This document shows positions 1-64,000 of a stretch of DNA of 64,000 nt, one piece after another (position 1 is the stretch's first letter; every line of letters begins with the position of its first letter). The notes under the pieces were generated by a model. The model was not told the origin of the DNA. It did not search any database and saw nothing but the letters and a program-made list of their open reading frames with translations. The stretch comes from Escherichia coli (GTDB lineage Bacteria > Pseudomonadota > Gammaproteobacteria > Enterobacterales > Enterobacteriaceae). The translations under genes were made by a program, and so were the position numbers. Where the stretch lies: NCBI RefSeq assembly GCF_013122565.1, contig NZ_CP053258.1; one strand, written 5' to 3'.

Positions 1-294
1 TATCTGAATCAGCTTTCAGCGCAGGGCATTCGCGTGGTCGGCATGAACTATAAAGACGATCGCCAGAAGGCAATCAGCTGGCTGAAAGAGCTGGGCAATC
101 CTTACGCGCTAAGCCTGTTTGATGGCGACGGCATGTTAGGGCTGGATCTCGGTGTCTATGGCGCGCCAGAAACGTTCCTTATTGACGGCAACGGCATCAT
201 TCGCTATCGCCATGCGGGCGATCTCAATCCTCGCGTCTGGGAAGAAGAGATCAAGCCGCTGTGGGAGAAATACAGTAAGGAGGCCGCACAATGA
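1..294 (+). CDS. ccmG: Thiol:disulfide interchange protein CcmG/DsbE, C-terminal part (5' end lies outside the window)
   Basis: Reading frame is open from base 1; translation (…LIDGNGIIRYRHAGDLNPRVWEEEI…) matches the CcmG/DsbE thioredoxin-fold C-terminus; the stop overlaps the ccmH start (ATGA at 291-294). Confidence 0.8.
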   Translation, partial: YLNQLSAQGIRVVGMNYKDDRQKAISWLKELGNPYALSLFDGDGMLGLDLGVYGAPETFLIDGNGIIRYRHAGDLNPRVWEEEIKPLWEKYSKEAAQ

Positions 295-1343
295 GGTTTT
301 TATTGGGCGTGCTGATGCTGATGATCTCCGGCTCAGCGCTGGCGACCATCGACGTGTTGCAGTTTAAAGATGAAGCACAGGAACAACAGTTCCGTCAGCT
401 CACTGAAGAACTGCGCTGCCCGAAATGCCAGAACAACAGCATTGCCGATTCCAACTCGATGATTGCCACCGACCTGCGCCAGAAAGTGTATGAACTGATG
501 CAGGAAGGTAAAAGTAAAAAAGAGATTGTCGATTATATGGTGGCGCGTTACGGCAACTTCGTCACTTACGATCCGCCGTTAACGCCGCTGACCGTATTGC
601 TGTGGGTGCTGCCAGTAGTGGCTATTGGCATTGGCGGTTGGGTCATATACGCCCGCTCGCGGCGTCGGGTACGCGTGGTGCCGGAAGCGTTTCCTGAACA
701 AAGCGTGCTGGAAGGTAAGCGTGCCGGATATGTTGTTTATCTGCCGGGTATTGTGGTGGCGTTAATTGTGGCTGGCGTCAGCTACTACCAGACTGGCAAT
801 TATCAGCAGGTGAAAATCTGGCAGCAGGCCACGGCACAGGCTCCGGCGTTGCTGGACAGGGCGCTGGATCCGAAAGCTGATCCGCTCAACGAAGAAGAGA
901 TGTCGCGCCTTGCGCTGGGGATGCGTACTCAACTGCAAAAAAATCCGGGAGATATAGACGGCTGGATTATGTTGGGCCGCGTTGGCATGGCGCTGGGTAA
1001 CGCCAGTATTGCCACCGATGCATACGCTACTGCATATCGCCTCGATCCGAAGAACAGTGATGCTGCACTGGGTTACGCTGAAGCGTTGACACGTTCATCT
1101 GATCCCAACGACAACCGCCTGGGGGGTGAACTACTACGCCAGTTGGTGAGAACGGACCATAGCAATATCCGTGTGTTAAGCATGTATGCGTTTAATGCCT
1201 TTGAGCAGCAGCGATTTGGCGAAGCCGTTGCCGCGTGGGAGATGATGTTGAAACTCTTACCTGCCAACGATACTCGCCGTGCTGTGATTGAACGTAGTAT
1301 CGCGCAGGCGATGCAACATTTGTCGCCGCAGGAGAGTAAATAA
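291..1343 (+). CDS. ccmH: Cytochrome c-type biogenesis protein CcmH (fused CcmH/CcmI type, 350 aa)
   Basis: 350-aa ORF with signal peptide, an LRCPKCQN heme-handling motif, a transmembrane segment and a TPR-like C-terminal domain; position after ccmG. Confidence 0.9.
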   Translation: MRFLLGVLMLMISGSALATIDVLQFKDEAQEQQFRQLTEELRCPKCQNNSIADSNSMIATDLRQKVYELMQEGKSKKEIVDYMVARYGNFVTYDPPLTPLTVLLWVLPVVAIGIGGWVIYARSRRRVRVVPEAFPEQSVLEGKRAGYVVYLPGIVVALIVAGVSYYQTGNYQQVKIWQQATAQAPALLDRALDPKADPLNEEEMSRLALGMRTQLQKNPGDIDGWIMLGRVGMALGNASIATDAYATAYRLDPKNSDAALGYAEALTRSSDPNDNRLGGELLRQLVRTDHSNIRVLSMYAFNAFEQQRFGEAVAAWEMMLKLLPANDTRRAVIERSIAQAMQHLSPQESK

Positions 1344-1347
1344 AAAG

Positions 1348-1380
1348 TGGCCCGATGGTGATTCCATCGGGCTATTTTTA
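1348..1380. terminator. Putative bidirectional intrinsic terminator between the convergent ccmH and narP genes
   Basis: GC-rich hairpin (cccgatgg…ccatcggg) followed by a T-rich run, immediately after the ccmH stop. Confidence 0.5.
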
Positions 1381-2025
1381 TTGTGCCCCGCGTTGTTGCA
1401 GGAACAGAATGGTGGCCGCCACGCGTGAGCGGACATTGAGTTTACGCAGCAGATTGCGAATATGTACTTTTACTGTCTGCTCGGAAATATTCAACACCGA
1501 GGCAATTTGTTTATTTGACAGCCCCTGTGCCAGCTCGTGCAGAACATCCAGCTCGCGCTCCGTCAGCACGCTGAAGGGATCTTCTTCCGCGCCAAACATT
1601 TCACGTTCACGCAAGTACTGATTGACGCGTTCGCTAAAGACTTTGCTGCCTTTCGCTCCGGCACGAATCGCTTCCAGCAACACTTCCGGGTCGCTGTCTT
1701 TCAACAGATAACCGTCTGCGCCTGCGTCTATCAGCGCAAAGACATCGCTGGAGGCATCTGATACGGTCAGGATAATAATTTGCGCGGTAACGCCATCCCT
1801 GCGCAAGGCATTGAGGGTATCCAGGCCACTCATACCTTTCATATTGAGATCCAGCAAGATCACGTCGATATCCAGTCTATTCGCCAGATCGATAGCACTC
1901 GCGCCGTCGCCTGCTTCGGCGACCACTTCAAAGCCAGGATCAAGCTCCAGTAACTGACGAACACCGCGTCGCATAAGTGGATGATCATCCACAATCATCA
2001 CCTGAAAAGGCGTTGCTTCAGGCAT
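1378..2025 (-). CDS. narP: Nitrate/nitrite response regulator NarP (NarL/FixJ family)
   Basis: Translation starts MPEATPFQVMIVDDHPLMRRGV…; receiver domain plus LuxR-type HTH; start trimmed to the internal ATG giving 215 aa. Confidence 0.9.
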   Translation of the reverse strand: MPEATPFQVMIVDDHPLMRRGVRQLLELDPGFEVVAEAGDGASAIDLANRLDIDVILLDLNMKGMSGLDTLNALRRDGVTAQIIILTVSDASSDVFALIDAGADGYLLKDSDPEVLLEAIRAGAKGSKVFSERVNQYLREREMFGAEEDPFSVLTERELDVLHELAQGLSNKQIASVLNISEQTVKVHIRNLLRKLNVRSRVAATILFLQQRGAQ

Positions 2026-2344
2026 AGTAGTCTCCTGAGGTTTTATTAGAATCATTATGTTTGAGCGTAGCGTTGGTAACGCTACCAGGCGCGTGAATGT
2101 TACCCCATTTTATGTATGGACATGTAGTGAAAACTACAACCTTGTCGTTCGCTTCGGCATCATTTTCATTATAAAGACGGAATTTTGCATCAGCTTCTCA
2201 TCAAGAAAAACACCTAAAAAATCAATCACAATACTTGTGCATTTCTTTAAACAGTTTTTAAAAACTGACTCCGGGTATGGAGCTATGGGTATTTTCCGTA
2301 CCCAATGCTTTTAACAGCAATTAATTTCATAGGATGAAAGCTCA

Positions 2345-4936
2345 ATGCATCAATCTGGTTCTGTTTCTCTTTGTCGTTCCGCAATATCTGTTCTGGTGGC
2401 TACAGCGTTATATTCACCCATAGCATTGGCATCAACAGTTGAGTATGGTGAGACAGTTGATGGTGTTGTCCTGGAAAAAGATATCCAGCTGGTTTATGGG
2501 ACCGCCAATAATACGAAAATCAATCCTGGCGGAGAACAGCATATTAAAGAATTTGGTATAAGTAGTAATACTGAAATTAACGGCGGGTATCAGTACATTG
2601 AAATGAATGGCACCGCAGAATACTCCGTATTAAATGATGGTTATCAAATTGTTCAAATGGGTGGCGCGGCAAACCAGACTACCCTCAATAATGGTGTGCT
2701 ACAGGTTTATGGCGCAGCGAATGATCCCACGATTAAAGGCGGGCGCTTAATCGTTGAAAAAGATGGGATTACCGTCCTTGCCGCTATCGAAAAGGGAGGA
2801 TTACTGGAGGTTAAAGAGGGGGGGTTAGCGATTGCGGTAGATCAGAAAGCCGGCGGTGCTATTAAAACAACCACGCGGGCCATGGAGGTATTCGGAACAA
2901 ACCGTCTCGGTCAGTTCGATATCAAGAATGGTATTGCTAACAATATGCTGTTGGAAAACGGCGGAAGTTTGCGAGTTGAAGAAAATGACTTCGCTTATAA
3001 TACTACTGTAGATAGTGGCGGCTTACTGGAGGTTATGGATGGCGGGACTGCAACTGGCGTTGATAAAAAAGCAGGCGGAAAATTAATTGTCTCAACGAAT
3101 GCGCTGGAAGTGAGTGGTACAAACAGTAAAGGCCAATTTAGTATAAAAGATGGTGTGTCAAAAAATTATGAACTGGACGATGGTTCCGGGCTCATTGTTA
3201 TGGAGGACACGCAGGCCATTGATACTATCCTTGATGAGCATGCCACTATGCAATCGCTGGGAAAGGATACTGGTACGAGAGTGCAGGCAAATGCGGTATA
3301 TGATCTGGGTCGATCAGATCAGAATGGAAGTATCACGTATTCCTCTAAAGCCATCTCTGAAAATATGGTTATCAACAATGGCCGCGCTAATGTCTGGGCA
3401 GGCACAATGGTTAACGTTTCAGTCAGAGGGAATGATGGCATTCTTGAGGTCATGAAGCCGCAAATAAATTATGCACCCGCTATGTTGGTGGGTAGTGTCG
3501 TGGTTTCTGAGGGCGCTTCTTTAAGAACGCATGGTGCCGTGGATACCAGCAAAGCGGATGTTTCGCTCGAAAATAGCTCATGGACCATCATTGCCGATAT
3601 CACTACGACGAACCAAAACACCCGCCTCAATTTAGCCAACCTTGCGATGTCTGGCGCAAATGTGATTATGATGGATGAGCCAGTGACTCGTTCATCTGTG
3701 ACGGCAAGTGCGGAAAATTTCACTACGTTGACCACCAATACCCTGTCGGGAAACGGCAATTTTTATATGCGTACCGATATGGCTAATCATCAGAGCGATC
3801 AGCTCAACGTCACCGGACAGGCAACAGGTGATTTCAAAATATTCGTGACGGACACCGGTGCCAGCCCGGCAGCAGGAGATAGCCTTACACTGGTAACAAC
3901 GGGCGGCGGTGATGCTGCATTTACGTTGGGCAATGCCGGAGGCGTTGTTGATATCGGTACGTATGAATATACCTTGCTGGATAATGGCAATCATAGCTGG
4001 AGTCTGGCAGAGAATCGCGCGCAAATTACCCCTTCAACCACTGATGTGCTAAATATGGCGGCAGCACAACCGCTGGTATTTGATGCAGAACTGGACACCG
4101 TGCGTGAGCGTCTTGGTAGCGTAAAAGGCGTTAGTTACGATACGGCGATGTGGAGTTCGGCAATTAACACCCGCAACAACGTGACCACTGATGCGGGCGC
4201 TGGTTTTGAGCAAACATTGACGGGCCTGACGCTCGGTATCGATAGCCGTTTCTCCCGTGAAGAAAGCAGTACAATTCGCGGCTTGTTCTTTGGTTACTCT
4301 CATTCTGATATTGGTTTTGATCGCGGCGGCAAAGGCAATGTCGATAGCTATACCCTGGGTGCTTATGCCGGTTGGGAGCATCAGAACGGTGCCTATGTTG
4401 ATGGGGTGGTGAAAGTTGACCGTTTTGCCAACACCATCCATGGCAAGATGAGTAATGGGGCAACAGCGTTTGGCGATTACAATAGTAACGGCGCGGGTGC
4501 TCATGTTGAGAGCGGGTTCCGTTGGGTTGACGGATTGTGGAGTGTTAGACCCTATCTGGCCTTTACCGGCTTTACCACAGATGGTCAGGACTACACGTTA
4601 TCAAACGGCATGCGCGCGGACGTGGGAAATACCCGGATATTACGCGCTGAAGCGGGAACGGCGGTAAGCTATCACATGGACCTGCAAAACGGTACGACGC
4701 TGGAACCCTGGCTGAAAGCCGCCGTGCGTCAGGAATACGCCGATTCTAACCAGGTGAAAGTTAATGACGATGGCAAATTTAATAATGATGTGGCTGGAAC
4801 CAGTGGCGTTTATCAGGCTGGGATAAGGTCATCGTTTACCCCGACGTTAAGCGGTCATTTGTCAGTCAGCTATGGCAATGGCGCAGGGGTAGAATCACCG
4901 TGGAATACTCAGGCGGGTGTGGTCTGGTCGTTCTGA
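2345..4936 (+). CDS. yejO: Adhesin-like autotransporter (type Va secretion), apparently intact, 863 aa
   Basis: N-terminal signal peptide, repetitive Gly/Thr/Asn-rich passenger region, C-terminal beta-barrel translocator ending in …AGVVWSF; located next to tRNA-Pro and narP. Confidence 0.8.
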   Translation: MHQSGSVSLCRSAISVLVATALYSPIALASTVEYGETVDGVVLEKDIQLVYGTANNTKINPGGEQHIKEFGISSNTEINGGYQYIEMNGTAEYSVLNDGYQIVQMGGAANQTTLNNGVLQVYGAANDPTIKGGRLIVEKDGITVLAAIEKGGLLEVKEGGLAIAVDQKAGGAIKTTTRAMEVFGTNRLGQFDIKNGIANNMLLENGGSLRVEENDFAYNTTVDSGGLLEVMDGGTATGVDKKAGGKLIVSTNALEVSGTNSKGQFSIKDGVSKNYELDDGSGLIVMEDTQAIDTILDEHATMQSLGKDTGTRVQANAVYDLGRSDQNGSITYSSKAISENMVINNGRANVWAGTMVNVSVRGNDGILEVMKPQINYAPAMLVGSVVVSEGASLRTHGAVDTSKADVSLENSSWTIIADITTTNQNTRLNLANLAMSGANVIMMDEPVTRSSVTASAENFTTLTTNTLSGNGNFYMRTDMANHQSDQLNVTGQATGDFKIFVTDTGASPAAGDSLTLVTTGGGDAAFTLGNAGGVVDIGTYEYTLLDNGNHSWSLAENRAQITPSTTDVLNMAAAQPLVFDAELDTVRERLGSVKGVSYDTAMWSSAINTRNNVTTDAGAGFEQTLTGLTLGIDSRFSREESSTIRGLFFGYSHSDIGFDRGGKGNVDSYTLGAYAGWEHQNGAYVDGVVKVDRFANTIHGKMSNGATAFGDYNSNGAGAHVESGFRWVDGLWSVRPYLAFTGFTTDGQDYTLSNGMRADVGNTRILRAEAGTAVSYHMDLQNGTTLEPWLKAAVRQEYADSNQVKVNDDGKFNNDVAGTSGVYQAGIRSSFTPTLSGHLSVSYGNGAGVESPWNTQAGVVWSF

Positions 4937-5000
4937 TAACAGAAAATAAACAGGCTGTGATGTGTCGCGGTCTGTTTATCGAATTAAATGCAGATATAAA

Positions 5001-5030
5001 AAAACCAACCGTAAAGGTTGGTTTTTTTTG
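5001..5030. terminator. Bidirectional intrinsic terminator (serves yejO on + and tRNA-Pro on -)
   Basis: Hairpin aaccaacc-gtaaa-ggttggtt flanked by an A-run upstream and a T-run downstream. Confidence 0.65.
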
Positions 5031-5037
5031 GGATTTT

Positions 5038-5114
5038 TGGTCGGCACGAGAGGATTTGAACCTCCGACCCCCGACACCCCATGACGGTGCGCTACCAGGC
5101 TGCGCTACGTGCCG
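5038..5114 (-). tRNA. proL: tRNA-Pro
   Basis: 77-nt sequence on the minus strand reading CGGCACGTAGCGCAGCCTGGTAGCGCACCGTCATGGGGTGTCGGGGGTCGGAGGTTCAAATCCTCTCGTGCCGACCA, with a paired acceptor stem, T-loop GGTTCAAATCC and encoded CCA. Confidence 0.85.
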
Positions 5115-5188
5115 ACTCGTGGCTGTTAATACTACCGTTTTCCACACCGATTGCAAGTAAGATATTTTGCTAACTGATTTATAATTAA

Positions 5189-6949
5189 TCAGTTAGCGAT
5201 AAAACGCTTCTCGTCTGTCAGTACTTGCAATAACAAACTTAACTGTGGTTTTTCATCTTTCACTCTTTCACCACGTAAGTTGTAAGTACGGTATTTACCG
5301 TTATTGTTCAGCACCAGCGTCTTTTTCGGGGTGGTAATTGCCAGCGTATCGTTATCCGCGGCGGTAACCCAGTAATGACGGCGTTGAGGGTTGAACAAAT
5401 CCTGACCTTGCGAATATTCGCTGGCAGGTGTGCTGACATGTAGCAGGCGTTGCATCAGCGTCGTCATCAGATCGGTATGATCAGTCAGAGCATTAATACG
5501 CTGCGCCGGCGTGCCTGGCCAGTGAATCACTAATGGTACCTGCAGATGACCGTGGGACCAGTCAAAGGTTTCTTCCTCTTCGCTCAGCGGAATACCCCGA
5601 CCGGCAGTGATAATCACCACCGTATTGTCCAGTTTGCCAGAATCACGCAGTGCATTGAGCACGCGGTTGATCTGGTCATCGACATTGCCTGCCGCCCGGC
5701 TATATTTCCGTGAAAATGCCTGCTGATTGCTGTCGTCAATGTTAGTGCCATTGAAAGAGACCCACGAGAACCAGCGGTTATCTTCTTGTGCGTAGCGGCC
5801 CAGCCAGTTGATCCACTGCGTGGCGGTCTGCTCGTCGGATTGGGTGCGTACGCTCGGCATCGAGAAATCTGACAACAATGCCTGGCGATACAGCGGGCTG
5901 GTAAAGCCATCTGACGAGAATAACCCCAGCTGATAGCCTTGCTGATTAAGCGCAGTAATTAACGCCGCAGGGGTACGGGTCGACAGAATGCCGTCCATAT
6001 AGCTCGGCGAGATGCCATAGAACAGGCCAAAGATGCCGTTGTCTGTAGTGTTGCCGGAGCTCATATGGCGCGTGAACGAAATATTTTGCTCAGCAAAACC
6101 TGCCAGCGCAGGCATCTGCTTCTCGAAGCGTGAGTAGTTCAGGCCATCGACAGTAATCAACAGCACATTCTGCCCAGTGCCCATATCGCGATAGCGCAGT
6201 TCGCTTAACGGATACTGAACGGAAACGGCGTCTGGATTACCTTGCTCAATAAGACGGCGTTGATACTCCTGCGCATCAAGCAGGCCATGCTTCTCAAGAA
6301 AACGTCGCGCCGTCATCGGGTACGAAAGCGGCAGGTTAGCGCGCTGCATGGTGATCGGGCGATAGAAGTTGGCATCGGCCCAGATATACACCACATGCGA
6401 GGCGATAAAGGCGATAAATAAGAATGCGGCCAGCGGGCGCGCGAAGCGTCGACGACGCGTCAGGCTGCGCAGCTTTTGCCAGCTCCACGTCGCAAACACC
6501 AGTTCAAGCAATAAAATAACCGGCACGCTGATGAACATCAGCTGCCAGTCGCGCGCCATCTCATTTTCGTCTGGGTTGATAACCAGTTGCCAGACGATGG
6601 GATTAAGATGGAGATGGAAACGAGTAAAGACTTCGCTATCGATCAGTAATAGCGTCATTCCCGCCGTTGCCAGAATGACGGACAAAAACCTCATCAGCCT
6701 CTGGGAGCCGACGATAAAGGTCAGCGGGAAGAGGATTAGCAAGTAGGTGGCAAACACCAGGAAGCTGAAATGGCCGATAATGCTTACGTAGGAATAAATG
6801 CGACCAGCAAGCGTGGTCGGCCAGTCGGCGATAAACAGGTAACGGCTGCCAATGACGAGCGAAAGCAGAATATTGAACAGTGCAAACCAGTGCCCCCAAC
6901 TGACCATCTGGGAGACTTTTTCACGGTAGCGCTGACGATGAGTTACCAT
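5189..6949 (-). CDS. yejM: Inner-membrane sulfatase-fold protein YejM/PbgA (regulator of LPS/cardiolipin homeostasis)
   Basis: 586-aa ORF with five N-terminal transmembrane helices and a periplasmic alkaline-phosphatase/sulfatase-like domain; conserved position. Confidence 0.9.
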   Translation of the reverse strand: MVTHRQRYREKVSQMVSWGHWFALFNILLSLVIGSRYLFIADWPTTLAGRIYSYVSIIGHFSFLVFATYLLILFPLTFIVGSQRLMRFLSVILATAGMTLLLIDSEVFTRFHLHLNPIVWQLVINPDENEMARDWQLMFISVPVILLLELVFATWSWQKLRSLTRRRRFARPLAAFLFIAFIASHVVYIWADANFYRPITMQRANLPLSYPMTARRFLEKHGLLDAQEYQRRLIEQGNPDAVSVQYPLSELRYRDMGTGQNVLLITVDGLNYSRFEKQMPALAGFAEQNISFTRHMSSGNTTDNGIFGLFYGISPSYMDGILSTRTPAALITALNQQGYQLGLFSSDGFTSPLYRQALLSDFSMPSVRTQSDEQTATQWINWLGRYAQEDNRWFSWVSFNGTNIDDSNQQAFSRKYSRAAGNVDDQINRVLNALRDSGKLDNTVVIITAGRGIPLSEEEETFDWSHGHLQVPLVIHWPGTPAQRINALTDHTDLMTTLMQRLLHVSTPASEYSQGQDLFNPQRRHYWVTAADNDTLAITTPKKTLVLNNNGKYRTYNLRGERVKDEKPQLSLLLQVLTDEKRFIAN

Positions 6950-6968
6950 AACCTGTTATCTGTTTCCC

Positions 6969-7196
6969 TTAGTGCGCTTTGTCTTCGTTGATAGAGGACT
7001 GTAAGGCGCGGGCAAAAGAGTTGGCAATTGCCTGGCGTTGGGCCGGGGCAATGCTAGTGTTGATAAGGTTAGTGACCATGTTGCCTAACACCATCAGGGA
7101 AAGGTCGGTCGGAGCCTTATGTTTTTCCAGTACGTTGAGCAGCTCTGCGAGCAATTGTTCAACTTGTTCATCACTGTAGCGGGAAATTTGTGGCAT
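6969..7196 (-). CDS. yejL: UPF0352 small protein YejL
   Basis: 75-aa ORF ([26 protein letters not shown]…), conserved position between yejM and yejK. Confidence 0.8.
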
Positions 7197-7377
7197 AAAT
7201 CGAAATCAGTTAGTTGATGAAAGGGCAACATATTACCGTAGCAACGGTTTTTTTTCTGCTTTTTTATGCGTTAAATCATTCTCGTTACGCTGCCTTCTGT
7301 AAAATGACCGCCATCTTTTATTGCGTCGCTTAACCGGCGGTGGTTGAATACCGCCCGGTCTTAAAGGAGAGTTTATC

Positions 7378-8385
7378 ATGAGTCTGGATATCAACCAGAT
7401 TGCTCTGCACCAGCTTATCAAGCGTGATGAGCAGAACCTTGAGCTGGTGTTGCGCGATTCATTGCTGGAACCGACAGAAACCGTCGTTGAGATGGTGGCA
7501 GAACTGCATCGGGTCTATAGCGCCAAAAATAAAGCTTACGGCTTGTTTAGCGAAGAGAGTGAACTGGCGCAGACGCTGCGCTTACAGCGTCAGGGCGAAG
7601 AGGACTTTCTGGCATTTAGCCGCGCGGCAACCGGTCGCCTGCGTGACGAATTAGCGAAATATCCTTTTGCTGACGGTGGATTCGTGCTGTTTTGCCACTA
7701 CCGTTATCTGGCGGTGGAGTATCTGCTGGTGGCAGTCCTGAGCAACCTGAGCAGTATGCGCGTTAACGAAAATCTCGACATCAACCCAACCCATTATCTT
7801 GATATCAATCATGCGGATATTGTTGCGCGTATCGATTTAACCGAATGGGAAACCAATCCAGAGTCGACCCGCTATCTCACTTTCCTGAAAGGGCGAGTAG
7901 GGCGCAAAGTGGCGGATTTCTTTATGGATTTCCTCGGGGCCAGCGAAGGGTTAAACGCGAAAGCGCAAAACCGTGGGCTGTTGCAAGCGGTTGATGATTT
8001 CACTGCCGAAGCACAACTGGATAAAGCAGAGCGACAGAACGTGCGCCAGCAGGTTTATAGCTACTGTAATGAGCAGCTGCAGGCAGGCGAAGAGATTGAA
8101 CTGGAGTCGCTGTCGAAAGAGCTGGCAGGCGTCAGCGAAGTGAGCTTCACGGAGTTTGCGGCTGAAAAAGGCTACGAACTGGAAGAGAGCTTCCCGGCAG
8201 ACCGTAGCACACTGCGTCAGTTGACGAAGTTTGCCGGTAGCGGCGGTGGCTTGACTATTAACTTTGATGCGATGCTGTTAGGTGAACGCATCTTCTGGGA
8301 TCCGGCGACCGATACCCTGACCATTAAAGGCACGCCGCCGAATTTGCGCGACCAATTGCAGCGCCGGACGTCTGGTGGGAACTAA
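7378..8385 (+). CDS. yejK: Nucleoid-associated protein YejK (NdpA)
   Basis: 335-aa ORF ([19 protein letters not shown]…), conserved gene order. Confidence 0.9.
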
Positions 8386-8765
8386 ATCTCCAACGCGAAT
8401 GTTTCTTTTCGGAGAAACAGTTGCGGGATAATCACAATTCTTGTCAATCAGTTAGTGAGATGACTTGCTGATTGACCTTTCATTCGAAAATGTTTTCTCT
8501 GTTATTATACTTAGTGTTACTGAAAATATTATTCTCTTATCCCCTTTATTCGATAATAAATCGGTCTGGTCACTATTTCCGCCGTTTTTTGTGAGCTGTA
8601 ACACTGGAAAAATCATTCTGTTTAATTATATTGAGTTTACTTGGCGTTATATGTTGTTATTTGCTTTGACTATATAAAATGCAAATGTATTCTTAATGTC
8701 AATATTATTGTCGTTATGTTTGACTCATTATATTAATCGTATGAATAGTTTTAAGGATTCACCGC

Positions 8766-9338
8766 ATGGAGCAAGAAAATCCTGAAGATAGAAAGTGTTG
8801 TCGACCGAAAAAAACGTTCTCTTTAACCAGAAAATTACTGGTATGTTTTATCTTTACCCTCATTGTATTCAGTGGTTGTTTATTTGTCGTTATGAACACG
8901 GTCATTCATAACACCAGCACTGACAGCTTTTGCCTGGGTTGTCATGAAATGAAAGACAACATCCTTACCGAGAGTTTCAAAAAATCCATTCATGGCAGTA
9001 ATCGTACTGGCGTGAAAGTCGCTTGTGCCGATTGCCATATTCCTGATGAATTTGTCCCTAAGATGATCAGAAAAGCCCACGCCGTTAAAGAGGTTTGGGG
9101 GCATATGACAGGCGTAATTGATACGGCCGATAAATTCGATGCACATCGTGGCGAAATGGCAAAAGCGGAATGGGCAAGAATGAAAGCAAACAATTCGCAG
9201 GAATGCAGAGACTGCCACGATATTTCTAAATTACAGAAAAAATTTATGGCGCCGTTCCATGAGGCTTCTCTTAAAGAAGGGAAAACATGCATTGATTGTC
9301 ATGCCGGCATTGCACATAAATTACCAGCAGTTCATTAG
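8766..9338 (+). CDS. NapC/NirT/CymA-family membrane-anchored tetraheme cytochrome c (putative quinol dehydrogenase)
   Basis: 190-aa ORF with an N-terminal transmembrane helix and four CxxCH heme-binding motifs (CLGCH, CADCH, CRDCH, CIDCH); AAGGA Shine-Dalgarno sequence 8 nt upstream; AT-rich codon usage. Confidence 0.85.
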   Translation: MEQENPEDRKCCRPKKTFSLTRKLLVCFIFTLIVFSGCLFVVMNTVIHNTSTDSFCLGCHEMKDNILTESFKKSIHGSNRTGVKVACADCHIPDEFVPKMIRKAHAVKEVWGHMTGVIDTADKFDAHRGEMAKAEWARMKANNSQECRDCHDISKLQKKFMAPFHEASLKEGKTCIDCHAGIAHKLPAVH

Positions 9339-9431
9339 TCATTAATACATGAATGTCATGTCTGTCTGGTTTCAAATAAAAACAAGAAGGGTTTCATGTT
9401 GATTTAAGTTTTTATGTAAAAGGACCATGTT

Positions 9432-11072
9432 ATGAGGAAACTAAAAAGGGGATTCTTATTGGCTGGGGTATTAACGGCACTTTCTCTAAGCGCTTATGCT
9501 GACAGAAATATGAATAAGATCCCGCATATCAATCTGTCGAATCCATCCGTCGAACCAGTTAGTGAGAGAATAATCCAAACAGATATTGTTGTTATTGGCG
9601 GTGGGCTTTCTGGCATGTCCGCAGGGTTGACTGCAGTACAGGGCGGAGCCAAAGTTGTTATTTTTGAAAAACTACCAAGCCTTGGAGGGGCAGGCGTTTA
9701 TCCTGAAGGCAGTTTAGGCATTGGCACCCTTATGCAAAAAAAAGAGGGGAAAGGTGCCACGCTGAATCAAGCCTTTGGTAAGGCGATCGATTTCCATCAC
9801 TGGCGAGCCAATGCTAGTGCATTGCACGCATTAATGAAAAACTCAGGCGAAACCATTGATTGGGTTGCCAGTAATGGCGTTGAGTTTACGACCTTAAAAA
9901 CCACCATTTATCCTCAGTCAGATTCATTATGGACCTGGCATATGTATAAGCATAATGGTGCATCTGTTACTAAAAGCTTTTACAAGAAGATCCTTGATGG
10001 AGGTGGGCAAATCTACACCGAAACTCCTGTTAAGAAGATTCTTCGCGACAAACAAAGCGGTGATGTCGTTGGCGTCGAAGCGGTTAATAGCGTAACAGGG
10101 GAAAAAATCATTGCCTATGGTAAGGGTGTGATTGTGGCGACCGGTGGTTTTGCCAACAACCGTGACATGATTGAAAAATACATCACCGATGTGAATCAGA
10201 AAAACATGGTGCCGGTCAAACTACGTGGCCCCCTGATTGATGGACGCGAAGGCGATGGTATCAAAATGGGGCAAGACATTGGCGCTGATACTGCCGGGAT
10301 GCAAACCATTGCTGGCAATAGCCCATATGTCGATCAAGACCCTCCTATCCGTCAGTTTAATGGCGCGGATTACCAAAAACAGGCCAGAACGTCATTAAGC
10401 CAGCCATTCCTGTGGATTAACCGACAAGGCGAGCGTTTCTTTGATGAGTCACTCGGTTCCAGTTTTACCCTCGTTTATAACGCTATCACCATGAATGGCG
10501 GAGTCATGTATTCTGTCTGGGATGATGCAATGCGCCAGAAGATGGTTAACGAAGGGCCGGTTACACCGTTTAACGCCATCGTGTTGCCTGGGCAGCCGAT
10601 GAAGGCGCTGGATCAGGCGATCGAAATCGGCATGAAAGAAGGGTGGTTATTTAAAGGTGAAACGTTGGACGATCTGGCAAAACAGATCAATGTTCCTGCA
10701 GACAATCTGAAAGCGACGATTGCGAAAGTAAACAAGTATACGGATGAAGGTTTCGATCCTGACTGGGGGCGCAAGAAAGAGCATCTGTTTAAATTTCAGG
10801 ATAAAGGACCGTATTACGCCGTGAAAGGTATTCGGGCTTATTTCCTGACGCTGGGTGGTTTGAAAATGAACAGCGATCTGCAGGTCTACGATACCAATGA
10901 GAAGATTATCCCAGGTCTGTATGTTGTCGGGCAGGATATGGGCGGTCTGTATGACAGCTCCTATGATTTGGTACTTGAAGGATCGGCTTCTGGCTTTGCG
11001 TTGACGTCGGGACGTATGGCAGCGAAACATATTATAAGCACCAGAGTGCAGGCACAGGGAGGAGGCAAATGA
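9432..11072 (+). CDS. Periplasmic FAD-dependent flavoprotein reductase, fumarate-reductase/flavocytochrome-c family (substrate unknown)
   Basis: 546-aa ORF; signal peptide MRKLKRGFLLAGVLTALSLSAYA; dinucleotide-binding fold VVIGGGLSGMSAG; C-terminal FAD-binding motif of the FrdA/SdhA family (…GLYVVGQDMGG…); its stop overlaps the next start (ATGA). Confidence 0.85.
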   Translation: MRKLKRGFLLAGVLTALSLSAYADRNMNKIPHINLSNPSVEPVSERIIQTDIVVIGGGLSGMSAGLTAVQGGAKVVIFEKLPSLGGAGVYPEGSLGIGTLMQKKEGKGATLNQAFGKAIDFHHWRANASALHALMKNSGETIDWVASNGVEFTTLKTTIYPQSDSLWTWHMYKHNGASVTKSFYKKILDGGGQIYTETPVKKILRDKQSGDVVGVEAVNSVTGEKIIAYGKGVIVATGGFANNRDMIEKYITDVNQKNMVPVKLRGPLIDGREGDGIKMGQDIGADTAGMQTIAGNSPYVDQDPPIRQFNGADYQKQARTSLSQPFLWINRQGERFFDESLGSSFTLVYNAITMNGGVMYSVWDDAMRQKMVNEGPVTPFNAIVLPGQPMKALDQAIEIGMKEGWLFKGETLDDLAKQINVPADNLKATIAKVNKYTDEGFDPDWGRKKEHLFKFQDKGPYYAVKGIRAYFLTLGGLKMNSDLQVYDTNEKIIPGLYVVGQDMGGLYDSSYDLVLEGSASGFALTSGRMAAKHIISTRVQAQGGGK

Positions 11073-11479
11073 GTAAGCTATTGAAGAACATTGTCACAAT
11101 CATTCTTGCTGGCGTAATGTGCACCGTTATCGGTATGGTTTCTGCCAGTGCACAAGAGATTGTCGGCATGAAAATGCACAAGACCATTGGTCTGGAATGT
11201 AATAACTGCCATGTTGATGATGTTAAAGCCAACAAGAATATGACGCCAACGTGCGTTAGCTGCCATGCGCCTGGTGAGCGTTATTATCATGGTAAGAAGG
11301 ATTCAGAAGGTAACTCAGTGTTAAAAGAGTATCCGGAGTCGGGTAAAACACGAGTTGCGTCTTTCCATGACTCTCATGGCGGGGAAATTCGCTGTACGGT
11401 ATGCCATACGTCACATGAGAAGGAACCACAGCCACTCTATTGCAACAACTGCCATCAGTTTGATGTGAAGATTAAGTAG
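11069..11479 (+). CDS. Small periplasmic tetraheme cytochrome c
   Basis: 136-aa ORF with N-terminal signal/anchor and four CxxCH motifs (CNNCH, CVSCH, CTVCH, CNNCH); strong GGAGG ribosome-binding site; translationally coupled to the flavoprotein gene. Confidence 0.8.
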   Translation: MSKLLKNIVTIILAGVMCTVIGMVSASAQEIVGMKMHKTIGLECNNCHVDDVKANKNMTPTCVSCHAPGERYYHGKKDSEGNSVLKEYPESGKTRVASFHDSHGGEIRCTVCHTSHEKEPQPLYCNNCHQFDVKIK

Positions 11480-11504
11480 TGAAGGTATTTGTCAGTCGCT
11501 GAAA

Positions 11505-11537
11505 AAGAAAACGGCCCGTAAAGGCCGTTTTCTTTTG
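11505..11537. terminator. Bidirectional intrinsic terminator between the cytochrome gene (+) and rplY (-)
   Basis: Hairpin aaacggcc-cgtaaa-ggccgttt flanked by an A-rich stretch upstream and a T-rich stretch downstream. Confidence 0.65.
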
Positions 11538-11554
11538 TTCAACTTATTCAGCAA

Positions 11555-11947
<393 letters not shown>

Positions 11948-11963
11948 TCAATCAAAACTACCA

Positions 11964-13724
11964 TTAACCGCGTAATTCGTGCGCCCGACGAAAACGACCT
12001 TCGTAATCGAACACTTTTTCACGCACTTGCCAGTACTGACCTTTCATGCGGGCGACGACAAAATCCGGGTGTCGCAATAAGGCTTGCTGGGCGAGGATAT
12101 CGGCGGCGGTTATCCAGCGCAGAGGGATGCCCGGTGTGCGCGTATGCGGGCGGATAAAAAGCTGCTCGAAGGCGGTACGCTGGGCGGGCGTTTGCAGACG
12201 GAAACGCTCACTCACATCCGCGCCGTCTTCATCGTAATAGGTGATTTTCAACCATTCGCCTTTCTCGTCGTGCCCATGTTGCAAAGACATGCCGCTACAG
12301 CGTAATACCAGCGCATCTTTCAGTCGTAGCGCCGCTTTTAACATATCGTCCGGATCAACCAGTACGGTGTCACATTCGCGGCAGCGTCGGGCGGCAATAT
12401 CATTTTCTGCGTTACATTGCGGGCAATTTTTAAAACGGAAACGGAAGTCACATTGTTCGCGATGACCGTCGTCATCTTCAAACCATCCCTGACAGCGGCG
12501 ACCAAAGTGTTCAATCAATGTCCCGTCGGCGGTCGTTTTCCCCCAAAAGGTGTTGGCAAAACCGCAGGCAGGGCAGAAAACCTGTACCGGAACGTTGTCA
12601 CTTTTGCCTTTCGGTGTACCAACTTCCGGTGCGTAGAGATCGTGAGGGTTACCCGCATAATCAAGAATTAAGCAATCAGTCTTGCCGGGGGCCAGACGCA
12701 GACCGCGCCCGACAATTTGTTGGTAAAGACTCACTGATTCGGTAGGGCGCAGAATGGCGATAAGATCGACGTGCGGGGCGTCAAATCCGGTGGTCAGTAC
12801 TGCGACGTTGACAAGATAGCGAAAACGCTGGGCTTTAAAATCTTCAATTAACACATCGCGCTCAGCGCCGGGGGTGTCGCCAGTAATCAGTGCAGCATCT
12901 TCGGCGGGTAGTAATCCCACAATCTCTTTTGCGTGTTCAACGGTGGCGGCGAAAATCATCACCCCTTTGCGCGTTGCAGCAAACTCCATAATCTGGCTAA
13001 TGATGTGCGGGGTAATACGTTGTTGTTTTTTTATCTCGCGGTTGAGATCGGCTTCGCTGAACAGCCCGTTACTCTGTGCCTGCAAGCGGCTGAAATCGTA
13101 TTGCACTACTGGCATATCCAGTCGTTCTGGCGGCGTCAGATAGCCGTGTTTAATCATATAACGCAGCGGCAGCTCATAAATGCAGTCACGGAAAAGGGCT
13201 TTCTCATCGCCGCGTACCATGCCGTGATAATGGAACTGGTAGATCCAGCCTTTGCCCAGTCGAAAAGGCGTGGCAGTCAGCCCCAGCAGGCGTAAGTGGG
13301 GATTCACTTTTGTCAGGTGAGTGAGGATTTGCTGATACTGGCTCTCTTCATCGTCACCAATACGGTGACATTCATCGACAATCAACAGCGAAAATTCACC
13401 CTGAAAGGCATCAAGATTACGGGCGACCGACTGCACGCTGCCAAATACCACTTTACCGTGGCTCTCTTTGCGCTTTAGCCCGGCGGCAAAAATATCGGCT
13501 TCCAGCCCCAGCGCCTGATATTTTGCATGGTTTTGCGCCACCAGTTCTTTAACGTGTGCCAGCACCAGCACGCGACCACGAGCCAGCCGCGCAAGTTCCG
13601 CTATCACCAGGCTTTTACCTGCACCGGTGGGCAGCACGATAACGGCAGGGGTTTTATGACGACGAAAATGGTTGAGCGTGGCATCCACGGCTTCTTGCTG
13701 ATATGGGCGAAGTGTAAAAATCAT
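11964..13724 (-). CDS. radD: Superfamily-2 DNA helicase RadD (YejH)
   Basis: 586-aa ORF with Walker A (PTGAGKS), DECH box and a C-terminal zinc-finger-like Cys cluster. Confidence 0.9.
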
Positions 13725-13873
13725 GGTCTCGCGTAGGTAGATTATTCTGCTAATAGTATGCCACGGATCTTTTTCCCTTGAGGGATGTTGTTAGACCGCT
13801 ATACTGGGCAGACAACAGTTCAGATTTTCGGGTCATTACCCGACCTCCGTTTTTTACAGGCAAAATCACACAC

Positions 13874-14569
13874 ATGCGACTTGATAAATTTATCGCACAG
13901 CAACTCGGCGTTAGCCGTGCTATTGCCGGGCGTGAAATCCGCGGCAATCGTGTCACCGTCGATGGCGAAATCGTTCGTAATGCAGCGTTCAAACTGCTTC
14001 CTGAACATGATGTCGCTTACGATGGCAACCCGCTGGCGCAGCAACACGGGCCACGTTACTTCATGCTCAATAAGCCTCAGGGCTATGTTTGCTCCACGGA
14101 CGACCCTGATCACCCAACGGTGCTCTATTTTCTGGATGAACCGGTAGCCTGGAAACTGCACGCCGCAGGACGTCTGGATATCGATACCACCGGTCTGGTG
14201 CTGATGACTGATGATGGTCAGTGGTCGCACCGCATTACTTCTCCGCGCCATCATTGCGAGAAGACCTATCTGGTGACGCTGGAATCACCCGTAGCTGACG
14301 ATACGGCAGAGCAATTTGCTAAAGGCGTGCAGCTGCATAACGAAAAAGATCTCACTAAGCCGGCGGTGCTGGAAGTGATTACCCCAACGCAGGTTCGTCT
14401 GACCATCAGCGAAGGGCGTTATCATCAGGTGAAACGCATGTTCGCCGCCGTGGGTAACCATGTGGTTGAGCTGCATCGTGAACGTATTGGCGGCATTACG
14501 CTGGATGCTGATTTAGCCCCCGGTGAATATCGTCCGTTAACTGAAGAAGAAATTGCCAGCGTCGTCTAA
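13874..14569 (+). CDS. rsuA: 16S rRNA pseudouridine(516) synthase RsuA
   Basis: Translation from [22 protein letters not shown]… (S4 domain plus pseudouridine synthase core), 231 aa; start trimmed from the longer ORF. Confidence 0.9.
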
Positions 14570-14596
14570 CTTTTCAATGACTTTCAGGAGCCCGTT

Positions 14597-15787
14597 GTGA
14601 CCACCCGACAGCATTCGTCGTTTGCTATTGTTTTTATCCTTGGCCTGCTGGCCATGTTGATGCCGCTGTCGATTGATATGTATCTGCCCGCGCTACCGGT
14701 AATTTCAGCGCAGTTTGGCGTACCGGCGGGCAGTACGCAGATGACCCTCAGTACTTATATTCTGGGCTTTGCGTTGGGGCAGTTAATCTACGGGCCGATG
14801 GCAGACAGCTTCGGACGTAAGCCGGTGGTTCTTGGCGGTACGCTGGTGTTTGCCGCCGCCGCGGTGGCGTGTGCGTTGGCACAAACCATCGATCAGCTGA
14901 TTGTGATGCGTTTCTTCCACGGGCTGGCGGCGGCTGCGGCCAGCGTGGTTATCAACGCCTTGATGCGTGATATCTACCCGAAAGAAGAGTTCTCGCGGAT
15001 GATGTCGTTTGTCATGCTGGTGACAACCATTGCACCGCTGATGGCACCGATAGTTGGCGGCTGGGTGCTGGTGTGGCTGAGCTGGCATTACATCTTCTGG
15101 ATCCTCGCCGTGGCGGCGATTCTGGCTTCGGCAATGATCTTCTTTCTGATCAAAGAAACCTTACCACCGGAGCGTCGCCAGCCTTTTCACATTCGTACCA
15201 CTATTGGTAACTTTGCGGCGCTGTTCCGTCATAAGCGTGTCCTGAGTTATATGCTGGCCAGCGGTTTCAGCTTTGCCGGAATGTTCTCGTTCCTGAGCGC
15301 CGGACCGTTTGTCTACATTGAAATCAACCACGTTGCACCGGAAAACTTTGGTTATTACTTTGCGCTAAACATTGTTTTTCTGTTCGTGATGACCATCTTT
15401 AACAGCCGCTTTGTTCGCCGCATTGGCGCGTTAAATATGTTCCGCTCGGGGTTGTGGATACAGTTTATTATGGCGGCGTGGATGGTCATCAGTGCGCTGC
15501 TGGGGCTGGGATTCTGGTCGCTGGTGGTTGGCGTTGCGGCGTTTGTAGGCTGCGTGTCGATGGTGTCATCCAATGCGATGGCGGTCATTCTTGATGAGTT
15601 TCCCCATATGGCGGGAACGGCATCTTCGCTGGCAGGAACCTTCCGTTTTGGCATAGGGGCAATTGTTGGCGCATTGCTTTCTCTTGCGACCTTTAACTCT
15701 GCATGGCCGATGATTTGGTCAATTGCATTCTGCGCAACCAGCTCCATTCTCTTCTGTCTGTACGCCAGTCGACCGAAAAAACGGTGA
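14597..15787 (+). CDS. bcr: MFS multidrug efflux transporter Bcr (bicyclomycin/sulfonamide resistance)
   Basis: 396-aa, 12-TM MFS protein ([20 protein letters not shown]…); GTG start. Confidence 0.9.
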
Positions 15788-15801
15788 TCTATTGCACAAC
15801 G

Positions 15802-15827
15802 AGGAAGCTAAAAGGCTTCCTTTGTTG
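15802..15827 (+). terminator. Putative intrinsic terminator downstream of bcr
   Basis: Hairpin aggaagc-taaaag-gcttcct followed by ttgttg. Confidence 0.45.
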
Positions 15828-16119
15828 ATGCATGTCAACCACAAATCCATCATTCCCCCGATATATGTTTATTTTATGTAAAATCAATTTATGTAAAAAG
15901 TCACATCATTGTAGTTAAAAAGGTTGAGTTAGATCGCAGAAACGGGTACATATAGCCCCGCAAACGTGACCACGCCCGCAGATATTACTTAAATCAGAGC
16001 CATAGAGGCCACGCAGGCGAGGCATCAATCTTTACGATCTGTATAAAGACGGATTGTTGATGATGTGTTAAAATTGATGTAAACAAATTGTGAAGTAAAT
16101 GTGCTTCCGGGGAAAATAA

Positions 16120-16464
16120 GTGACTTCATTACAACTCTCAATCGTCCATCGTCTACCGCAGAACTTTCGCTGGTCTGCTGGTTTCGCAGGTTCGAAGGTT
16201 GAACCGATTCCGCAAAATGGACCGTGCGGTGACAACAGCCTGGTGGCGCTTAAATTGCTTAGCCCGGATGGTGATAATGCATGGTCGGTGATGTACAAAC
16301 TAAGCCAGGCGTTAAGCGACATCGAAGTTCCATGTTCGGTGCTGGAGTGTGAAGGTGAGCCGTGCCTGTTTGTAAATCGCCAGGACGAGTTTGCTGCAAC
16401 ATGCCGATTGAAAAATTTTGGTGTGGCAATTGCCGAACCCTTTTCAAACTACAATCCTTTTTAA
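16120..16464 (+). CDS. yejG: Uncharacterized protein YejG
   Basis: 114-aa ORF at the conserved position between bcr and yejF. Confidence 0.75.
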
Positions 16465-16467
16465 GCG

Positions 16468-18057
16468 TCAGCTCAACGCCAGTAGCTGACGCGTATACTC
16501 CTGCTGCGGTGCGGCAAACACGCGCGCGCACGGTCCTTGTTCCACTACTTCCCCTTGTCGCAGTACGATAACCTGATGACATAACGCGCGGACAACGTGC
16601 AAATCGTGGCTGATAAACAAATAGGCCAGTTGATGCTTTTGTTGCAATGATTTCAATAGCGTCAATATTTGCGCCTGTACCGTTTTGTCGAGTGATGATG
16701 TCGGTTCATCAAGTATGATCAGCGAGGGCTTAAGAATTAATGCCCTGGCAATCGCAATACGTTGTCGCTGACCACCAGAGAACTCCGCCGGATAACGGTG
16801 GCGTGTTTCAGGATCTAATCCCACTTCATGCATCACGGCTATCACTTGTTGTTCGCGTTGTGCGGCAGAAAGCGTCGGCTGGTGAACCCGTAAGCCTTCC
16901 TCAATAATTTGCAAAACGTTGAGTCGTGGGTTGAGCGAGGAGTTTGGATCCTGAAATACCACCTGAATGCGATGACGAATAGGTAACAGCTGGCGGCGAT
17001 TTAAATTTTGCAGTGGCTGACCGTCAAAGATGATGCTGCCCTGAGAATTAATCAGTCGCAGCAGCGCCAGTCCCGTCGTGCTTTTCCCGGAACCGGACTC
17101 GCCCACTAAACCCAGTGTTTCACCCGCTCGTAGCGTAAAACTGATGTTTTTCACCACCACATTATGATCCACAATGCGCTTCAAAATCCCTTTGCGAATG
17201 GGGAAGGCAACCTGAAGCTGTTCAACATCCAGCAACGTTGAGGCAGGTTCTGGCAACGGCACCGGGTCGCCTGACGGTTCACTGTTGAGTAGCTTTTGTG
17301 TGTAAGGATGAGTGGGTGAGGCAAATAGCGTAGCGGCGTTATTTTGCTCGACACAGCGACCGTTTTGCATTACCGCCACGCGGTGGGCCAGTTTTCTGAC
17401 AATGCTGAGGTTATGAGTAATAAACAGCATGCCCATATTCAGCTCGCCTTGCAGTTCGCGCAACAGCTGTAAAATCTGCGCCTGGACAGAGACGTCCAGT
17501 GCGGTGGTCGGTTCATCGGCAATTAATAATTCCGGTCGCGTTAACAGCGCCATCGCAATCATCACCCGCTGGCGTTCGCCGCCGGAGAGCTGATGCGGAT
17601 AATCTGTCAGCCGTTTTGCCGCCTGGCGGATACCGACGCGATCAAGGCAGTTAAGAATTTCGCCACGAGCCGCTTCCCGACGCATCCCGCGGTGGAGTGA
17701 AAGCACTTCATAAAGCTGTTTTTCCAGGGTATGCAATGGATTTAATGACACCATCGGCTCCTGAAAAATCATGGCGATCTTATTACCGCGTACACCGCGC
17801 AACGTTTGATCGCTGGCATGAAGCAGCGATTCGCCATGAAAACGAATATCGCCGGAGAGATATTCAACCGGCGGGGAAGGGAGCAGGCGTAAAATTGACA
17901 GCGCGGTAACGCTTTTGCCTGAACCTGACTCACCCACCAGCGCCAGCGTTTCGCCAGCCTCAATCTGTAGTGAAACATCATTGACTACTGTACGTACGGT
18001 TTGCTGATGGCGAAAACCCACCGACAAATTTTCAATCGCTAACAGAGTTTGCGTCAT
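16468..18057 (-). CDS. yejF: ABC transporter ATP-binding protein YejF (double ATPase; microcin C/peptide uptake)
   Basis: Two ABC cassettes, each with Walker A (GESGSGKS), signature LSGG and Walker B; start trimmed to [11 protein letters not shown]…. Confidence 0.9.
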
Positions 18058-18058
18058 G

Positions 18059-19084
18059 CTACACCGCCTTATTAGGATCAAATGCGTCGCGGACGGCTTC
18101 ACCAATAAAGATCAGCAAAGACAATAATATTGCCACCGACAAGAAGGCGGTGATCCCAAGCCACGGAGCCTGAAGGTTATTTTTCCCTTGTAACAGCAGT
18201 TCACCGAGTGACGGCGAACCGAGCGGAAGACCGAAGCCGAGGAAATCGAGCGAGGTCAGGGTGGTGATCGAACTACATAAAATAAACGGTAAAAAAGTGA
18301 GGGTAGCGACCATGGCATTTGGCAACATATGACGCAGGATGATACTGCGATCGCTGACGCCAAGCGCCTGCGCCGCGCGGATGTAGTCGAAATTACGGGT
18401 ACGTAAAAACTCCGCCCGCACCACGCCGACCAGACTCATCCAGCCAAACAAGACAGTAATTGCCAGCAGCCACCAGAAGTTAGGCTGTACGACGCTGGAA
18501 AGTAAAATAATCAAAAACAGCGTCGGCATCCCCGACCATACTTCAATAAAGCGTTGCCCCCAGAGATCGACTTTACCGCCGTAATAGCCTTGTAGCGCCC
18601 CCGCCAGCACGCCCATCACGCTGGAACAGAGAGTCAGCATCAGGCCAAACAGAACCGAGATCCGCGTGCCATAGAGAATACGTGCCAGCACATCGCCGCC
18701 GTTGGCATCCGTTCCCAGCCAGTTTTGCTGGGAAGGTGGGGAAGGGAAGGGCTTATCGGTAGCAAAGTTGATACTGGTAGCACCAAAGCGAATCGGTGCC
18801 CACAGTACCCAGCCGTTATTTTCCAGCCGTTGTTTCAGCCACGGATCCTGATAATCAGCCTGACTTGCCAGAGGGCCGCCAAAATCGCTTTCGCTGTAGT
18901 TTTTCAACAACGGGAAATACCAACTGCCGTCATAACGCACCAGCAACGGTTTATCGTTGGCGATAAGTTCAGAACACAAACTCAAACCAAACAAAACGAG
19001 GAAAATCCATAACGACCAGTAGCCGCGACGATTATGACGAAAACGCGCCCAACGGGCCTGATTGACGGGGCTGAGTCGCGACAT
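18059..19084 (-). CDS. yejE: ABC transporter permease YejE
   Basis: 341-aa OppC/DppC-like permease; abuts yejF and yejB. Confidence 0.9.
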   Translation of the reverse strand: MSRLSPVNQARWARFRHNRRGYWSLWIFLVLFGLSLCSELIANDKPLLVRYDGSWYFPLLKNYSESDFGGPLASQADYQDPWLKQRLENNGWVLWAPIRFGATSINFATDKPFPSPPSQQNWLGTDANGGDVLARILYGTRISVLFGLMLTLCSSVMGVLAGALQGYYGGKVDLWGQRFIEVWSGMPTLFLIILLSSVVQPNFWWLLAITVLFGWMSLVGVVRAEFLRTRNFDYIRAAQALGVSDRSIILRHMLPNAMVATLTFLPFILCSSITTLTSLDFLGFGLPLGSPSLGELLLQGKNNLQAPWLGITAFLSVAILLSLLIFIGEAVRDAFDPNKAV

Positions 19085-20178
19085 TAACGTCCCTCAAAAT
19101 CTATACGCGGATCGACCAGCGTATAGCTGATATCACTGACAATATTCAGCAGCAGGCCAATCAGGGTGAAAATATACAAGGTACCAAACATTACAGGATA
19201 ATCGCGCGAGACGGTCGCTTCGTAGCCCAGTAAGCCAAGGCCATTGAGTGAAAACATCACCTCAATCAGCAGCGAGCCGGTAAAAAACATGCTGATAAAC
19301 GTCGCCGGAAAACCGGCAATCACCAGCAGCATGGCGTTGCGGAACACATGTTTCCAGAGAATATTTTTTTCACTCACCCCTTTCGCACGCGCGGTCACCA
19401 CGTATTGCTTGCGCACTTCATCAAGGAATGAGTTTTTGGTCAGCATGGTCAGCGCCGCAAAGCCACCAATCACTGTCGCCAGCACCGGCAGCGTGATATG
19501 CCACAGATAATCGGTGATTTTCTGATACCACGGCAGCGAATCAAAGTTAGCGGAAACCAGGCCGCGTAGAGGGAACAGGTCGAAATAGCTGCCGCCCGCG
19601 AAGAAGACAATCAGCAGGATGGCAAACAAAAAGGCCGGAATGGCGTAGCCGATGATGATAAATGCGCTACTCCAGACGTCAAAGCGGCTCCCATTATAAA
19701 CAGCTTTGCGAATGCCTAACGGAATCGACACCAGATAGATAATCAGCGTGCTCCACAATCCGAGGGTGATGGAAACCGGCAGACTGTCTTTAATCAGCGT
19801 CAGCACCGAGGCGCTGCGAAACAGGCTATCACCAAAATCAAAGCGGATGTAGTCCCAGAGCATTTTGAAGTAACGTTCGTGGATCGGCTTATCGAAACCG
19901 TAGCGATGAGTGATCTCAGCGATCACTTCTGGATCTAATCCGCGTCCACCACGGTAATTACTGTCGCTGATATTGCCGACACCCGTTTGCGCATGGCTGG
20001 CACGAACACCTTCACCGCCTGCGCCGGGTAATACTCCGGCATTACCAAACTCAATGGCGGCGATGGCCTGATCGACCGGACCGCCAGGCGCAATTTGCAC
20101 GATGAAAAAGTTGATAGTGATAATCGCCCATAACGTTGGGATCACCAGCAACAGACGGCGAATCAGGTAAGCGCCCAT
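19084..20178 (-). CDS. yejB: ABC transporter permease YejB
   Basis: 364-aa OppB/DppB-like permease; one-base overlap with yejE. Confidence 0.9.
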
Positions 20179-21993
20179 CTACTCTCCCTGTTGTCTGGCT
20201 GACGGCAGTTTGGCCGCTTTATTAACGTCATACCACCAGGTATCGATACCCAGGCTGTAAACAGGGCGTACAGCGGGTTGGGAGAATTTATCCCACCAGG
20301 CGAGACGGTCTTCCGCCATGTACCACATTGGCAGCATGTAATAATTCCACGTTAATACGCGATCCAGTGCTCGCCCCAACGGCAGTAATTTTTCTTTATT
20401 TCCCTGCGCGGCAATAATTTGGTTGATCAGCGAGTCGATAACCGGGCTTTGCACGCCGGGGGCATTATAAGTGGAATTGATATATTCCGATGACCAGGAA
20501 ATCTGTAAATCGGAACTGGGCCACGGCATCGCCCGCCATAGGCGCGGCATCATGTCATAGTCGCGACTGCGCATGCGGTTGGTGATTTGCGAGTTATCCA
20601 CTTTGCGAATGTCCATGTTGATACCCAGCCGTTGCAGGCTGTGCTGGAACGGCAATACCCACTGACTATTGCTGCTTGCGGGAAGCAATAATTCAAAGCT
20701 GAGCGGCTGACCCGTTGTGGCATTAACGCGTTGCTGACCCTTCAGCACCCAGCCCGCTTCGTTGAGAAGTTTGTCGGCTTTTAACAGGTTGTCACGATCG
20801 TAGCCATCGCCTTTGGATACCGGCGGCTGGTAGATTTGTGTGAAGACTTCTGGCGGTAGATCTTTTTTCATTGGTGCCAGAAGCACCAGCTCCGCGGCGT
20901 CGGGGTAATTTCTGGCCGCGTATTCGGTATTCTGAAAATAACTGTTTGTGCGACTCCAGGCATTGTAAAACAACGCCTTGTTCATCCATTCAAAGTCAAA
21001 GGCGAGAGTGATTGCTTCCCGCACCCGGCGATCGCTGAATACTGGACGTTGGATATTAAACGCCAGCCAGCGCGTATCCTGGGCTGATTCGTTCTTTTGC
21101 TCATCTTTGATGATGTATTTTTTATCGAAATTTTTACCGGTATAACGCGTGGCCCAGTTTTTAGCGTCGTTTTCCATACGCAAATCAAAGGCACCTGCTT
21201 TAAACGCTTCAAAGGCGACATTATCATCGAGGTAATAATCGTAGCGAATGGTGTCGAAATTCCAGCGTCCACGGTTTACCGGTAAGTTTGCTGCCCAGTA
21301 ATCTTTCACGCGGGAATAGACAATATTTTGCCCCATTTTCCAGGACGTGATTTGGTACGGACCACTGGCAAGCGGAGGCGTGGCGAGCGGGTCGCTAAGT
21401 TTGTGATCCTTCCAGTACTTTTCTGGAAATACCGGCAGCGAAAACAGACTCAGCATATCTTCTTTGCCGGGTTTAGCTAACTCAATGCGCACGGTTAACG
21501 GCGCAATGGCTTTGACGGTGGTGCCTTTGTAGACCAGACGAAATTGCGGCACGCCTTCGGTCATAAATTTTTGAAAAGTAAACTCTACATCGCGGGCAGT
21601 AATGGGAGAACCATCATGAAAACGGGCGCGCGGATTAATAGCGACCTCCACCCAGGAATAATCGTCAGCATAGCGTGCGCTTTCGGCAATCAGCGGGTAA
21701 TAACTGCCTGGCTCGTCATCGGAAGTCGTAAATAGCGTGTCGTACAGCTGCTCGGTGCGTGCGCCCGGGTTGCCGCGCAGTGCATAACGGTTGAAATTAT
21801 CGAAGGTGCCGAGGGCTGACAACGTTATCTGCCCCCCTTTTGGCGCGGCGGGGTTCACATAATCAAAATGGTTGAAATTAAACGCGTACCGGGGTTCGCC
21901 CAGCACGGCAAAGGCATAGCTTTCCTTGATAGCCTGCGCCTGCGCACCAAAGGTGAACAGAGCGATAAACAGCAGCAGTATGCGCACAATCAT
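20179..21993 (-). CDS. yejA: Periplasmic oligopeptide/microcin C-binding protein YejA (ABC substrate-binding)
   Basis: About 604 aa with signal peptide (…[14 protein letters not shown]), family-5 solute-binding protein; exact start (21993 versus 21999) is uncertain. Confidence 0.85.
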
Positions 21994-22074
21994 CTGCAAC
22001 GGATTTCCTTTTACTCATCATTAGCCGCAATCCGGCATGCTTTCACTATGAATAATAAGGGACGTAAGCACACC

Positions 22075-23631
22075 TTACCACTGCGGCGTATACGGTTTCT
22101 TCAGCCAGCGAACAAAATCGTCCAGCGGTAACGGGCGACTAATCCAGTAGCCTTGCATGAAATTAACGCCGCGTTCGCTTAGCCATCGCGCCTGTTCCGG
22201 CGTTTCGACCCCTTCAGCAACCGTCAGCATATTGAGGCGTTTCGCCAGCGTCAGCACCGCGTCAAGTACGGGGGAAGTGATCGTTTCCGTACCGATGGCG
22301 TTGATAAATCCACGGTCAATTTTCAGATAATCGAGCGTAAAACGCTCAAGATAGATAAGCGCGCTGTGCCCGGTGCCGAAGTCATCAATAGCAATTTCTA
22401 CGCCGACCGAGTGCAGCCAGGCGAAGAGTTGTGTGGCTTCTTGCTCTTTCAGCATATCGCGCTCGGTAATTTCCAGCACAATCTGGAAATGGTGTGCGGG
22501 CAGGGAAGTGAGCAGTTTCTGGATATCTGCTTTAAAGCTTTCGCTGTGCAGATGGTCCGGCGCAATGTTAATACCAAATTTGACGCCTACTGGCAGCACT
22601 TTTTCTAATTCTGCGGCATCGCGGGCAATTAACTCAAACAGGTGCTGAGTCAGCGGCACAATCATCTTTTGCGATTCGGCAAAGTTAATGAAGGCATCCG
22701 GGGGTATTTCTCCCGCGACAGGATGCCGCCAGCGTAGCAGTACTTCCAGGCCCGTTACTCGCAAAGATTGTGTATCCACCACCGGTTGATACGCCACGTA
22801 AAATTGTTCGCGCTTGATGGCGGTCATGATTTCTCTGCCGGGGCGCATACGTACGCTCATCAGGTAATAGCAGAGCAGGCCAACGACAGTTCCACTCATG
22901 CCGCCCAGTAAAAATGCGTACCACACATCGTTCCATGTCCAGTCATCTGCATAAAGCCGAACGGTCAGAGGAATGCCCGCAATTTTAGTTTCACGGACCG
23001 GCATGTCGGTTAATTCATTAACGTTCATCAAACGTGAAGAAAAGGTAGATAGCGCAGTATTGCCAATAATGAGGGCGACGCCATCGTAATCTTCCTGCCG
23101 TGAACTATAAAAGAGTGAAGGCGTCAGGTTGAGATTCAGAGCGGCAAAGACGCCGCTATTTTTCAGCAAAGGGTTGCGATACCAGATGACGATTGCGGGT
23201 TTGTTCGGCACCATCGGCGTGCCGGGTAAGATCGCCATATCGACGTTTTTATTAATGTCGAGCGCAGGAATCAATTCATTGAGTGGAATGTCCATCTCAC
23301 CGGTCGCAGATGAACAGAATGTTTTTTTATCTTTCACCAGCACAAACGTACGGACATTCATGCTAAACGCCGCGCGAGCGGTCAGTTCGGGGTTAGCCTG
23401 CTGGCAGGTATCTAAGGTCAGCGGCTGAAGCCGGTCAGTAGTGGATTTCAGGTCGGCAAAATAGGTATCGAGATACTTTTGTACGTCGGTAATCAGTGTG
23501 TCGTATTTGACTTCGTGCTTATGCCAGGCTACTAAAAACTGAAGGCAGCTCACCAGTATCGCAATCATCACGCCTGCAACAATGCAGGTAAGCAGGAGCT
23601 TACGTCCAGAATTGGGAGCGCGTATGAACAT
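22075..23631 (-). CDS. rtn: EAL-domain c-di-GMP phosphodiesterase-like membrane protein with periplasmic CSS-motif sensor (Rtn)
   Basis: 518-aa ORF with N-terminal TM, periplasmic domain and C-terminal EAL domain (…ELIARD…, EITER). Confidence 0.85.
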   Translation of the reverse strand: MFIRAPNSGRKLLLTCIVAGVMIAILVSCLQFLVAWHKHEVKYDTLITDVQKYLDTYFADLKSTTDRLQPLTLDTCQQANPELTARAAFSMNVRTFVLVKDKKTFCSSATGEMDIPLNELIPALDINKNVDMAILPGTPMVPNKPAIVIWYRNPLLKNSGVFAALNLNLTPSLFYSSRQEDYDGVALIIGNTALSTFSSRLMNVNELTDMPVRETKIAGIPLTVRLYADDWTWNDVWYAFLLGGMSGTVVGLLCYYLMSVRMRPGREIMTAIKREQFYVAYQPVVDTQSLRVTGLEVLLRWRHPVAGEIPPDAFINFAESQKMIVPLTQHLFELIARDAAELEKVLPVGVKFGINIAPDHLHSESFKADIQKLLTSLPAHHFQIVLEITERDMLKEQEATQLFAWLHSVGVEIAIDDFGTGHSALIYLERFTLDYLKIDRGFINAIGTETITSPVLDAVLTLAKRLNMLTVAEGVETPEQARWLSERGVNFMQGYWISRPLPLDDFVRWLKKPYTPQW

Positions 23632-23730
23632 GATTCCGTTAATTTCCTGAAATTACGACAACATTTAAAAGATAACAATGACCGGACTATAGCCTGGATC
23701 AAGACGCGGAAACATCATTTTCTCTGATGA

Positions 23731-23766
23731 ATGAAAACAAAAAAGCACTGCCTAAGCAGTGCTTTC
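23731..23766 (-). terminator. Intrinsic terminator downstream of mepS
   Basis: Hairpin aaagcactgc-ctaa-gcagtgcttt; on the minus strand it is followed by a U-run (ttttgttttc). Confidence 0.6.
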
Positions 23767-23811
23767 AGTTAACTCGTCAGGATAGCCAAGGGATTGCATC
23801 CAAACGGTTTA

Positions 23812-24378
23812 TTAGCTGCGGCTGAGAACCCGGCGTGCTTCGTTGTAACGCTTCTTCCAGTACGGTTCATTCATGCTGGAAATAATAACACCACTGCTGG
23901 TGGAAGCATGGACAAACTGATTGTTGCCGATATAAATACCGACATGGCGTCCTGTTGAACCGGCACGGAACAGAACTAAATCACCCGTACGCAAATTACT
24001 GCGAGAAACAGATTTACCCATTTCCTGCTGTTCGTAAGTCGAACGCGGAAGTTCTAAGCCAAATTGCTCACGGAATGTACGCTGTACGAAACCAGAACAA
24101 TCGATACCTTTTTTAGTGCTGCCGCCCAGACGATAGCGTACGCCTTTCCAGTCAGCATACTGATCCATAATTCGCGATTTTACGTCGACATTACGAACCA
24201 GGTTTTCAAATTCATCCTGAGAAGCTTGCAGTGATGATGTTTCACTACCCACTGCACGTGTCTCAGGATGCATATTCTTTGCGGTGTTATTTGCACTACA
24301 TGCAGAAAGCAGAACCGCTACTGCAATCGCGGGGATCCCGCGCAAGATATATCTCAAAATCGGTTGAGATTTGACCAT
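23812..24378 (-). CDS. mepS: Peptidoglycan DD-endopeptidase/LD-carboxypeptidase lipoprotein MepS (Spr), NlpC/P60 family
   Basis: 188-aa ORF with lipoprotein signal (LSAC) and NlpC/P60 catalytic core (DCSGFV…H). Confidence 0.9.
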
Positions 24379-24789
24379 GTTGTTTGTTTTCCCTTGAAGT
24401 CCTTAACGACAAATATCGTTATAAAAAAATGCCAAGCGACACGAGACTAATTACCTGGGCATGTTGAAACAATTCCTTAAGGCCAAATCTGTGGACTAAC
24501 GCACAAAATTATATGCTGTGAGGATAATCTACCGCCGAGGCAAAACGAGTTCGAGATTACCCGATTGGTGCGGTCTTGGCGAGCGGTTTTACATGATTTT
24601 TTATAAGAAAAAGTGATACAGAAAGTTAATAAGCGGGATTGGTCAATTAAAGTACGATTGAGTGAAACGCATGCAATCCATTCATTTACTTAGAGAATGA
24701 TTTTTGCTTTCGATGGATGAAAGCACGGTGCGCATCATCAGGATTATCCTCACTATAAAAATAAACCTGATGATGTTAATTACTGTGAG

Positions 24790-25503
24790 TTATTTGTTTT
24801 GGAAATGTTTGTTTTTTCCCGGTAGTGATTTGTCAAAAAAGGTGATTAATCGATCACTTAATGGCGTCAGCAACACCCAGGGCAAACCGATCAATATCAC
24901 GGTCATCGAACCGACAATGATGTCAGTAAACCAGTGTGCGCCAATCATTACTCTGGGAAACGCAAAAACCACAAAAATAATAAGGGCGATAAGACCTGCA
25001 GCTTTGCCGAAATAACGCCACATGAATGCCGAAAAAATAAGCAGCATCATGCCGTGATCGCCGGGAAAGCTATCTCGTGAGGCATCTTTCGTGGGGACAG
25101 AGAGCAGTTCGCTGACGCGGTTAATATCGGTAAAAGTCAATGTTGGGCTGGCCCGTTTTACTGGAATTAATGCCTGACCCAGCTGGTTTAATACCACTGC
25201 AGTTAATAGCATGACCAGACCAATAATCACGATACGTCGTCTACCTGGAGCGTTTTCTTTCAGCCAGAAACTCAGCATCAACATTCCCATCGCCAGCAGT
25301 GAACAACCGTCGAAAGCGCGATTGTTGGTCAATGCAACCAGCCATAAAAAGGCCTTACTTTCGACCAGTTTCTGATTAAAGAAATAAAAAATATCCGCAT
25401 CAATCGGCAACCAGAACCCATGATTAACGGGAATATACCAGGAAAGAAACAGCGCGAGGCCGACAATATTCAACAACACTATTTGCGGCAAATTTTTAAT
25501 CAT
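24790..25503 (-). CDS. lpxT: Lipid A 1-diphosphate synthase LpxT (PAP2 family)
   Basis: Translation MIKNLPQIVLLNIVGLALFLSWYIP…; PAP2 membrane phosphatase fold; start trimmed to give 237 aa. Confidence 0.85.
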   Translation of the reverse strand: MIKNLPQIVLLNIVGLALFLSWYIPVNHGFWLPIDADIFYFFNQKLVESKAFLWLVALTNNRAFDGCSLLAMGMLMLSFWLKENAPGRRRIVIIGLVMLLTAVVLNQLGQALIPVKRASPTLTFTDINRVSELLSVPTKDASRDSFPGDHGMMLLIFSAFMWRYFGKAAGLIALIIFVVFAFPRVMIGAHWFTDIIVGSMTVILIGLPWVLLTPLSDRLITFFDKSLPGKNKHFQNK

Positions 25504-25541
25504 ATTTTCTCTAATTATCTTACTGAAAAACGCAGGCAACC

Positions 25542-26528
25542 TTACGCGGTAGTCGCTAAACGAAGCTTCAACAGCGCGCTCTGCAAGGCATTCCAGTCAG
25601 CTTCGCTGCTGGAAATCAGCTCAATACGACTGTCCGGTGGCGCAACGTTTTGCGTTTCAATGTGCAGGTCATCGCCCTGACGGTTGATTCGCACCAGCCC
25701 TTCGGGAATACGCAGCACGCCTTTGACGCGTTCCACCGGTGCAAGTCGCGCCCATTCCAGAATTCCAATGGTGTCGAATACCGTATCAGCGTCGAATATC
25801 CAGCCGCAGGCCTGATATCCTTGCCCGCTGTTCAGACTGCGACGCCAGCGTTGGTGCTCTGGCAGGCTTAACGCTGCTAACCCTTTTTTCACGCCATGCT
25901 GATGAGAATGCGCGGCGCTGGCGGGCAACTCGGCTAAATTGCGACGCGGCAAATCCAGAAGATGACCGTCAACTTTCCCATGCTCACTGTGAATTAATTG
26001 CCGATCGCCACCATTTTGCTGCCACCAGCGCTGTAGCGCTTGCTCACTTTCGGGCGTCGCACGGTCGGATTTATTGGCGACAATAATGTCTGCGGCAGCC
26101 AGCTGGTCACGGAAGTTTTCATTGCTGGCGCTTTTTTCGTCCAGCAGCAGGCGTGGATCGAGAATGCACAACGTGGCGCGTAGATCTATCCACGGTTCAT
26201 AGACTGGCGCGGTTAAGAGATCGAGGATCTGTTTCGGATGGCCCAGCCCGGTCGGCTCTATCAACAAGCGGTCTGGTTTTCCCTGACGCAGTAAGGTATT
26301 CAACCCTACCTGCATGGGTAAACCATTAACGCAGCACATGCAGCCGCCGGGGATCTCTTTCAGCAATGCGCCGCTATCGGCGAGCAAAGCACCATCAATT
26401 CCGACTTCCCCAAATTCATTAACCAGTACCGCCCATTTTTCGTTGGGATCTTTATGGGCTAACAGATGAAGAATCGACGTAGTTTTCCCGCTGCCGAGAA
26501 AACCGGTGATGAGGTTGGTCCTGGTCAC
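25542..26528 (-). CDS. yeiR: CobW/COG0523-family GTPase (zinc metallochaperone-like) YeiR
   Basis: 328-aa ORF with P-loop GFLGSGKTT and CxCC motif (GGCMCC). Confidence 0.85.
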   Translation of the reverse strand: MTRTNLITGFLGSGKTTSILHLLAHKDPNEKWAVLVNEFGEVGIDGALLADSGALLKEIPGGCMCCVNGLPMQVGLNTLLRQGKPDRLLIEPTGLGHPKQILDLLTAPVYEPWIDLRATLCILDPRLLLDEKSASNENFRDQLAAADIIVANKSDRATPESEQALQRWWQQNGGDRQLIHSEHGKVDGHLLDLPRRNLAELPASAAHSHQHGVKKGLAALSLPEHQRWRRSLNSGQGYQACGWIFDADTVFDTIGILEWARLAPVERVKGVLRIPEGLVRINRQGDDLHIETQNVAPPDSRIELISSSEADWNALQSALLKLRLATTA

Positions 26529-26645
26529 AACGGCTCCGCAATACTCTGATAAGTTAACTGAGCGTTAATCCTGGCTAAAAACGGCAGAAAAGAGAAGGGG
26601 AGAGCGGACGAAGGCGAGCTTCATCCGCTTTAACCGCAGAAATCG

Positions 26646-28112
26646 TTAAATTTTGAGGGTGTTTAATAGCGCCTGATGTGCGCCGAATTGTACGATTTGT
26701 TGCCAGGCTTGTTCGATGGCCTGCACAAAATGCGGGTTATCTGGCAGATCATCACCGAAAACTTCACGCAGGGAAAGCAGGGCGGTGACGCGTTGCTCAC
26801 TGCTGCTGCCCGCAACAAGATCGCGAATTTTATCGCTAAGCGGATCGCGAACATCAATGGCATTTCCGGCATCATCAACGCCGCTGACGTAACGCATCCA
26901 GCCTGCAACGCCTAATGCCAGCAACGACCAGTCCGTTTCGCGCCCCAGATGTATGCGAATACCTGCCAGCATACGTTGCGGTAATTTCTGGCTGCCATCC
27001 ATCGCGATTTGCCAGGTCTTATGTTTCAGCGCCGGATTAGCAAAACGTGCAATTAACTTATCCGCATATTGTGTTAAATCGACATCTTTAATTTGCAGTG
27101 TCGGCGCTTGCTCATTCAGCATTAATGTTCTGGCGGCATGGCGAAATGCGCGATCCTGCATGCAATCACTGATATGGGCGAATCCTGAGAGGTAACCCAG
27201 ATAAGCGAGAAAAGAGTGGCTGCCATTAAGCATACGCAGTTTCATCTCTTCCCATGGCAGGACATCATTCACCATTTGTACACCTGCGACTTCCCAGGCA
27301 GGACGCCCAGCGACGAAGTTATCTTCCACCACCCACTGGATAAACGGTTCGCAGCTAATCGCGCAGGGATCATTTACCCCCAGATGCTGGCTGATTTCTG
27401 CCAGTGATTCGGCGGTTGCAGCCGGAACAATGCGGTCGACCATGGTTCCCGGAAAACTGACGTGCTCTTTTATCCACCCGGCGAGTTCTGGCGAACGTTT
27501 TTCTGCCATTCCCAGCACCGCGTTTTTCACCACATGACCATTGTCGGGAATATTGTCGCAGGAGAGCACGGTAAACGGTGTAAGGCCGCGCTCACGGCGG
27601 CGTTTCAGTGCTTCGACGAGAATACCCGGTGCGGAGTGAGGTTCTTCAGGGGTTTGTAGATCGTGAATAATCCGCGGATTGCTGGTGTCGAGTGCACCGG
27701 TGGCCGGGTCAATACAATAGCCTTTTTCGGTAATCGTCAGGGAAACAATTGCCACCTGTGGCTCGCAAAACTTCTCAATAATTGCCGCTAAGGAATCCAG
27801 TTTTGCATTCAGGCATTCGTGAACGGCACCGACAATTATCGCCTGATTGCCGTCCGCCCCTTTCTCCAGCACGGTATATAAATGGTTCTGTGCGCGGAGC
27901 TGGCTCATCAGTTGATCACCGCTGAACAAGCTGATTTCACAGATCCCCCAGTCACCGCCCTGGGCATTCAGCACACGATCGGTCAGTAACGCCTGATGTG
28001 CGCGGTGAAAGGCTCCAAAGCCAAAATGAACGATACGTGATTGCAACTGCTGGCGATCGTAGCGTGGAGCGTGTACATGATGCGGGAGCGTAACGGAGGC
28101 GATTGTATTCAT
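26646..28112 (-). CDS. yeiQ: Mannitol dehydrogenase-family oxidoreductase YeiQ
   Basis: About 488 aa; long-chain mannitol/fructuronate dehydrogenase family N-terminal NAD fold; start could be at 28121 or 28112. Confidence 0.8.
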   Translation of the reverse strand: MNTIASVTLPHHVHAPRYDRQQLQSRIVHFGFGAFHRAHQALLTDRVLNAQGGDWGICEISLFSGDQLMSQLRAQNHLYTVLEKGADGNQAIIVGAVHECLNAKLDSLAAIIEKFCEPQVAIVSLTITEKGYCIDPATGALDTSNPRIIHDLQTPEEPHSAPGILVEALKRRRERGLTPFTVLSCDNIPDNGHVVKNAVLGMAEKRSPELAGWIKEHVSFPGTMVDRIVPAATAESLAEISQHLGVNDPCAISCEPFIQWVVEDNFVAGRPAWEVAGVQMVNDVLPWEEMKLRMLNGSHSFLAYLGYLSGFAHISDCMQDRAFRHAARTLMLNEQAPTLQIKDVDLTQYADKLIARFANPALKHKTWQIAMDGSQKLPQRMLAGIRIHLGRETDWSLLALGVAGWMRYVSGVDDAGNAIDVRDPLSDKIRDLVAGSSSEQRVTALLSLREVFGDDLPDNPHFVQAIEQAWQQIVQFGAHQALLNTLKI

Positions 28113-28289
28113 AGGAGTCACGTCTTAGTAACGATTAATTAACAATGACAGTGTAAAGTTATATGACAGCAATTGAAATTGGTCTGGATTGTTAATGCGA
28201 TGAAGTGTGAGGGCGATCAATCAACGAGTGAATATTGCGGGCGTAAGGTGTTCAGGAAGCGCAAAATAGAAGATTGGTATAATAAATTA

Positions 28290-28320
28290 AAAAAGGGACA
28301 GCCTGAGCTATCCCTTTTCT
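28290..28320 (-). terminator. Putative intrinsic terminator downstream of yeiP
   Basis: Imperfect hairpin agggacagc-ctga-gctatccct flanked by A-run and T-run. Confidence 0.5.
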
Positions 28321-28334
28321 GCATGCGGATGAAG

Positions 28335-28907
28335 TTAGTCAGCACGCCCCATATAACGGCGTTCTTCGATATGGATACGAATTTTTTCGCCCGGGCTTAA
28401 GTATTCTGGTACCTGAATCACCAGACCAGTGCTCAATGTCGCCGGTTTGTTACGGGCGCTGGCAGATGCACCTTTGATGCCTGGTGCGGTTTCAACGATT
28501 TCCAGATCAACGGTCTGCGGCAGCTCAAGCGCCAGCAATTGACCGTCCCAGGTCAGCACCTGCATGTCCGGCATCCCGCCCTCTGGCATAAACAGCAACT
28601 CTTCTTCAATCTGATCTTTGGTGAAGGTATACGGGGTATAGTCTTCTTTATCCATAAAGACATATTCGTTACCATCGACATAGGAGAAGTCAACGTAACG
28701 GCGGGTCAGCGTCACGGTGTCAACGATATCATCACCTTTGAAACGCTCTTCTACTTTCAGCCCGGTACGGACATCAGAAAAACGCATTTTGTACAGCGTA
28801 GCGGCACCGCGGGCAGTGGGCGACTGAATATCAATGTCCTTAACCAGCAGCAGTTTGCCGTTGTAATTCAGTACCATACCTTTTTTAATTTCGTTCGCTC
28901 TTGGCAT
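28335..28907 (-). CDS. yeiP: Elongation factor P-like protein YeiP (EfpL)
   Basis: Translation [26 protein letters not shown]… (190 aa), EF-P fold paralog; the longer ORF in the track is an upstream extension. Confidence 0.85.
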
Positions 28908-29061
28908 CGAAAAATTCCTGTAGTCGAAAATGTCAAAAATATCGCGACAAAGTACTCGCGACGGGCCTTTCGGGCAAGTGGTATTCGCACTTTTGCTGGT
29001 GCAAAAAAGGTGGTACTGTGCGCGCTCATCAATCCGGTGGTTAACCTTAAGAGAACAACGT

Positions 29062-29316
29062 ATGGAATGCCGTCCGGGTTGCGGGGCGTGTTGCACTGCC
29101 CCTTCAATTTCCAGCCCTATTCCCGGTATGCCAGATGGCAAGCCCGCCAATACGCCCTGCATTCAGCTTGATGAACAGCAACGCTGTAAAATTTTCACCT
29201 CGCCACTGCGGCCGAAAGTCTGTGCAGGCTTACAAGCCAGCGCTGAAATGTGCGGTAACTCGCGTCAGCAGGCAATGACCTGGCTTATCGATCTGGAAAT
29301 GCTGACCGCGCCTTAA
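29062..29316 (+). CDS. yeiW: Cysteine-rich small protein YeiW (UPF0153)
   Basis: 84-aa [19 protein letters not shown]… with about 8 Cys; convergent with setB and sharing an overlapping stop (TTAA). Confidence 0.7.
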
Positions 29317-30494
29317 ACATCTTTAATCCGCAGTAAGCAAAACAGAGTGGCGATAATCATCACCATCGCAAACCAGAACACAGCGTGATAATTCCAGATC
29401 TCGGCGACGATGCCCGCCACTGATCCTGCGATGATCCAGCCCACGCGCGACGTGTTGGTATAGAGCGTGGTGGCTGAACCTGCCTGACCGGGCATCAGAT
29501 CCTGAAAATAGAGCATCCCGATGCCGCCCAGAATGCCAATAAAAATAGCATTTAGCAGCTGCAAGCCCAACAGAATGACAGGTGAATGCGCCATCAGCAT
29601 TCCTGCGTAAAAACAGACGCCACCCACGGCAGCAACGCGCATTAAGAAACGCTTACCCAGACGTTTGGCGAAATATCCGGCAATCAACATGGTCGGGATT
29701 TCCAGCCCGGCGGCGGTCCCCATCATCACACCGGCCAGTTTCTCGGGAAGATGGAGTTCGTTGATAATAAATAGCGGCATGTTGATGATGTACAGGCTGT
29801 TCGAGCCCCACATCAATGTACAAATGACAAACAGCAGCAGCGTATTGCGACGGTTACGGCGCGGCGCTTCAAGCGTGCCGGTCGCCAGCGGAAGCTCTTT
29901 TTGCATCGACGGTAAAAACAGCCATACCATCACGCCGCAAACAATAAACGCTACCGCTGCGCTCAGATACATTACCGTAAAGCTGAAACCCATCGCTAAG
30001 GCATAAGCCAGCGGCGGGCCAATGACCCATGCCAGTGAAACCTGAGCGCGTAAAAAAGAGCTGAACATCACCGCTTCACGTCCGGTTTTGTCGGCATGTT
30101 CACGGGCAAGGGCAAACATTTGCGGGTTAGCGGTCGAGCCAAAACTGCTAAGAAAGACGCCAACGAATAGCAAAACAAAGTAGTTGCGATTCCAGGCAAA
30201 AAGGGTGCAGGCCAGCACGCCTAACAGGCAGCAAAAGACAATCAGCGATTTGCGATCGCCGCGCTTATCAGAGCGCCCGGCGAGAAACTGACTTACCAGA
30301 ATCCCAATGACAGCGCTGCCGGTAAAGAAGAATCCCACCATCGCCGGACGGGCATGTACTTCATCGGTAAGAAAAATACTGAGTGTCGGGGTTTGCAGAG
30401 CGCCCGCAATACCGGTGAGAAAGGCAACGATTAAAAACGCCGTCGAGGTCAGGTCAAACGATTTCGCGCTGGAGACTGCGGGGGAGTTATGCAT
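29313..30494 (-). CDS. setB: MFS sugar efflux transporter SetB
   Basis: 393-aa, 12-TM MFS protein; conserved position upstream of fruB, divergent. Confidence 0.85.
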
Positions 30495-30759
30495 GCTGGT
30501 CGATCACTGGAAGAGGAAGACGCGGAGTTTACGCTGCTTGTCAGAAAATAAACAGACAGCGAAATCAAAAGCGCCACGAATAATCAAAATGCCATTTCAC
30601 TGTTGCTGATTTGCTGCTGACGCTGCTGAAATGAAATTGCTGATAACGGATTTTCCCATCAGCAATTAGGAAAAATGACAAAAAATTGTGCAGCACATCA
30701 AACTTTCGCTCATAACTTTACGGCATTCCTTGCGTGCAGAAACAGAAGTATTATGCTTT

Positions 30760-30775
30760 CTTGAAACGTTTCAGC
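30760..30775. promoter_or_regulatory. Cra (FruR) operator O1 in the fruBKA promoter
   Basis: Near-perfect palindrome cTTGAAACGTTTCAgc matching the Cra consensus (TGAAACGTTTCA). Confidence 0.65.
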
Positions 30776-30826
30776 GCGATCTTGTCTTTAACCCTAAGCC
30801 AGGTTGGCGCTTTTTTTCTCATAGAG

Positions 30827-30847
30827 GCTGAATCGTTTCAATTCAGC
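30827..30847. promoter_or_regulatory. Cra (FruR) operator O2 in the fruBKA promoter/leader
   Basis: Palindrome GCTGAATCGTTTCAATTCAGC located 15 nt upstream of the fruB ATG. Confidence 0.6.
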
Positions 30848-30861
30848 AAGAGAGGAGAACT

Positions 30862-31992
30862 ATGTTCCAGTTATCCGTACAGGACATCCATCCGGGCGAA
30901 AAGGCCGGAGACAAAGAAGAGGCGATTCGCCAGGTCGCTGCGGCGCTGGTGCAGGCCGGTAATGTAGCAGAAGGCTACGTCAATGGCATGCTGGCGCGCG
31001 AACAGCAAACCTCAACGTTCCTCGGCAATGGTATTGCTATTCCCCACGGCACTACCGACACCCGCGATCAGGTGCTGAAAACCGGCGTTCAGGTATTTCA
31101 GTTCCCGGAAGGCGTCACCTGGGGTGACGGTCAGGTAGCGTACGTAGCGATCGGTATTGCTGCCAGCTCGGATGAGCATCTGGGCCTGCTACGCCAGCTG
31201 ACCCACGTACTGAGCGATGATTCCGTTGCTGAACAACTGAAGTCAGCAACAACAGCAGAAGAACTTCGCGCATTGCTGATGGGCGAAAAGCAGAGTGAGC
31301 AGCTGAAGCTCGACAACGAAATGCTGACGCTGGATATCGTCGCCAGCGATCTGCTGACTCTTCAGGCGCTTAACGCTGCGCGTCTGAAAGAAGCGGGAGC
31401 AGTTGACGCCACTTACGTCACCAAAGCCATCAATGAACAACCGCTGAACCTCGGACAGGGCATCTGGCTGAGCGATAGCGCCGAAGGCAATCTGCGTAGC
31501 GCGATTGCGGTAAGCCGTGCGGCAAATGCTTTTGATGTGGACGGCGAAACGGCAGCCATGCTGGTGAGTGTGGCGATGAATGACGATCAGCCCATCGCGG
31601 TTCTTAAGCGTCTCGCTGATTTGTTGCTCGACAATAAAGCTGACCGCTTGCTGAAAGCGGATGCGGCAACGTTGCTGGCGCTGCTGACCAGCGATGATGC
31701 GCCGACCGACGACGTGTTAAGCGCGGAGTTTGTGGTGCGCAATGAACACGGCCTGCATGCTCGTCCAGGTACCATGCTGGTCAATACCATTAAACAATTT
31801 AACAGTGATATTACCGTGACAAACCTTGATGGCACCGGCAAACCGGCAAACGGACGTAGTCTGATGAAAGTTGTGGCACTTGGCGTTAAGAAAGGTCATC
31901 GCCTACGCTTTACCGCCCAGGGTGCAGATGCTGAACAGGCGCTGAAAGCCATTGGCGAAGCTATCGCTGCTGGTCTTGGGGAGGGCGCATAA
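30862..31992 (+). CDS. fruB: Fructose PTS diphosphoryl transfer protein FruB (IIA-Fru plus FPr/HPr-like domain)
   Basis: 376-aa ORF; N-terminal IIA-like domain and C-terminal HPr-like domain (…[11 protein letters not shown]…). Confidence 0.9.
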
Positions 31993-32930
31993 TGAGCAGA
32001 CGTGTTGCTACTATCACCCTTAATCCGGCTTATGACCTTGTTGGTTTCTGCCCGGAAATTGAACGCGGCGAAGTGAACCTGGTGAAAACCACCGGTCTGC
32101 ATGCGGCGGGTAAAGGCATCAACGTGGCCAAAGTATTAAAAGACCTGGGAATTGATGTCACCGTTGGCGGCTTCCTGGGTAAAGACAATCAGGATGGTTT
32201 TCAGCAACTGTTCAGCGAGCTGGGCATTGCCAACCGTTTCCAGGTTGTACAGGGGCGCACCCGAATTAACGTTAAGCTGACGGAAAAAGACGGCGAAGTG
32301 ACCGACTTCAACTTCTCGGGTTTTGAAGTCACTCCCGCCGACTGGGAACGCTTTGTGACTGATTCTCTGAGCTGGCTCGGTCAGTTCGATATGGTCTGTG
32401 TCAGCGGAAGCTTACCGTCAGGCGTCAGCCCGGAAGCGTTCACCGACTGGATGACTCGCCTGCGTAGTCAGTGCCCTTGCATTATCTTTGATAGTAGCCG
32501 TGAAGCGTTAGTAGCAGGTTTGAAAGCGGCACCGTGGTTGGTGAAACCTAACCGCCGCGAGCTGGAAATCTGGGCAGGCCGTAAACTGCCTGAAATGAAA
32601 GATGTGATTGAAGCTGCGCATGCGCTGCGTGAACAAGGTATTGCGCATGTTGTTATTTCACTGGGTGCCGAAGGCGCGCTTTGGGTTAATGCCTCCGGCG
32701 AATGGATCGCCAAACCACCGTCAGTCGATGTCGTAAGCACCGTTGGCGCAGGGGATTCTATGGTTGGTGGCCTGATTTATGGCTTGCTGATGCGTGAATC
32801 CAGTGAACACACACTGCGTCTGGCGACAGCTGTTGCAGCCCTGGCGGTAAGTCAAAGCAATGTGGGTATTACCGATCGTCCGCAGTTGGCCGCAATGATG
32901 GCGCGCGTCGACTTACAACCTTTTAACTGA
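31992..32930 (+). CDS. fruK: 1-phosphofructokinase
   Basis: 312-aa PfkB-family kinase (…GAGDSMVGGLIYGL…); start overlaps the fruB stop. Confidence 0.9.
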   Translation: MSRRVATITLNPAYDLVGFCPEIERGEVNLVKTTGLHAAGKGINVAKVLKDLGIDVTVGGFLGKDNQDGFQQLFSELGIANRFQVVQGRTRINVKLTEKDGEVTDFNFSGFEVTPADWERFVTDSLSWLGQFDMVCVSGSLPSGVSPEAFTDWMTRLRSQCPCIIFDSSREALVAGLKAAPWLVKPNRRELEIWAGRKLPEMKDVIEAAHALREQGIAHVVISLGAEGALWVNASGEWIAKPPSVDVVSTVGAGDSMVGGLIYGLLMRESSEHTLRLATAVAALAVSQSNVGITDRPQLAAMMARVDLQPFN

Positions 32931-32946
32931 CAGCAGGAGAGGCATA

Positions 32947-34638
32947 ATGAAAACGCTGCTGATTATTGACGCTAATCTCGGTCAGGCACGCGCCTATATG
33001 GCGAAGACCCTGCTGGGCGCGGCGGCGCGAAAAGCAAAACTGGAAATCATCGACAATCCGAACGACGCTGAAATGGCGATTGTTCTCGGTGATTCCATCC
33101 CGAACGACAGCGCGCTGAACGGTAAAAATGTCTGGCTGGGCGATATTTCCCGGGCAGTTGCGCACCCTGAGCTGTTCCTGAGCGAAGCCAAAGGCCATGC
33201 GAAACCTTACACTGCGCCGGTCGCTGCGACAGCACCGGTTGCCGCCAGCGGTCCGAAACGCGTAGTTGCGGTGACTGCTTGCCCGACTGGCGTAGCACAC
33301 ACCTTTATGGCGGCTGAAGCCATTGAAACCGAAGCGAAAAAACGTGGCTGGTGGGTGAAAGTTGAAACCCGTGGTTCTGTTGGCGCGGGTAATGCAATCA
33401 CTCCAGAAGAAGTAGCCGCAGCGGATCTGGTGATTGTGGCGGCAGATATCGAAGTGGATCTGGCGAAATTTGCTGGTAAACCGATGTATCGTACCTCTAC
33501 CGGTCTGGCGCTGAAGAAAACCGCGCAGGAACTGGATAAAGCGGTTGCTGAAGCAACGCCGTATGAACCGGCGGGCAAAGCTCAAACGGCGACCTCTGAA
33601 GGTAAGAAAGAGAGTGCAGGCGCATACCGTCACTTGCTGACGGGCGTCTCTTACATGCTGCCGATGGTCGTTGCAGGTGGTCTGTGTATCGCGCTTTCTT
33701 TTGCTTTTGGTATCGAAGCGTTTAAAGAGCCGGGTACGTTGGCAGCGGCGCTGATGCAGATTGGTGGTGGTTCAGCCTTTGCGCTGATGGTGCCGGTACT
33801 GGCAGGTTACATTGCCTTCTCCATTGCCGATCGTCCGGGTCTCACGCCGGGTCTGATTGGCGGTATGCTGGCGGTCAGCACCGGTTCTGGCTTCATTGGC
33901 GGTATTATTGCGGGCTTCCTGGCTGGTTACATTGCGAAGTTAATCAGTACGCAACTGAAACTGCCACAGAGTATGGAGGCGCTGAAACCGATCCTGATCA
34001 TTCCGCTAATTTCCAGTCTGGTGGTCGGTCTGGCGATGATCTACCTGATCGGTAAACCGGTTGCTGGCATTCTCGAAGGGTTGACTCACTGGCTGCAGAC
34101 CATGGGGACTGCGAATGCGGTTCTGCTGGGGGCGATCCTCGGTGGCATGATGTGTACTGACATGGGCGGTCCGGTAAATAAAGCAGCGTACGCATTCGGT
34201 GTGGGTCTGCTGAGTACTCAAACCTATGGCCCGATGGCGGCGATTATGGCGGCAGGTATGGTGCCACCGCTGGCAATGGGTCTGGCAACAATGGTGGCGC
34301 GTCGCAAATTTGACAAAGCGCAGCAGGAAGGTGGCAAAGCCGCTCTGGTTCTTGGTCTGTGCTTTATTTCGGAAGGTGCAATTCCGTTTGCTGCTCGTGA
34401 TCCGATGCGTGTGCTGCCGTGCTGTATCGTGGGTGGGGCGCTGACTGGCGCAATCTCAATGGCGATTGGTGCGAAACTGATGGCACCGCACGGTGGTCTG
34501 TTTGTTCTACTGATCCCTGGCGCTATTACGCCTGTATTGGGTTACCTGGTAGCAATTATTGCCGGTACGCTGGTGGCGGGTTTGGCCTATGCCTTCCTGA
34601 AACGTCCGGAAGTGGACGCAGTAGCGAAAGCAGCGTAA
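32947..34638 (+). CDS. fruA: Fructose PTS permease IIB'BC component
   Basis: 563-aa ORF with duplicated IIB domains (CPTGVAHT) and an IIC membrane domain. Confidence 0.9.
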   Translation: MKTLLIIDANLGQARAYMAKTLLGAAARKAKLEIIDNPNDAEMAIVLGDSIPNDSALNGKNVWLGDISRAVAHPELFLSEAKGHAKPYTAPVAATAPVAASGPKRVVAVTACPTGVAHTFMAAEAIETEAKKRGWWVKVETRGSVGAGNAITPEEVAAADLVIVAADIEVDLAKFAGKPMYRTSTGLALKKTAQELDKAVAEATPYEPAGKAQTATSEGKKESAGAYRHLLTGVSYMLPMVVAGGLCIALSFAFGIEAFKEPGTLAAALMQIGGGSAFALMVPVLAGYIAFSIADRPGLTPGLIGGMLAVSTGSGFIGGIIAGFLAGYIAKLISTQLKLPQSMEALKPILIIPLISSLVVGLAMIYLIGKPVAGILEGLTHWLQTMGTANAVLLGAILGGMMCTDMGGPVNKAAYAFGVGLLSTQTYGPMAAIMAAGMVPPLAMGLATMVARRKFDKAQQEGGKAALVLGLCFISEGAIPFAARDPMRVLPCCIVGGALTGAISMAIGAKLMAPHGGLFVLLIPGAITPVLGYLVAIIAGTLVAGLAYAFLKRPEVDAVAKAA

Positions 34639-34649
34639 TAAAAGGTGTG

Positions 34650-34680
34650 TTACAGGGCAGAAATTTCCTGCCCTGTATCA
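34650..34680 (+). terminator. Putative terminator downstream of fruA
   Basis: Hairpin acagggcag-aaatttc-ctgccctgt immediately after the fruA stop; weak T-tract. Confidence 0.45.
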
Positions 34681-34946
34681 TTGGATGAGCGCAAAGGGAA
34701 TGACCGGCTTATGAATGTAATTTTATGAATTTAAATGGTTTTATCTTTCAGTAGAAACCTGAAACGTTCATCAAACACTAAGGTTATTTCCTCAAGGGCA
34801 GATTATTTTCTGCCCTTTTTTATTGTTCCTGTTCTGTGCATCCCGTCACAAATTCCTCGCTTTTGTAATTCAGGCATTTAATCGCATTTTGTGAGCCTGC
34901 TCAAATCTGCCCATTTTGCCTCTCTGGCGGTAATTTACTTTACGTA

Positions 34947-34994
34947 AAACATGCATACTATGAGCACATGTTTAAATATGAACACATGTTTAAA
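34947..34994. promoter_or_regulatory. Repeat-containing putative operator in the psuK promoter region
   Basis: Two direct copies of CACATGTTTAAA (34965-34976 and 34983-34994) plus an inverted half-site AAACATG (34947-34953), 70-115 bp upstream of psuK. Confidence 0.4.
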
Positions 34995-35061
34995 CCGTCT
35001 TTGCAGTATCTATATTCTTGTGGATTGACAGGGTTGGTAATTTTTTACCAGAGGACGTGCT

Positions 35062-36003
35062 ATGCGCGAAAAGGATTATGTCGTAATTATAGGTTCGGCG
35101 AATATTGATGTCGCCGGATATTCACATGAATCATTAAATTATGCGGATTCAAATCCAGGTAAAATAAAATTTACGCCTGGTGGAGTCGGGCGCAATATTG
35201 CACAAAACCTGGCGTTGCTGGGGAATAAAGCCTGGCTACTTAGCGCAGTAGGCAGTGATTTTTATGGTCAATCGTTGCTAACGCAAACCAATCAATCTGG
35301 TGTTTATGTCGATAAATGCCTGATTGTGCCGGGAGAAAATACGTCGAGCTATTTATCATTACTCGATAATACCGGTGAAATGCTGGTTGCTATAAATGAC
35401 ATGAATATTAGCAACGCTATTACAGCTGAATATCTCGCACAGCACCGTGAATTTATTCAGAGGGCAAAGGTCATTGTCGCGGACTGTAATATCAGTGAAG
35501 AGGCACTGGCATGGATTCTGGATAATGCCGCCAACGTACCCGTATTTGTCGATCCTGTTTCCGCGTGGAAATGTGTCAAAGTGCGCGACCGTCTAAATCA
35601 GATCCACACTCTCAAACCAAACCGCCTTGAAGCGGAAACCCTGAGTGGGATTGCGCTGTCAGGGCGTGCAGATGTGGCAAAAGTTGCTGCCTGGTTCCAT
35701 CAACATGGCCTGAACCGACTGGTATTGAGCATGGGCGGCGACGGCGTTTATTACAGCGATATCAGCGGTGAAAGTGGCTGGTCTGCGCCGATCAAAACCA
35801 ATGTCATTAATGTTACCGGAGCGGGCGATGCCATGATGGCGGGGCTTGCTTCGTGTTGGGTAGACGGAATGCCGTTTGCCGAATCTGTTCGTTTCGCACA
35901 GGGATGTTCGTCAATGGCGCTCTCCTGTGAATACACCAATAACCCCGATTTATCGATTGCCAACGTTATATCGTTAGTGGAGAACGCAGAATGTCTGAAT
36001 TAA
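35062..36003 (+). CDS. psuK: Pseudouridine kinase (PfkB family)
   Basis: 313-aa ribokinase-like ORF (…TGAGDAMMAGL…); overlaps psuG by 13 nt. Confidence 0.85.
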   Translation: MREKDYVVIIGSANIDVAGYSHESLNYADSNPGKIKFTPGGVGRNIAQNLALLGNKAWLLSAVGSDFYGQSLLTQTNQSGVYVDKCLIVPGENTSSYLSLLDNTGEMLVAINDMNISNAITAEYLAQHREFIQRAKVIVADCNISEEALAWILDNAANVPVFVDPVSAWKCVKVRDRLNQIHTLKPNRLEAETLSGIALSGRADVAKVAAWFHQHGLNRLVLSMGGDGVYYSDISGESGWSAPIKTNVINVTGAGDAMMAGLASCWVDGMPFAESVRFAQGCSSMALSCEYTNNPDLSIANVISLVENAECLN

Positions 36004-36929
36004 AAATTTCCCCTGAATTATTACAAATTTCCCCGGAAGTGCAGGACGCTTTAAAAAACAAAAAACCGGTTGTGGCGCTGGAATCGACCATTATTTCTCA
36101 CGGGATGCCGTTCCCACAAAATGCCCAGACCGCAATTGAAGTTGAAGAAACTATTCGTAAACAGGGCGCAGTACCTGCCACTATCGCCATTATTGGTGGC
36201 GTGATGAAAGTGGGTTTAAGCAAAGAAGAAATTGAATTACTGGGTCGTGAAGGGCATAACGTGACTAAAGTTAGTCGTCGCGATTTACCTTTTGTCGTTG
36301 CCGCCGGAAAAAATGGCGCAACCACCGTGGCTTCAACGATGATTATTGCGGCGCTTGCCGGAATTAAAGTATTTGCCACCGGCGGAATTGGTGGTGTTCA
36401 TCGCGGGGCGGAACATACCTTCGATATTTCTGCCGATTTGCAAGAACTGGCAAATACTAATGTCACCGTTGTTTGTGCCGGGGCGAAATCTATTCTCGAT
36501 TTAGGCTTAACTACCGAATATTTAGAAACTTTCGGTGTACCGCTAATTGGCTATCAGACCAAAGCGTTGCCTGCGTTTTTCTGCCGCACCAGCCCGTTTG
36601 ACGTCAGCATTCGTCTCGACAGCGCCAGTGAAATTGCCCGTGCAATGGCGGTGAAATGGCAAAGCGGGCTGAACGGTGGCCTCGTGGTAGCGAACCCGAT
36701 CCCGGAACAGTTTGCGATGCCGGAACAGACCATTAACGCTGCGATTGATCAGGCAGTGGCAGAAGCCGAAGAACAGGGAGTCATTGGTAAAGAAAGTACG
36801 CCATTCCTGCTGGCGCGCGTTGCTGAGCTGACCGGCGGTGACAGCCTGAAATCCAACATCCAGCTGGTGTTCAACAACGCCATTCTGGCGAGCGAAATTG
36901 CCAAAGAATATCAGCGTCTCGCGGGTTAA
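35991..36929 (+). CDS. psuG: Pseudouridine-5'-phosphate glycosidase
   Basis: 312-aa ORF of the IndA/PsuG family; conserved position. Confidence 0.85.
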   Translation: MSELKISPELLQISPEVQDALKNKKPVVALESTIISHGMPFPQNAQTAIEVEETIRKQGAVPATIAIIGGVMKVGLSKEEIELLGREGHNVTKVSRRDLPFVVAAGKNGATTVASTMIIAALAGIKVFATGGIGGVHRGAEHTFDISADLQELANTNVTVVCAGAKSILDLGLTTEYLETFGVPLIGYQTKALPAFFCRTSPFDVSIRLDSASEIARAMAVKWQSGLNGGLVVANPIPEQFAMPEQTINAAIDQAVAEAEEQGVIGKESTPFLLARVAELTGGDSLKSNIQLVFNNAILASEIAKEYQRLAG

Positions 36930-37022
36930 TTTCTGACGGGCAGAAAGCCGTCGCCCGTACTCATCAAGCATACCAAAACCTGGCGCTGACGCCGGGTTTA
37001 CTGGCATGAAGGGAAAATCATT

Positions 37023-38273
37023 ATGGATATAATGAGAAGTGTTGTGGGGATGGTGGTGTTACTGGCAATAGCATTTCTGTTGTCAGTGAATAAAAAGAGC
37101 ATCAGTTTGCGCACGGTTGGAGCCGCACTGCTGCTGCAAATCGCTATTGGTGGCATCATGCTCTACTTCCCACCGGGAAAATGGGCAGTAGAACAGGCGG
37201 CATTAGGCGTTCATAAAGTGATGTCTTACAGTGATGCCGGTAGCGCCTTTATTTTTGGTTCGCTGGTTGGGCCGAAAATGGATGTCCTGTTTGACGGTGC
37301 GGGTTTTATCTTCGCCTTTCGCGTACTTCCGGCGATTATCTTCGTCACTGCGCTCATTAGTCTGCTGTACTACATTGGCGTGATGGGGCTGCTGATTCGC
37401 ATCCTTGGCAGCATTTTCCAGAAAGCCCTCAACATCAGCAAAATCGAATCTTTTGTCGCAGTCACCACTATTTTCCTCGGGCAAAATGAGATCCCGGCGA
37501 TCGTTAAACCGTTTATCGATCGCATGAATCGCAACGAGTTGTTTACCGCAATTTGTAGCGGGATGGCGTCCATTGCTGGTTCGATGATGATTGGTTATGC
37601 CGGAATGGGCGTACCAATTGACTACCTGTTAGCGGCATCGCTGATGGCGATCCCCGGCGGTATTTTGTTTGCACGTATTCTTAGCCCGGCAACCGAGCCT
37701 TCGCAGGTCACATTTGAAAATCTGTCGTTCAGCGAAACGCCGCCAAAAAGCTTTATCGAAGCGGCGGCGAGCGGTGCGATGACCGGGCTGAAAATCGCCG
37801 CTGGTGTGGCGACGGTGGTCATGGCGTTTGTCGCAATTATTGCGCTGATCAACGGCATTATCGGCGGAATTGGCGGCTGGTTTGGTTTTGCCAATGCCTC
37901 TCTGGAAAGTATTTTTGGCTATGTGCTGGCACCGCTGGCGTGGATCATGGGTGTGGACTGGAGTGATGCCAATCTTGCGGGTAGCCTGATTGGGCAGAAA
38001 CTGGCGATTAACGAATTCGTCGCTTACCTGAGTTTCTCCCCATACCTGCAAACGGGCGGCACGCTGGAAGTGAAAACCATTGCGATTATCTCCTTTGCGC
38101 TTTGTGGTTTTGCTAACTTTGGTTCTATCGGTGTTGTCGTTGGCGCATTTTCGGCTATTTCGCCAAAACGTGCTCCGGAAATCGCTCAGCTTGGTTTACG
38201 GGCGCTGGCAGCAGCAACGCTTTCCAACCTGATGAGCGCGACTATTGCCGGGTTCTTTATTGGTTTAGCTTGA
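37023..38273 (+). CDS. psuT: NupC-family (CNT) nucleoside transporter PsuT (YeiM)
   Basis: 416-aa polytopic membrane protein; about 90% identical to the nupX product in this window. Confidence 0.85.
   Translation: MDIMRSVVGMVVLLAIAFLLSVNKKSISLRTVGAALLLQIAIGGIMLYFPPGKWAVEQAALGVHKVMSYSDAGSAFIFGSLVGPKMDVLFDGAGFIFAFRVLPAIIFVTALISLLYYIGVMGLLIRILGSIFQKALNISKIESFVAVTTIFLGQNEIPAIVKPFIDRMNRNELFTAICSGMASIAGSMMIGYAGMGVPIDYLLAASLMAIPGGILFARILSPATEPSQVTFENLSFSETPPKSFIEAAASGAMTGLKIAAGVATVVMAFVAIIALINGIIGGIGGWFGFANASLESIFGYVLAPLAWIMGVDWSDANLAGSLIGQKLAINEFVAYLSFSPYLQTGGTLEVKTIAIISFALCGFANFGSIGVVVGAFSAISPKRAPEIAQLGLRALAAATLSNLMSATIAGFFIGLA
37023..38273 (+). repeat. Dispersed duplication, copy A (psuT coding region; leader motif at 36933-36956)
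   Basis: Near-identical at the protein level (about 90%) to copy B, with shared 5'-leader motifs. Confidence 0.7.
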
Positions 38274-38281
38274 GTTTTATT

Positions 38282-38317
38282 GCCGGATGTACTCGCTTAT
38301 TAAGCGTTGCATCCGGC
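38282..38317. repeat. REP (repetitive extragenic palindromic) element
   Basis: GCCGGATG…CATCCGGC palindrome typical of E. coli REP units, between psuT and yeiL. Confidence 0.6.
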
Positions 38318-38340
38318 AATCGCACTATTGCAAATAATAT

Positions 38341-39000
38341 TTACTGCATCATCCCGGAGAATTTATTCTCCGGGTCCATCTCCAGCGCCAGTCCTGACAA
38401 CTGCTTTCTGTTTTTAATTAGATATCCTTTCTTGCTTTTAATTAATAAACCGTCGTGAATGAATTGTGCGAGAACATATAAAAGATGTCGATAAGAAACG
38501 CCTAAATACTCTGCCGCTTGCGTATGCTTTTCGTGATAAAGATCACCTTCTTGTGAGAGTAATATAAATGCTGCCAGGCGATTCACTAACGGAAATGATT
38601 GATTCTGAGTTAAAGAAACAATATTACGATAATTTTTATGACTTAAGGTGACGCAAAGTTTTCGTAAAAATAGGGTGTCGTTTAATAACAGCGGACGGTA
38701 ATGTTTCATAGGGAGCGCAAGGCACCAACACTCTTCAATAGCCTGTACCGCACGCGGTTCATGGTCTTTATCGATTAACTCAATCTCACCAATAAAACAG
38801 GGGGCGGCAAAGAAATCGATCAGCGACACGCGACCATTAGCTAGCGTGGCGTAAAGCCTGGCGCGGCCTCGCGTCAGGTAAAACAGCCAGGACGGCTGTT
38901 GCCCTTCCTGCACAATGTAGTCACGCGCTAAAAAATGAAACAGCCGCGTATCGGCTGAAACATCCGTTAAAAAGCAATCCTTAAACGCGGATTCACTCAT
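38341..39000 (-). CDS. yeiL: CRP/FNR-family transcriptional regulator YeiL
   Basis: cNMP-binding-like domain plus C-terminal HTH; start trimmed to [10 protein letters not shown]… (219 aa). Confidence 0.8.
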
Positions 39001-39168
39001 CAATTGCTGCTTAAGATCATTATTGTGGATTTCTTTCACGATGTTTATCCGCTATGAGATTTCTCATATTTAGCATACGTACGCTGTTGTTAAGATTCAA
39101 TCATCGGCCCGATCGAAATTTCTTTGCTGTAGAAAAAATAACGCAACTGGAAACAGAGGAAATAAACA

Positions 39169-40110
39169 ATGGAAAAGAGAAAAATTATTCTGGATTGTGA
39201 TCCGGGTCATGATGATGCTATTGCTATAATGATGGCGGCGAAACATCCGGCAATAGATTTATTAGGCATCACTATTGTAGCGGGTAATCAGACGCTTGAT
39301 AAAACATTAATTAATGGCCTGAATGTTTGCCAGAAACTGGAGATTAATGTTCCGGTTTATGCGGGGATGCCACAACCCATTATGCGGCAACAAATCGTTG
39401 CCGATAATATTCACGGTGATACCGGACTGGATGGCCCGGTATTCGAGCCGCTGACCCGCCAGGCAGAAAGCACTCATGCGGTGAAATACATCATTGATAC
39501 CCTGATGGCAAGCGATGGCGATATCACTCTGGTGCCGGTTGGTCCGCTTTCAAATATCGCGGTGGCAATGCGTATGCAACCCGCGATCCTGCCCAAAATC
39601 CGTGAAATTGTGCTAATGGGCGGCGCTTACGGTACAGGCAACTTCACGCCATCTGCCGAGTTCAACATCTTTGCTGACCCGGAAGCCGCACGCGTGGTGT
39701 TCACCTCCGGCGTTCCATTAGTGATGATGGGCCTCGATCTTACCAACCAGACCGTTTGCACCCCGGACGTGATTGCACGAATGGAAAGGGCAGGCGGCCC
39801 TGCCGGAGAGCTGTTCAGCGACATCATGAACTTCACTCTCAAAACCCAGTTCGAAAACTACGGCCTGGCTGGCGGCCCGGTGCACGACGCCACCTGCATC
39901 GGTTATCTGATTAACCCTGATGGCATTAAAACCCAGGAGATGTACGTCGAAGTGGACGTCAACAGTGGCCCTTGCTATGGGCGTACCGTCTGCGACGAGC
40001 TGGGCGTTCTTGGCAAGCCCGCTAATACCAAAGTCGGCATCACTATTGATACCGACTGGTTCTGGGGCTTAGTCGAAGAGTGCGTGCGCGGCTACATCAA
40101 AACCCATTAA
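39169..40110 (+). CDS. rihB: Pyrimidine-specific ribonucleoside hydrolase RihB (YeiK)
   Basis: 313-aa ORF with N-terminal DxDxxxDD nucleoside-hydrolase motif (DCDPGHDDA). Confidence 0.9.
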
Positions 40111-40209
40111 GTGTTGATAACAAGCCGGGTCAGTATCGCAAGATGCAGGCCCGGCTATTTCTGAGGGGCAGAAAGCCGTCGCCCAATATGACATGAAGAG
40201 ATAATCACT

Positions 40210-41460
40210 ATGGATGTCATGAGAAGTGTTCTGGGAATGGTGGTATTGCTGACGATTGCGTTTTTACTGTCAGTAAACAAGAAGAAGATCAGCCTGCGTA
40301 CCGTTGGCGCGGCGTTAGTGTTACAGGTCGTGATTGGCGGCATTATGCTTTGGTTACCGCCAGGGCGTTGGGTCGCTGAAAAAGTCGCTTTTGGCGTGCA
40401 TAAAGTGATGGCGTACAGCGACGCGGGTAGCGCATTTATCTTCGGTTCTCTGGTCGGACCGAAAATGGACACCTTATTTGATGGCGCAGGATTTATCTTT
40501 GGTTTCAGGGTGTTACCGGCAATTATCTTCGTCACCGCGCTGGTGAGTATTCTCTACTACATCGGTGTGATGGGGATCTTAATTCGCATTCTCGGCGGTA
40601 TCTTCCAGAAAGCATTAAATATCAGCAAGATCGAGTCATTCGTCGCGGTCACTACCATTTTCCTCGGGCAAAACGAAATTCCGGCGATCGTCAAACCCTT
40701 TATCGATCGTCTGAATCGCAATGAATTATTTACAGCGATTTGTAGTGGCATGGCCTCGATTGCTGGTTCGACAATGATTGGTTACGCCGCGCTGGGCGTG
40801 CCTGTGGAATATCTGCTGGCGGCATCATTAATGGCGATCCCTGGCGGGATCTTGTTTGCCCGCCTGTTAAGCCCGGCAACGGAATCTTCGCAGGTTTCCT
40901 TTAATAACCTCTCTTTCACCGAAACACCGCCAAAAAGCATTATTGAAGCCGCTGCGACAGGGGCAATGACCGGGCTGAAAATCGCCGCAGGTGTGGCGAC
41001 AGTAGTGATGGCATTTGTCGCCATCATTGCGTTAATTAACGGTATTATCGGCGGCGTTGGCGGCTGGTTTGATTTTGAACATGCCTCGCTGGAATCCATT
41101 TTAGGTTACCTGCTGGCCCTACTGGCGTGGGTGATGGGTGTTGACTGGAGTGATGCGAATCTTGCCGGGAGTTTGATTGGTCAGAAACTGGCAATAAATG
41201 AATTTGTCGCTTATCTCAATTTCTCACCCTATCTGCAAACAGCTGGCACTCTCGATGTTAAAACTGTGGCGATTATTTCCTTCGCGTTGTGCGGTTTCGC
41301 TAACTTTGGTTCTATCGGGGTAGTGGTGGGGGCGTTTTCTGCGGTTGCGCCACACCGCGCGCCGGAAATCGCCCAGCTTGGTTTACGTGCGCTGGCGGCG
41401 GCGACACTTTCTAACCTGATGAGCGCTACCATTGCCGGATTCTTTATTGGTTTAGCGTAG
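40210..41460 (+). CDS. nupX: NupC-family (CNT) nucleoside transporter NupX (YeiJ)
   Basis: 416-aa paralog of psuT (about 90% aa identity by eye). Confidence 0.85.
   Translation: MDVMRSVLGMVVLLTIAFLLSVNKKKISLRTVGAALVLQVVIGGIMLWLPPGRWVAEKVAFGVHKVMAYSDAGSAFIFGSLVGPKMDTLFDGAGFIFGFRVLPAIIFVTALVSILYYIGVMGILIRILGGIFQKALNISKIESFVAVTTIFLGQNEIPAIVKPFIDRLNRNELFTAICSGMASIAGSTMIGYAALGVPVEYLLAASLMAIPGGILFARLLSPATESSQVSFNNLSFTETPPKSIIEAAATGAMTGLKIAAGVATVVMAFVAIIALINGIIGGVGGWFDFEHASLESILGYLLALLAWVMGVDWSDANLAGSLIGQKLAINEFVAYLNFSPYLQTAGTLDVKTVAIISFALCGFANFGSIGVVVGAFSAVAPHRAPEIAQLGLRALAAATLSNLMSATIAGFFIGLA
40210..41460 (+). repeat. Dispersed duplication, copy B (nupX coding region; leader motif at 40161-40184)
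   Basis: Paralogous to copy A; shared leader motif ctgaSgggcagaaagccgtcgccc and a conserved ribosome-binding region. Confidence 0.7.
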
Positions 41461-41474
41461 CGCGCAATTTATGA

Positions 41475-41508
41475 GCCGGATAAGATGCGGTCAAGCGTCG
41501 AATCCGGC
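41475..41508. repeat. REP-like palindromic element
   Basis: GCCGGATAAG…AATCCGGC palindrome between nupX and yeiI. Confidence 0.5.
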
Positions 41509-41515
41509 AACATTG

Positions 41516-42604
41516 TTACACCATTGGCACTAATGAAAGCGCGTTATCGGCAGACAGGGTAGGGTTGTTTAAGCTGCCGCTGGCGCGTGAAATTGCCGCG
41601 CAGGCCATCGCAAAACGGGCGCTGTCACGGAAATTGTTTCCCTCCAGAAAGCTATATACCAGGCCCGCCATAAAACCATCGTCAGCACCAAAACTGTCTA
41701 CTGTCGTATGCGCTGGTGCGGTCAGCAAAAATTGTTCTCCATCCTTTTCGCTGCAATAAACTGACTCATCGGGCAAATAAACAAACAGTTGCTGAACACC
41801 TTGCTGATGCAACGCATTCACTGCGGCATTACGGTCAACATCGCTGGTGATCGCCTGTCCCCATAAAATTTCCAGCTCCGGTAAAGTGGGTTTCAGGGTA
41901 TGAATATGCGCCAGCCAGTGTTTGATTTTGCCCGCTTTGAATTCTGAAACGGTATCGACAAACACCGGGATCTCATCAGCGAGGGTAAAGACCCATTCCA
42001 GCGCCTCGGCTGTCAGGTTGCAATCAGCCAGTACCACGCCCGCATGACGAAGTAAATCGCGCGACCCGTTCAGTAGTTGCGGTGTCAACTGTTCCAGCAG
42101 ATGGGTATCGTTAATCGCCAGCACGGTTTGATCGTCTCGATTGGCAATTGCCAGATACGTCGATGTGCTTTGACCATGCAAACGAACGCAGCCGGAGACA
42201 TTCACGCCGGCACGGCGCGTTTCTTCCAGGAGCATTTCGCCATAAAAGTCATCGCCAATCACTGAAAGCAAATGGACGTCGCGGCCTAACAGCGCCAGAT
42301 TGTGGGCGATATTGCGTCCAACGCCGCCCGCCGAGCAATGAATTGTACCGGGATGAGAAGCCGCTTGCGGGTAACGGATATCCGCCATCCCGCGAATATC
42401 CATATTGATTGTCCCCACCACTACGCAGTATTCCTGCTCGGTGAGAATGTAACCTTTGCCTTTAATCCGGCCTTTGCGCATTAAATCCATAATATGCGCC
42501 GCAACGCGCGAACGACTGATTTGCAGCATGTCCGCAATTTCGTTCTGCTGAATCAGCGGGTTACGCCGTAAAATTGCAAGGATCTCCTTTTCCCGGTTAT
42601 TCAT
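41516..42604 (-). CDS. yeiI: PfkB-family sugar/nucleoside kinase with N-terminal HTH domain (YeiI)
   Basis: 362-aa ORF; N-terminal winged-helix (…QNEIADMLQISRSRVAAHI…) fused to a ribokinase-like domain; paralog of psuK. Confidence 0.85.
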   Translation of the reverse strand: MNNREKEILAILRRNPLIQQNEIADMLQISRSRVAAHIMDLMRKGRIKGKGYILTEQEYCVVVGTINMDIRGMADIRYPQAASHPGTIHCSAGGVGRNIAHNLALLGRDVHLLSVIGDDFYGEMLLEETRRAGVNVSGCVRLHGQSTSTYLAIANRDDQTVLAINDTHLLEQLTPQLLNGSRDLLRHAGVVLADCNLTAEALEWVFTLADEIPVFVDTVSEFKAGKIKHWLAHIHTLKPTLPELEILWGQAITSDVDRNAAVNALHQQGVQQLFVYLPDESVYCSEKDGEQFLLTAPAHTTVDSFGADDGFMAGLVYSFLEGNNFRDSARFAMACAAISRASGSLNNPTLSADNALSLVPMV

Positions 42605-42606
42605 CT

Positions 42607-43464
42607 TCAGGCTACCGCTTTTTCAGTTTGTTGCGCTTTCAGCCAGGCGATCTCTTCTGCCCAGATATCCGGGTTGATGGTTTCAAGGATCAGCGGAATG
42701 CCGTCGAAACGGTCATCCTGCATGATCCAGCGGAACGCATCATGACCGATATTGCCTTCACCGAGGCTATGATGGCGGTCAACGCGGCTGCCAAAGGTGC
42801 TTTTCGCATCGTTAAGGTGCATCCCGCGCAGATACTTAAAGCCGACAATACGGGCAAAATCAGCGAACGTTTTCTCGCATTCGGCTGGAGTACGCAAATC
42901 ATACCCGGCAGCGAAAGCATGGCAGGTATCAATGCAGACGCCGACACGGGATTTATCTTCCACGCCGTCGATAATTGCCGCGAGATGTTCGAATTTAAAC
43001 CCTAAGTTACTACCCTGACCGGCGGTGTTTTCAATCACCGCGGTCACACCTTGAGTTTTATCCAGCGCAATGTTGATGGATTCGGCAATACGCGCAAGGC
43101 AATCCTCTTCTGAAATCTGCATCAGATGGCTGCCAGGGTGGAAGTTGAGCAAAGAAAGCTCCAGCTGTTCGCAACGCTGCATTTCATCTATAAAGGCATC
43201 GCGCGATTTTTCCAGAGCTTCAGTGACCGGATGTCCGAGGTTAATCAGATAGCTGTCGTGGGGAAGAATTTGCGCCGATGTGTAGTGATATTTTTCACAG
43301 GCGGCTTTGAATTCATCGATGGTTTGCGTCGTGAGCGGTGCGGCACGCCACTGACGTTGGTTTTTGGTGAACAAGGCAAACGCGGTTGCGTCGATTTCGG
43401 CGGCGCGAATTGCGGCATTTGCCAGACCGCCAGCAGCACTAACGTGCGCTCCAATGTATTTCAT
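42607..43464 (-). CDS. nfo: Endonuclease IV (AP endonuclease)
   Basis: 285-aa [42 protein letters not shown]…; TIM-barrel AP endonuclease family 2. Confidence 0.9.
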
Positions 43465-43537
43465 GCGAGGACTCCTGTTAAACCCGCTGGAGGAAAACGG
43501 TAATGATAGCGGGTTAACAGGAGCAAGATGTAGTGGT

Positions 43538-44587
43538 TTATGCGATGACGCTTTGAATCACATAGTTAATCGCACCACCACCAACAATCAGCCAGGCAAA
43601 CAGTACCAGTGCCATCAGCAGAGGTTTCGCCCCGGCTTTTTTCAGCGCGCTGACGTGAGTGGTCAGACCCAGCGCCGCCATCGCCATTGCCAGCAGGAAG
43701 GTATCCAGCGTTACCAGCATGTTCACCACGCTCTGCGGTAACAGGTGGAACGAGTTAAAGATGGCAACTACGATGAACAAGATGGCAAACCACGGAATAG
43801 TGATTTTGCTTTTCTCGCCGCTGTTCGCCCCAGACAGCTGTTTAACACGCGCCGCCAGCAGGATGAGGAACGGAGCCAGCATCATCACGCGCAGCATTTT
43901 GGAAATAACTGCTGCGTTTTCCGCATCCGGGCTGATGGCATGACCTGCCGCCACCACCTGCGCCACTTCGTGCACAGTAGAACCAATGTAGATACCGAAA
44001 GTTTCCGGACTAAACCATTGAGACATCAGCGGATATATCGCCGGGTAGAGGAAAATCGCGACGGTCCCGAAGATAACAACGGTTGCAACAGCCACGGTTA
44101 CTTTACTGGCTTCCGCTTTCACTACCGGCTCAGTCGCCAGTACCGCGGCAGCACCACAGATACTGCTACCGGCACCGATCAACCAGCTGGTGTGCTTATC
44201 CAGACCAAACACTTTCTGTCCCAGGAAGCAAGCCAGCAGGAAGGTACTGGACAGCGTCAACACGTCAATGATGATCCCACTGATACCGACATCGGCAATT
44301 TGCGAGAACGTCAGACGGAAGCCATAAAGAATGATACCCAGACGTAATAAATATTGCTTGGCAAACAGCACACCACCGTCACAGCTTTTCCAGATGTGCG
44401 GATAGATGGTGTTGCCTAAAACCATCCCCAACAAAATTGCGAGGGTGAGGGCACTAAACCCGGCACCCGCAACCGCGGGAATGGAACCACCCCACAGGGC
44501 GACCCCGGTGATAACTGCACTCAGGGCTAACCCCGGAATAAAATGCCACAGTGTACGATGTTGTTTCTGTAAGGTGATATTCGTCAT
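43538..44587 (-). CDS. yeiH: UPF0324 inner-membrane protein YeiH
   Basis: 349-aa polytopic membrane protein, divergent from the LysR gene yeiE. Confidence 0.85.
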
Positions 44588-44685
44588 AACCCTCTCCTTT
44601 ATCCGGGCATAAGGTTACGACTAACTGGTTTAAAAATAAAATTGATTATATATTTATAATCAATCTTTATAAGTGGTAAGCGACT

Positions 44686-45567
44686 ATGCACATCACCCTC
44701 CGGCAGTTGGAAGTTTTTGCAGAAGTATTGAAAAGTGGATCAACCACCCAGGCGTCGGTGATGCTGGCGTTGTCGCAATCAGCAGTGAGCGCAGCCTTGA
44801 CCGACCTGGAAGGGCAGCTTGGCGTTCAACTGTTTGATCGCGTGGGGAAAAGACTGGTTGTTAATGAACACGGGCGGCTGCTCTATCCGCGTGCGTTGGC
44901 ACTGCTTGAACAGGCGGTTGAAATCGAACAACTGTTTCGTGAAGACAACGGCGCGATTCGTATCTATGCCAGTAGTACCATCGGTAACTACATTCTGCCT
45001 GCAGTCATTGCCCGTTATCGCCATGATTATCCGCAGTTGCCGATTGAACTTAGCGTTGGGAACAGCCAGGACGTGATGCAAGCGGTACTGGATTTCCGCG
45101 TTGATATTGGCTTTATTGAAGGACCGTGCCACAGCACTGAAATCATTTCTGAACCGTGGCTGGAAGACGAGCTGGTGGTTTTCGCCGCGCCGACTTCGCC
45201 GTTGGCCCGTGGTCCGGTCACCTTAGAACAGCTGGCCGCTGCGCCGTGGATCCTGCGTGAACGCGGTTCCGGCACGCGAGAGATTGTCGATTATCTGTTG
45301 CTGTCACATTTACCGAAGTTTGAGATGGCGATGGAATTAGGTAACTCCGAGGCAATCAAACATGCGGTGCGTCATGGGTTGGGAATTAGTTGCCTGTCGC
45401 GACGGGTGATTGAAGATCAATTGCAGGCAGGCACATTAAGTGAAGTTGCGGTCCCTCTGCCGCGCCTGATGCGTACGTTGTGGCGTATACATCATCGGCA
45501 AAAACACCTTTCCAACGCGCTACGGCGCTTCCTGGACTATTGCGATCCCGCGAATGTCCCGCGTTAA
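44686..45567 (+). CDS. yeiE: LysR-family transcriptional regulator YeiE
   Basis: 293-aa ORF; N-terminal HTH ([24 protein letters not shown]…) and LysR substrate-binding domain. Confidence 0.85.
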
Positions 45568-45771
45568 GTTGCTGTACAAGAACATGCTGGTGCTGTGTCG
45601 ATTTCGTGACGCAGCGCCCTCAGCATGCATTCGCCAGAAAAGAGATTGGCTGCTTTACTTATAATCCCTGGGCGATCATGAAGGTGTCTTATAACCGTGC
45701 ATTTCTGCCGGAAGGATTGCCAATCGTCTGCTACAATCGCGCCTCATTTTTAAGATGGATAGCATTTTTGT

Positions 45772-47241
45772 ATGGTTTCCGAAACTAAAACCACAGAAGC
45801 GCCGGGCTTACGCCGTGAATTAAAGGCGCGTCACCTGACGATGATTGCCATTGGCGGTTCCATCGGTACAGGTCTTTTTGTTGCCTCTGGCGCAACGATT
45901 TCTCAGGCAGGTCCGGGCGGGGCATTGCTCTCGTATATGCTGATTGGCCTGATGGTTTACTTCCTGATGACCAGTCTCGGTGAACTGGCTGCATATATGC
46001 CGGTTTCCGGTTCGTTTGCCACTTATGGTCAGAACTATGTTGAAGAAGGCTTTGGCTTCGCGCTGGGCTGGAACTACTGGTACAACTGGGCGGTGACTAT
46101 CGCCGTTGACCTGGTTGCAGCTCAGCTGGTCATGAGCTGGTGGTTCCCGGATACACCGGGCTGGATCTGGAGTGCGCTGTTCCTCGGCGTTATCTTCCTG
46201 CTGAACTACATCTCAGTTCGTGGCTTTGGTGAAGCGGAATACTGGTTCTCACTGATCAAAGTCACGACAGTTATTGTCTTTATCATCGTTGGCGTGCTGA
46301 TGATTATCGGTATCTTCAAAGGCGCGCAGCCTGCGGGCTGGAGCAACTGGACAATCGGCGAAGCGCCGTTTGCTGGTGGTTTTGCGGCGATGATCGGCGT
46401 AGCTATGATTGTCGGCTTCTCTTTCCAGGGAACCGAGCTGATCGGTATTGCTGCAGGCGAGTCCGAAGATCCGGCGAAAAACATTCCACGCGCGGTACGT
46501 CAGGTGTTCTGGCGAATCCTGTTGTTCTATGTGTTCGCGATCCTGATTATCAGCCTGATTATTCCGTACACCGATCCGAGCCTGCTGCGTAACGATGTTA
46601 AAGACATCAGCGTCAGTCCGTTCACCCTGGTGTTCCAGCACGCGGGTCTGCTCTCTGCGGCGGCGGTGATGAACGCAGTTATTCTGACGGCGGTGCTGTC
46701 AGCAGGTAACTCCGGTATGTATGCGTCTACTCGTATGCTGTACACCCTGGCGTGTGACGGTAAAGCGCCGCGCATTTTCGCTAAACTGTCGCGTGGTGGC
46801 GTGCCGCGTAATGCGCTGTATGCGACGACGGTGATTGCCGGTCTGTGCTTCCTGACCTCCATGTTTGGCAACCAGACGGTATACCTGTGGCTGCTGAACA
46901 CCTCCGGGATGACCGGTTTTATCGCCTGGCTGGGGATTGCCATTAGCCACTATCGCTTCCGTCGCGGTTACGTATTGCAGGGACACGACATTAACGATCT
47001 GCCGTACCGTTCAGGTTTCTTCCCATTGGGGCCGATCTTCGCATTCATTCTGTGTCTGATTATCACTTTGGGCCAGAACTACGAAGCGTTCCTGAAAGAT
47101 ACCATCGACTGGGGCGGCGTAGCGGCAACGTATATTGGTATCCCGCTGTTCCTGATTATTTGGTTCGGCTACAAGCTGATTAAAGGAACTCACTTCGTAC
47201 GTTACAGCGAAATGAAGTTCCCGCAGAACGATAAGAAATAA
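45772..47241 (+). CDS. lysP: Lysine-specific permease (APC family)
   Basis: 489-aa, 12-TM amino-acid permease (…IAIGGSIGTGLFVASG…). Confidence 0.9.
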   Translation: MVSETKTTEAPGLRRELKARHLTMIAIGGSIGTGLFVASGATISQAGPGGALLSYMLIGLMVYFLMTSLGELAAYMPVSGSFATYGQNYVEEGFGFALGWNYWYNWAVTIAVDLVAAQLVMSWWFPDTPGWIWSALFLGVIFLLNYISVRGFGEAEYWFSLIKVTTVIVFIIVGVLMIIGIFKGAQPAGWSNWTIGEAPFAGGFAAMIGVAMIVGFSFQGTELIGIAAGESEDPAKNIPRAVRQVFWRILLFYVFAILIISLIIPYTDPSLLRNDVKDISVSPFTLVFQHAGLLSAAAVMNAVILTAVLSAGNSGMYASTRMLYTLACDGKAPRIFAKLSRGGVPRNALYATTVIAGLCFLTSMFGNQTVYLWLLNTSGMTGFIAWLGIAISHYRFRRGYVLQGHDINDLPYRSGFFPLGPIFAFILCLIITLGQNYEAFLKDTIDWGGVAATYIGIPLFLIIWFGYKLIKGTHFVRYSEMKFPQNDKK

Positions 47242-47262
47242 GTTTCCTCCCTTCCTTGCTAA

Positions 47263-47288
47263 GCCCTCTCAACCGAGAGGGCTTTTTC
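47263..47288 (+). terminator. Intrinsic terminator downstream of lysP
   Basis: Hairpin gccctctc-aacc-gagagggc followed by ttttt. Confidence 0.7.
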
Positions 47289-47333
47289 AATTCCATTTCC
47301 CTGACAAATCATGCGGATATAAAATTTAACATT

Positions 47334-47365
47334 TGGATTGATAATTGTTATCGTTTGCATTATCG
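47334..47365. promoter_or_regulatory. Fur box(es) in the cirA promoter
   Basis: tggattGATAATtGTTATCgtttgCATTATCg resembles overlapping GATAAT/ATTATC hexamers of the Fur consensus, about 170 bp upstream of cirA. Confidence 0.55.
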
Positions 47366-47533
47366 TTACGCCGCAATCAAAAAAGGCTGACAAATCAGAG
47401 GCTGTTCCGGCTTTCTGGGATGATCACCTGCATACAAATAAGTCCACCGCGATGCTGCCGTACGCAAGGGGACGTGAAGAAGATGTGAGCGATAACCCAT
47501 TTTATTTTCGTAGTTACCTCATGGAGATATGGA

Positions 47534-49513
47534 ATGTTTAGGTTGAACCCTTTCGTACGGGTCGGGCTGTGTTTGTCCGCTATTTCTTGTGCATGGCCTG
47601 TGTTAGCGGTCGATGATGATGGCGAAACGATGGTTGTCACTGCATCTTCCGTTGAACAAAACCTTAAAGATGCACCTGCCAGTATCAGCGTCATTACCCA
47701 GGAAGACCTGCAGCGAAAACCGGTACAGAATCTGAAGGATGTCCTCAAAGAAGTGCCTGGCGTACAACTGACGAACGAAGGGGATAACCGTAAGGGCGTT
47801 AGTATTCGTGGTCTGGACAGCAGCTATACCCTGATTCTTGTCGACGGTAAACGCGTTAACTCCCGCAATGCCGTCTTCCGCCACAATGATTTCGATCTGA
47901 ACTGGATCCCGGTCGATTCCATCGAACGTATTGAAGTGGTTCGTGGCCCGATGTCGTCGCTGTACGGTTCCGATGCGCTCGGCGGTGTTGTGAATATCAT
48001 CACCAAAAAAATCGGTCAGAAATGGTCGGGTACCGTTACCGTCGATACCACCATTCAGGAACATCGCGATCGCGGTGATACCTATAACGGTCAGTTCTTT
48101 GCCAGCGGACCATTAATTGACGGTGTGCTGGGAATGAAAGCTTACGGCAGCCTGGCAAAACGTGAAAAGGATGATCCGCAAAACTCAACGACCACCGATA
48201 CTGGAGAAACGCCGCGTATTGAAGGATTCTCCAGCCGCGACGGCAATGTCGAATTTGCCTGGACACCGAATCAAAATCACGATTTTACTGCCGGATACGG
48301 TTTCGACCGTCAGGATCGTGATTCCGACTCGCTGGACAAAAACCGCCTGGAACGCCAGAACTACTCCGTCAGCCATAATGGGCGTTGGGATTACGGCACC
48401 AGCGAACTGAAATACTACGGTGAGAAAGTCGAGAACAAAAACCCTGGCAACAGCAGCCCGATAACTTCCGAAAGCAATACGGTCGACGGCAAATACACGT
48501 TGCCGCTGACGGCGATTAATCAGTTTCTCACAGTTGGCGGTGAATGGCGTCACGACAAACTTAGCGATGCGGTGAACCTGACCGGGGGAACCAGCTCCAA
48601 AACGTCTGCCAGCCAGTACGCGCTGTTTGTGGAAGATGAATGGCGGATCTTCGAGCCGCTGGCGCTGACGACCGGCGTACGTATGGACGATCATGAAACC
48701 TACGGTGAACACTGGAGTCCGCGTGCCTACCTGGTTTATAACGCCACCGACACCGTAACGGTGAAAGGGGGCTGGGCGACGGCATTTAAAGCGCCTTCTC
48801 TGTTGCAACTTAGCCCTGACTGGACGAGCAATTCCTGCCGTGGCGCATGTAAGATTGTGGGTAGCCCGGATCTGAAACCAGAAACCAGCGAAAGTTGGGA
48901 GCTGGGGCTTTACTATATGGGTGAAGAAGGCTGGCTGGAAGGGGTTGAATCCAGCGTTACCGTTTTCCGTAACGATGTGAAAGATCGCATCAGCATCAGC
49001 CGTACGTCTGACGTCAATGCTGCACCGGGCTACCAAAACTTTGTCGGTTTTACAGCGGGCGGTGTGCCGGTATTCAGCTACTACAACGTTAACAAAGCAC
49101 GTATTCAGGGCGTGGAAACCGAACTGAAAATTCCGTTCAACGATGAATGGAAACTGTCACTCAACTACACCTACAACGATGGTCGTGATGTCAGCAACGG
49201 CGAAAATAAACCGCTATCCGATCTGCCGTTCCATACTGCTAACGGTACGCTGGACTGGAAACCGCTGGCGCTGGAAGACTGGTCATTCTATGTTTCTGGT
49301 CACTATACCGGGCAGAAACGAGCCGACAGCGCGACGGCTAAAACACCGGGCGGTTATACCATCTGGAATACCGGCGCGGCCTGGCAGGTGACCAAAGATG
49401 TCAAACTGCGCGCAGGCGTGCTGAACCTTGGCGACAAGGATCTCAGTCGTGACGACTACAGCTATAACGAAGACGGACGTCGTTACTTTATGGCAGTGGA
49501 TTATCGCTTCTGA
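47534..49513 (+). CDS. cirA: TonB-dependent outer-membrane receptor CirA (catecholate siderophore/colicin Ia receptor)
   Basis: 659-aa ORF with signal peptide, TonB box (ETMVVTAS), plug and beta-barrel ending in the terminal aromatic residue (…AVDYRF). Confidence 0.9.
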
Positions 49514-49520
49514 TGAGAAG

Positions 49521-49547
49521 ATGCCCGGCGCGGATCCTGCCGGGCAT
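49521..49547. terminator. GC-rich hairpin downstream of cirA (terminator-like)
   Basis: Perfect 9-bp stem atgcccggc…gccgggcat directly after the cirA stop; no clear U-tract. Confidence 0.4.
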
Positions 49548-49571
49548 AATGCCAGAAATTCGGTTCTGGAT

Positions 49572-50894
49572 TTATAACCGATGAAATTTTGCCAGTAAGG
49601 CCAGTGAAAATGTTGTCAGCAAAATGGTAATGACGGCGTAAATATACACGCCTGACCATTCCCAACTGTTTTTCACCATAATAACTGGAAGCCCTGCCAT
49701 TGCCGCGCCTACATAACTAAATAAGCCCCTGAACCCAGTAATGGAACCTGCCGCATCTTTATGCGTAACATCAAGACATCCGACAGCGAATAACATATGT
49801 GGTCCATATAATGCAAACCCCATGATTGTAAAAAGAATAGCCGTTAATGTGTAGGAGACGTCCTGCACCAGCGGCACGAGAACGATGCAAATACATAAGG
49901 CGATGGCAAACATTAATCCGGTCATCCAGCGGTTACTTTTAAACATAAAATCGGACAAGTACCCCGCCAGTAATCCCCCTGCAAGTCCACCTGCTTCAAA
50001 CCAGGATATAATGGAGTTCGCTTTAATCAGGCTCCAGTTATGAACCTGAGAATAATAAATTTGTGGCCAGTCATTGAGGATGGTGCGTGCAATATAGACT
50101 GACATATCCCCGAGGATAATCAGCCAAACTAATGGGTTGGTAAGAATATATTTAATGAAAATTTGCCAAAAACTCAGATCTACCGGGCTTGCTTTAACTT
50201 GTGCAAGTTCTGTCGGGTCGTTGCGCCACTTACCTACGTTAGGCAAACCGAGTGTGCCAGGACGATCTTTAATCGTAAACAGGGCAACAACCCCCATAAT
50301 CAGCGATATTACACCCGGAACATAAAAGCCCATTTTCCAGCTGCCACTAAAAGCAATGGCAAAGCTTGTCAGGAGAGGCGCAAGACTACCGCCAATATTA
50401 TGCGCCGCTTCAACAACTGCCCACCAGCGCCCGCGTTCATTTTTAGAAAACCACGAGGCCATAATTTTTGCCATCGGCGGAAAACTGGTACCCTGAAGAA
50501 TAGCATTAAGGCTATACAGGATATAGAACGCAGCAACGCTGTCTGAAAAACCGAAAAGAATGTTAACAATACCGACGCCAATAAGTACGGGGCCGGTCAT
50601 TGCGCGTGGGTTAATTTTATCGACTAACATGCCCCCTACAAACTTCATGGAGCCATAAAGAATGTAAAAGACCGACGACATGATAGCGAAATCTTGTGCG
50701 GTTAATGACGTATCCGTCAACATCGCCGGCATGGCCGCAGAGAAATTCTTGCGGGTTAAATAAAATACGGCATAAGAGATAAATACAGAGGTGATGATTT
50801 CAATACGAAATTTTTTATAAGTATGATCAACTTCTTCTTTCGGTTTGACCACTGGTTGGTCGGCCTGGCTGAAAATAAATTTTTTCAAGCTCAT
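49572..50894 (-). CDS. MFS organophosphate:phosphate antiporter (GlpT/UhpT/PgtP family); accessory, substrate unknown (phosphoserine proposed)
   Basis: 440-aa, 12-TM ORF; N-terminal region (…YRRLRWQI… / YLVRKNFALAMP in GlpT versus …YKKFRIEI… / YLTRKNFSAAMP here) and overall architecture match the OPA family; AT-rich. Confidence 0.8.
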   Translation of the reverse strand: MSLKKFIFSQADQPVVKPKEEVDHTYKKFRIEIITSVFISYAVFYLTRKNFSAAMPAMLTDTSLTAQDFAIMSSVFYILYGSMKFVGGMLVDKINPRAMTGPVLIGVGIVNILFGFSDSVAAFYILYSLNAILQGTSFPPMAKIMASWFSKNERGRWWAVVEAAHNIGGSLAPLLTSFAIAFSGSWKMGFYVPGVISLIMGVVALFTIKDRPGTLGLPNVGKWRNDPTELAQVKASPVDLSFWQIFIKYILTNPLVWLIILGDMSVYIARTILNDWPQIYYSQVHNWSLIKANSIISWFEAGGLAGGLLAGYLSDFMFKSNRWMTGLMFAIALCICIVLVPLVQDVSYTLTAILFTIMGFALYGPHMLFAVGCLDVTHKDAAGSITGFRGLFSYVGAAMAGLPVIMVKNSWEWSGVYIYAVITILLTTFSLALLAKFHRL

Positions 50895-50926
50895 CGTGAG
50901 TTTCCTTTTCTGTGAACCTTATGGTG

Positions 50927-51814
50927 CTATAGTTTTTCTTCTATAAAAAAGAGAAGCGACTCGAAACCATTAAAATTAATCTGGTTAGTAACTTTTTCCC
51001 GGGTTTTAGGTTTTGCTTTCCATGCCACGCCATACCCGGCATGCAGAAGCATAGGAATATCATTAGCGCCATCTCCGCAGGCAATGATGTTTTCACGACA
51101 AATAGATAACTCTGTCGCCAAATTTATCAGGGTTTGCTTTTTCTTTTCTGCATTCATAATGGGAAAGGTAATTTTGTCAGTTAATAGATCTTCCTGAATG
51201 CGTACAGAGTTAGAAAATGCAAAATCAAGTTGATATTTTTCTTTTAATCTCTCAGTAAAAATATCTAAACCGCCGGATATAATTGCCGTCTTGAATCCTT
51301 TTTCTTTAAGAATGGGAAGAATAGTTTTAAGACCTGGTGAAAGGGTCATCTGTTCACAAACCTGATGCAATATATCTTTATGTGTTCCTTTAAGCATGCC
51401 AATTCGGCGGGTAAAACTGGTATCAAAATCGATTTTTCCTTCCATCGCTTCACGGGTCAGCGCGGTGATTTTTTCAGAGATCCCGAGTCTACGGGCTATT
51501 TCATCGACGCCTTCCTCTTCAACAAAGGTGGAATCCATATCAAAGGCAATAATTCCCTCAGCCGGTAAGTCCGTAGGTTTGCGGAAAAAATCAAAATGAT
51601 GATGATCAGCACGGTGACGTAAACCAGCATAAAAATCAGGATTGGTTACATCATCTGTTAATACTAGCTTTAGATACTCTTTATTTATTTGCTCACTGTA
51701 ATTCGTTGTTAACGAAAACACCGAGGATGAAACCTTTAAATGTTGCAAATAATGTTCCAGACATTTTTTGGTGATGTCGATGCCTGTTGGCGACAAGAAA
51801 TAAATAATCGTCAT
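50927..51814 (-). CDS. HAD-superfamily phosphoserine phosphatase paralog (SerB-like)
   Basis: 295-aa ORF with HAD motif I (FDMDST), motif III Lys and motif IV (GDGANDIPML); strongly resembles E. coli SerB (…DMDSTAI…, …GDGANDLPMI…AKPK…). Confidence 0.8.
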   Translation of the reverse strand: MTIIYFLSPTGIDITKKCLEHYLQHLKVSSSVFSLTTNYSEQINKEYLKLVLTDDVTNPDFYAGLRHRADHHHFDFFRKPTDLPAEGIIAFDMDSTFVEEEGVDEIARRLGISEKITALTREAMEGKIDFDTSFTRRIGMLKGTHKDILHQVCEQMTLSPGLKTILPILKEKGFKTAIISGGLDIFTERLKEKYQLDFAFSNSVRIQEDLLTDKITFPIMNAEKKKQTLINLATELSICRENIIACGDGANDIPMLLHAGYGVAWKAKPKTREKVTNQINFNGFESLLFFIEEKL

Positions 51815-52023
51815 TTACCGCTCCTTTTTATCTGCAATGATTATAATAAGGTTTCGTAGCGGCTGATGTATCTAACAATCACAGTTGTGAATGTTAAATA
51901 AAAGATAAAAAAGTGCTTTTTTTGATACCCTGAAATAATAAGATACTAAAAGTACCATTTTTGATACCTTTGCCAGGATATAACGAATAACGAGTTTCAA
52001 CGTTGAAGGAATCATTTACAAAA

Positions 52024-53376
52024 ATGGAAAGCTGCTTAGATATATTCAAGATAGTTATAGGTCCATCCAGTTCCCGCACTGTCGGGCCAATGCGTGCGGC
52101 TTATAATTTTGTCTCACAATTGAAACAGCGAGAAATGTTACCTTTGTTGCGGAAAATTGATGTCGAACTTTATGGCGCACTGTCATTAAGCCGCAAGTGC
52201 CATAATGTTGATGTGGCGATTTATCTCGGTTTGCAAGGTCACTTACCTGACAGCGTTGATATCCGCATGGAAATGTCCGCCATCAGGCGTGCGGAAACTG
52301 AGGCGACGCTGGAAGTTATGCCTGGTGTCAACGTTGGTGTAGCCATTATTTCTAATCCACAGGCGCACCCGGGGCATCCTTATGCGATGACATTTCGTGC
52401 CAGAGATGACTGGTTTACGCTTTATGAAGAAACCTGCTTTTCTGTCGGCGACGGTCAGGTTCAAAAAGCGGGAGAGGCGATGATTCCCTCCTCAGTCACT
52501 CCACATCCTTTTGAATTCCAGAACGCAAACGAATTATTAAAACTTTGTCAGCAAAACGGATTATCTGTTGCGGCATTAATGATGAAAAACGAACTACACT
52601 GCCAGACTTCTGATTTTTTGCATGACGATCTCAATAAAAAATGGGAAGTAATGAAGGATGCGGTCTATCGCGGGATGCATACAGAGGGATTACTTCCTGG
52701 TCCGTATCAGGTTAACCGTCGTGCCTGTGCTTTATATAAATCGTTGCAGGCAAAGGGGTTTACCAATGACTTCCTGACTACGATCAATTGGGTCAATACT
52801 TTTGCCATTGCGGTGAGCGAAGAAAATGCTGCAGGTGGACGCGTCGTGACAGCACCCACCAACGGCGCGAGCGGTATTATCCCGGCCGTACTGTGTTGGT
52901 ATGACAAATTCATTCACGAGCTTGATACTTACTCCGTTACCCGCTTTTTTCTGACCGCCGGTGCCATAGCCATTCTGTTCAAAAAAAATGCCTCTATTCT
53001 GGGGTCTGAAGTTGGATGTCAGGGGGAAATAGGCGTTGCCAGTTCAATGGCGGCAGCAGGATTAGCAGAACTTATGGGCGGGTCAGTGACTCAGGTACTC
53101 AGCGCGGCAGAAATTGCGATGGAACACCATTTAGGTTTGACCTGTGATCCAGTTGGCGGGCAGGTACAAATTCCTTGTATTGAACGAAATGCTATTTCAG
53201 CCGTGAAAGCTATCAACGCAACGACGATGGCTTTGAGTCGCATAAGCGAGCCGTGCATTACGCTGGATGAGATAATTTCCGCGATGTATGAAACCGGAAA
53301 GGATATGAGCGCTAAATACCGGGAAACTTATCATGGCTGTCTTAGCAAATTGCAGCCAAGAAAAAAGGACGCGTAA
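52024..53376 (+). CDS. L-serine dehydratase paralog (SdaA/SdaB family, Fe-S dependent)
   Basis: About 450 aa; N-terminal IGPSSS(R/H)TVGPM motif, central …[23 protein letters not shown]… and C-terminal …[19 protein letters not shown]… all near-identical to E. coli SdaA; start set at the ATG following an AAGGA ribosome-binding site (the ORF track begins 21 nt upstream at TTG). Confidence 0.8.
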
Positions 53377-53377
53377 G

Positions 53378-53767
53378 ATGAAATACAATACCATGAATAA
53401 CAACGAAATTATTTTATCTCTGTGCGCACGTATTAAAGAAACGCGGATCTCATTATCATTGACCCAGCAGCAGTTAGCCGATCGTGCATTGGTGGGCATT
53501 GCAACGGTCAAGCGGATTGAAAAGGGGGGAAGTTTAAATCTTGATACCCTCATTTCTCTTCTGCGCGCGCTGAATAAATTGCAAAATCTCGATGCCATAT
53601 TGTTCGAAGCAGAAATGCGTAATTTCAATGAAAATACTTCCAGCGGCGAAGGGGCAGGGCGACTTCAGGTGCGCCAGCAACTGACAGATTTAAACCAGAA
53701 GTCTCCAGCCCCGCACGCAGATGACCGTGATTTTAGTACGGCGCTGGAAAATACTCTTTGCTGGTGA
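53378..53767 (+). CDS. Small XRE-family helix-turn-helix transcriptional regulator
   Basis: 129-aa ORF with HTH (…SLTQQQLADRALVGIATVKRIEKG…); start set at the ATG 1 nt after the serine dehydratase stop. Confidence 0.6.
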   Translation: MKYNTMNNNEIILSLCARIKETRISLSLTQQQLADRALVGIATVKRIEKGGSLNLDTLISLLRALNKLQNLDAILFEAEMRNFNENTSSGEGAGRLQVRQQLTDLNQKSPAPHADDRDFSTALENTLCW

Positions 53768-54637
<870 letters not shown>

Positions 54638-54861
54638 TCATCATACCGTTTATTCAATGTGCTGTGAGTAACTTTCACTTCCGTATTTGCATAACGATGT
54701 TTTAACATCTGCTGATGAAAGGCAGCGGCAATTACAATAATTATCGCTGTGAATACTGGATTATGTGCGCCGCCTCACGCACAATAATCAGGCTGTAAAT
54801 CAGCTTAATAACTTTGCCCCCACGCAGGGCGGAGGCGTCACACCTGCAGGAGAAATCATAA

Positions 54862-55530
54862 ATGCCATCACTCAGTAAAGAAGCGGCCCTGGTTCATGAA
54901 GCGTTAGTTGCGCGAGGACTGGAAACACCGCTGCGCCCGCCCGTGCATGAAATGGATAACGAAACGCGCAAAAGCCTTATTGCTGGTCATATGACCGAAA
55001 TCATGCAGCTGCTGAATCTCGACCTGGCTGATGACAGTTTGATGGAAACGCCGCATCGCATCGCTAAAATGTATGTCGATGAAATTTTCTCCGGTCTGGA
55101 TTACGCCAACTTCCCGAAAATCACCCTCATTGAAAACAAAATGAAGGTCGATGAAATGGTCACCGTGCGCGATATCACTCTGACCAGTACCTGTGAACAC
55201 CATTTTGTTACCATCGATGGCAAAGCGACGGTGGCTTATATCCCGAAAGATTCGGTGATCGGTCTGTCAAAAATTAACCGTATCGTGCAGTTCTTTGCCC
55301 AGCGTCCGCAGGTGCAGGAACGTCTGACGCAGCAAATTCTTATTGCGCTACAAACGCTGCTGGGCACCAATAACGTGGCTGTCTCTATCGACGCGGTGCA
55401 TTACTGCGTGAAGGCGCGTGGCATCCGCGATGCAACCAGTGCCACGACAACGACCTCTCTTGGTGGATTGTTCAAATCCAGTCAGAATACGCGCCACGAG
55501 TTTCTGCGCGCTGTGCGTCATCACAACTGA
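54862..55530 (+). CDS. folE: GTP cyclohydrolase I
   Basis: 222-aa [27 protein letters not shown]…, with the TSTCEHH zinc-binding motif. Confidence 0.9.
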
Positions 55531-55546
55531 TTAAAAGGCAGGAACC

Positions 55547-56704
55547 ATGGAGCGCAACGTCACGCTCGATTTTGTTCGCGGCGTCGCCATTCTGGGGATC
55601 CTGCTATTAAACATCAGCGCCTTTGGGCTACCAAAGGCGGCTTATCTCAATCCCGCCTGGTACGGCGCTATTACGCCGCAGGATGCATGGACCTGGGCAT
55701 TTCTCGATCTCATCGGCCAGGTGAAATTCCTCACGCTTTTTGCGCTGCTGTTTGGTGCTGGCCTGCAAATGTTGCTGCCCCGTGGCAGACGCTGGATCCA
55801 GTCGCGGTTAACGCTGTTAGTCTTGCTGGGCTTTATTCACGGTTTATTGTTCTGGGACGGCGATATTCTGCTGGCTTACGGGCTGGTGGGCTTAATCTGC
55901 TGGCGGCTGGTGCGCGATGCGCCATCGGTAAAAAGCCTGTTTAATACAGGCGTCATGCTTTATCTGGTGGGGCTTGGCGTTTTGCTGTTATTGGGGCTGA
56001 TTTCCGACAGCGAGACCAGCCGCGCCTGGACGCCGGATGCATCGGCTATTTTGTATGAAAAATACTGGAAGCTTCACAGCGGCGTTGAAGCGATCAGTAA
56101 TCGTGCCGATGGTGTTGGCAACAGTTTACTGGCACTGGGCGCACAGTATGGCTGGCAACTGGCTGGGATGATGCTCATTGGTGCGGCGCTGATGCGCAGC
56201 GGCTGGCTGAAAGGGCAGTTCAGCTTACGTCACTATCGTCGTACTGGTTTTGTGCTGGTGGCGATTGGGGTGACCATTAACCTTCCTGCCATCGCCCTGC
56301 AATGGCAGCTGGACTGGGCGTATCGCTGGTGTGCCTTCTTACTTCAGATGCCGCGGGAACTGAGTGCGCCGTTTCAGGCGATTGGCTATGCGTCGCTGTT
56401 TTATGGCTTCTGGCCGCAATTGAGCCGCTTTAAGCTGGTGCTGGCGATCGCCTGCGTCGGACGGATGGCGCTGACCAACTATCTATTGCAAACGCTGATT
56501 TGTACCACGCTTTTTTATCACCTCGGTTTGTTTATGCAGTTTGACCGTCTGGAATTGCTGGCGTTTGTTATTCCGGTATGGCTGGCTAATATCCTCTTCT
56601 CTGTTATCTGGCTGCGTTACTTCCGCCAGGGGCCGGTGGAATGGCTCTGGCGTCAGTTAACTTTGCGTGCTGTCGGACCGACAATATCTAAAACATCAAG
56701 ATAA
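55547..56704 (+). CDS. yeiB: DUF418-family inner-membrane protein YeiB
   Basis: 385-aa polytopic membrane ORF at the conserved position. Confidence 0.8.
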   Translation: MERNVTLDFVRGVAILGILLLNISAFGLPKAAYLNPAWYGAITPQDAWTWAFLDLIGQVKFLTLFALLFGAGLQMLLPRGRRWIQSRLTLLVLLGFIHGLLFWDGDILLAYGLVGLICWRLVRDAPSVKSLFNTGVMLYLVGLGVLLLLGLISDSETSRAWTPDASAILYEKYWKLHSGVEAISNRADGVGNSLLALGAQYGWQLAGMMLIGAALMRSGWLKGQFSLRHYRRTGFVLVAIGVTINLPAIALQWQLDWAYRWCAFLLQMPRELSAPFQAIGYASLFYGFWPQLSRFKLVLAIACVGRMALTNYLLQTLICTTLFYHLGLFMQFDRLELLAFVIPVWLANILFSVIWLRYFRQGPVEWLWRQLTLRAVGPTISKTSR

Positions 56705-56845
56705 CGATCTGGATCACATTCGTTAACAAAACGGCTGTAACCGTTTCCATTGCTGTGACTCGATTCACGAAGTCCTGTAGTCAGTGCTGACAAAATAGCC
56801 GCCAGCAAGCAGTCATTTACTGCAATCTCATAACAGGTAGTGAAT

Positions 56846-57886
56846 ATGATCACCATTCGTGATGTAGCGCGTCAGGCTGGCGTCTCTGTGGCAACGGTTT
56901 CCCGGGTGCTCAATAACAGCACGCTGGTCAGTGCCGACACGCGTGAAGCAGTAATGAAAGCCGTGAGTGAGCTGGATTATCGGCCAAACGCCAATGCCCA
57001 GGCGCTGGCAACTCAGGTTAGCGATACCATTGGCGTGGTGGTGATGGACGTTTCTGATGCGTTTTTCGGCGCGCTGGTAAAAGCGGTGGATCTGGTCGCC
57101 CAGCAGCATGAGAAATACGTGCTAATCGGCAATAGCTATCATGAAGCGGAAAAAGAGCGTCACGCTATTGAGGTGTTAATTCGCCAGCGTTGTAATGCGT
57201 TGATTGTTCACTCAAAAGCATTGAGTGACGATGAACTGGCACAATTTATGGATAACATTCCCGGTATGGTGTTAATCAACCGCGTTGTGCCGGGGTACGC
57301 CCATCGTTGCGTTTGCCTGGATAATCTCAGCGGTGCCCGAATGGCGACGCGCATGTTGCTGAATAACGGTCATCAACGTATTGGTTATCTTTCTTCCAGC
57401 CACGGCATTGAAGATGACGCCATGCGTAAAGCAGGCTGGATGAGTGCGTTGAAAGAGCAGGATATTATTCCGCCGGAAAGCTGGATTGGCACTGGTACGC
57501 CGGACATGCCGGGCGGTGAGGCGGCGATGGTTGAACTGCTGGGGCGCAATCTACAACTTACCGCTGTATTTGCTTATAACGACAATATGGCCGCTGGCGC
57601 ACTGACAGCATTAAAAGATAATGGCATTGCGATTCCGTTACATCTCTCAATCATCGGTTTCGATGATATTCCCATCGCCCGTTACACCGACCCGCAATTA
57701 ACGACCGTGCGTTATCCCATTGCTTCAATGGCTAAATTAGCCACCGAACTGGCCTTGCAGGGGGCAGCAGGCAATATTGATCCTCGTGCCAGCCACTGTT
57801 TTATGCCGACGTTAGTGCGTCGTCATTCTGTCGCAACTCGCCAGAATGCGGCGGCGATCACTAACTCAACAAATCAGGCGATGTAA
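56846..57886 (+). CDS. galS: LacI/GalR-family repressor GalS (mgl/gal isorepressor)
   Basis: Translation [25 protein letters not shown]… with a periplasmic-binding-protein-like effector domain; about 346 aa. Confidence 0.9.
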
Positions 57887-58165
57887 CCGCTTTCAATCTG
57901 TGAGTGATTTCACAGTATCTTAACAATGTGATAGCTATGATTGCACCGTTTTAACGTTGTAACCCGTATGTAACAGTGAATAATCACTTTCACCGAGGTA
58001 ATAGCGTCATAACAACAATTAAAGCCGTTTTCTGGAGCGTTACCGGGCATGGAAGAACGAATTTTAAAAAGTAAGCTTCGGCGTTCAGTAACACTTCATT
58101 AACTCTACTGCCCCGCCGAGCATTTATCTCAAGCACTACCCTGCATAAGAAAAACCGGAGATACC

Positions 58166-59164
58166 ATGAATAAGAAGGTGTTAACCCTGTCTGCTGTGAT
58201 GGCCAGCATGTTATTCGGTGCCGCTGCACACGCTGCTGATACTCGCATTGGTGTAACAATCTATAAGTACGACGATAACTTTATGTCTGTAGTGCGCAAG
58301 GCTATTGAGCAGGATGCGAAAGCCGCGCCAGATGTTCAGCTGCTGATGAATGATTCTCAGAATGACCAGTCCAAGCAGAACGATCAGATCGACGTATTGC
58401 TGGCGAAAGGGGTGAAGGCACTGGCAATCAACCTGGTTGACCCAGCAGCTGCGGGTACGGTGATTGAGAAAGCGCGTGGGCAAAACGTGCCGGTGGTTTT
58501 CTTCAACAAAGAACCGTCTCGTAAGGCGCTGGATAGCTACGACAAAGCCTACTACGTTGGCACTGACTCCAAAGAGTCCGGCATTATTCAGGGCGATTTG
58601 ATTGCTAAACACTGGGCGGCGAATCAGGGATGGGATCTGAATAAAGACGGTCAGATTCAATTCGTACTACTGAAAGGTGAGCCGGGCCATCCGGATGCAG
58701 AAGCACGTACCACTTACGTGATTAAAGAGCTGAACGACAAAGGCATCAAAACTGAACAGTTACAGTTAGATACCGCTATGTGGGATACCGCTCAGGCGAA
58801 AGATAAGATGGACGCCTGGCTGTCTGGCCCGAACGCCAACAAAATCGAAGTGGTTATCGCCAACAACGATGCGATGGCAATGGGCGCGGTAGAAGCACTG
58901 AAAGCACACAACAAGTCCAGCATTCCGGTGTTTGGCGTCGATGCTCTGCCAGAAGCGCTGGCGCTGGTGAAATCCGGTGCACTGGCGGGCACCGTACTGA
59001 ACGATGCTAACAACCAGGCGAAAGCGACCTTTGATCTGGCGAAAAACCTGGCCGATGGCAAAGGTGCGGCTGATGGCACCAACTGGAAAATCGACAACAA
59101 AGTGGTCCGCGTACCTTATGTTGGCGTAGATAAAGACAACCTGGCTGAATTCAGCAAGAAATAA
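58166..59164 (+). CDS. mglB: Periplasmic D-galactose/D-glucose-binding protein
   Basis: 332-aa ORF with signal peptide (…[22 protein letters not shown]…). Confidence 0.9.
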
Positions 59165-59172
59165 GACTGATT

Positions 59173-59200
59173 GGGCGCAGTCTATTACTGCGCCCTTATT
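59173..59200 (+). terminator. Intra-operon hairpin (attenuating terminator) between mglB and mglA
   Basis: 9-bp stem gggcgcagt…actgcgccc followed by ttattg. Confidence 0.5.
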
Positions 59201-59224
59201 GTATGACCAACAAGGTAAAATTAT

Positions 59225-60745
59225 ATGGTCAGCTCAACGACTCCGTCCTCCGGGGAATACTTGTTGGAAATGAGCGGTATCAACAAGTCCTTTCCTGGTG
59301 TTAAGGCACTTGATAACGTTAATTTAAATGTCCGGCCACATTCTATCCATGCATTAATGGGGGAAAACGGCGCAGGAAAATCAACATTATTAAAATGCCT
59401 GTTTGGTATTTATCAAAAAGACTCCGGCACCATTTTATTCCAGGGTAAAGAGATCGATTTCCATTCTGCAAAAGAAGCCCTGGAAAATGGTATTTCGATG
59501 GTACACCAGGAGTTAAACCTGGTATTACAACGTTCGGTGATGGATAACATGTGGCTGGGGCGATATCCCACCAAAGGCATGTTTGTCGATCAGGACAAAA
59601 TGTACCGCGAAACCAAAGCGATTTTTGACGAACTGGATATTGATATCGATCCGCGTGCGCGCGTCGGCACATTATCCGTTTCGCAAATGCAGATGATCGA
59701 AATCGCCAAAGCGTTTTCCTATAACGCGAAAATTGTGATTATGGATGAACCGACTTCTTCGTTAACCGAAAAAGAGGTCAATCATCTGTTCACTATTATT
59801 CGTAAATTAAAAGAGCGCGGCTGCGGTATTGTTTATATCTCGCATAAAATGGAAGAAATCTTCCAGTTATGTGATGAAGTTACCGTATTGCGCGACGGTC
59901 AGTGGATCGCTACCGAACCGTTGGCAGGGCTGACGATGGATAAGATCATCGCCATGATGGTTGGGCGTTCTCTTAACCAGCGTTTCCCTGACAAAGAAAA
60001 CAAGCCGGGCGAAGTCATCCTCGAGGTGCGTAACCTGACGTCACTGCGCCAGCCGTCGATCCGTGATGTCTCGTTTGATCTGCATAAAGGGGAGATCCTC
60101 GGTATTGCCGGTCTGGTGGGGGCGAAACGTACCGATATTGTTGAGACGTTATTTGGTATTCGCGAGAAATCGGCTGGCACCATTACGTTGCACGGCAAAA
60201 AGATCAATAACCATAATGCCAATGAAGCCATAAACCACGGATTTGCTCTGGTAACTGAGGAGCGCCGCTCAACGGGAATTTATGCCTATCTGGATATTGG
60301 TTTTAACTCGTTAATTTCCAATATTCGCAACTACAAAAACAAAGTTGGTTTACTGGATAACTCGCGGATGAAAAGCGATACCCAGTGGGTGATTGATTCG
60401 ATGCGGGTAAAAACGCCGGGGCATCGGACGCAAATTGGTTCGCTCTCAGGTGGTAATCAGCAAAAGGTGATTATTGGGCGCTGGCTACTAACGCAACCGG
60501 AAATATTAATGCTCGATGAACCGACGCGCGGTATTGATGTCGGGGCGAAGTTTGAGATCTATCAGTTAATTGCCGAACTGGCGAAGAAAGGCAAAGGGAT
60601 TATTATTATCTCCTCTGAAATGCCTGAGTTGTTAGGGATAACAGACCGTATTCTGGTCATGAGCAACGGTCTCGTTTCCGGAATTGTCGACACAAAAACA
60701 ACAACGCAAAACGAAATTCTGCGTCTTGCGTCTTTGCACCTTTAA
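59225..60745 (+). CDS. mglA: Galactose/methyl-galactoside ABC transporter ATP-binding protein (double cassette)
   Basis: 506-aa ORF; Walker [10 protein letters not shown] and signature LSGGNQQK. Confidence 0.9.
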
Positions 60746-60760
60746 GATTAGGGGCTTCCC

Positions 60761-61771
60761 ATGAGTGCGTTAAATAAGAAAAGTTTTCTTACTTACCTGA
60801 AAGAGGGCGGTATTTACGTCGTTCTTTTAGTTTTGCTGGCGATTATTATTTTCCAGGACCCAACATTTTTAAGTCTGTTGAACTTAAGTAATATTCTCAC
60901 CCAGTCATCGGTGCGTATTATTATCGCGCTCGGTGTGGCAGGGTTAATTGTCACCCAGGGGACCGACCTTTCTGCAGGTCGCCAGGTGGGGCTGGCGGCA
61001 GTAGTAGCGGCGACGTTATTGCAGTCCATGGATAACGCCAACAAAGTGTTCCCGGAAATGGCGACGATGCCGATTGCGCTGGTTATTCTGATTGTCTGTG
61101 CCATTGGTGCGGTGATCGGTTTGATCAACGGTCTGATTATCGCTTATCTCAACGTGACGCCGTTCATTACCACGCTCGGCACGATGATCATCGTCTATGG
61201 CATCAACTCGCTCTATTACGACTTTGTCGGGGCGTCGCCGATTTCTGGTTTCGACAGTGGCTTCTCTACCTTTGCTCAGGGCTTTGTCGCGCTGGGGAGT
61301 TTCCGTCTCTCTTACATCACCTTCTACGCGTTGATTGCGGTGGCGTTCGTCTGGGTGTTGTGGAACAAAACCCGCTTCGGTAAGAACATTTTTGCCATTG
61401 GCGGTAACCCGGAAGCGGCAAAAGTATCTGGTGTCAACGTCGGCCTGAACCTGCTGATGATCTACGCGTTGTCTGGCGTGTTCTATGCCTTTGGCGGGAT
61501 GTTAGAAGCCGGACGTATCGGCTCTGCCACCAACAACCTCGGCTTTATGTATGAGCTGGATGCTATCGCGGCGTGCGTGGTAGGCGGTGTATCGTTCAGC
61601 GGCGGTGTGGGGACGGTGATTGGCGTGGTGACCGGGGTAATTATTTTTACCGTCATCAACTATGGCCTGACGTATATCGGCGTAAACCCATACTGGCAGT
61701 ACATCATCAAAGGGGCGATTATTATCTTCGCCGTAGCGCTGGATTCACTGAAATACGCGCGTAAGAAGTGA
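60761..61771 (+). CDS. mglC: Galactose/methyl-galactoside ABC transporter permease
   Basis: 336-aa polytopic permease. Confidence 0.9.
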   Translation: MSALNKKSFLTYLKEGGIYVVLLVLLAIIIFQDPTFLSLLNLSNILTQSSVRIIIALGVAGLIVTQGTDLSAGRQVGLAAVVAATLLQSMDNANKVFPEMATMPIALVILIVCAIGAVIGLINGLIIAYLNVTPFITTLGTMIIVYGINSLYYDFVGASPISGFDSGFSTFAQGFVALGSFRLSYITFYALIAVAFVWVLWNKTRFGKNIFAIGGNPEAAKVSGVNVGLNLLMIYALSGVFYAFGGMLEAGRIGSATNNLGFMYELDAIAACVVGGVSFSGGVGTVIGVVTGVIIFTVINYGLTYIGVNPYWQYIIKGAIIIFAVALDSLKYARKK

Positions 61772-61786
61772 TGTAATTGTGGATAT

Positions 61787-61836
61787 TGCCGGATGCGCTG
61801 CATCCGGCAATCGGTGCCAAATGCCGGATGCGTCTC
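61787..61836. repeat. Tandem REP elements
   Basis: tGCCGGATGCGctgCATCCGGCaa followed by tGCCGGATGCGtctc; classic REP consensus between the convergent mglC and preA genes. Confidence 0.65.
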
Positions 61837-61841
61837 TGGTT

Positions 61842-63077
61842 TTACAACGTTACCGGGTGTTCTTTCTCTCCCTTCTTAAACTTCACTTCTCCGAGATCAA
61901 TACAACCCACCGGGCAGACGTGACCACAAAGCAGACAACCCACACATTTCTCGGTATTACAATGCGGTGTGCGGGTTTTCTCGCTCCATTCCATCGCCTG
62001 GTGACCGCCGTCGTAACAGGAAATATAACAGCGTCCACAGCCAACACATTTATCAAGATTGATACGGGGATAGACAATATAACTGCGGTCTAAATCTTCC
62101 GCCGGGACAATATTGTTATTCGCCAGACCTACCATCTCCTGCAACGAATCAAATCCCTGATCGGCGAGATAATGCGATAACCCGCTCGCCATATCTTCTA
62201 CGATGCGATAGCCGTACTGCATAATGCCGGTGGTGACCTGTAACGTTGCTGCGCCGAGCAATAAAAACTCCGCCGCATCCTCCCAGGTTTCAATACCGCC
62301 GATACCGCTGATTGGGAAATCGCGCAGTTCTGGATGGGTGCGCATTTGCTGAATGAAGCGCAGGGCGATCGGTTTTACCGCTTTACCGGAATATCCGGAA
62401 ATACTCGATTTTCCGTTAACGATCGGCATACCGATTTTCTGATTAAGATCGATATTGGTGATGGATTTAACGGTGTTAATCGCCGCAATGCCATCTGCGC
62501 CGCCGCGCTTCGCCGCCAGCGCCACTTCGCACATATCACCGATATTCGGCGTCATCTTCGCCAGCATTGGCAGCGTGGAACCCCGTTTCACTGCCCGACA
62601 ATATTTTTCTACCAGCTCCGGGCTTTGCCCGACATCGCTACCCATCGCATGAGAAGTCATTTGCGGACAGGAGAAGTTGCACTCGATCATATCCGCGCCA
62701 GCTTCTTGCACCAGGCGCGCCAGCTCCTCCCATTGCTGCTCATTTTCCCCCATGATCGAAGCGATCAATACTTTGTCCGGGTAATCTTCCTTCAGCCGAC
62801 GCAGGGCGGCCAGATTCTCTTCCAACGGATGTTCAGCAATCTGCTCCATATTTTTGAAGCCGATAAAACCGGTATCTTCTTTCACCAGATGATCAAAACG
62901 CGGCGAGACTTCGTTGGCGATAAAAAAGCCGATCGTTTTAAACACCACACCGCCCCAACCTGTGTCGTAGGCTTTGGCACACATCTCATAGCAGTTGCCT
63001 ACCGGCGAAGAAGAGAGGCAGAATGGGTTGGGAAACTTCACGCCGCAAAAAGTAATCGAAAGATCTTTCGTTAACAT
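61842..63077 (-). CDS. preA: NAD-dependent dihydropyrimidine dehydrogenase subunit PreA (DHOD-like TIM barrel plus 2×[4Fe-4S] ferredoxin domain)
   Basis: About 411 aa; FMN-binding TIM-barrel core and C-terminal CxxCxxCxxxCP motifs ([11 protein letters not shown]…, [12 protein letters not shown]). Confidence 0.85.
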
Positions 63078-64000
63078 GAGCAAGCTCCCTCTAAATAGTG
63101 ATGAATCGCCTCGGCGGCTTCTTTCCCGGTTTTCACGGCATAGACCACGGTTTTGTCACCCTCAACAATATCGCCAGCAGCAAAGACTTGCGGATCGCGG
63201 GTCTGATAATTTTGTGTTTTGATGGTGTTACGCTGCGGCTCTAACTCCGCAAAGGCATCCAGTCTGGCATGCTGACCGACGGCGAGAATAATTTTATCTG
63301 CCACCATCGTCAGTTCGCCCGATAACCGTACATGCTTAAACGTGACTTTATTGCCTTCCACGGCTACTGGCGTGAATCCATCGATGATCGAAACGCCCAG
63401 CTCCCGGGCGCTGGCAAACTCTTTTTCGCTTGCCGGAAACTCATCTAACTCTTCACGCGCTACGCAAGTTACCGCCTGACAGCCGAGAACTTTCAGCGTG
63501 CTGGCTACGTCCATCGCGACATCACCGCCGCCGATAATTAATGCGCTTTGTGGAATGCTGATATCGCCTTGCGCCTGTCGTGCACGTTGCAGGAAGTCGA
63601 CGGCAATCTCAACGTCGCTATGCTCAAACAGCGGTAGCCCGGAACCGCTTGATAACCCCACGGTGACCAGTACCGCGCGGTTTTCCGCTTTCAGTTGCTC
63701 CAGGGTGAGTGTTTTACCGACTTCGTTGTTGCACTTAATGGTCACGCCCATTTTTTCAATACGGGCGATTTCTGCATCCAGCACTGATTGCGGTAACCGA
63801 AATTGCGGAATACCGTTACGCAACCAGCCACCGGGGTGCGCTTCTTTCTCATAAATCGTGACGTCATAACCCTGGTTTGTTAGCGTCACACTGGCCTGCA
63901 ATCCGGCAGGACCTGCGCCAATAATCGCGACTTTGCCGAGCGTTTTAGTACCGGGCTGATAAATTTCCATCCCGGTTTGTTGTTCAAAATCAGTAACAAA
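63071..64000 (-). CDS. preT: NAD-dependent dihydropyrimidine dehydrogenase subunit PreT, C-terminal about 310 aa (N-terminus outside the window)
   Basis: Frame is open to the window edge; FAD/NAD Rossmann motif [12 protein letters not shown]; stop overlaps the preA start. Confidence 0.8.

Follow-up and report, generated by a model that had tools for sequence, protein, structure and literature searches.

What does YeiI do, a kinase-like protein of Escherichia coli that carries an N-terminal helix-turn-helix (HTH) domain and is encoded beside a set of nucleoside genes? A first-pass annotation of a 64,000-nucleotide stretch of E. coli DNA (contig NZ_CP053258.1; hereafter the window) had proposed that YeiI may be a bifunctional regulator-enzyme that controls the rihB-nupX or psuKGT units in response to its own substrate. 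We examined this proposal by comparing the locus with those of about 80 other genomes. The genes concerned are as follows.

41516..42604, minus strand: yeiI coding sequence, 362 aa, assigned from the ORF list and translation, NCBIfam PRK09954 and the E. coli annotation.
42607..43464, minus strand: nfo, directly upstream of yeiI on the same strand, with 2 nt between the nfo stop codon and the yeiI ATG.
35062..38273, plus strand: psuK-psuG-psuT operon (psuK 35062-36003, psuG 35991-36929, psuT 37023-38273), the proposed target.

Residues 1-54 of the 41516..42604 ORF are the peptide quoted in the first-pass annotation, and the full-length protein (residues 1-362) scored 812.3 bits against the YeiI equivalog NF007416/PRK09954, above the cut-off of 561. 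The gene is annotated at this locus in 5420 of 5426 complete E. coli genomes. The HTH-plus-kinase architecture is thus previously annotated, and the protein is uncharacterised, one of the remaining y-genes of K-12. Our literature searches turned up neither a functional study of YeiI nor a described regulator of psuKGT, nor any published characterisation of HTH-PsuK fusions. PMC6698644 names 'YeiI' as a LysR-type regulator, almost certainly in error for YeiE.

The gene order in the window is psuK, psuG, psuT, yeiL, rihB, nupX, yeiI and nfo, the last two on the minus strand. The duplicated nucleoside genes noted previously are indeed present, with 88% identity between NupX and PsuT and 40% between the kinase part of YeiI and PsuK. 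The psuK product matched the NCBIfam pseudouridine kinase model (714 bits), the psuG product Pfam Indigoidine_A, and the psuT product Pfam Nucleos_tra2_N, Gate and Nucleos_tra2_C as well as NCBIfam TIGR00804, the NupC/NupG-family CNT transporters. The nfo-yeiI order is kept in Escherichia, Citrobacter, Enterobacter, Leclercia and a Klebsiella-like contig, and differs in Affinibrenneria. Expression of yeiI may come from the nfo transcript and/or from a promoter inside the 3′ part of nfo; an RpoD genomic-SELEX peak has been located between nfo and yeiI (PMC3946193).

The two-domain organisation of YeiI, a winged helix of about 55 aa preceding a PfkB domain, held up on closer analysis.

42440..42604, minus strand: N-terminal winged-helix HTH, residues 1-55 (Pfam HTH_24, AF2 model, conservation, dN/dS).
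41561..42433, minus strand: PfkB-fold pseudouridine-kinase-like domain, residues 58-348, the proposed ligand sensor (Pfam PfkB, superposition, pocket, dN/dS).

Pfam HTH_24 matched residues 1-48 (E = 1.2e-10; 41.2 bits, cut-off 21.9). In the AF2 model, three helices (residues 2-13, 19-26 and 30-42) precede a wing, as in a winged-helix fold, and the block-mean pLDDT over residues 1-60 was 77-94. Sequence matches of the HTH to solved structures, such as GerE and Lrp-like proteins, were weak and non-specific (best E = 0.04) and therefore do not identify the HTH subfamily. The pattern REKEIL...ISRS.VA.HI..L..KG.I.GKGYIL is conserved in YeiI and in HTH-PsuK fusions, with near-invariant positions across phyla, and YeiI shares 50-72% identity with fusions of other orders and phyla in the HTH, as opposed to 33-49% in the kinase part. 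The dN/dS values, which are rough because dS was saturated in many pairs, were 0.00-0.06 for the HTH, 0.02-0.10 for the kinase-like domain and 0.03-0.12 for psuK. By these measures both domains of YeiI are under strong purifying selection, and conservation within the protein is highest in the HTH. The same values rule out that yeiI is a decaying pseudogene.

The kinase-like domain matched Pfam PfkB (PF00294) at residues 58-348 with an E-value of 4.5e-67. When the YeiI model was superposed on E. coli pseudouridine kinase (7vtd), the TM-score was 0.97 and the rmsd 1.4 Å; ribokinases were matched too. The fold search returned no solved HTH-PfkB protein, all matches being to the kinase part only. 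This part is 38-40% identical to PsuK, and YeiI scored 256.6 bits against the PsuK equivalog NF007355 (NCBIfam), well under its cut-off of 540. We then compared active-site residues between 44 YeiI-type and 49 canonical proteins, using EcPsuK numbering and residue roles drawn from PMC9061257 and PMC9247573. The nucleoside pocket is largely preserved: N14, D16, S30, Y97, N112, N143 and K170 are each present in 43-44 of the 44 YeiI-type proteins. These include Ser30/Asn143/Lys170, the hallmark triad of pseudouridine recognition (PMC9061257), which correspond to S83, N196 and K223 in YeiI. The N-terminal GG motif is also conserved (AGGVGRNIA in YeiI). Changes were found at D29, M114 and L25, in or near the pocket, and the ligand of YeiI may therefore not be pseudouridine itself.

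The ATP site is a different matter. The canonical residue at N187, G228 and G255 occurs in 0/44 YeiI-type proteins versus 49/49 canonical ones, and the corresponding positions in yeiI, with codons checked, are as follows.

41885..41887, minus strand: codon T240, in place of the Asn of NXXE (EcPsuK N187); Asn in 0/44 YeiI-type and 49/49 canonical proteins.
41762..41773, minus strand: codons P278-D-E-S281, in place of the GXXG small ATP-binding loop (EcPsuK G225-G228).
41681..41683, minus strand: codon D308, in place of the anion-hole Gly of GAGD (EcPsuK G255).

The NXXE Mg/phosphate motif thus reads TLPE in YeiI, its Glu being retained in 42 of 44 YeiI-type proteins; in PsuK, Mg density was seen near N187/E190/D164/D256 (PMC9247573). 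The GXXG loop, described in the same study (PMC9247573), reads PDES, and G225 is found in 0/44 YeiI-type versus 37/49 canonical proteins. At position 308, all 44 YeiI-type proteins have D where all 49 canonical proteins have G, so that the GXGD motif becomes GADD. The first-pass annotation had spoken of GADD-type motifs, but PfkB proteins normally have GAGD here, and the exchange of G for D belongs to a set of clade-specific replacements at ATP-site residues that are otherwise invariant. The catalytic Asp itself (Asp309 in YeiI, EcPsuK D256) is retained in 43 of 44 proteins. Some YeiI-type members also lack E190 (ARQD, SLDT) or the catalytic Asp (GADE). The PfkB domain, previously called complete, thus has the whole fold but lacks a canonical active site, and YeiI is probably a weak or dead kinase. 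Some kinase activity, residual or altered, may persist, since YeiI still has D256, K185, D164 and E190. A psuK mutant is unable to use pseudouridine (PMC12506659), indicating that YeiI is no substitute for PsuK.

To place YeiI in its family, we inspected the representatives of its closest 50%-identity clusters. An N-terminal domain of about 55 aa is present in 112 of these 142 proteins. Of the 72 loci outside Enterobacteriaceae, 68 have psuG immediately after the fusion gene and on the same strand, among them those of Serratia, Hafnia, Photorhabdus, Gilliamella, Aquitalea, Shewanella, Aeromonas, Vibrio, Clostridia, Spirochaetaceae and Lutibacter; two of the four exceptions are contig ends. Judged from this distribution, the HTH fusion is the normal form of pseudouridine kinase, and YeiI is a diverged branch of a large HTH-PsuK family whose canonical members are probably bifunctional, kinase and repressor in one. 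In database annotation, HTH-PsuK proteins appear as 'PfkB family carbohydrate kinase / winged helix-turn-helix transcriptional regulator'. Degenerate GXGD motifs were seen in about 14 of 112 HTH-fused and 0 of 30 HTH-less relatives, a marginal difference (Fisher p = 0.04) that includes some truncated proteins. Three other degenerate HTH-PfkB proteins are located away from psuG; this would fit a regulator role but does not independently prove the same split.

In Enterobacteriaceae, PsuK has no HTH, and YeiI, which has one, always adjoins psuKGT. In all 11 YeiI-type loci, including that of Affinibrenneria where nfo is not a neighbour, the gene is convergent to an HTH-less psuK-psuG-psuT. It is thus a gene separate from the psuG operon, which is not the position of a PsuK gene. 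The yeiL-rihB-nupX block is absent in most YeiI-containing genera and is therefore not YeiI's conserved partner. In the tree, HTH-less PsuK is nested among the HTH-PsuK proteins of Enterobacterales, YeiI forms a long-stemmed sister group, and the PsuK and YeiI subtrees mirror each other. From the distribution, we infer an ancestral state in which a single HTH-PsuK would have been both pseudouridine kinase and autorepressor of an HTH-psuK-psuG operon. The tree and gene order suggest that this gene was duplicated in a lineage that gave rise to Enterobacteriaceae and some relatives, and that the two jobs were then separated: the operon copy, PsuK (YeiC), would have lost the HTH and kept the enzyme role, and the YeiI copy would have kept the HTH and the pseudouridine pocket while its ATP/phosphoryl-transfer site was rewritten.

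In HTH-psuK operons, the stretch from the -10 box to the RBS/ATG contains two AAACA-NN-TGTTT palindromes with a spacing of 18-19 bp; in Clostridia, for example, TTGACA-N17-TATAAT is followed by the palindrome sites. Such a placement is, on sequence grounds, the layout of an autorepressor, and the ancestral HTH-PsuK would have bound two such palindromes between the -10 box and the start codon. The density of matches to AAACANNTGTTT with at most 2 mismatches was 5.84 per kb within 300 bp upstream and 0.55 per kb elsewhere in the loci; such matches were found in 64 of 75 loci, the dominant spacing being 18-19 bp. The palindrome had first been noticed partly in E. coli, a circularity that was eased, though not fully removed, by an unbiased count of all palindromes, in which AAAC-N4-GTTT ranked first (23 loci versus 0.33 expected). 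Variants of the recognition helix co-vary with variants of the half-site, and we set this observation aside as evidence since it is confounded by phylogeny.

A matrix of the operator was built from non-Enterobacteriaceae HTH-psuK upstream regions only, leaving out all YeiI-type genomes, and was used to scan the 64-kb window. The two best matches of the whole window fell in the psuK promoter, 18 bp apart.

34934..34961, plus strand: candidate psuK promoter (-35 TTTACT, 16-nt spacer, -10 TACTAT), directly upstream of the two sites, predicted from sequence.
34962..34973, no strand assigned: predicted operator site 1, GAGCAcaTGTTT, in the psuK promoter, part of a tandem 18-nt repeat; second-best matrix match, 13.2 bits.
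34980..34991, no strand assigned: predicted operator site 2, GAACAcaTGTTT, 18 bp from site 1; best matrix match in the window, 16.7 bits.

None of 300 Markov simulations of the window produced a pair of matches of at least 13 bits spaced 17-20 bp apart. The best match by itself is not significant in 64 kb, as 16.7 bits was reached in 9% of simulations, and the argument therefore rests on the pair, its location and its conservation. Likewise, the exact pattern AACANNTGTT occurs 3 times in the window versus 1.4 expected, which is not significant by itself and was the reason for the cross-species test. In eight of nine other YeiI-type genomes, the best match of the whole locus lay 47-261 bp upstream of psuK; the ninth had the same two-site layout with half-sites GAGCA/GAACA. 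The candidate psuK promoter is a weak consensus match (8/12), and Serratia, Hafnia and Photorhabdus have the same order of CTTTACT, -10 box, site 1 and site 2. Neither the repeat finder nor the matrix scan detected an operator-like site upstream of rihB (39040-39168), nupX or nfo/yeiI. The upstream neighbour of yeiI is nfo, with no palindrome there, so that yeiI lacks the psuG operon and operator of its own that characterise the fusion family. Of the two targets proposed earlier, psuKGT gained support from the double palindrome in the psuK promoter, and rihB-nupX was dropped for lack of a site.

Taken together, these comparisons make it fairly likely that YeiI is a trans-acting, nucleoside-sensing transcriptional repressor of psuKGT. 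YeiI dimers would occupy the two palindromes (34962-34991), which follow closely on the psuK -10 box, and would prevent transcription. The kinase-like cleft would bind pseudouridine or a near analogue, and this binding would induce a Ser30-dependent closure of the YeiI beta-clasp dimer, as in PsuK, where pseudouridine-induced closure of the beta-clasp dimer has been demonstrated (PMC9061257). Closure may then shift the two N-terminal HTH domains and release the DNA. A bolder version, to which we give slightly less than an even chance, is that YeiI is a true pseudokinase, derived from a duplicated and subfunctionalised HTH-PsuK, that binds pseudouridine without consuming it and thereby de-represses psuKGT; it would be the first bacterial one-component transcription factor with a PfkB-fold effector domain. 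Breitman (1970) reportedly obtained pseudouridine-utilising mutants of pyrimidine auxotrophs with elevated enzyme levels, and loss of the repressor could explain those levels.

An unlikely, but the most serious, alternative is that YeiI is truly bifunctional, being an active kinase for pseudouridine or another, perhaps modified, nucleoside as well as a substrate-responsive regulator of the neighbouring nucleoside genes, like BirA or NadR. The canonical fusions probably work so, the full fold is retained in YeiI along with the catalytic Asp, K185, D164 and E190, and purifying selection on the kinase-like domain is as strong as that on PsuK. The NXXE change may even be tolerated, as the same position is N-to-S in 2 of 30 HTH-less relatives. 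It is harder to reconcile an active kinase with the loss in every YeiI-type protein of three residues invariant in the canonical set, with an acidic side chain in place of the anion-hole glycine beside the gamma-phosphate site, with the further loss of E190 or the catalytic Asp in some members, and with a dedicated PsuK always next door; the missing operator-like site at rihB-nupX also speaks against the regulatory part of this alternative. The regulator half of the original proposal is accordingly favoured by the comparative evidence, the enzyme half is doubtful given the ATP-site losses and the presence of PsuK as the real kinase, and the postulated response to its 'own substrate' is better read as a response to a ligand. 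At the other extreme, the HTH could be vestigial or unable to bind DNA and YeiI a plain sugar or nucleoside kinase of unspecified substrate, in line with its NCBI and UniProt names ('sugar kinase') and with the weak similarity of the HTH to solved DNA-binding domains. This is very improbable considering that the HTH is the most constrained part of the protein (dN/dS 0.00-0.06, near-invariant positions across phyla), scores above the Pfam HTH_24 threshold and is modelled confidently as a winged helix, and that the ATP site is non-canonical.

The remaining alternatives concern the palindromes. Another factor might occupy those in the psuK promoter while YeiI binds DNA elsewhere, for example at nfo/yeiI, rihB-nupX or distant loci; the pairing of YeiI with the operator comes from comparison and the site scan covered the 64-kb window, and yeiI is co-oriented with nfo, an oxidative-stress repair gene. 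We consider this improbable, because in the fused systems no regulator other than HTH-PsuK is consistently encoded alongside the sites, the HTH of YeiI is 50-72% identical to that of the fusions, and the sites, 18-bp spacing included, are kept in exactly those genomes whose HTH now resides in YeiI. YeiL is missing from most of those genomes, and nfo, rihB and nupX have no good site nearby. The paired palindromes could also act in RNA, as a 5′-UTR hairpin controlling translation or termination of psuK or HTH-psuK rather than as a protein operator. In Aquitalea the two sites together make up a perfect inverted repeat of 13 nt that runs up to the start codon, and in many loci they lie inside the likely 5′ UTR. 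In most taxa, however, the central and outer bases differ between the two sites, so that each is palindromic and the two are not mutually complementary; what is conserved is a 12-bp dyad with a centre-to-centre spacing of 18-19 bp, typical of dimeric HTH proteins, and the sites co-occur with the HTH protein across phyla. An RNA element is thus very improbable beside the preferred reading, in which YeiI represses psuKGT.

What is new here is the family context, the shared operator, the split in Enterobacteriaceae, the E. coli site and the rewriting of the ATP site. YeiI receives a specific proposed assignment, which names the promoter it would act on, a 12-bp dyad, a likely inducer and candidate residues. 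HTH-PsuK proteins would constitute a large unrecognised class of enzyme-repressor fusions with an operator conserved from Proteobacteria to Clostridia and Bacteroidota, and PsuK and YeiI a clean natural case of subfunctionalisation, in which one paralog lost the DNA-binding domain and the other the canonical catalytic motifs. If the assignment is true, YeiI is a natural pseudouridine-responsive genetic switch, and the repressor/operator pair could become a biosensor for strain engineering. Pseudouridine is described as being in demand for mRNA therapeutics (PMC10552469), and N1-methyl-pseudouridine is also bound by PsuK (PMC9247573).

Among known systems, PsuK/YeiC (EcPUKI; PDB 7VTD, 7VVA and 7VKP) is the nearest relative, sharing with YeiI the PfkB fold, the nucleoside pocket N14/D16/S30/Y97/N112/N143/K170 and the catalytic Asp; by analogy, its beta-clasp closure would offer YeiI a ready mechanism of signal transmission. 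Unlike PsuK, YeiI has an HTH, lacks the Asn of NXXE, the GXXG loop and the anion-hole Gly, is changed at D29 and M114, and is encoded outside the psuG operon. The HTH-PsuK fusions, e.g. of Serratia, Photorhabdus, Shewanella, Aeromonas and Oscillospiraceae, have the same two-domain architecture and psu-linked operator dyad as YeiI. They differ in keeping all canonical kinase motifs, in being the first gene of the psuG operon and in having the operator before their own gene, whereas YeiI has altered motifs, is a separate gene and has its putative operator before an HTH-less psuK.

The ROK repressors Mlc and NagC combine an N-terminal HTH with a sugar-kinase fold that serves as sensor and oligomerisation domain and has degenerate ATP motifs, while the paralogous ROK kinases are true kinases without an HTH. 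Mlc and NagC would be the closest analogy for the mode of action of YeiI, in functional resemblance only: the ROK fold is that of actin-like ATPases and the YeiI fold is PfkB/ribokinase-like, ligands and operators differ, and no ROK domain was among the Pfam matches of YeiI with E up to 0.01. BirA and NadR likewise join an N-terminal HTH to an enzyme of the regulated pathway, and the corepressor of BirA is its own reaction intermediate; both keep catalysis, whereas YeiI appears to have separated sensing from catalysis. Finally, the plant fructokinase-like proteins FLN1 and FLN2 are PfkB-fold proteins with degenerate kinase motifs that were recruited to transcription, but as subunits of the plastid RNA polymerase complex, with no HTH and not as ligand-responsive one-component regulators.

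A 362-codon open reading frame in the ORF list of the window coincided exactly with 41516-42604 on the minus strand, and the start of its translation matched the N-terminal peptide quoted in the first-pass annotation. The architecture described there, a helix-turn-helix (HTH) domain fused to a PfkB kinase domain, was borne out by Pfam, in which YeiI residues 1-48 matched HTH_24 (E = 1.2e-10, above the gathering score) and residues 58-348 matched PfkB (E = 4.5e-67). In NCBIfam, YeiI was assigned to the equivalog PRK09954 with 812 bits; the second-ranking model, pseudouridine kinase, scored 257 bits, far short of its 540-bit cut-off. The yeiI annotation was present at this DNA in 5420 of 5426 complete E. 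coli genomes. The gene lies in the following neighbourhood.

35062-36003, plus strand, psuK
35991-36929, plus strand, psuG
37023-38273, plus strand, psuT
38341-39039, minus strand, yeiL
39169-40110, plus strand, rihB
40210-41460, plus strand, nupX
41516-42604, minus strand, yeiI
42607-43464, minus strand, nfo

The duplication of nucleoside genes noted earlier was also found: NupX (40210-41460) and PsuT (37023-38273) were 88% identical over 416 amino acids, which points to a recent duplication, and the kinase part of YeiI was 40% identical to PsuK. Only 2 nt separate the nfo stop codon from the yeiI ATG. Because an RpoD SELEX peak is listed between nfo and yeiI (PMC3946193), yeiI is probably transcribed by read-through from nfo, from a constitutive promoter, or by both. 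A REP-like palindrome, GCCGGATAAGATGCGGTCAAGCGTCGAATCCGGC, takes up the 55 bp that lie between the convergent genes nupX and yeiI (41461-41515) and may serve as a bidirectional transcript end. Immediately before nfo, in the short gap that separates it from yeiH, is an inverted repeat whose 13-nt arms, CTCCTGTTAAACC (43472-43484) and GGGTTAACAGGAG (43511-43523), are 26 nt apart.

The first-pass reading of 41516-42604 was thus right, for a gene already known and annotated. YeiI has been listed among hypothetical transcription factors (PMC6055005), and the structure paper on the E. coli pseudouridine kinase EcPUKI placed it beside PsuK in a tree and stated its function to be unknown (PMC9061257). 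A 2025 critique of machine-learning annotation rejected 'pseudouridine kinase' for YeiI on the grounds that PsuK does the job and that a psuK mutant is unable to use pseudouridine (PMC12506659). YeiI has repeatedly been called uncharacterised; its architecture is not new. In a LeuO paper, 'YdcI and YeiI' are given as LysR-type regulators studied by ChIP-exo (PMC6698644); because YeiI is not LysR-type, this is probably a slip for its neighbour YeiE (44686-45567), which Pfam places in the LysR family. Our literature search found no paper on psuKGT regulation or on HTH-PsuK fusions.

When 1.84 billion cluster representatives were searched, 733 relatives were found at E <= 1e-30, and 112 of the 142 closest full-length ones had an N-terminal domain of ~55 residues. 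The HTH pattern was strikingly conserved across phyla (REKEIL..NP.ISQ.E.A..LGISRS.VA.HI.NL.KKG.I.GKGYIL). Scanning one genome per species yielded 79 loci, in which neighbours were located by tblastn. Outside Enterobacteriaceae, psuG directly followed the HTH-PfkB gene on the same strand in 68 of 72 loci, and two of the four exceptions were contig ends. These loci included Gilliamella, Hafnia, Serratia, Photorhabdus, Aquitalea, Vogesella, Shewanella, Aeromonas, Vibrio, many Clostridia and Oscillospiraceae, Spirochaetaceae, Lutibacter and Alkaliphilus. Called-gene tables of Serratia, Xenorhabdus and Aquitalea gave the same order, with the two genes overlapping by 4 nt. This gene order indicates that bacterial pseudouridine kinase is ordinarily an HTH fusion. 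Degenerate HTH-PfkB proteins away from psuG were seen in three loci (L089, 180-1292; L090, 3325-4452; L091, 7001-8086), with the motifs GAAS, GTSG and GAED; one is the lead gene of an operon that includes a nucleoside hydrolase, another comes after ABC-transporter permeases and the remaining one is solitary. Such proteins suggest that the architecture has repeatedly been recruited as a dedicated regulator. Xenorhabdus ehlersii and X. mauleonii (loci L026 and L028) carry, besides the psuG-linked copy, extra HTH-PfkB paralogs with no psuG behind them, one of which has GSGD.

The HTH fusions fell into two motif classes split by identity to YeiI. Those at <=54% (Yersinia, Serratia, Xenorhabdus, Photorhabdus, Pasteurella, Aquitalea and others) had the canonical NRLE, NVTGAGD and DSNPG motifs, as in PsuK, whereas those at >=56% (Escherichia, Salmonella, Citrobacter, Enterobacter, Klebsiella-like, Leclercia, Pseudocitrobacter, Affinibrenneria and others) had TxxE, DSFGADD and A/S-S-x-PG. 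We compared 44 YeiI-type and 49 canonical sequences residue by residue.

Conservation of PsuK residues (EcPsuK numbering) in YeiI-type and canonical sequences
Nucleoside pocket N14, D16, S30, Y97, N112, N143, K170: 43-44/44 YeiI-type; 43-49/49 canonical
D164, K185, E190, D256: 42-44/44; 43-49/49
N187 (NXXE): 0/44; 49/49
G228: 0/44; 49/49
G255: 0/44 (always Asp); 49/49
S223: 0/44; 47/49
G225: 0/44; 37/49

S30, N143 and K170 are the hallmarks of pseudouridine recognition, D256 serves as catalytic base and K185 lies near the gamma-phosphate (PMC9061257). The conserved small loop that binds ATP is G225-x-x-G228, while the presumed Mg sites are ringed by N187, E190, D164 and D256 (PMC9247573); the GXGD stretch makes the anion hole, as is general for PfkB proteins (PMC10339645). 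The comparison indicates that YeiI has retained the nucleoside pocket and that its ATP and phosphoryl-transfer site has been rewritten. The rewritten state is itself conserved among YeiI-type proteins, some of which had changed further (NXXE to ARQD or SLDT; GAGD to GADE). The AF2 model of YeiI (pLDDT 90.9) superposed on PsuK with a TM score of 0.97 and an rmsd of 1.4 Å, indicating an intact fold.

Because YeiI fails three defining PfkB catalytic motifs and the PsuK equivalog threshold, it does not belong under the heading of pseudouridine kinase. It probably has little kinase activity, if any; with D256, K185, D164 and E190 retained, residual or altered catalysis may occur. D29 (to A/S) and M114 (to T), elsewhere 98-100% conserved, are changed in YeiI-type proteins; with L25 also changed in YeiI, the ligand could be a pseudouridine analogue. 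Decay of yeiI was rejected: between Enterobacteriaceae, dN/dS was 0.00-0.06 for the HTH, 0.02-0.10 for the kinase-like domain and 0.03-0.12 for psuK (dS was often saturated, the dN values themselves being comparable). These ratios indicate that both domains of YeiI are functional and under purifying selection.

In Klebsiella-like, Enterobacter, Affinibrenneria, Xenorhabdus and Aquitalea loci, dyads resembling AAACA-NN-TGTTT preceded psuK or HTH-psuK. With <=2 mismatches, the pattern occurred in 64 of 75 fusion loci, and its density was 5.84 per kb within the upstream 300 bp versus 0.55 per kb elsewhere. Most often there was a pair of copies spaced 18-19 bp, and the pair ended 13-60 bp short of the start codon. 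To avoid circularity, we counted all palindromes (half-sites 4-5 nt, gaps 0-8) in 73 upstream regions that included no YeiI-type genome. AAAC-N4-GTTT ranked top (23 loci versus 0.33 expected), and AAACA-N2-TGTTT occurred in 10 loci (0.01 expected). In Clostridia, TTGACA-N17-TATAAT is followed by site 1 and then by site 2, which runs into the GGAGG ribosome-binding site; Serratia, Hafnia and Photorhabdus have CTTTACT-N17-TAAAAC, then AAACnCATGTTT-AAAAAC-AAACAAGTGTCC-AAT-ATG. Since sites between promoter and start codon would place a repressor over +1 and the 5′ UTR, the HTH-PsuK fusions are predicted to be autorepressors.

Upstream of E. coli psuK we found a tandem 18-nt repeat, TATGA(G/A)CACATGTTTAAA. 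When a matrix derived solely from non-Enterobacteriaceae sites was run across the entire 64-kb window, its two best scores fell there, among these features.

34890-34905, TGTGA-N6-TCAAA, putative CRP-like site, ~70 bp before the inferred start of psuK transcription
34934-34961, TTTACT-N16-TACTAT, candidate psuK promoter directly upstream of the sites, resembling the Serratia-type promoter
34962-34973, predicted dyad, site 1, 13.2 bits (score at 34958), 18 bp from site 2
34980-34991, predicted dyad, site 2, 16.7 bits (score at 34976)

Two matches >=13 bits at 17-20 bp occurred in none of 300 simulated windows (first-order Markov), and a single match >=16.7 bits in 9% of them. In eight of nine other YeiI-type genomes, the best match of the whole 9-21-kb locus preceded the HTH-less psuK by 47-261 bp, and a second site was often present 18 bp from it; the ninth, an E. 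asburiae strain, had the same two-site layout (GAGCAcgTGTTC and GAACAtgTGCTC). CRP-like kin, TGTGAttctgtTCATA, occur in psuK upstream regions of Enterobacter and Klebsiella-like genomes. A third, weaker dyad-like element, TAAAACATGCA (34941-34955), lies one repeat unit before the two strong sites, where it overlaps the candidate promoter's spacer. Between that promoter and the end of the upstream ORF (32947-34638, which we take to be a putative fruA), G+C-rich hairpins at 34648-34680 and ~34786-34822 stand in tandem, the latter with a T-run behind it, and resemble a pair of consecutive terminators. The repeat finder and matrix scan of the window found no comparable site before rihB, nupX or nfo/yeiI. 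The earlier suggestion that YeiI may regulate rihB-nupX or psuKGT was thus supported by comparative evidence for psuKGT, through the double dyad, and not for rihB-nupX.

In all 11 genomes examined, an HTH-less psuK-psuG-psuT operon was convergent to the YeiI-type gene. The yeiL-rihB-nupX block separates psuT from yeiI in E. coli and a Klebsiella-like contig and is absent from E. albertii, Citrobacter, Enterobacter and Leclercia, where psuT adjoins yeiI directly; in Affinibrenneria the upstream neighbour of yeiI is not nfo and the psuKGT linkage is kept. In a neighbour-joining tree of kinase domains, calculated without support values, HTH-less PsuK proteins nested among Enterobacterales HTH-PsuK, and YeiI formed a long-stemmed sister clade, the PsuK and YeiI paralog subtrees matching in topology. 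Serratia-type fusions were 59-60% identical to E. coli PsuK but only ~48% to the YeiI kinase-like domain. The simplest history would be that HTH-psuK was duplicated, after which one copy lost its HTH and the other had its ATP site remodelled.

Because PsuK lacks an HTH in YeiI-type genomes and YeiI bears that of the family (50-72% identical), YeiI is the obvious candidate trans-acting partner of the dyads. We propose that YeiI would bind the double dyad at the psuK promoter and repress psuKGT, and that pseudouridine would act as inducer through a Ser30-dependent closure of the beta-clasp dimer that re-orients the HTH pair. In PsuK, clasp closure brings the Ser200 residues from 66 to 51 Å apart (PMC9061257). 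We consider this overall explanation, a pseudouridine-sensing psuKGT repressor, somewhat favoured by the evidence; we are more confident that YeiI regulates psuKGT, and less so that it is catalytically dead or that its ligand is pseudouridine.

New relative to the literature searched is a specific hypothesis for YeiI, which names a target, an operator and a probable inducer and proposes an evolutionary route by subfunctionalisation of a widespread enzyme-repressor. YeiI would be a variant of a known regulator type, not a new principle. It falls within its own NCBIfam equivalog and the PfkB fold family. Mechanistically, its nearest likeness would be to the ROK repressors Mlc and NagC, in which an HTH is joined to a degenerate sugar-kinase fold and whose HTH-less paralogs are real kinases, although the YeiI fold differs from the ROK fold. 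The canonical HTH-PsuK fusions would instead resemble the enzyme-repressors BirA and NadR.

Follow-up and report, generated by a model that had tools for sequence, protein, structure and literature searches.

Upstream of cirA in Escherichia coli lies a cluster of overlapping AT-rich hexamers, which raises the question of whether it is the iron-responsive Fur operator of this gene or merely resembles one. Within the stretch of DNA analysed here (64,000 nucleotides, the window), a re-reading of the letters gave tggattgataattgttatcgtttgcattatcg at 47334-47365, the same sequence as in the initial annotation, with GATAAT at 47340-47345, GTTATC at 47347-47352 and CATTATC at 47358-47364. That annotation had proposed a Fur-box-like site in the cirA promoter, and the proposal is confirmed by a weight-matrix scan, a published DNase I footprint and a ChIP-exo peak, the sequence being identical to that of K-12. 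We conclude, with a probability of about 0.97, that the site is the operator through which Fur acts on the E. coli cirA (cir) promoter, with repression, probably of the occlusion type, when iron is sufficient.

The window is part of the E. coli chromosome and carries the gene order yeiE-lysP-cirA. The lysP reading frame occupies 45772-47241 on the plus strand, its stop codon ending at 47241, and the regulated gene, cirA, occupies 47534-49513 on the same strand. The cirA product has 659 residues and is 98% identical to K-12 CirA, and RefSeq names the gene cirA in DNA that is identical or nearly so. Of 5426 complete E. coli genomes, 5425 contain a match to the 401 bases surrounding the site, with identities of 99% or above in nearly every case, and the matching genomes name the flanking genes lysP and cirA; the annotation of the window as the E. 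coli lysP-cirA region is sound. Compared with K-12 MG1655, the lysP-cirA spacer carries a single indel and a single substitution (about 47434-47436), both in the leader and well clear of the Fur site, and is otherwise identical. The interval ends 169 nt before the cirA ATG and the core site is centred 188 nt before it, and the earlier description of the site as about 170 bp upstream of the start was a fair one. Between lysP and the site, a terminator scan found the intrinsic terminator of lysP (plus strand, 47261-47284; a 10-pair stem and then a T run), which separates the cirA promoter from upstream transcription. Rfam searches gave sub-threshold matches alone, on this terminator, and none on the operator or the leader.

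A high-scoring Fur motif upstream of cirA

Fur recognition was scored with symmetric matrices of 19 columns, trained by expectation-maximisation on 14 K-12 Fur regions confirmed by footprinting or gel shift. These were fepA-fes, fepB, entC, fepD-entS, fur, tonB and sodA, together with fecA, fecI, fhuF (two sites), ryhB, fhuA and exbB. Their coordinates, as given by Chen et al., 2007 (PMC2189734), were carried over to NC_000913.3 and verified by the positions of gene starts. The cir region was left out of the training set, so that the scan is free of circularity. The top score of the 64-kb window, 21.2 bits, fell on 47337-47355 (ATTGATAATTGTTATCGTT, centre 47346), and the matrix scan that had been suggested as a check is therefore strongly positive. 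The second-best score in the window, 11.8 bits, is centred on 47352, 6 bp downstream of the core, and the best score outside cirA is 11.3 bits. Known Fur sites have a leave-one-out median of 17.9 bits, and the cirA site thus scores higher than is typical of them. From 47300 to 47400 the matrix is positive at four centres only, 47340, 47346, 47352 and 47358 (8.1, 21.2, 11.8 and 1.6 bits, respectively), in strict 6-bp phase, forming a cluster of overlapping sites. A matrix built in the classic register gave 14.6 bits at 47334-47352 and 12.5 bits at 47340-47358; it detects the same site 3 bp out of register and was dropped, the 7-1-7 register being preferred because it agrees with the earlier information-theory model (Chen et al., 2007).

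A score of this height is rarely produced by base composition. It was reached by 1 of 300 locally permuted windows and by none of 5000 permutations of the 292-nt lysP-cirA spacer; 5000 permutations of the AT-rich promoter stretch (81 nt) reached it once, and the analytic expectation is 0.0027 such matches per 64 kb. A chance origin of the motif is very unlikely, and the absence of a significant Fur score, named beforehand as the result that would speak against the site, was not what we found. The next-best matrix matches, at 10-13 bits, lie at 54730-54748, at 51800-51848 and at 3980-3998; their positions suggest that the first falls between yeiG and folE and the second in the divergent spacer of an insertion described below. 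They are not regarded as sites, because 213 of 300 permuted windows reach 11.8 bits.

Consensus patterns gave a more divided picture. The classic 19-mer GATAATGATAATCATTATC has no match with three or fewer mismatches in the 64-kb window, and its best registers at the site, 47334-47352 and 47340-47358, agree at 13 of 19 bases by our own count. The validated tonB and exbB sites, counted from their sequences, agree with it at 12 of 19, and the 19-mer is therefore too strict to exclude membership; closeness to it is a historical criterion for a Fur box and not a strictly defining one. The 7-1-7 pattern TGATAATNATTATCA, allowed up to two mismatches, has a single match in 64 kb (0.26 expected by chance), at 47339-47353, where it carries two mismatches. 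Together, the computable features that define a Fur operator are all present at this site, closeness to the classic 19-mer alone being not clearly so.

Operator and promoter architecture

The features that need experiments are documented in the literature for the identical sequence. Table 3 of Chen et al., 2007 (PMC2189734), citing Griggs and Konisky, 1989, lists a cir DNase I footprint at NC_000913.2 2244957-2244999, coordinates that are thus second-hand; the 43-bp string, TAACATTTGGATTGATAATTGTTATCGTTTGCATTATCGTTAC, matches the window exactly at 47327-47369. The same study predicted its strongest cir site at 2244980 (20.7 bits, position -189) and counted three walkers across 31 bp; in the window, position -189 is 47346, the centre of the core box. 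In iron-replete MG1655, the Fur ChIP-exo peak P67, assigned to cirA, covers 2244963-2244995 (Gao et al., 2023, PMC10164565, supplementary file 3), which is 47331-47363 in the window. The interval 47334-47365 lies wholly within the footprint as tabulated and nearly coincides with P67, so that the suggested comparison with published cirA footprints comes out in favour of the site.

The published regulation of cirA points the same way. The core Fur regulon of nine E. coli strains includes cirA, for which deletion of fur gives a log2 change of 2.55-9.40 (Gao et al., 2023, PMC10164565), and the statement that cirA is Fur-repressed is thereby borne out by the literature on the identical K-12 sequence. 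ChIP has also shown Fur bound upstream of cirA, and cirA RNA is raised by RyhB (Beauchene et al., 2015, PMC4676285); furthermore, the chelator DTPA induces a luc reporter driven by the cirA promoter (Nedialkova et al., 2014, PMC3879352). Our RNA.duplexfold prediction for RyhB against the cirA leader was uninformative, giving a single sprawling duplex that 16 of 300 shuffles matched or beat.

A second iron-replete ChIP-exo peak for cirA, P68, has been reported at NC_000913.2 2245077-2245104 (Gao et al., 2023, PMC10164565). It maps to 47222-47249, at the 3′ end of lysP and about 100 bp upstream of the operator, and no Fur motif was found within it, the best matrix score there being below 0 bits. 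A peak with no Fur motif could mark Fur spreading or looping, or cross-linking through another protein, although we consider it distinctly unlikely that P68 is a real second contact of this kind rather than an artefact. If the contact were real, control of cirA would draw on more DNA than the classical operator of 43 bp.

Within the footprint, the core Fur box at 47337-47355 encloses the inner inverted repeat TGATAAT-T-GTTATCG (47339-47353), the only 7-1-7 match with two or fewer mismatches. A secondary site at 47343-47361 (centre 47352) lies in phase 6 bp downstream of the core centre, and a weak one at 47331-47349 (centre 47340) lies in phase 6 bp upstream.

A consensus scan of the same stretch predicted two sigma-70-like promoters on the plus strand, 12 bp apart, their placement resting on consensus matches and on conservation. 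One, at 47338-47366, consists of the -35 hexamer TTGATA (47338-47343), a 17-nt spacer and the -10 hexamer TATCGT (47361-47366). The other, at 47326-47354, consists of the -35 hexamer TTAACA (47326-47331), a 17-nt spacer and the TG-extended -10 hexamer TATCGT (47349-47354). Both hexamer pairs fall within 47326-47366, and the -35 hexamer TTGATA belongs to the strongest Fur half-site. Transcription would be predicted to start near 47373 from the TTGATA promoter and near 47361 from the TTAACA promoter. Griggs and Konisky reportedly described two tandem cir promoters, and the two predicted promoters fit this description. The Fur motif thus overlaps the predicted promoter of an iron-acquisition gene, and the presence of two sigma-70-like promoters inside the operator fits repression by occlusion of RNA polymerase.

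The closest known system is the K-12 cir operator itself, which is the same locus and is identical to the window across operator and promoter; the footprint (as tabulated), the ChIP-exo peak and the information-theory site all fall on the bases considered here, and no difference was found in the operator (Griggs and Konisky, 1989; Chen et al., 2007, PMC2189734; Gao et al., 2023, PMC10164565). The operators of fepA-fes, fhuA, fecA, entC, fhuF and ryhB share with it the 7-1-7 or 19-bp AT-rich inverted repeat, the clusters of sites spaced by 6 bp and the overlap with a promoter. The cirA core differs from the other E. coli Fur operators in having T-GTT for C-ATT at two positions flanking the centre, and the cirA operator differs from them in spanning two tandem predicted promoters and in lying unusually far (about 190 nt) from the start codon, a distance that reflects the long leader.

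The differences between the window and K-12 are the indel and substitution in the leader, a CirA segment shorter by four residues and a 4.3-kb insertion downstream of cirA. CirA has 659 residues here and 663 in K-12; one short segment, at residues 507-510 in the window (about 49052-49063), differs from the FVGFETGANGRRIPVF of K-12, and the remainder is 98% identical. We would guess that this segment is a surface loop of the colicin and phage receptor. In K-12, cirA is followed immediately by yeiG; in the window the insertion, of about 4.3 kb, takes this place, from 49514 to about 53770. Its genes are those for an MFS transporter (49572-50894, minus strand), a SerB-like phosphoserine phosphatase (50927-51814, minus strand), an L-serine ammonia-lyase-like protein (52003-53376, plus strand) and a small helix-turn-helix protein. 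Most of the insertion occurs in only 86 of 5426 complete E. coli genomes, at about 97.6% identity, and strain UTME-7 has both an annotated 659-residue CirA and the same downstream insertion.

Conservation of the cirA box in Enterobacterales

Conservation was followed over 80 cirA loci of Enterobacterales, one genome per species, with protein identities of 68-98%. In 65 of the 80 loci the best Fur score within 400 nt upstream of cirA is at least 16.7 bits, the median over all 80 being 21.2 bits, and in those 65 no other site of the roughly 5-kb locus scores higher than the upstream box. The core ATTGATAAT is present in nearly all of the 65 proximal boxes. Across genera, the box lies 94-390 nt from the ATG (94-215 nt when a single locus is set aside), which indicates that the box travels with the promoter and not with the coding sequence.

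When 66 distinct orthologous promoter sequences were aligned with the box as anchor, mean information was 1.29 bits per column inside 47327-47369, compared with 0.36 and 0.21 in the flanks. The -35 hexamer TTGATA is found in 65 of the 66 sequences and a -10 hexamer reading TATCGT, TATCAT or TATGGT in 58; the upstream -35 hexamer TTAACA is kept in 34. Among the offset sites, the one at +6 scores at least 8 bits in 34 of the 66 and the one at -6 in 19. Among the 5426 complete E. coli genomes, 4733 carry the 57-bp promoter core at an identity of 99% or more. The leader is weakly conserved, many genera having GGATGAAGCC soon after the promoter where E. coli has GGCTGACAAATCAGAGGCTG.

In fifteen of the 80 loci, the 400 nt before cirA contain no Fur box of 16.7 bits or more, and in several of these cirA stands after other iron-transport genes. 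The fifteen comprise six from Rahnella and Pantoea (L085-L088, L090 and L091), two from Cedecea (L059 and L080) and L061, L062, L066, L073, L076, L078 and L079. Five of the six Rahnella and Pantoea loci (L085, L086, L088, L090 and L091) have a box of 17-26 bits about 1275 nt upstream, and in L085, the one locus examined, this distal box precedes a gene for a 383-residue periplasmic binding protein, itself 5′ of cirA. The sixth, L087 from Rahnella inusitata, offers nothing better than a 12.6-bit site at -706. In Cedecea, ABC-transporter genes precede cirA on the same strand. Relocation of the operator to the head of an operon is the likely explanation for the loci that lack a proximal box.

One locus of the set, L034 (CACSKA010000001.1), comes from an assembly titled 'Chryseobacterium sp. 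18061'. It holds a cirA locus of enterobacterial type, with a protein 81% identical, and its core box, ATTGATAATTGTTATCATT, is shared with Citrobacter, Pluralibacter and further enterobacterial loci among the 80; mislabelling or contamination of the assembly is probable.

Iron repression of cirA and its alternatives

The arrangement of sites and promoters suggests how repression may work. Under sufficient iron, dimers of Fe2+-Fur would occupy the strong core site ATTGATAATTGTTATCGTT centred on 47346 and would extend onto the weaker sites 6 bp to either side, covering about 43 bp (47327-47369). The covered stretch would hold the -35 and -10 hexamers of both overlapping sigma-70 promoters, so that bound Fur would exclude RNA polymerase and cirA would be silent. 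When iron is scarce, Fur would be released and cirA transcribed with a leader of about 160-175 nt. We infer from this geometry that classical occlusion is the most likely mechanism; Fur binding itself and derepression in fur mutants are taken from the literature.

Alternatively, the AT-rich hexamers could serve the cirA promoters as -35 and -10 elements and nothing more, with an incidental resemblance to a Fur box. TTGATA and TATCGT are indeed promoter-like and lie inside the motif, and the region is 67% A+T; however, the single permutation in 5000 of the 81-nt AT-rich stretch that reached 21.2 bits shows how seldom such composition yields this score. Furthermore, the invariant block, ATTGATAAT followed by TTATC, reaches past the promoter hexamers, and the tabulated footprint and the ChIP-exo peak lie on the same bases, Fur binding in vitro having been published. 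We therefore hold it highly improbable that these are promoter elements and no more. That another regulator, such as Zur or a different protein binding AT-rich DNA, uses the site instead of Fur seems more improbable still. The boxes of the Fur family are all AT-rich inverted repeats, and cAMP-CRP is a further reported input on cir. Yet the Zur-box consensus has no match with three or fewer mismatches anywhere in the window, the matrix trained on Fur sites only scores the site above the median of known ones, and the ChIP-exo experiment was specific for Fur; additional co-regulators would not contradict a role of Fur.

The probability that the motif is a chance occurrence devoid of function appears negligible. 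What speaks for chance is the weak match to the classic 19-mer and nothing else, and against it stand the permutation and analytic statistics for 21.2 bits, the conservation of a proximal site in 65 of 80 species, the confinement of the conservation island to the footprint and the published Fur binding data. We therefore retain the reading of the site as the Fur operator of cirA.

This operator is already known, and what is described here is ordinary published biology; the initial annotation was correct in presenting it as an internal control, given the footprint and ChIP-exo data on the identical K-12 sequence. Its value is that of a positive control, in which a mapped regulatory site was found from raw sequence to within a few bases. 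It also bears on how such sites are sought: if matched strictly to the classic 19-mer 'iron box', this true site would be rejected, whereas it is easily found with a weight matrix or the 7-1-7 pattern. Colicins Ia and Ib and catecholate siderophores have CirA as their receptor, and the control of cirA by iron is therefore physiologically important.

What the first reader, a model, noticed from the sequence alone, without database searches (positions are those of the whole stretch)
49520..53770. Accessory four-gene module between cirA and yeiG: putative phosphoserine uptake and catabolism system
Seen in sequence: between the cirA terminator hairpin and the 3' end of yeiG lie an OPA-family (GlpT/UhpT/PgtP-like) transporter and a SerB-like HAD phosphatase on the minus strand, and divergently on the plus strand an SdaA-like L-serine dehydratase followed 1 nt later by a small XRE-family regulator. 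All are AT-rich with strong ribosome-binding sites. Established knowledge: SerB dephosphorylates O-phospho-L-serine; SdaA deaminates L-serine to pyruvate and ammonia; OPA antiporters import organophosphates in exchange for phosphate; as I recall the K-12 order, cirA and yeiG are adjacent. Inference: the three activities form a self-consistent pathway (import phosphoserine or a related phospho-amino acid, release phosphate, convert to pyruvate), a catabolic island I do not recognise as a described E. coli system.
Basis: partly seen in the sequence, partly recalled or inferred. Interest (0 to 1): 0.85.

Follow-up and report, generated by a model that had tools for sequence, protein, structure and literature searches.

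The report
Putative phosphoserine import and catabolism operon
Between cirA and yeiG this E. coli carries four genes (a phosphate-exchange transporter, a phosphoserine phosphatase, a serine deaminase and a small regulator) that form an old enterobacterial locus, kept in Salmonella and Citrobacter but deleted from about 98% of E. coli; it probably lets the cell feed on phosphoserine, but I found no published test of this.

Summary
Four intact genes lie between cirA and yeiG:
- an OPA-family MFS transporter (49572-50894, minus strand);
- a SerB-type phosphatase (50927-51814, minus strand);
- an Fe-S L-serine dehydratase (52024-53376, plus strand);
- an XRE regulator (53378-53767, plus strand).

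K-12 has cirA and yeiG 31 nt apart. Only 85-89 of 5,426 complete E. coli genomes carry the block.

It is not a recently acquired island. The same four genes sit at the same site in Salmonella enterica (STM2195 is the regulator), many Citrobacter, Scandinavium and Escherichia whittamii. Synonymous divergence matches the flanks, and there are no mobility marks. Most E. coli lost it by one 4.25-kb deletion.

The phosphoserine reading is strengthened but not proven.
- The phosphatase keeps all 12 catalytic and phosphoserine-binding residues of the M. jannaschii enzyme.
- The transporter forms an isolated OPA clade with a unique Glu162 and an uncompensated Arg389. Arg389 aligns with UhpT K391, a known selectivity position.
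- This transporter clade pairs with a different SerB-type phosphatase in Photobacterium.
- All four genes are under purifying selection.
- There is no Pho box.

I found no paper describing the system. Novelty: a new variant of a known kind, of moderate interest.

The parts
49521..49547 (.). GC-rich hairpin (ATGCCCGGC-N9-GCCGGGCAT) between the convergent cirA and MFS genes. Identity to the K-12-type (deletion) allele ends at 49530, inside this hairpin.
   Evidence: not reported by the terminator scan because there is no T-run
49572..50894 (-). OPA-family MFS transporter, 440 aa; predicted phosphoserine:phosphate antiporter. It keeps R48, K49, K84, H165, Y267, R270, E300 and Y394. Clade-specific residues are V161, E162, S137, H366 and T386/R389.
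   Evidence: dN/dS 0.02-0.05
50927..51814 (-). SerB-type HAD phosphoserine phosphatase, 295 aa. The catalytic domain is residues ~86-295. The fast-evolving N-terminal domain (1-85) is unrelated in sequence to that of K-12 SerB. PDB 4eze is its Salmonella ortholog.
   Evidence: dN/dS 0.17-0.22
51815..52023 (.). Divergent control region, with islands of conservation across genera in an otherwise diverged spacer.
51840..51847 (-). ATTATAAT, a conserved perfect -10 box placed about 26 nt upstream of the HAD start codon. No recognisable -35, so the promoter is probably activator-dependent.
   Evidence: inference
51878..51893 (.). Conserved element ATCACAGTTGTGAATG (TCACA-N2-TGTGA). It is not a CRP site in arrangement.
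51909..51929 (+). Operator-like repeat 1, AAAAGTGCTTTTTTTGATACC.
   Evidence: the pattern occurs only twice in 64 kb; 0.12 expected
51948..51968 (+). Operator-like repeat 2, AAAAGTACCATTTTTGATACC. In Salmonella and Citrobacter it is a near-palindrome, GGTATCA-TTTT-TGATA(C/T)N. It is the candidate binding site of the XRE regulator.
52024..53376 (+). Single-chain 4Fe-4S L-serine dehydratase paralog, 450 aa, 50% identical to SdaA. Cluster cysteines C332, C374 and C385 are kept. SSSHT is changed to SSSRT, LTGKGH to LSRKCH, and the C-terminal Cys is absent.
   Evidence: dN/dS 0.11-0.14
53378..53767 (+). XRE-family HTH regulator, 129 aa (HTH at residues 15-70, conserved C-terminal tail ending in W). 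It is probably translationally coupled to the dehydratase. It corresponds to Salmonella STM2195/t0660.
   Evidence: dN/dS 0.02-0.08
53768..54604 (-). yeiG (flank). Identity to the K-12-type allele resumes at 53784; the last two codons differ (..YLQE* here, ..YLLK* in K-12).
47534..49513 (+). cirA (flank).

Best explanation
This is a chromosomal four-gene unit for using external O-phospho-L-serine.

Proposed mechanism:
1. The MFS protein is an organophosphate:phosphate antiporter that brings phosphoserine in and sends inorganic phosphate out.
2. The co-transcribed SerB-type phosphatase hydrolyses phosphoserine in the cytoplasm to L-serine and phosphate. This also regenerates the phosphate the antiporter needs as counter-substrate.
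3. The divergently transcribed Fe-S L-serine dehydratase converts the serine to pyruvate and ammonium. This yields carbon and nitrogen and prevents toxic serine build-up.
4. The XRE protein, translated just behind the dehydratase, controls both promoters through two 19-21-nt repeats in the 209-bp divergent region.

What is shown: gene content, enzyme-family membership, conservation of catalytic and ligand-binding residues, purifying selection, and conservation of the block across genera.

What is inferred: the transported substrate, the antiport coupling, the direction of regulation and the inducer.

Evolution: the locus is ancestral to Escherichia, Salmonella and Citrobacter and was removed from most E. 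coli by one 4.25-kb deletion.
For: 1. Enzymes.
- The HAD passes the SerB equivalog model.
- All 12 residues that catalyse hydrolysis or bind phosphoserine in M. jannaschii PSP are invariant in every ortholog: D11, D13, E20, M43, F49, R56, S99, G100, K144, D167, N170, D171. This holds even though overall identity between genera is only 58-64%.
- The dehydratase passes TIGR00720 and keeps the three cluster cysteines.

2. Transporter.
- It keeps the OPA phosphate-binding set R48, K84, H165 and R270. PMC2739438 states that GlpT K80, H165 and R269 are substrate-binding.
- At the positions aligned with UhpT D388/K391 it has T386/R389, an uncompensated cation. In UhpT an uncompensated K391 shifts selectivity from glucose-6-phosphate to carboxylated phosphoesters (PMC12483993, citing Hall 1999 and 2001).
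- It has Glu162 where 105 of 129 family representatives have Asn or Ser. Glu occurs only in this clade.
- A cation plus an anion beside the phosphate site fits a phospho-amino acid.

3. Association.
- The four genes stay together, in the same order and orientation, in Escherichia, Salmonella, Citrobacter, Scandinavium and an unnamed enterobacterium whose left flank differs.
- In Photobacterium lutimaris and in a metagenome contig the same transporter clade (67-68% identity) is followed by a SerB-type phosphatase. In P. lutimaris that phosphatase is only 35% identical to this one. In both, the gene order is reversed.

4. Selection. dN/dS is 0.02-0.22 for all four genes. The block is complete, with all four genes annotated, in all 85 full-length E. 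coli copies, which fall into at least five allele classes.

5. Regulation.
- There is no Pho box, which fits carbon/nitrogen use rather than phosphate scavenging.
- Conserved operator-like repeats occur only in the divergent region.
- Tn-seq in S. Typhimurium shows fewer insertions in STM2195, a weak hint that losing the regulator is costly.
Against: - There is no direct transport, growth or enzyme result for any of the four proteins.
- The transporter scores highest against UhpC and PgtP models. An uncompensated cation at position 389 equally fits phosphoglycerate or PEP.
- The role of position 162 (GlpT N162) in contacting the organic part of the substrate rests on my recollection of published GlpT work. 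I could not confirm it in the held papers.
- In Gallibacterium and one other contig the transporter stands alone, without the enzymes.
- The dehydratase carries unusual changes near its active-site motifs (SSSRT, LSRKCH, no C-terminal Cys), so its substrate might not be plain L-serine.
- No canonical promoter or inducer-binding domain was found.
- A natural supply of free phosphoserine in these bacteria's habitats is assumed, not shown.
Confidence: 0.55

Rival explanations
1. The architecture is the same, but the physiological substrate is another phospho-amino compound: O-phospho-L-threonine, O-phospho-D-serine, O-phosphohomoserine, phosphoethanolamine, or a broad phospho-amino-acid range. 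Phosphoserine would be only one of several.
For: Glu162 and Arg389 predict a charged amino/carboxyl substrate but do not identify the side chain. My recollection is that SerB enzymes show some activity on phosphothreonine and on D-phosphoserine. The N-terminal domain of the phosphatase and the dehydratase motifs differ from the housekeeping enzymes.
Against: The residues that hold the serine carboxylate and amino group in M. jannaschii PSP (R56, E20) and that pack against its short side chain (M43, F49) are invariant. From established enzymology, 4Fe-4S serine dehydratases are specific for L-serine, so threonine or ethanolamine would not be consumed by the partner enzyme.
Confidence: 0.15
2. 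The transporter is a PgtP- or UhpT-like carrier for phosphoglycerate, PEP or a sugar phosphate. The adjacent SerB and SdaA paralogs serve a separate purpose, such as serine homeostasis, and are linked only by genome position.
For: The best model hits are UhpC and the PgtP subfamily. The uncompensated cation at the UhpT-391 position is the feature that gives PEP/3-phosphoglycerate preference in UhpT mutants. In Gallibacterium the transporter occurs without the enzymes.
Against: All OPA equivalog scores are below their cut-offs. Glu162 is unique to the clade and would repel a purely anionic substrate. The HAD gene lies 32 nt upstream of the transporter on the same strand. The four-gene block is conserved across at least four named genera, and an unrelated SerB-type gene pairs with the clade in Photobacterium. 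Routing imported 3-phosphoglycerate through serine to pyruvate makes no metabolic sense, because glycolysis already does this conversion.
Confidence: 0.1
3. The module scavenges phosphate: phosphoserine is imported as a phosphorus source under phosphate starvation, and the dehydratase merely disposes of the serine.
For: A cytoplasmic phosphatase releases phosphate. From general knowledge, phosphoserine is a standard phosphorus source in phenotype arrays.
Against: No Pho box within three mismatches anywhere in the window. An OPA antiporter exchanging phosphoserine for phosphate gives little or no net phosphate gain (an established property of UhpT and GlpT). The regulator is a local XRE protein, not PhoB.
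Confidence: 0.08
4. The MFS protein is a UhpC-like sensor rather than a carrier, or the whole block is a silent remnant on its way to loss, with no present function.
For: UhpC is the closest model. About 98% of E. coli have lost the block. Four E. coli copies are broken by IS1, and C. koseri NCTC10786 has a frameshifted transporter. The block is AT-rich and could be H-NS-silenced (inference).
Against: There is no UhpB/UhpA-type two-component partner nearby. dN/dS of 0.02-0.05 for the transporter, and intact reading frames over divergence so deep that synonymous sites are saturated, show long-term function. All 85 full-length E. coli copies have the four genes annotated.
Confidence: 0.07

Closest known systems
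GlpT / glp regulon (sn-glycerol-3-phosphate:phosphate antiporter with GlpQ and GlpABC) of E. coli
   Same: Same transporter family and fold (E=1.9e-68 to PDB 1pw4). It has the same phosphate-binding residues (R45/K80/H165/R269 equivalents). It follows the same logic: an antiporter gene placed next to, and divergent from, the enzymes that consume the imported phosphoester.
   Different: Only 31% identity, and the score is far below the GlpT cut-off (277 vs 632). N162 is replaced by E162, and T389 by R389. The partner enzymes here are a phosphatase and a deaminase, not dehydrogenases. The regulator is XRE, not GlpR.
UhpT/UhpC hexose-phosphate system and Salmonella PgtP phosphoglycerate transporter
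   Same: These are the nearest OPA models (UhpC 422 bits, PgtP subfamily 340). The selectivity positions UhpT-388/391 are informative here.
   Different: 38% identity to K-12 UhpC and 25% to UhpT, below all cut-offs. There are no UhpAB or PgtABC signalling genes. Glu162 is absent from all of them.
sdaCB and tdcABCDEFG operons (serine transporter plus L-serine deaminase)
   Same: A transporter is genetically coupled to a 4Fe-4S L-serine dehydratase of the SdaA/SdaB/TdcG type, giving serine to pyruvate plus ammonium.
   Different: The dehydratase is a fourth, distinct paralog: 50% identical to SdaA, a separate subfamily at 67% identity or more, then a drop to 54% or less. It has altered motifs and no C-terminal Cys. 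The imported compound would be the phosphoester, not serine. A 2026 review lists only sdaA, sdaB and tdcG.
Housekeeping phosphoserine phosphatase SerB (serine biosynthesis)
   Same: Same HAD-IB catalytic domain, all signature residues kept, and it passes TIGR00338.
   Different: 41% identity over the catalytic domain only, with an unrelated N-terminal domain. It fails the enterobacterial SerB equivalog NF008350 (205 vs 413). Its genomic context is catabolic, not biosynthetic.
PDB 4eze, 'haloacid dehalogenase-like hydrolase'
   Same: Full-length match to the HAD (E=6.5e-116). Its sequence is nearly identical to the HAD of the Salmonella enterica locus L001, so it is the Salmonella ortholog of this gene. 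From memory it is S. Typhi t0658, target EFI-501419.
   Different: Deposited with a generic name, and I found no paper on it. Its substrate profile, if it was part of the Huang et al. 2015 PNAS HAD screen, could not be read because that paper is not held.

Membership tests
Organophosphate:phosphate antiporter (OPA) family of the MFS (TC 2.A.1.4) | MFS fold, with best similarity to OPA members | tested here: met
   Pfam MFS_1 is on record. GlpT structure 1pw4 matches at E=1.9e-68 and SLC37A4 at E~1e-51 over the full length. The top NCBIfam hits are all OPA models.
Organophosphate:phosphate antiporter (OPA) family of the MFS (TC 2.A.1.4) | The two essential arginines (GlpT R45/R269, UhpT R46/R275) plus K80 and H165 of the phosphate site | tested here: met
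   R48, R270, K84 and H165 align and are invariant in alignment A2. They are present in 123, 114, 117 and 79 of 129 representatives respectively.
Organophosphate:phosphate antiporter (OPA) family of the MFS (TC 2.A.1.4) | Phosphate-linked exchange activity | not testable with these tools
   Needs proteoliposome counterflow assays.
UhpC, UhpT, GlpT or PgtP (specific equivalogs) | Score above the curated NCBIfam cut-off | tested here: not met
   UhpC 422 < 564; PgtP subfamily 340 < 408; PgtP equivalog 216 < 750; GlpT 277 < 633; UhpT 195 < 497.
UhpC, UhpT, GlpT or PgtP (specific equivalogs) | Family-typical residues W161-N162 (TM5), and D388/K391 or uncharged equivalents (TM11) | tested here: not met
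   The clade has V161-E162 and T386/R389. Glu at position 162 occurs only in this clade among the 129 aligned sequences, most of them representatives of 50%-identity clusters.
Phosphoserine phosphatase SerB (HAD-IB, TIGR00338) | Score above the equivalog cut-off | tested here: met
   210.3 bits against a cut-off of 144.15.
Phosphoserine phosphatase SerB (HAD-IB, TIGR00338) | HAD motifs I-IV and the phosphoserine-binding residues of M. jannaschii PSP (E20, M43, F49, R56) | tested here: met
   12 of 12 residues are invariant in six module orthologs, the P. lutimaris HAD, K-12 SerB and MjPSP.
Phosphoserine phosphatase SerB (HAD-IB, TIGR00338) | Enterobacterial housekeeping SerB architecture (NF008350, SerB-type N-terminal domain) | tested here: not met
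   205 bits against a cut-off of 413. No significant N-terminal similarity to K-12 SerB.
Phosphoserine phosphatase SerB (HAD-IB, TIGR00338) | Measured phosphoserine hydrolysis | not testable with these tools
   The possible data source (Huang et al. 2015, PMC4413258) is not held.
Single-chain 4Fe-4S L-serine ammonia-lyase (TIGR00720; SdaA/SdaB/TdcG type) | Score above the cut-off, with SDH_beta plus SDH_alpha domains | tested here: met
   545 bits against a cut-off of 345. PF03315 and PF03313 are on record. Legionella structure 4rqo matches at E=5e-108.
Single-chain 4Fe-4S L-serine ammonia-lyase (TIGR00720; SdaA/SdaB/TdcG type) | Three cluster-ligand cysteines (SdaA C339, C381, C392) | tested here: met
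   C332, C374 and C385 align with them.
Single-chain 4Fe-4S L-serine ammonia-lyase (TIGR00720; SdaA/SdaB/TdcG type) | SdaA/SdaB/TdcG equivalog scores, the GPSSSHT motif, and the C-terminal cysteine tail | tested here: not met
   NF011614 508 < 873 and NF011598 463 < 942. The motif is SSSRT, and the tail is ..KLQPRKKDA instead of ..KVQCD, in all module orthologs.
XRE-family transcription regulators | HTH_3 (Cro/C1-type) DNA-binding domain | tested here: met
   PF01381, E=4e-9, residues 19-66. The HTH is conserved across genera.
Horizontally acquired genomic island | Mobility marks: integrase or transposase, a tRNA target, flanking direct repeats, and divergence out of step with the flanks | tested here: not met
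   No tRNA. No bracketing repeats. No mobility ORFs. Same site in four genera. dS in the block is about equal to dS in cirA and yeiG. Only the low GC content points to a foreign, but ancient, origin.

The most novel reading that the evidence does not exclude
The transporter founds a new OPA subfamily, the first dedicated bacterial phospho-amino-acid:phosphate antiporter. Its signature is Glu162 with an uncompensated Arg389. With its private phosphoserine phosphatase and a fourth, structurally altered L-serine dehydratase, it would form a previously unrecognised nutrient pathway. That pathway would be common to Salmonella and Citrobacter, would use host- or food-derived phosphoserine (phosphoproteins such as casein or phosvitin, or phosphatidylserine breakdown), and would have been discarded by most E. 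coli.
Probability: 0.45. Interest if true: 0.6.

Novelty: new variant of a known kind. Interest (0 to 1): 0.5.

Why it matters
If correct, the finding adds a new substrate class, phospho-amino acids, to a well-studied transporter family. It also gives two concrete selectivity residues to test, E162 and R389.

It would assign a function to four unnamed genes present in essentially all Salmonella enterica and many Citrobacter (STM2195 and its three neighbours), including a protein whose crystal structure (4EZE) has sat unexplained.

It would reveal a fourth serine deaminase that current reviews of enterobacterial serine catabolism do not list.

It would define a metabolic difference between Salmonella/Citrobacter and most E. 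coli that could matter for niche use in the gut, in eggs or milk, or inside host cells.

The presence/absence polymorphism in E. coli, with about 1.6% of genomes keeping deep allelic lineages, offers natural isogenic-like material for testing.

The finding is a clean hypothesis built from known parts, not a new kind of system.

Tried and rejected
Literature
- Six of the ten full-text searches looked for a description of the module itself. No paper held any of the phrases 'phosphoserine transporter', 'uptake', 'import', 'catabolism' or 'utilization'. None of the other searches turned up a description of the module.
- Only STM2195 appeared, in one Tn-seq table. That paper's supplements held nothing for STM2194-2199.
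- I tried three identifiers for the HAD substrate-profiling paper (Huang et al. 2015, PNAS, PMC4413258). It is not held.
- I searched for confirmation that GlpT N162 contacts the glycerol moiety. Only K80, H165 and R269 are confirmed in held papers.

Regulation
- Pho box: none within three mismatches.
- CRP site: none in the module; the window total equals chance.
- Sigma-70 promoter and terminator scans: counts are at or below shuffled expectation, and nothing falls in the divergent region.
- Rfam: only two sub-threshold hits to eukaryotic families, which are chance.

Mobile-element reading
- No tRNA, no bracketing repeats and no mobility genes, so I rejected it.
- I considered that the high HAD divergence (62% identity to Salmonella, against 91% for the transporter) meant mosaic acquisition or decay. 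I rejected this because Salmonella vs Citrobacter shows the same pattern, dN/dS is about 0.2, the catalytic residues are invariant, and the changes sit in the N-terminal domain.

Other
- The one other OPA representative with an acidic residue at position 162 (P0173) lies on a 1.7-kb contig with no neighbours.
- I ran no structure prediction. The tools return no coordinates, so cavity geometry could not be measured.

Full report
WHAT IS THERE

Between the stop of cirA (49513) and the stop of yeiG (53768) lie four intact genes.
- A 440-aa MFS protein (49572-50894) and a 295-aa HAD phosphatase (50927-51814) are on the minus strand, 32 nt apart.
- A 450-aa L-serine dehydratase (52024-53376) is on the plus strand. 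A 129-aa helix-turn-helix protein (53378-53767) follows it after one base.
- I take ATG 52024, not the upstream TTG, as the dehydratase start. Sequence conservation across genera begins there, and other E. coli records annotate it.

GC content falls to 35-47% inside the block, against 50-55% outside.

Curated models place the proteins as follows.
- The MFS belongs to the organophosphate:phosphate antiporter (OPA) family but reaches none of the family's named equivalogs.
- The HAD protein scores above the SerB equivalog cut-off.
- The dehydratase scores above the single-chain Fe-S L-serine ammonia-lyase cut-off.
- The small protein is an XRE-type HTH.

The exact proteins are on record as E. coli proteins with generic names.

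ACCESSORY IN E. COLI, BUT NOT AN INSERTION

K-12 MG1655 has yeiG and cirA 31 nt apart. Of 5,426 complete E. coli genomes, 5,422 match the flanks. Only 85 carry the full block, and 4 more carry an IS1-damaged version. All copies are chromosomal and at this site.

The same four genes, in the same order and orientation, lie between yeiG and cirA/lysP in these taxa:
- Salmonella enterica, several subspecies;
- eight Citrobacter species representatives;
- Escherichia whittamii;
- Scandinavium manionii;
- an unnamed enterobacterium, where the block is still attached to yeiG although the left neighbour differs.

Several observations argue against insertion.
- There is no tRNA, integrase, transposase or bracketing repeat.
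- Synonymous divergence inside the block is like that of the flanks. For E. coli vs E. whittamii, dS is 0.26-0.54 in the block, 0.49 in cirA and 0.66 in yeiG.

The K-12-type allele departs from this window at 49530, inside the hairpin after cirA. It rejoins at 53784, two codons before the end of yeiG. The simplest history is therefore an ancestral locus removed by one 4.25-kb deletion that now dominates E. coli. The surviving E. coli copies fall into at least five allele classes, 94.8-97.9% identical to this one, and all are intact.

ARE THE GENES FUNCTIONAL?

Yes, by the usual sequence tests. Pairwise dN/dS values are:
- transporter, 0.02-0.05;
- regulator, 0.02-0.08;
- dehydratase, 0.11-0.14;
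- phosphatase, 0.17-0.22.

Amino-acid identity between E. coli and Salmonella is uneven: transporter 91%, regulator 75%, dehydratase 72-73%, phosphatase 62%. Salmonella against Citrobacter shows the same pattern, so this is a property of the genes and not of one lineage. The phosphatase changes are concentrated in its first 85 residues.

THE PHOSPHATASE

Aligned with M. jannaschii phosphoserine phosphatase (PDB 1f5s), twelve residues are invariant in all six module orthologs examined, in the Photobacterium enzyme and in K-12 SerB. They are:
- the nucleophile and general acid (D92, D94);
- motifs II-IV (S180, G181, K225, D248, N251, D252);
- the four residues that hold the serine part of the substrate (E101, M124, F130, R137).

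The catalytic domain is 41% identical to K-12 SerB, and the N-terminal domain has no detectable similarity to it.

PDB entry 4eze, deposited only as a 'haloacid dehalogenase-like hydrolase', matches over the full length. It is almost identical to the Salmonella gene in locus L001, so the Salmonella ortholog already has a crystal structure. From memory it is S. Typhi t0658. This fits the Tn-seq table, which equates STM2195 with t0660.

THE DEHYDRATASE

It is 50% identical to SdaA and keeps the three cluster cysteines (C332, C374, C385). It belongs to a tight subfamily found only with this module: 67% identity or more, then a drop to 54% or less.

All members share three departures from SdaA and the Legionella enzyme:
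- SSSHT becomes SSSRT;
- LTGKGH becomes LSRKCH;
- the C-terminal cysteine is replaced (..KVQCD becomes ..KLQPRKKDA).

I cannot say what these changes do. A 2026 review of serine use by gut bacteria lists only sdaA, sdaB and tdcG.

THE TRANSPORTER

This protein decides what the module acts on.

It keeps the phosphate-binding residues of the family: R48, K84, H165 and R270. These correspond to GlpT R45, K80, H165 and R269. A held paper names K80, H165 and R269 as substrate-binding.

It is an isolated clade. Among 1.84 billion cluster representatives, the only full-length relative above 37% identity is the Photobacterium lutimaris protein, at 68%.

In an alignment of 129 family sequences, most of them cluster representatives, two charged residues mark the clade.
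- Position 162 is Glu. It is Asn in 65 and Ser in 40 of the aligned sequences, and Glu nowhere else. My recollection is that GlpT N162 contacts the glycerol part of the substrate. I could not verify this in the held papers.
- At the positions aligned with UhpT D388/K391, the clade has T386/R389, a cation with no partner. A held paper, citing Hall et al. 1999 and 2001, states that an uncompensated K391 turns UhpT from a glucose-6-phosphate carrier into a carrier of PEP or 3-phosphoglycerate, which are carboxylated phosphoesters.

A free cation for a carboxylate and a new anion for an ammonium group, next to an intact phosphate site, is what a phospho-amino-acid carrier would need. This is inference from aligned positions, not a demonstration.

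ASSOCIATION EVIDENCE

- The four-gene block is kept as a unit over divergence deep enough to saturate synonymous sites.
- Outside the Enterobacteriaceae the transporter clade occurs in Photobacterium lutimaris and in a metagenome contig. In both it is followed by a SerB-type phosphatase, with the gene order reversed. The P. lutimaris enzyme is only 35% identical to this one. This looks like a second, independent pairing of the transporter with a phosphoserine phosphatase.
- In Gallibacterium species (77-82% identity) and one other contig the transporter stands alone. This is compatible with use of the housekeeping SerB but adds no support.

REGULATION

The 209-bp divergent region is poorly conserved between genera except for a few islands.
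- One is a perfect ATTATAAT about 26 nt upstream of the phosphatase start codon, with no -35.
- Another is an ATCACAG..TGTGAATG element.
- The third is a pair of 19-21-nt direct repeats, AAAGTRCYWTTTTTGATAC, 39 nt apart. They occur nowhere else in the 64-kb window (2 found, 0.12 expected). In Salmonella and Citrobacter the second repeat is a near-palindrome, GGTATCA-TTTT-TGATA(C/T)N.

The repeats are the natural candidates for the XRE protein's operators.

There is no Pho box and no CRP site, and the consensus promoter scan finds nothing there.

In a Tn-seq comparison, STM2195 ('putative DNA-binding protein', no K-12 ortholog) tolerated fewer insertions in S. Typhimurium in LB (15th-17th percentile) than in S. 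Typhi. This is weak evidence that loss of the regulator is costly, as expected for a repressor of a transporter and deaminase operon.

MOST LIKELY MECHANISM

1. External phosphoserine is exchanged for internal phosphate by the antiporter.
2. The phosphatase releases serine and returns the phosphate to the exchange cycle.
3. The dehydratase converts serine to pyruvate and ammonium and prevents serine accumulation.
4. The XRE protein sets expression of both operons.

The net gain is carbon and nitrogen rather than phosphorus, which fits the absence of Pho control. I put this at about 0.55. The rivals are:
- another phospho-amino compound as the true substrate (0.15);
- a PgtP- or UhpT-like carrier with unrelated neighbours (0.10);
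- phosphate scavenging (0.08);
- a sensor or a silent remnant (0.07).

COMPARISON WITH KNOWN SYSTEMS, AND VERDICT

The module works like the glpT, uhpT and pgtP systems, in which an OPA antiporter feeds a phosphoester to cytoplasmic enzymes. It also works like sdaCB and tdc, in which a transporter is coupled to a serine deaminase.
- It is a member of the OPA family but of none of its named specificities.
- Its phosphatase is a SerB by sequence criteria but is not the housekeeping enzyme.
- Its dehydratase is a fourth paralog.

I found no description of the module in the searchable literature. That literature excludes most subscription journals, so the negative is not absolute.

I rate it a new variant of a known kind and of moderate interest. 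It is a well-supported, cheaply testable hypothesis that would give a function to genes present throughout Salmonella, not a new type of system.

Noticed in passing
window 52024-53376; orthologs in L001, L006, L009, L013: The module's L-serine dehydratase differs from SdaA and the Legionella enzyme at conserved motifs in every ortholog. GPSSSHT becomes GPSSSRT, LTGKGH becomes LSRKCH, and the C-terminal cysteine tail (..KVQCD) is replaced by ..KLQPRKKDA. Two extra arginines near the catalytic motifs raise the untested possibility of altered regulation, or even of direct action on a phosphorylated substrate.
   Followed up: partly
window 49572-53767 vs L005, L044, L045, L046: E. coli copies of the block fall into at least five deep allele classes (97.9, 96.7, 96.1, 95.0 and 94.8-94.9% DNA identity to this one). 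In strain EC42405 the neighbouring yeiG is also unusually divergent (dS 0.54, against 0.05 for folE). An old presence/absence polymorphism or repeated recombination at this spot would explain this.
   Followed up: partly
L014, L015, L019 (Gallibacterium spp.), 7001-8320: Pasteurellaceae of birds carry the transporter alone, at 77-82% amino-acid identity to the enterobacterial protein. It sits next to a xanthine permease, and in one species next to cytolethal distending toxin B. The identity is high for that taxonomic distance and suggests horizontal transfer.
   Followed up: partly
L002/L016 (Photobacterium lutimaris) 2464-8329; L047 (K-12) 1-5625: In P. lutimaris an NCS2 purine permease and an adenine deaminase precede the transporter. 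In Gallibacterium a xanthine permease precedes it. This echoes the K-12 arrangement adeQ-adeD next to uhpT-uhpC. It is either a remnant of common ancestry of the loci or a coincidence.
   Followed up: no
L018 (Citrobacter koseri NCTC10786) 7001-8321; L010 (S. enterica subsp. arizonae type strain) 7001-8272: The C. koseri transporter gene is split into two reading frames at about codon 273. The arizonae gene diverges after codon 424. These are pseudogenes or assembly errors. Four E. coli genomes have IS1 insertions or deletions in the block (H114 and H115).
   Followed up: partly
L007-L009, L011, L012, L018, L020 (Citrobacter spp.) about 8700-10700: In most Citrobacter the place of cirA, between the transporter and lysP, is taken by a different TonB-dependent receptor. 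It is 36-40% identical to CirA and lies on the opposite strand.
   Followed up: no
window 53765-53770: The regulator's stop codon (TGA) is directly followed by the reverse complement of the yeiG stop (TTA). The two convergent genes therefore have no intergenic space and no terminator between them. In Salmonella the two reading frames overlap.
   Followed up: no
window 49511-49547 vs L004 1612-1646: The deletion allele (K-12 type) has rebuilt a different hairpin after cirA (GCCCGG-CGAA-CCGGGC) from the same left arm. Its yeiG ends ..YLLK*, as in Citrobacter, while module-bearing E. coli end ..YLQE* or ..YLQK*.
   Followed up: partly
window 47534-49513: The longest cirA ORF here is 659 aa, as annotated in strain EC42405, against 663 aa in K-12 and most other records. 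This is an N-terminal start-site difference.
   Followed up: no
Salmonella STM2195 (= the XRE gene; L001 4103-4492): A published Tn-seq table lists STM2195/t0660 among genes that tolerate fewer insertions in S. Typhimurium 14028 than in S. Typhi Ty2 during growth in LB (PMC3487940).
   Followed up: partly

Follow-up and report, generated by a model that had tools for sequence, protein, structure and literature searches.

A predicted O-phosphoserine:phosphate antiporter of the OPA family, linked to a SerB-type phosphatase and an L-serine dehydratase in a minority of Escherichia coli

Organization of the locus

The window considered here, i.e., the whole stretch of 64,000 nucleotides of Escherichia coli DNA that was analyzed, contains a four-gene unit. 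In it, a SerB-type phosphatase gene is followed by a transporter gene and, in the divergent direction, a Fe-S L-serine dehydratase gene is followed by that of an XRE regulator. The transporter (49572–50894, minus strand) is an OPA-family (MFS) antiporter paralog and a predicted O-phosphoserine:Pi exchanger, as judged from its 440-aa ORF, its NCBIfam scores, an AlphaFold2 (AF2) model and clade-specific residues. Its ORF is intact, with an ATG start and AAAGGAAA 7–14 nt upstream.

The phosphatase, a SerB-family phosphoserine phosphatase (PSP) paralog of 295 aa (50927–51814, minus strand), is encoded upstream of the transporter and in the same direction, with 32 nt between the two genes, which are probably co-transcribed. 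This gap shows no terminator-like site. The protein scores 210.3 with the SerB equivalog model TIGR00338, above the cut-off of 144.15, and 205 with the housekeeping enterobacterial model PRK11133, under the cut-off of 413; the ThrH model gives a weak match (49 bits). Its Salmonella ortholog is represented in the PDB (4eze). The residues D11, D13, E20, M43, F49, R56, S99, K144, D167, N170 and D171 of the M. jannaschii enzyme (MjPSP, 1f5s) are all kept, and the HAD motifs (I–IV), with DMDST, SGG, K225 and GDGAND, are invariant in the alignment. The roles of the catalytic and serine-binding residues of PSP were reportedly established by Wang et al. in 2001/2002; we take the equivalents of MjPSP E20, M43, F49 and R56 to be those that bind the serine moiety. 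By model score and residue alignment, the protein belongs to the SerB (HAD-IB) group and is a predicted phosphoserine phosphatase.

On the opposite strand, a Fe-S L-serine ammonia-lyase (L-serine dehydratase) paralog of 450 aa is encoded at 52024–53376 (plus strand). The ORF listing places its start at a TTG (52003); the ATG at 52024 was used here, following RefSeq orthologs. It scores 545.4 with TIGR00720 (cut-off 345.1) and falls under the cut-offs of the SdaA/SdaB-type equivalogs. It matches the Legionella L-serine dehydratase (4rqo) with E=5e-108, and the three Cys motifs with the cluster-ligand cysteines, GCQGE, LTCDP and IPCIERN, are conserved. In terms of family model and motifs it is a Fe-S L-serine ammonia-lyase, an oxygen-labile type of enzyme, and that activity is predicted for it. 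Beginning 1 nt past its stop codon, an XRE/Cro-type helix-turn-helix regulator of 129 aa follows (53378–53767, plus strand), recognized by Pfam HTH_3 (E=4e-9, residues 19–66) and RefSeq ortholog annotation; its own stop abuts that of yeiG. This gene did not figure in the original prediction's account of the neighbors.

The divergent intergenic region (51815–52023), a putative control region, carries two direct copies of TTTTTGATACC (51919–51929 and 51958–51968) and an inverted GTACCA half-site (51952–51957). These TTTTTGATACC/GTACCA blocks are invariant in the window, in E. coli 2013C-4830 and in Salmonella, while the remaining spacer is poorly conserved; they constitute a candidate operator for the XRE regulator. 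Scans for sigma-70 and terminator consensus sites were uninformative: the matches did not outnumber those in shuffled sequence, and the divergent spacer had none. At the other end of the unit, the convergent spacer between cirA and the transporter (49514–49571) contains the hairpins CCAGAA..TTCTGG and GCCCGGC..GCCGGGC. The latter is the cirA terminator hairpin, also present in K-12; the consensus terminator scan called neither of them.

The original prediction placed the transporter beside a phosphatase and a serine dehydratase rather than glp or uhp genes, and the neighborhood is indeed of this kind: neither glpQ nor glpA, nor any of uhpA, uhpB, uhpT or pgtABC, was seen in it.

An OPA antiporter outside the described subfamilies

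The AlphaFold2 model of the transporter comprises 12 transmembrane helices and a helical central loop (pLDDT 88.7, pTM 0.88), in agreement with the 440 aa and 12 helices proposed at the outset. Foldseek matches the model best to human G6PT/SLC37A4 and to GlpT of E. coli (1pw4; TM ~0.8 for each), and GlpT 1pw4 is also the top PDB sequence match (E=2e-68; E ~1e-51 for G6PT). The YLTRKNFSAAMP motif is present, and Pfam MFS_1 is matched on orthologs of the transporter. Residues 45–56 read Y-L-T-R-K-N-F-S-A-A-M-P and correspond to GlpT YLVRKNFALAMP; the N-terminal pattern Y-L-x-R-K-N-F-x-x-A-M-P, which had been said to be shared with GlpT, is thus found as described. By the criteria of modeled fold and sequence similarity, the transporter is a member of the OPA family (MFS, TC 2.A.1.4).

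Within this family it stands apart. Its identity to the K-12 paralogs is 38% for UhpC, 31% for GlpT and 26% for UhpT, and it scores under every NCBIfam cut-off tried (UhpC, PgtP, GlpT, UhpT). The best match is the UhpC subfamily model NF008661 (422.5 vs. a cut-off of 564), with which UhpC-like controls score 570–826. It is followed by the PgtP subfamily model TIGR00881 (340.2 vs. 407.75), the GlpT models TIGR00712 (277.1 vs. 632.55) and NF008433 (264.5 vs. 748), the PgtP model NF047787 (216.4 vs. 750) and the UhpT model NF007107 (195.1 vs. 497). In a neighbor-joining (NJ) tree built on Kimura distances with bootstrap, the transporter clade has a bootstrap of 100, and the UhpC group is its neighbor with 65% support. 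Among 1.84 billion representatives of 50%-identity clusters, the only full-length one with more than 40% identity is P0008 (697 bits), and the next full-length match falls to 320 bits.

Orthology to GlpT, UhpT, UhpC or PgtP was considered and ruled out by the NCBIfam cut-offs, the tree and the pocket residues described below; on these sequence comparisons, the transporter is an OPA member that is an ortholog of none of the four. The view that it is a paralog distinct from GlpT, UhpT and UhpC is therefore sustained by its sub-cut-off scores and its own clade, and the contrary outcome, in which it would firmly be an ortholog of GlpT or UhpT and have the same site residues, does not hold.

A conserved phosphate site and a divergent putative organic-moiety subsite

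The phosphate-binding residues of GlpT (R45, K46, K80, H165, R269 and D274) are all retained in the transporter, as are Y38, Y42, Y76, N166, Y266, E299 and Y362. The essential TM1/TM7 arginine pair (GlpT R45/R269; UhpT R46/R275) is kept together with the equivalents of K80 and H165; the corresponding R48, R270, K84 and H165 are invariant in alignments of 7 and of 137 sequences. The comparison of site residues that the original prediction had called for therefore gave a divided answer. The equivalents of GlpT R45, R269 and H165 (here R48, R270 and H165) are conserved and do not discriminate, because they form the common phosphate site; the pocket does differ, at E162, D263, H366 and R389.

These four positions are specific to the clade. 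E162 is invariant in the full-length homologs that share 64% identity or more (9/9) and is absent from the other OPA representatives (0/125), among which D263 is found in four, H366 in three and R389 in two. In the G6P complex of human G6PT, the residues in contact with the glucose moiety are W118, W138, S142, Y233, I346 (through its backbone) and H366 (PMC12552596). In our alignment, G6PT S142, Y233 and I346 correspond to E162, D263 and H366 of the transporter, and human G6PT H366 corresponds to T386, which is in turn UhpT D388. R389, one turn past the position of human G6PT H366, consequently occupies the UhpT K391 selectivity position (numbering checked), and the TM11 intrahelical pair D388/K391 of UhpT is missing, its equivalents being T386 and R389. 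Judging by alignment to G6PT and UhpT, the four residues would be exposed to the pore and line the subsite for the organic moiety. The pocket resembles that of human G6PT, as seen by cryo-EM with G6P, in having two subsites, A for the phosphate and B for the organic moiety, and each transporter has a phosphatase partner on the trans side: G6PC for the human protein and, as predicted, SerB for that of the window. The two proteins differ in that they share only 28% identity, in the replacement of S142, Y233 and I346 of subsite B by E162, D263 and H366, and in the predicted substrate, an amino acid phosphate instead of a sugar phosphate.

With UhpC, the G6P receptor and low-rate carrier of E. coli and the nearest sequence relative (38–42% identity, neighboring NJ group), the transporter shares its length, the 12-TM OPA fold and the phosphate-site residues. 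It differs from UhpC by V-E instead of W-N in TM5, D instead of Y in TM7, H instead of Q in TM10 and R instead of V in TM11. A function as a UhpC-like hexose-phosphate sensor or low-rate G6P carrier, suggested by the top NCBIfam match (422.5 bits) and by the position in the tree, is in our opinion highly improbable: the score is under the UhpC cut-off of 564, an XRE regulator takes the place of uhpA, uhpB and uhpT in the vicinity, and three positions aligned with glucose contacts of G6PT hold charged or ionizable residues that UhpC lacks. As to GlpT, the sn-glycerol-3-phosphate:Pi antiporter, the YLxRKNFxxAMP motif, the phosphate-site residues and the pocket tyrosines are common to both, and so presumably is the rocker-switch mechanism of Pi exchange. 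Nevertheless, the identity is only 31%, no glpQ/glpABC lies nearby, and where GlpT has N162, N262, V365 and T (391-equivalent), the transporter has E, D, H and R.

The position of R389 deserves particular attention. In UhpT without D388, K391 is left uncompensated and the preference is reported to move from G6P to PEP and 3-phosphoglycerate (Hall 1999, 2001, via PMC12483993); according to the latter paper, G6P transport is not lost when D388 and K391 are both neutralized. R389, which has no Asp partner, therefore fits a substrate bearing a carboxylate. An uncompensated TM11 cation at the UhpT K391 position is also found in PgtP, the phosphoglycerate/PEP:Pi antiporter of Salmonella, and in UhpT D388 mutants; it is tied to the acceptance of carboxylate-bearing organophosphates and is the sole PgtP-specific trait in common. 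The PgtP-like protein P0124 likewise has Arg at this position.

Such a resemblance could indicate a PgtP-like carrier of phosphoglycerate or phosphoenolpyruvate, with SerB and the dehydratase in an unrelated serine-handling role, the more so as two distant relatives (P0011, 64%; P0014, 54%) adjoin phosphoglycerate-dehydrogenase-like 2-hydroxyacid dehydrogenases. We regard this as very unlikely. Identity to PgtP is ~28%, the PgtP equivalog score is 216 vs. a cut-off of 750, no pgtABC genes are nearby, and the clade is far from the PgtP-like sequence in the tree. Furthermore, the extra acidic residues of the pocket, E162 (0/125 others) and D263, would disfavor a trianionic substrate, and the enzymatic partners are different: imported 3PG or PEP would go straight to glycolysis, SerB and serine dehydratase being unneeded. 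These unique acidic residues fit a substrate with an additional cationic group, although E162 and R389 might pair with each other, leaving the site neutral and compensated like UhpT D388/K391.

Distribution, linkage and evolution

A syntenic copy of the unit lies between yeiG and cirA/lysP in each of E. whittamii, Salmonella and Citrobacter; only 85–89 of 5426 complete E. coli genomes (~1.6%) carry the unit. Genes for the transporter and for a SerB-equivalog phosphatase are neighbors in E. coli, E. whittamii, Salmonella and eight Citrobacter species, and also in a second, Salmonella-associated variant (L010), in Photobacterium lutimaris and in a metagenomic contig (L012). Every enterobacterial version of the cluster includes the L-serine dehydratase, and every Escherichia, Salmonella and Citrobacter copy the XRE gene. 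The neighbors in Escherichia, Salmonella and Citrobacter represent one inherited locus and are therefore a single instance of linkage rather than several. Differing SerB alleles are found among the linked loci, with only 34–50% identity to that of the window, in both gene orders (serB followed by the MFS gene and the reverse); in Photobacterium and in the metagenome, the SerB allele next to the transporter is unrelated and the genes stand in a different order. Three Gallibacterium species and two metagenomic orthologs have the transporter with neither serB nor sda adjacent.

The original prediction had drawn from the gene coupling that the substrate would be a non-canonical organophosphate. 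The recurrence of the linkage in other genera, with different phosphatase alleles and gene orders, supports this idea and allows it to be narrowed to O-phospho-L-serine.

Purifying selection acts on each of the four genes (dN/dS 0.02–0.21), and strongly on that of the transporter (0.05 vs. E. whittamii, 0.02 vs. Salmonella). The phosphatase, with a dN/dS of 0.21, evolves much faster than the transporter: identity to Salmonella is 62% for the former and 91% for the latter. The genes might also be neighbors without any functional tie, in a cluster that is decaying and has disappeared from most E. coli and whose transporter has an unrelated substrate; this could be read from the presence of the cluster in only 89/5426 complete genomes, its low GC content (37–46%) and the solitary transporter of Gallibacterium. 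Such a reading seems very unlikely, given that none of the four ORFs is broken, that each has the length of its orthologs and is under the constraint just described, that synteny is kept across Escherichia, Salmonella and Citrobacter, and that the transporter–SerB linkage arose again in Photobacterium and in the metagenome, with unrelated SerB alleles and in reverse gene order.

Low GC content and rarity, together with the empty yeiG–cirA spacer of K-12 (31 bp), would also evoke a recently acquired horizontal island. This was rejected in view of the synteny across genera and of dS values vs. E. whittamii that are like those of the flanks (0.47–0.54 for the cluster, 0.26 for the HTH gene; 0.49–0.66 for cirA and yeiG); we favor an old cluster that most E. 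coli have since lost. Plasmid carriage was likewise rejected: the PLSDB matches above 80% identity are Salmonella records of 300–500 kb and one 9.8-kb fragment, which look like chromosomal pieces and not true plasmids.

A proposed route for phosphoserine utilization

What follows is our inference as to substrate, direction of transport, mode of exchange, residue functions and regulation. External O-phospho-L-serine would be taken up by the OPA antiporter against internal inorganic phosphate and hydrolyzed by the SerB-type phosphatase to L-serine and Pi, the Pi so released serving as counter-substrate for the next exchange cycle. The serine would in turn be converted to pyruvate and ammonium by the divergently transcribed Fe-S L-serine dehydratase, both transcription units being under the XRE regulator, which would act from the common intergenic region. 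In the transporter, the phosphate group would be held at the family-wide site (R48, K49, K84, H165, R270), the carboxylate by the uncompensated Arg389 (TM11) with His366 (TM10), and the alpha-ammonium group by Glu162 (TM5) and/or Asp263 (TM7). Phosphoserine:Pi antiport, followed by dephosphorylation and deamination to pyruvate and ammonia, is the best explanation for the locus, and we consider it reasonably probable.

A different phospho-amino or amino-organophosphate (O-phospho-L-threonine, O-phospho-D-serine, phosphoethanolamine or species derived from glycerophosphoserine) might be exchanged for Pi instead, or a broad set that includes phosphoserine. E162 and D263 argue for a cationic group and do not specify serine; SerB-family HAD enzymes can accept other phosphomonoesters, and the promiscuity possible among HAD-IB phosphatases goes along with the weak ThrH match (49 bits) and the fast divergence of this one (dN/dS 0.21). 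Yet wherever the two genes are linked, the phosphatase scores above the SerB equivalog cut-off, and that of the window keeps the equivalents of R56 and E20, the binders of the serine carboxylate and amine in PSP. Moreover, an L-serine-specific Fe-S dehydratase could do nothing with ethanolamine and little with threonine, and phosphoethanolamine is devoid of the carboxylate that R389 implies. Altogether, such a substrate is rather improbable, and O-phospho-L-serine is the one retained here.

In E. coli K-12, the phosphonate ABC importer PhnCDE is reported to be the probable route of phosphoserine uptake, a view ascribed to Wanner & Metcalf 1992 and cited in work on genetic-code expansion with phosphoserine, and would be the nearest known functional analog of the proposed importer. 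Unlike the latter, it is an ATP-driven ABC system, unrelated in origin, belonging to the Pho regulon and of broad specificity; it is not a Pi antiporter and is not known to be linked to SerB or serine dehydratase.

Our search of the literature, of partial coverage, returned no paper on a phosphoserine transporter of such kind or on the cluster. We give even chances to the wider proposition that the clade represents the first bacterial antiporter dedicated to O-phosphoserine:phosphate exchange and forms with SerB and L-serine dehydratase a self-contained phosphoserine catabolic operon. This operon would let Salmonella, Citrobacter and a minority of Escherichia use phosphoserine from host or diet as a source of carbon, nitrogen and phosphorus, E162, D263, H366 and R389 converting a UhpC-like sugar-phosphate pocket to an amino-acid-phosphate one.

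Implications

The dependence of phosphoserine genetic-code expansion on the intracellular supply of phosphoserine is a limit to that technique, for which a dedicated importer, if confirmed as such, would be a practical tool. By analogy with GlpT and UhpT, an extra OPA carrier could also be another route of entry for fosfomycin.

According to a 2022 review, the substrates of bacterial OPA carriers comprise only G3P, hexose-6-phosphates and PEP/phosphoglycerates (PMC9306846). If the proposed function is true, amino-acid phosphates would constitute a fourth substrate class of the classical bacterial OPA antiporters, and the residue code E162/D263/H366/R389 would extend the selectivity rule of UhpT D388/K391. 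It would also define a nutrient niche, in which phosphoserine might, speculatively, come from degraded phosphoproteins and phospholipids, from milk casein or from egg phosvitin. The trait would set Salmonella, Citrobacter and ~1.6% of E. coli apart from other E. coli and, separating carriers from the rest of the species in this way, could therefore bear on colonization of the gut.

Placement within the OPA family

The transporter gene (49572-50894, minus strand) is an intact ORF of 440 codons, which starts with ATG and carries a AAAGGAAA ribosome-binding site 7-14 nt upstream. Its AlphaFold2 model, built from a small input alignment and confident (mean pLDDT 88.7, pTM 0.88), contains twelve transmembrane helices and a helical central loop, and a Foldseek search with it gave TM-scores of about 0.8 against both human G6PT/SLC37A4 and E. 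coli GlpT. Residues 45-56 read YLTRKNFSAAMP, the GlpT counterpart being YLVRKNFALAMP; the 440 residues, the twelve helices and the N-terminal motif described in the original prediction are thus all present.

The protein matches all the NCBIfam models of the family and passes none, scoring 422.5 on the UhpC subfamily (cut-off 564), 340 on the PgtP subfamily (407.75), 277 on GlpT (632.55), 216 on the PgtP equivalog (750) and 195 on UhpT (497), while genuine UhpC-like proteins, used as controls, reach 570-826 on the UhpC model. Of the K-12 proteins, UhpC is 38% identical to it, GlpT 31% and UhpT 26%. Among 1.84 billion 50%-identity representatives, the sole full-length one exceeding 40% identity is P0008, from Photobacterium lutimaris (68%, 697 bits), after which full-length matches drop to 320 bits. 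In a neighbour-joining tree of 51 OPA proteins (436 columns, 100 bootstraps), the query groups with its relatives of 54% identity or more in one clade with 100% support, which lies beside the proteobacterial UhpC group (65% support) and distant from GlpT, UhpT and the PgtP-like sequence. Together, the missed cut-offs and this separate clade uphold the proposed distinctness from GlpT, UhpT and UhpC. In carrier strains, RefSeq names the protein only "MFS transporter".

The substrate pocket

The comparison of substrate-site residues that had been proposed as a guide to specificity was run by alignment, and the equivalents of GlpT R45, R269 and H165 proved to be conserved, without power to discriminate. 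Indeed, GlpT R45, K46, K80, H165, R269 and D274 correspond to R48, K49, K84, H165, R270 and D275 of the transporter, all of them retained, as are GlpT E299 and the pocket tyrosines; since the former set constitutes the phosphate site common to the whole OPA family, it says nothing about which substrate is carried.

A screen was made for positions that do not vary among the nine full-length homologs with 64% identity or more and that fewer than 5% of 125 other OPA representatives share. Such clade-specific positions number 26 of 440, and four are charged or ionisable: E162 (in none of the 125, which have N or S), D263 (in four, elsewhere N or Y), H366 (in three, elsewhere mostly Q) and R389 (in two, elsewhere V, T or I). 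Cryo-EM and mutagenesis of human G6PT with bound G6P have distinguished a subsite for the phosphate from one for the glucose moiety, the latter formed by W118, W138, S142, Y233, the I346 backbone and H366 (PMC12552596). In a HMMER alignment, G6PT S142, Y233 and I346 correspond to E162, D263 and H366 of the transporter. G6PT H366 corresponds to T386, which is the UhpT D388 position, so that R389 occupies that of UhpT K391 (numbering verified). In the account of Hall et al. (1999, 2001) summarised in PMC12483993, loss of UhpT D388 leaves K391 uncompensated and shifts the preference from G6P to PEP and 3-phosphoglycerate.

The clade pocket accordingly brings together a cation suited to a carboxylate and one or two acidic residues, position 162 being acidic in no other sampled OPA protein, a pattern expected of a phosphorylated amino acid substrate; the roles of these residues in binding are inferred. 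E162 and R389 could merely neutralise each other, a caveat that applies to every reading. P0014, a 54% identical outlier without a SerB neighbour, has N162, Q366 and K389.

Two known activities deserve consideration here. An Arg at the UhpT K391 position is also found in a PgtP-like protein, but PgtP-like transport of phosphoglycerate or PEP seems improbable, as the acidic pocket residues speak against it and a SerB phosphatase and a dehydratase would be of no use for such substrates. G6P sensing of the UhpC type is more improbable still, for uhpAB is absent and the sugar subsite has been remodelled.

The genomic context and the partner enzymes

The flanks of the locus are those of E. coli (99.1% identity over 6 kb), with nfo-yeiH-yeiE-lysP-cirA on one side of four extra genes and yeiG-folE-yeiB-galS on the other; in K-12, the stop codons of yeiG and cirA are 31 bp apart (L015, 3747-3779). 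The 4.25-kb insert is GC-poor (37-46%; serB, at 38% GC, is its most AT-rich gene) and is laid out as two divergent units. In one, the SerB-type phosphatase gene (50927-51814, minus strand) lies 32 nt ahead of the transporter gene; in the other, the L-serine ammonia-lyase gene (52024-53376, plus strand) is followed after 1 nt by that of a 129-residue XRE helix-turn-helix protein (53378-53767, plus strand). The stop of the latter abuts the convergent yeiG stop (53767/53768) with no intergenic space, and the C-terminal residues of YeiG differ from those of K-12 at the junction; the cirA terminator hairpin is present in both. Two starts are ambiguous: the longest dehydratase ORF begins at TTG 52003 and the ortholog annotation at ATG 52024, while cirA from ATG 47534 encodes 659 residues, against 663 annotated in other strains.

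The phosphatase passes the SerB equivalog TIGR00338 (210, above 144) and falls below the housekeeping enterobacterial SerB model (205, below 413), which makes it a paralog. In an alignment with the M. jannaschii phosphoserine phosphatase, D11, D13, S99, K144, D167 and D171 are all preserved, and so are E20, M43, F49 and R56, which contact the serine moiety. Its Salmonella ortholog is the crystal structure PDB 4eze (E=6.5e-116), deposited only as "haloacid dehalogenase-like hydrolase" and presumably an Enzyme Function Initiative/CASP10 target from S. Typhi; given this origin, a published HAD substrate screen may contain activity data for the phosphatase. For its part, the dehydratase passes TIGR00720 (545, above 345), and the three cysteines that ligate the Fe-S cluster in the Legionella enzyme 4rqo are conserved in it.

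The 209-bp divergent spacer contains two direct TTTTTGATACC repeats (51919-51929 and 51958-51968), 39 bp apart, and an inverted half-site GTACCA (51952-51957; GGTATCA in Salmonella). These are its best-conserved blocks between E. coli and Salmonella, the rest being poorly conserved, and they form a candidate operator for the XRE regulator. An ATCACAG block further upstream is also conserved.

Distribution, linkage and evolution

Sampling one genome per species across 100,044 species, with narrow search patterns that make the count a lower bound, we find the clade in at least 15 of them: Escherichia whittamii (95%), eight species of Citrobacter (88-92%), representatives of Salmonella subspecies arizonae and diarizonae (91-92%), three of Gallibacterium (77-82%) and Photobacterium lutimaris (68%). 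Salmonella enterica contributes a cluster of 6223 sequences, which shares 91% identity with the transporter. Every Escherichia, Salmonella and Citrobacter locus has the arrangement folE-yeiG-[HTH<-sda][serB->MFS]-(cirA)-lysP. In most Citrobacter (L017-L019, L021, L022, L027, L029; ~6700-8700), another TonB-dependent receptor, only 36-40% identical, occupies the cirA position on the opposite strand; that flank is thus not conserved, though the cluster is.

Linkage independent of this inherited enterobacterial locus is found in three places: the Salmonella-associated contig L010 (HAD->MFS->HTH with sda convergent, among phage-like genes), P. lutimaris and the metagenomic contig L012 (both MFS->SerB). 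The three phosphatases all exceed the SerB equivalog cut-off and are only 34-50% identical to that of the window. All four gene families recur on L010 (3473-7434 of 8.6 kb) and L011 as a second set that has diverged further (transporter 72%, SerB 50%, dehydratase 50%, HTH 53% identical to the window); phage-lysis, phage-tail and autotransporter genes surround it, a sign that the module may also be mobile.

The transporter stands alone in the Gallibacterium copies and in two metagenomic ones. Gallibacterium, a genus of Pasteurellaceae of poultry, is an odd host for a gene found otherwise in the Escherichia, Salmonella and Citrobacter group; its copies (L024, L025, L028) have the full E162/D263/H366/R389 signature and no adjacent serB, sda or HTH gene, and the metagenomic contigs L008 and L009 show a Pasteurellaceae-like context. 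P0011 (64%) and P0014, also devoid of a SerB neighbour (L014, 206-1396; L007, 1993-2925), each adjoin a D-2-hydroxyacid dehydrogenase resembling phosphoglycerate dehydrogenase (PGDH model, 274 bits; PRK08410, 458 bits), which may tie them to the phosphorylated serine pathway or else point to another substrate.

Measured against E. whittamii, the transporter has a dN/dS of 0.05, SerB 0.21, the dehydratase 0.11 and the regulator 0.07. Both this purifying selection and the repeated independent linkage speak against a meaningless adjacency or a decaying remnant, which we regard as very unlikely. Except for the regulator, with a dS of only 0.26, the island genes have dS values (0.47-0.54) that resemble those of cirA (0.49) and yeiG (0.66). 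This indicates an ancient cluster, transmitted vertically within this part of the Enterobacteriaceae and since lost by most E. coli. Among 5426 complete E. coli genomes, 89 carry it, always on the chromosome and in a single copy, these copies being 96-98% identical in nucleotides to the window. Divergence from Salmonella is very uneven (window 49572-53767 against L002, L016 and L017): the transporter (91% identical), by far the most conserved of the four, is at core-gene level, followed by the regulator (75%), the dehydratase (72-73%) and SerB (62%).

Proposed function

We propose that external O-phospho-L-serine would be exchanged for cytoplasmic Pi; SerB would convert the imported phosphoserine to serine and Pi, regenerating the counter-substrate, the dehydratase would turn serine into pyruvate and ammonium, and the XRE protein would control both promoters. 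That the substrate is an amino-acid or amino-organophosphate including phosphoserine seems to us quite likely, and that it is specifically phosphoserine, somewhat probable. Another phospho-amino compound, or a broad specificity, has a modest chance of being the answer.

In E. coli K-12, phosphoserine uptake is ascribed to the Phn ABC system. An exact-phrase search for phosphoserine transport or uptake, with partial coverage of the literature, returned no match, and the OPA substrates named in a 2022 review on the uptake of organophosphates are limited to G3P, hexose-6-phosphates and PEP/phosphoglycerates (PMC9306846). As a well-supported prediction from sequence, the cluster would extend a known transporter family by a new class of substrate, rather than represent a new kind of system.
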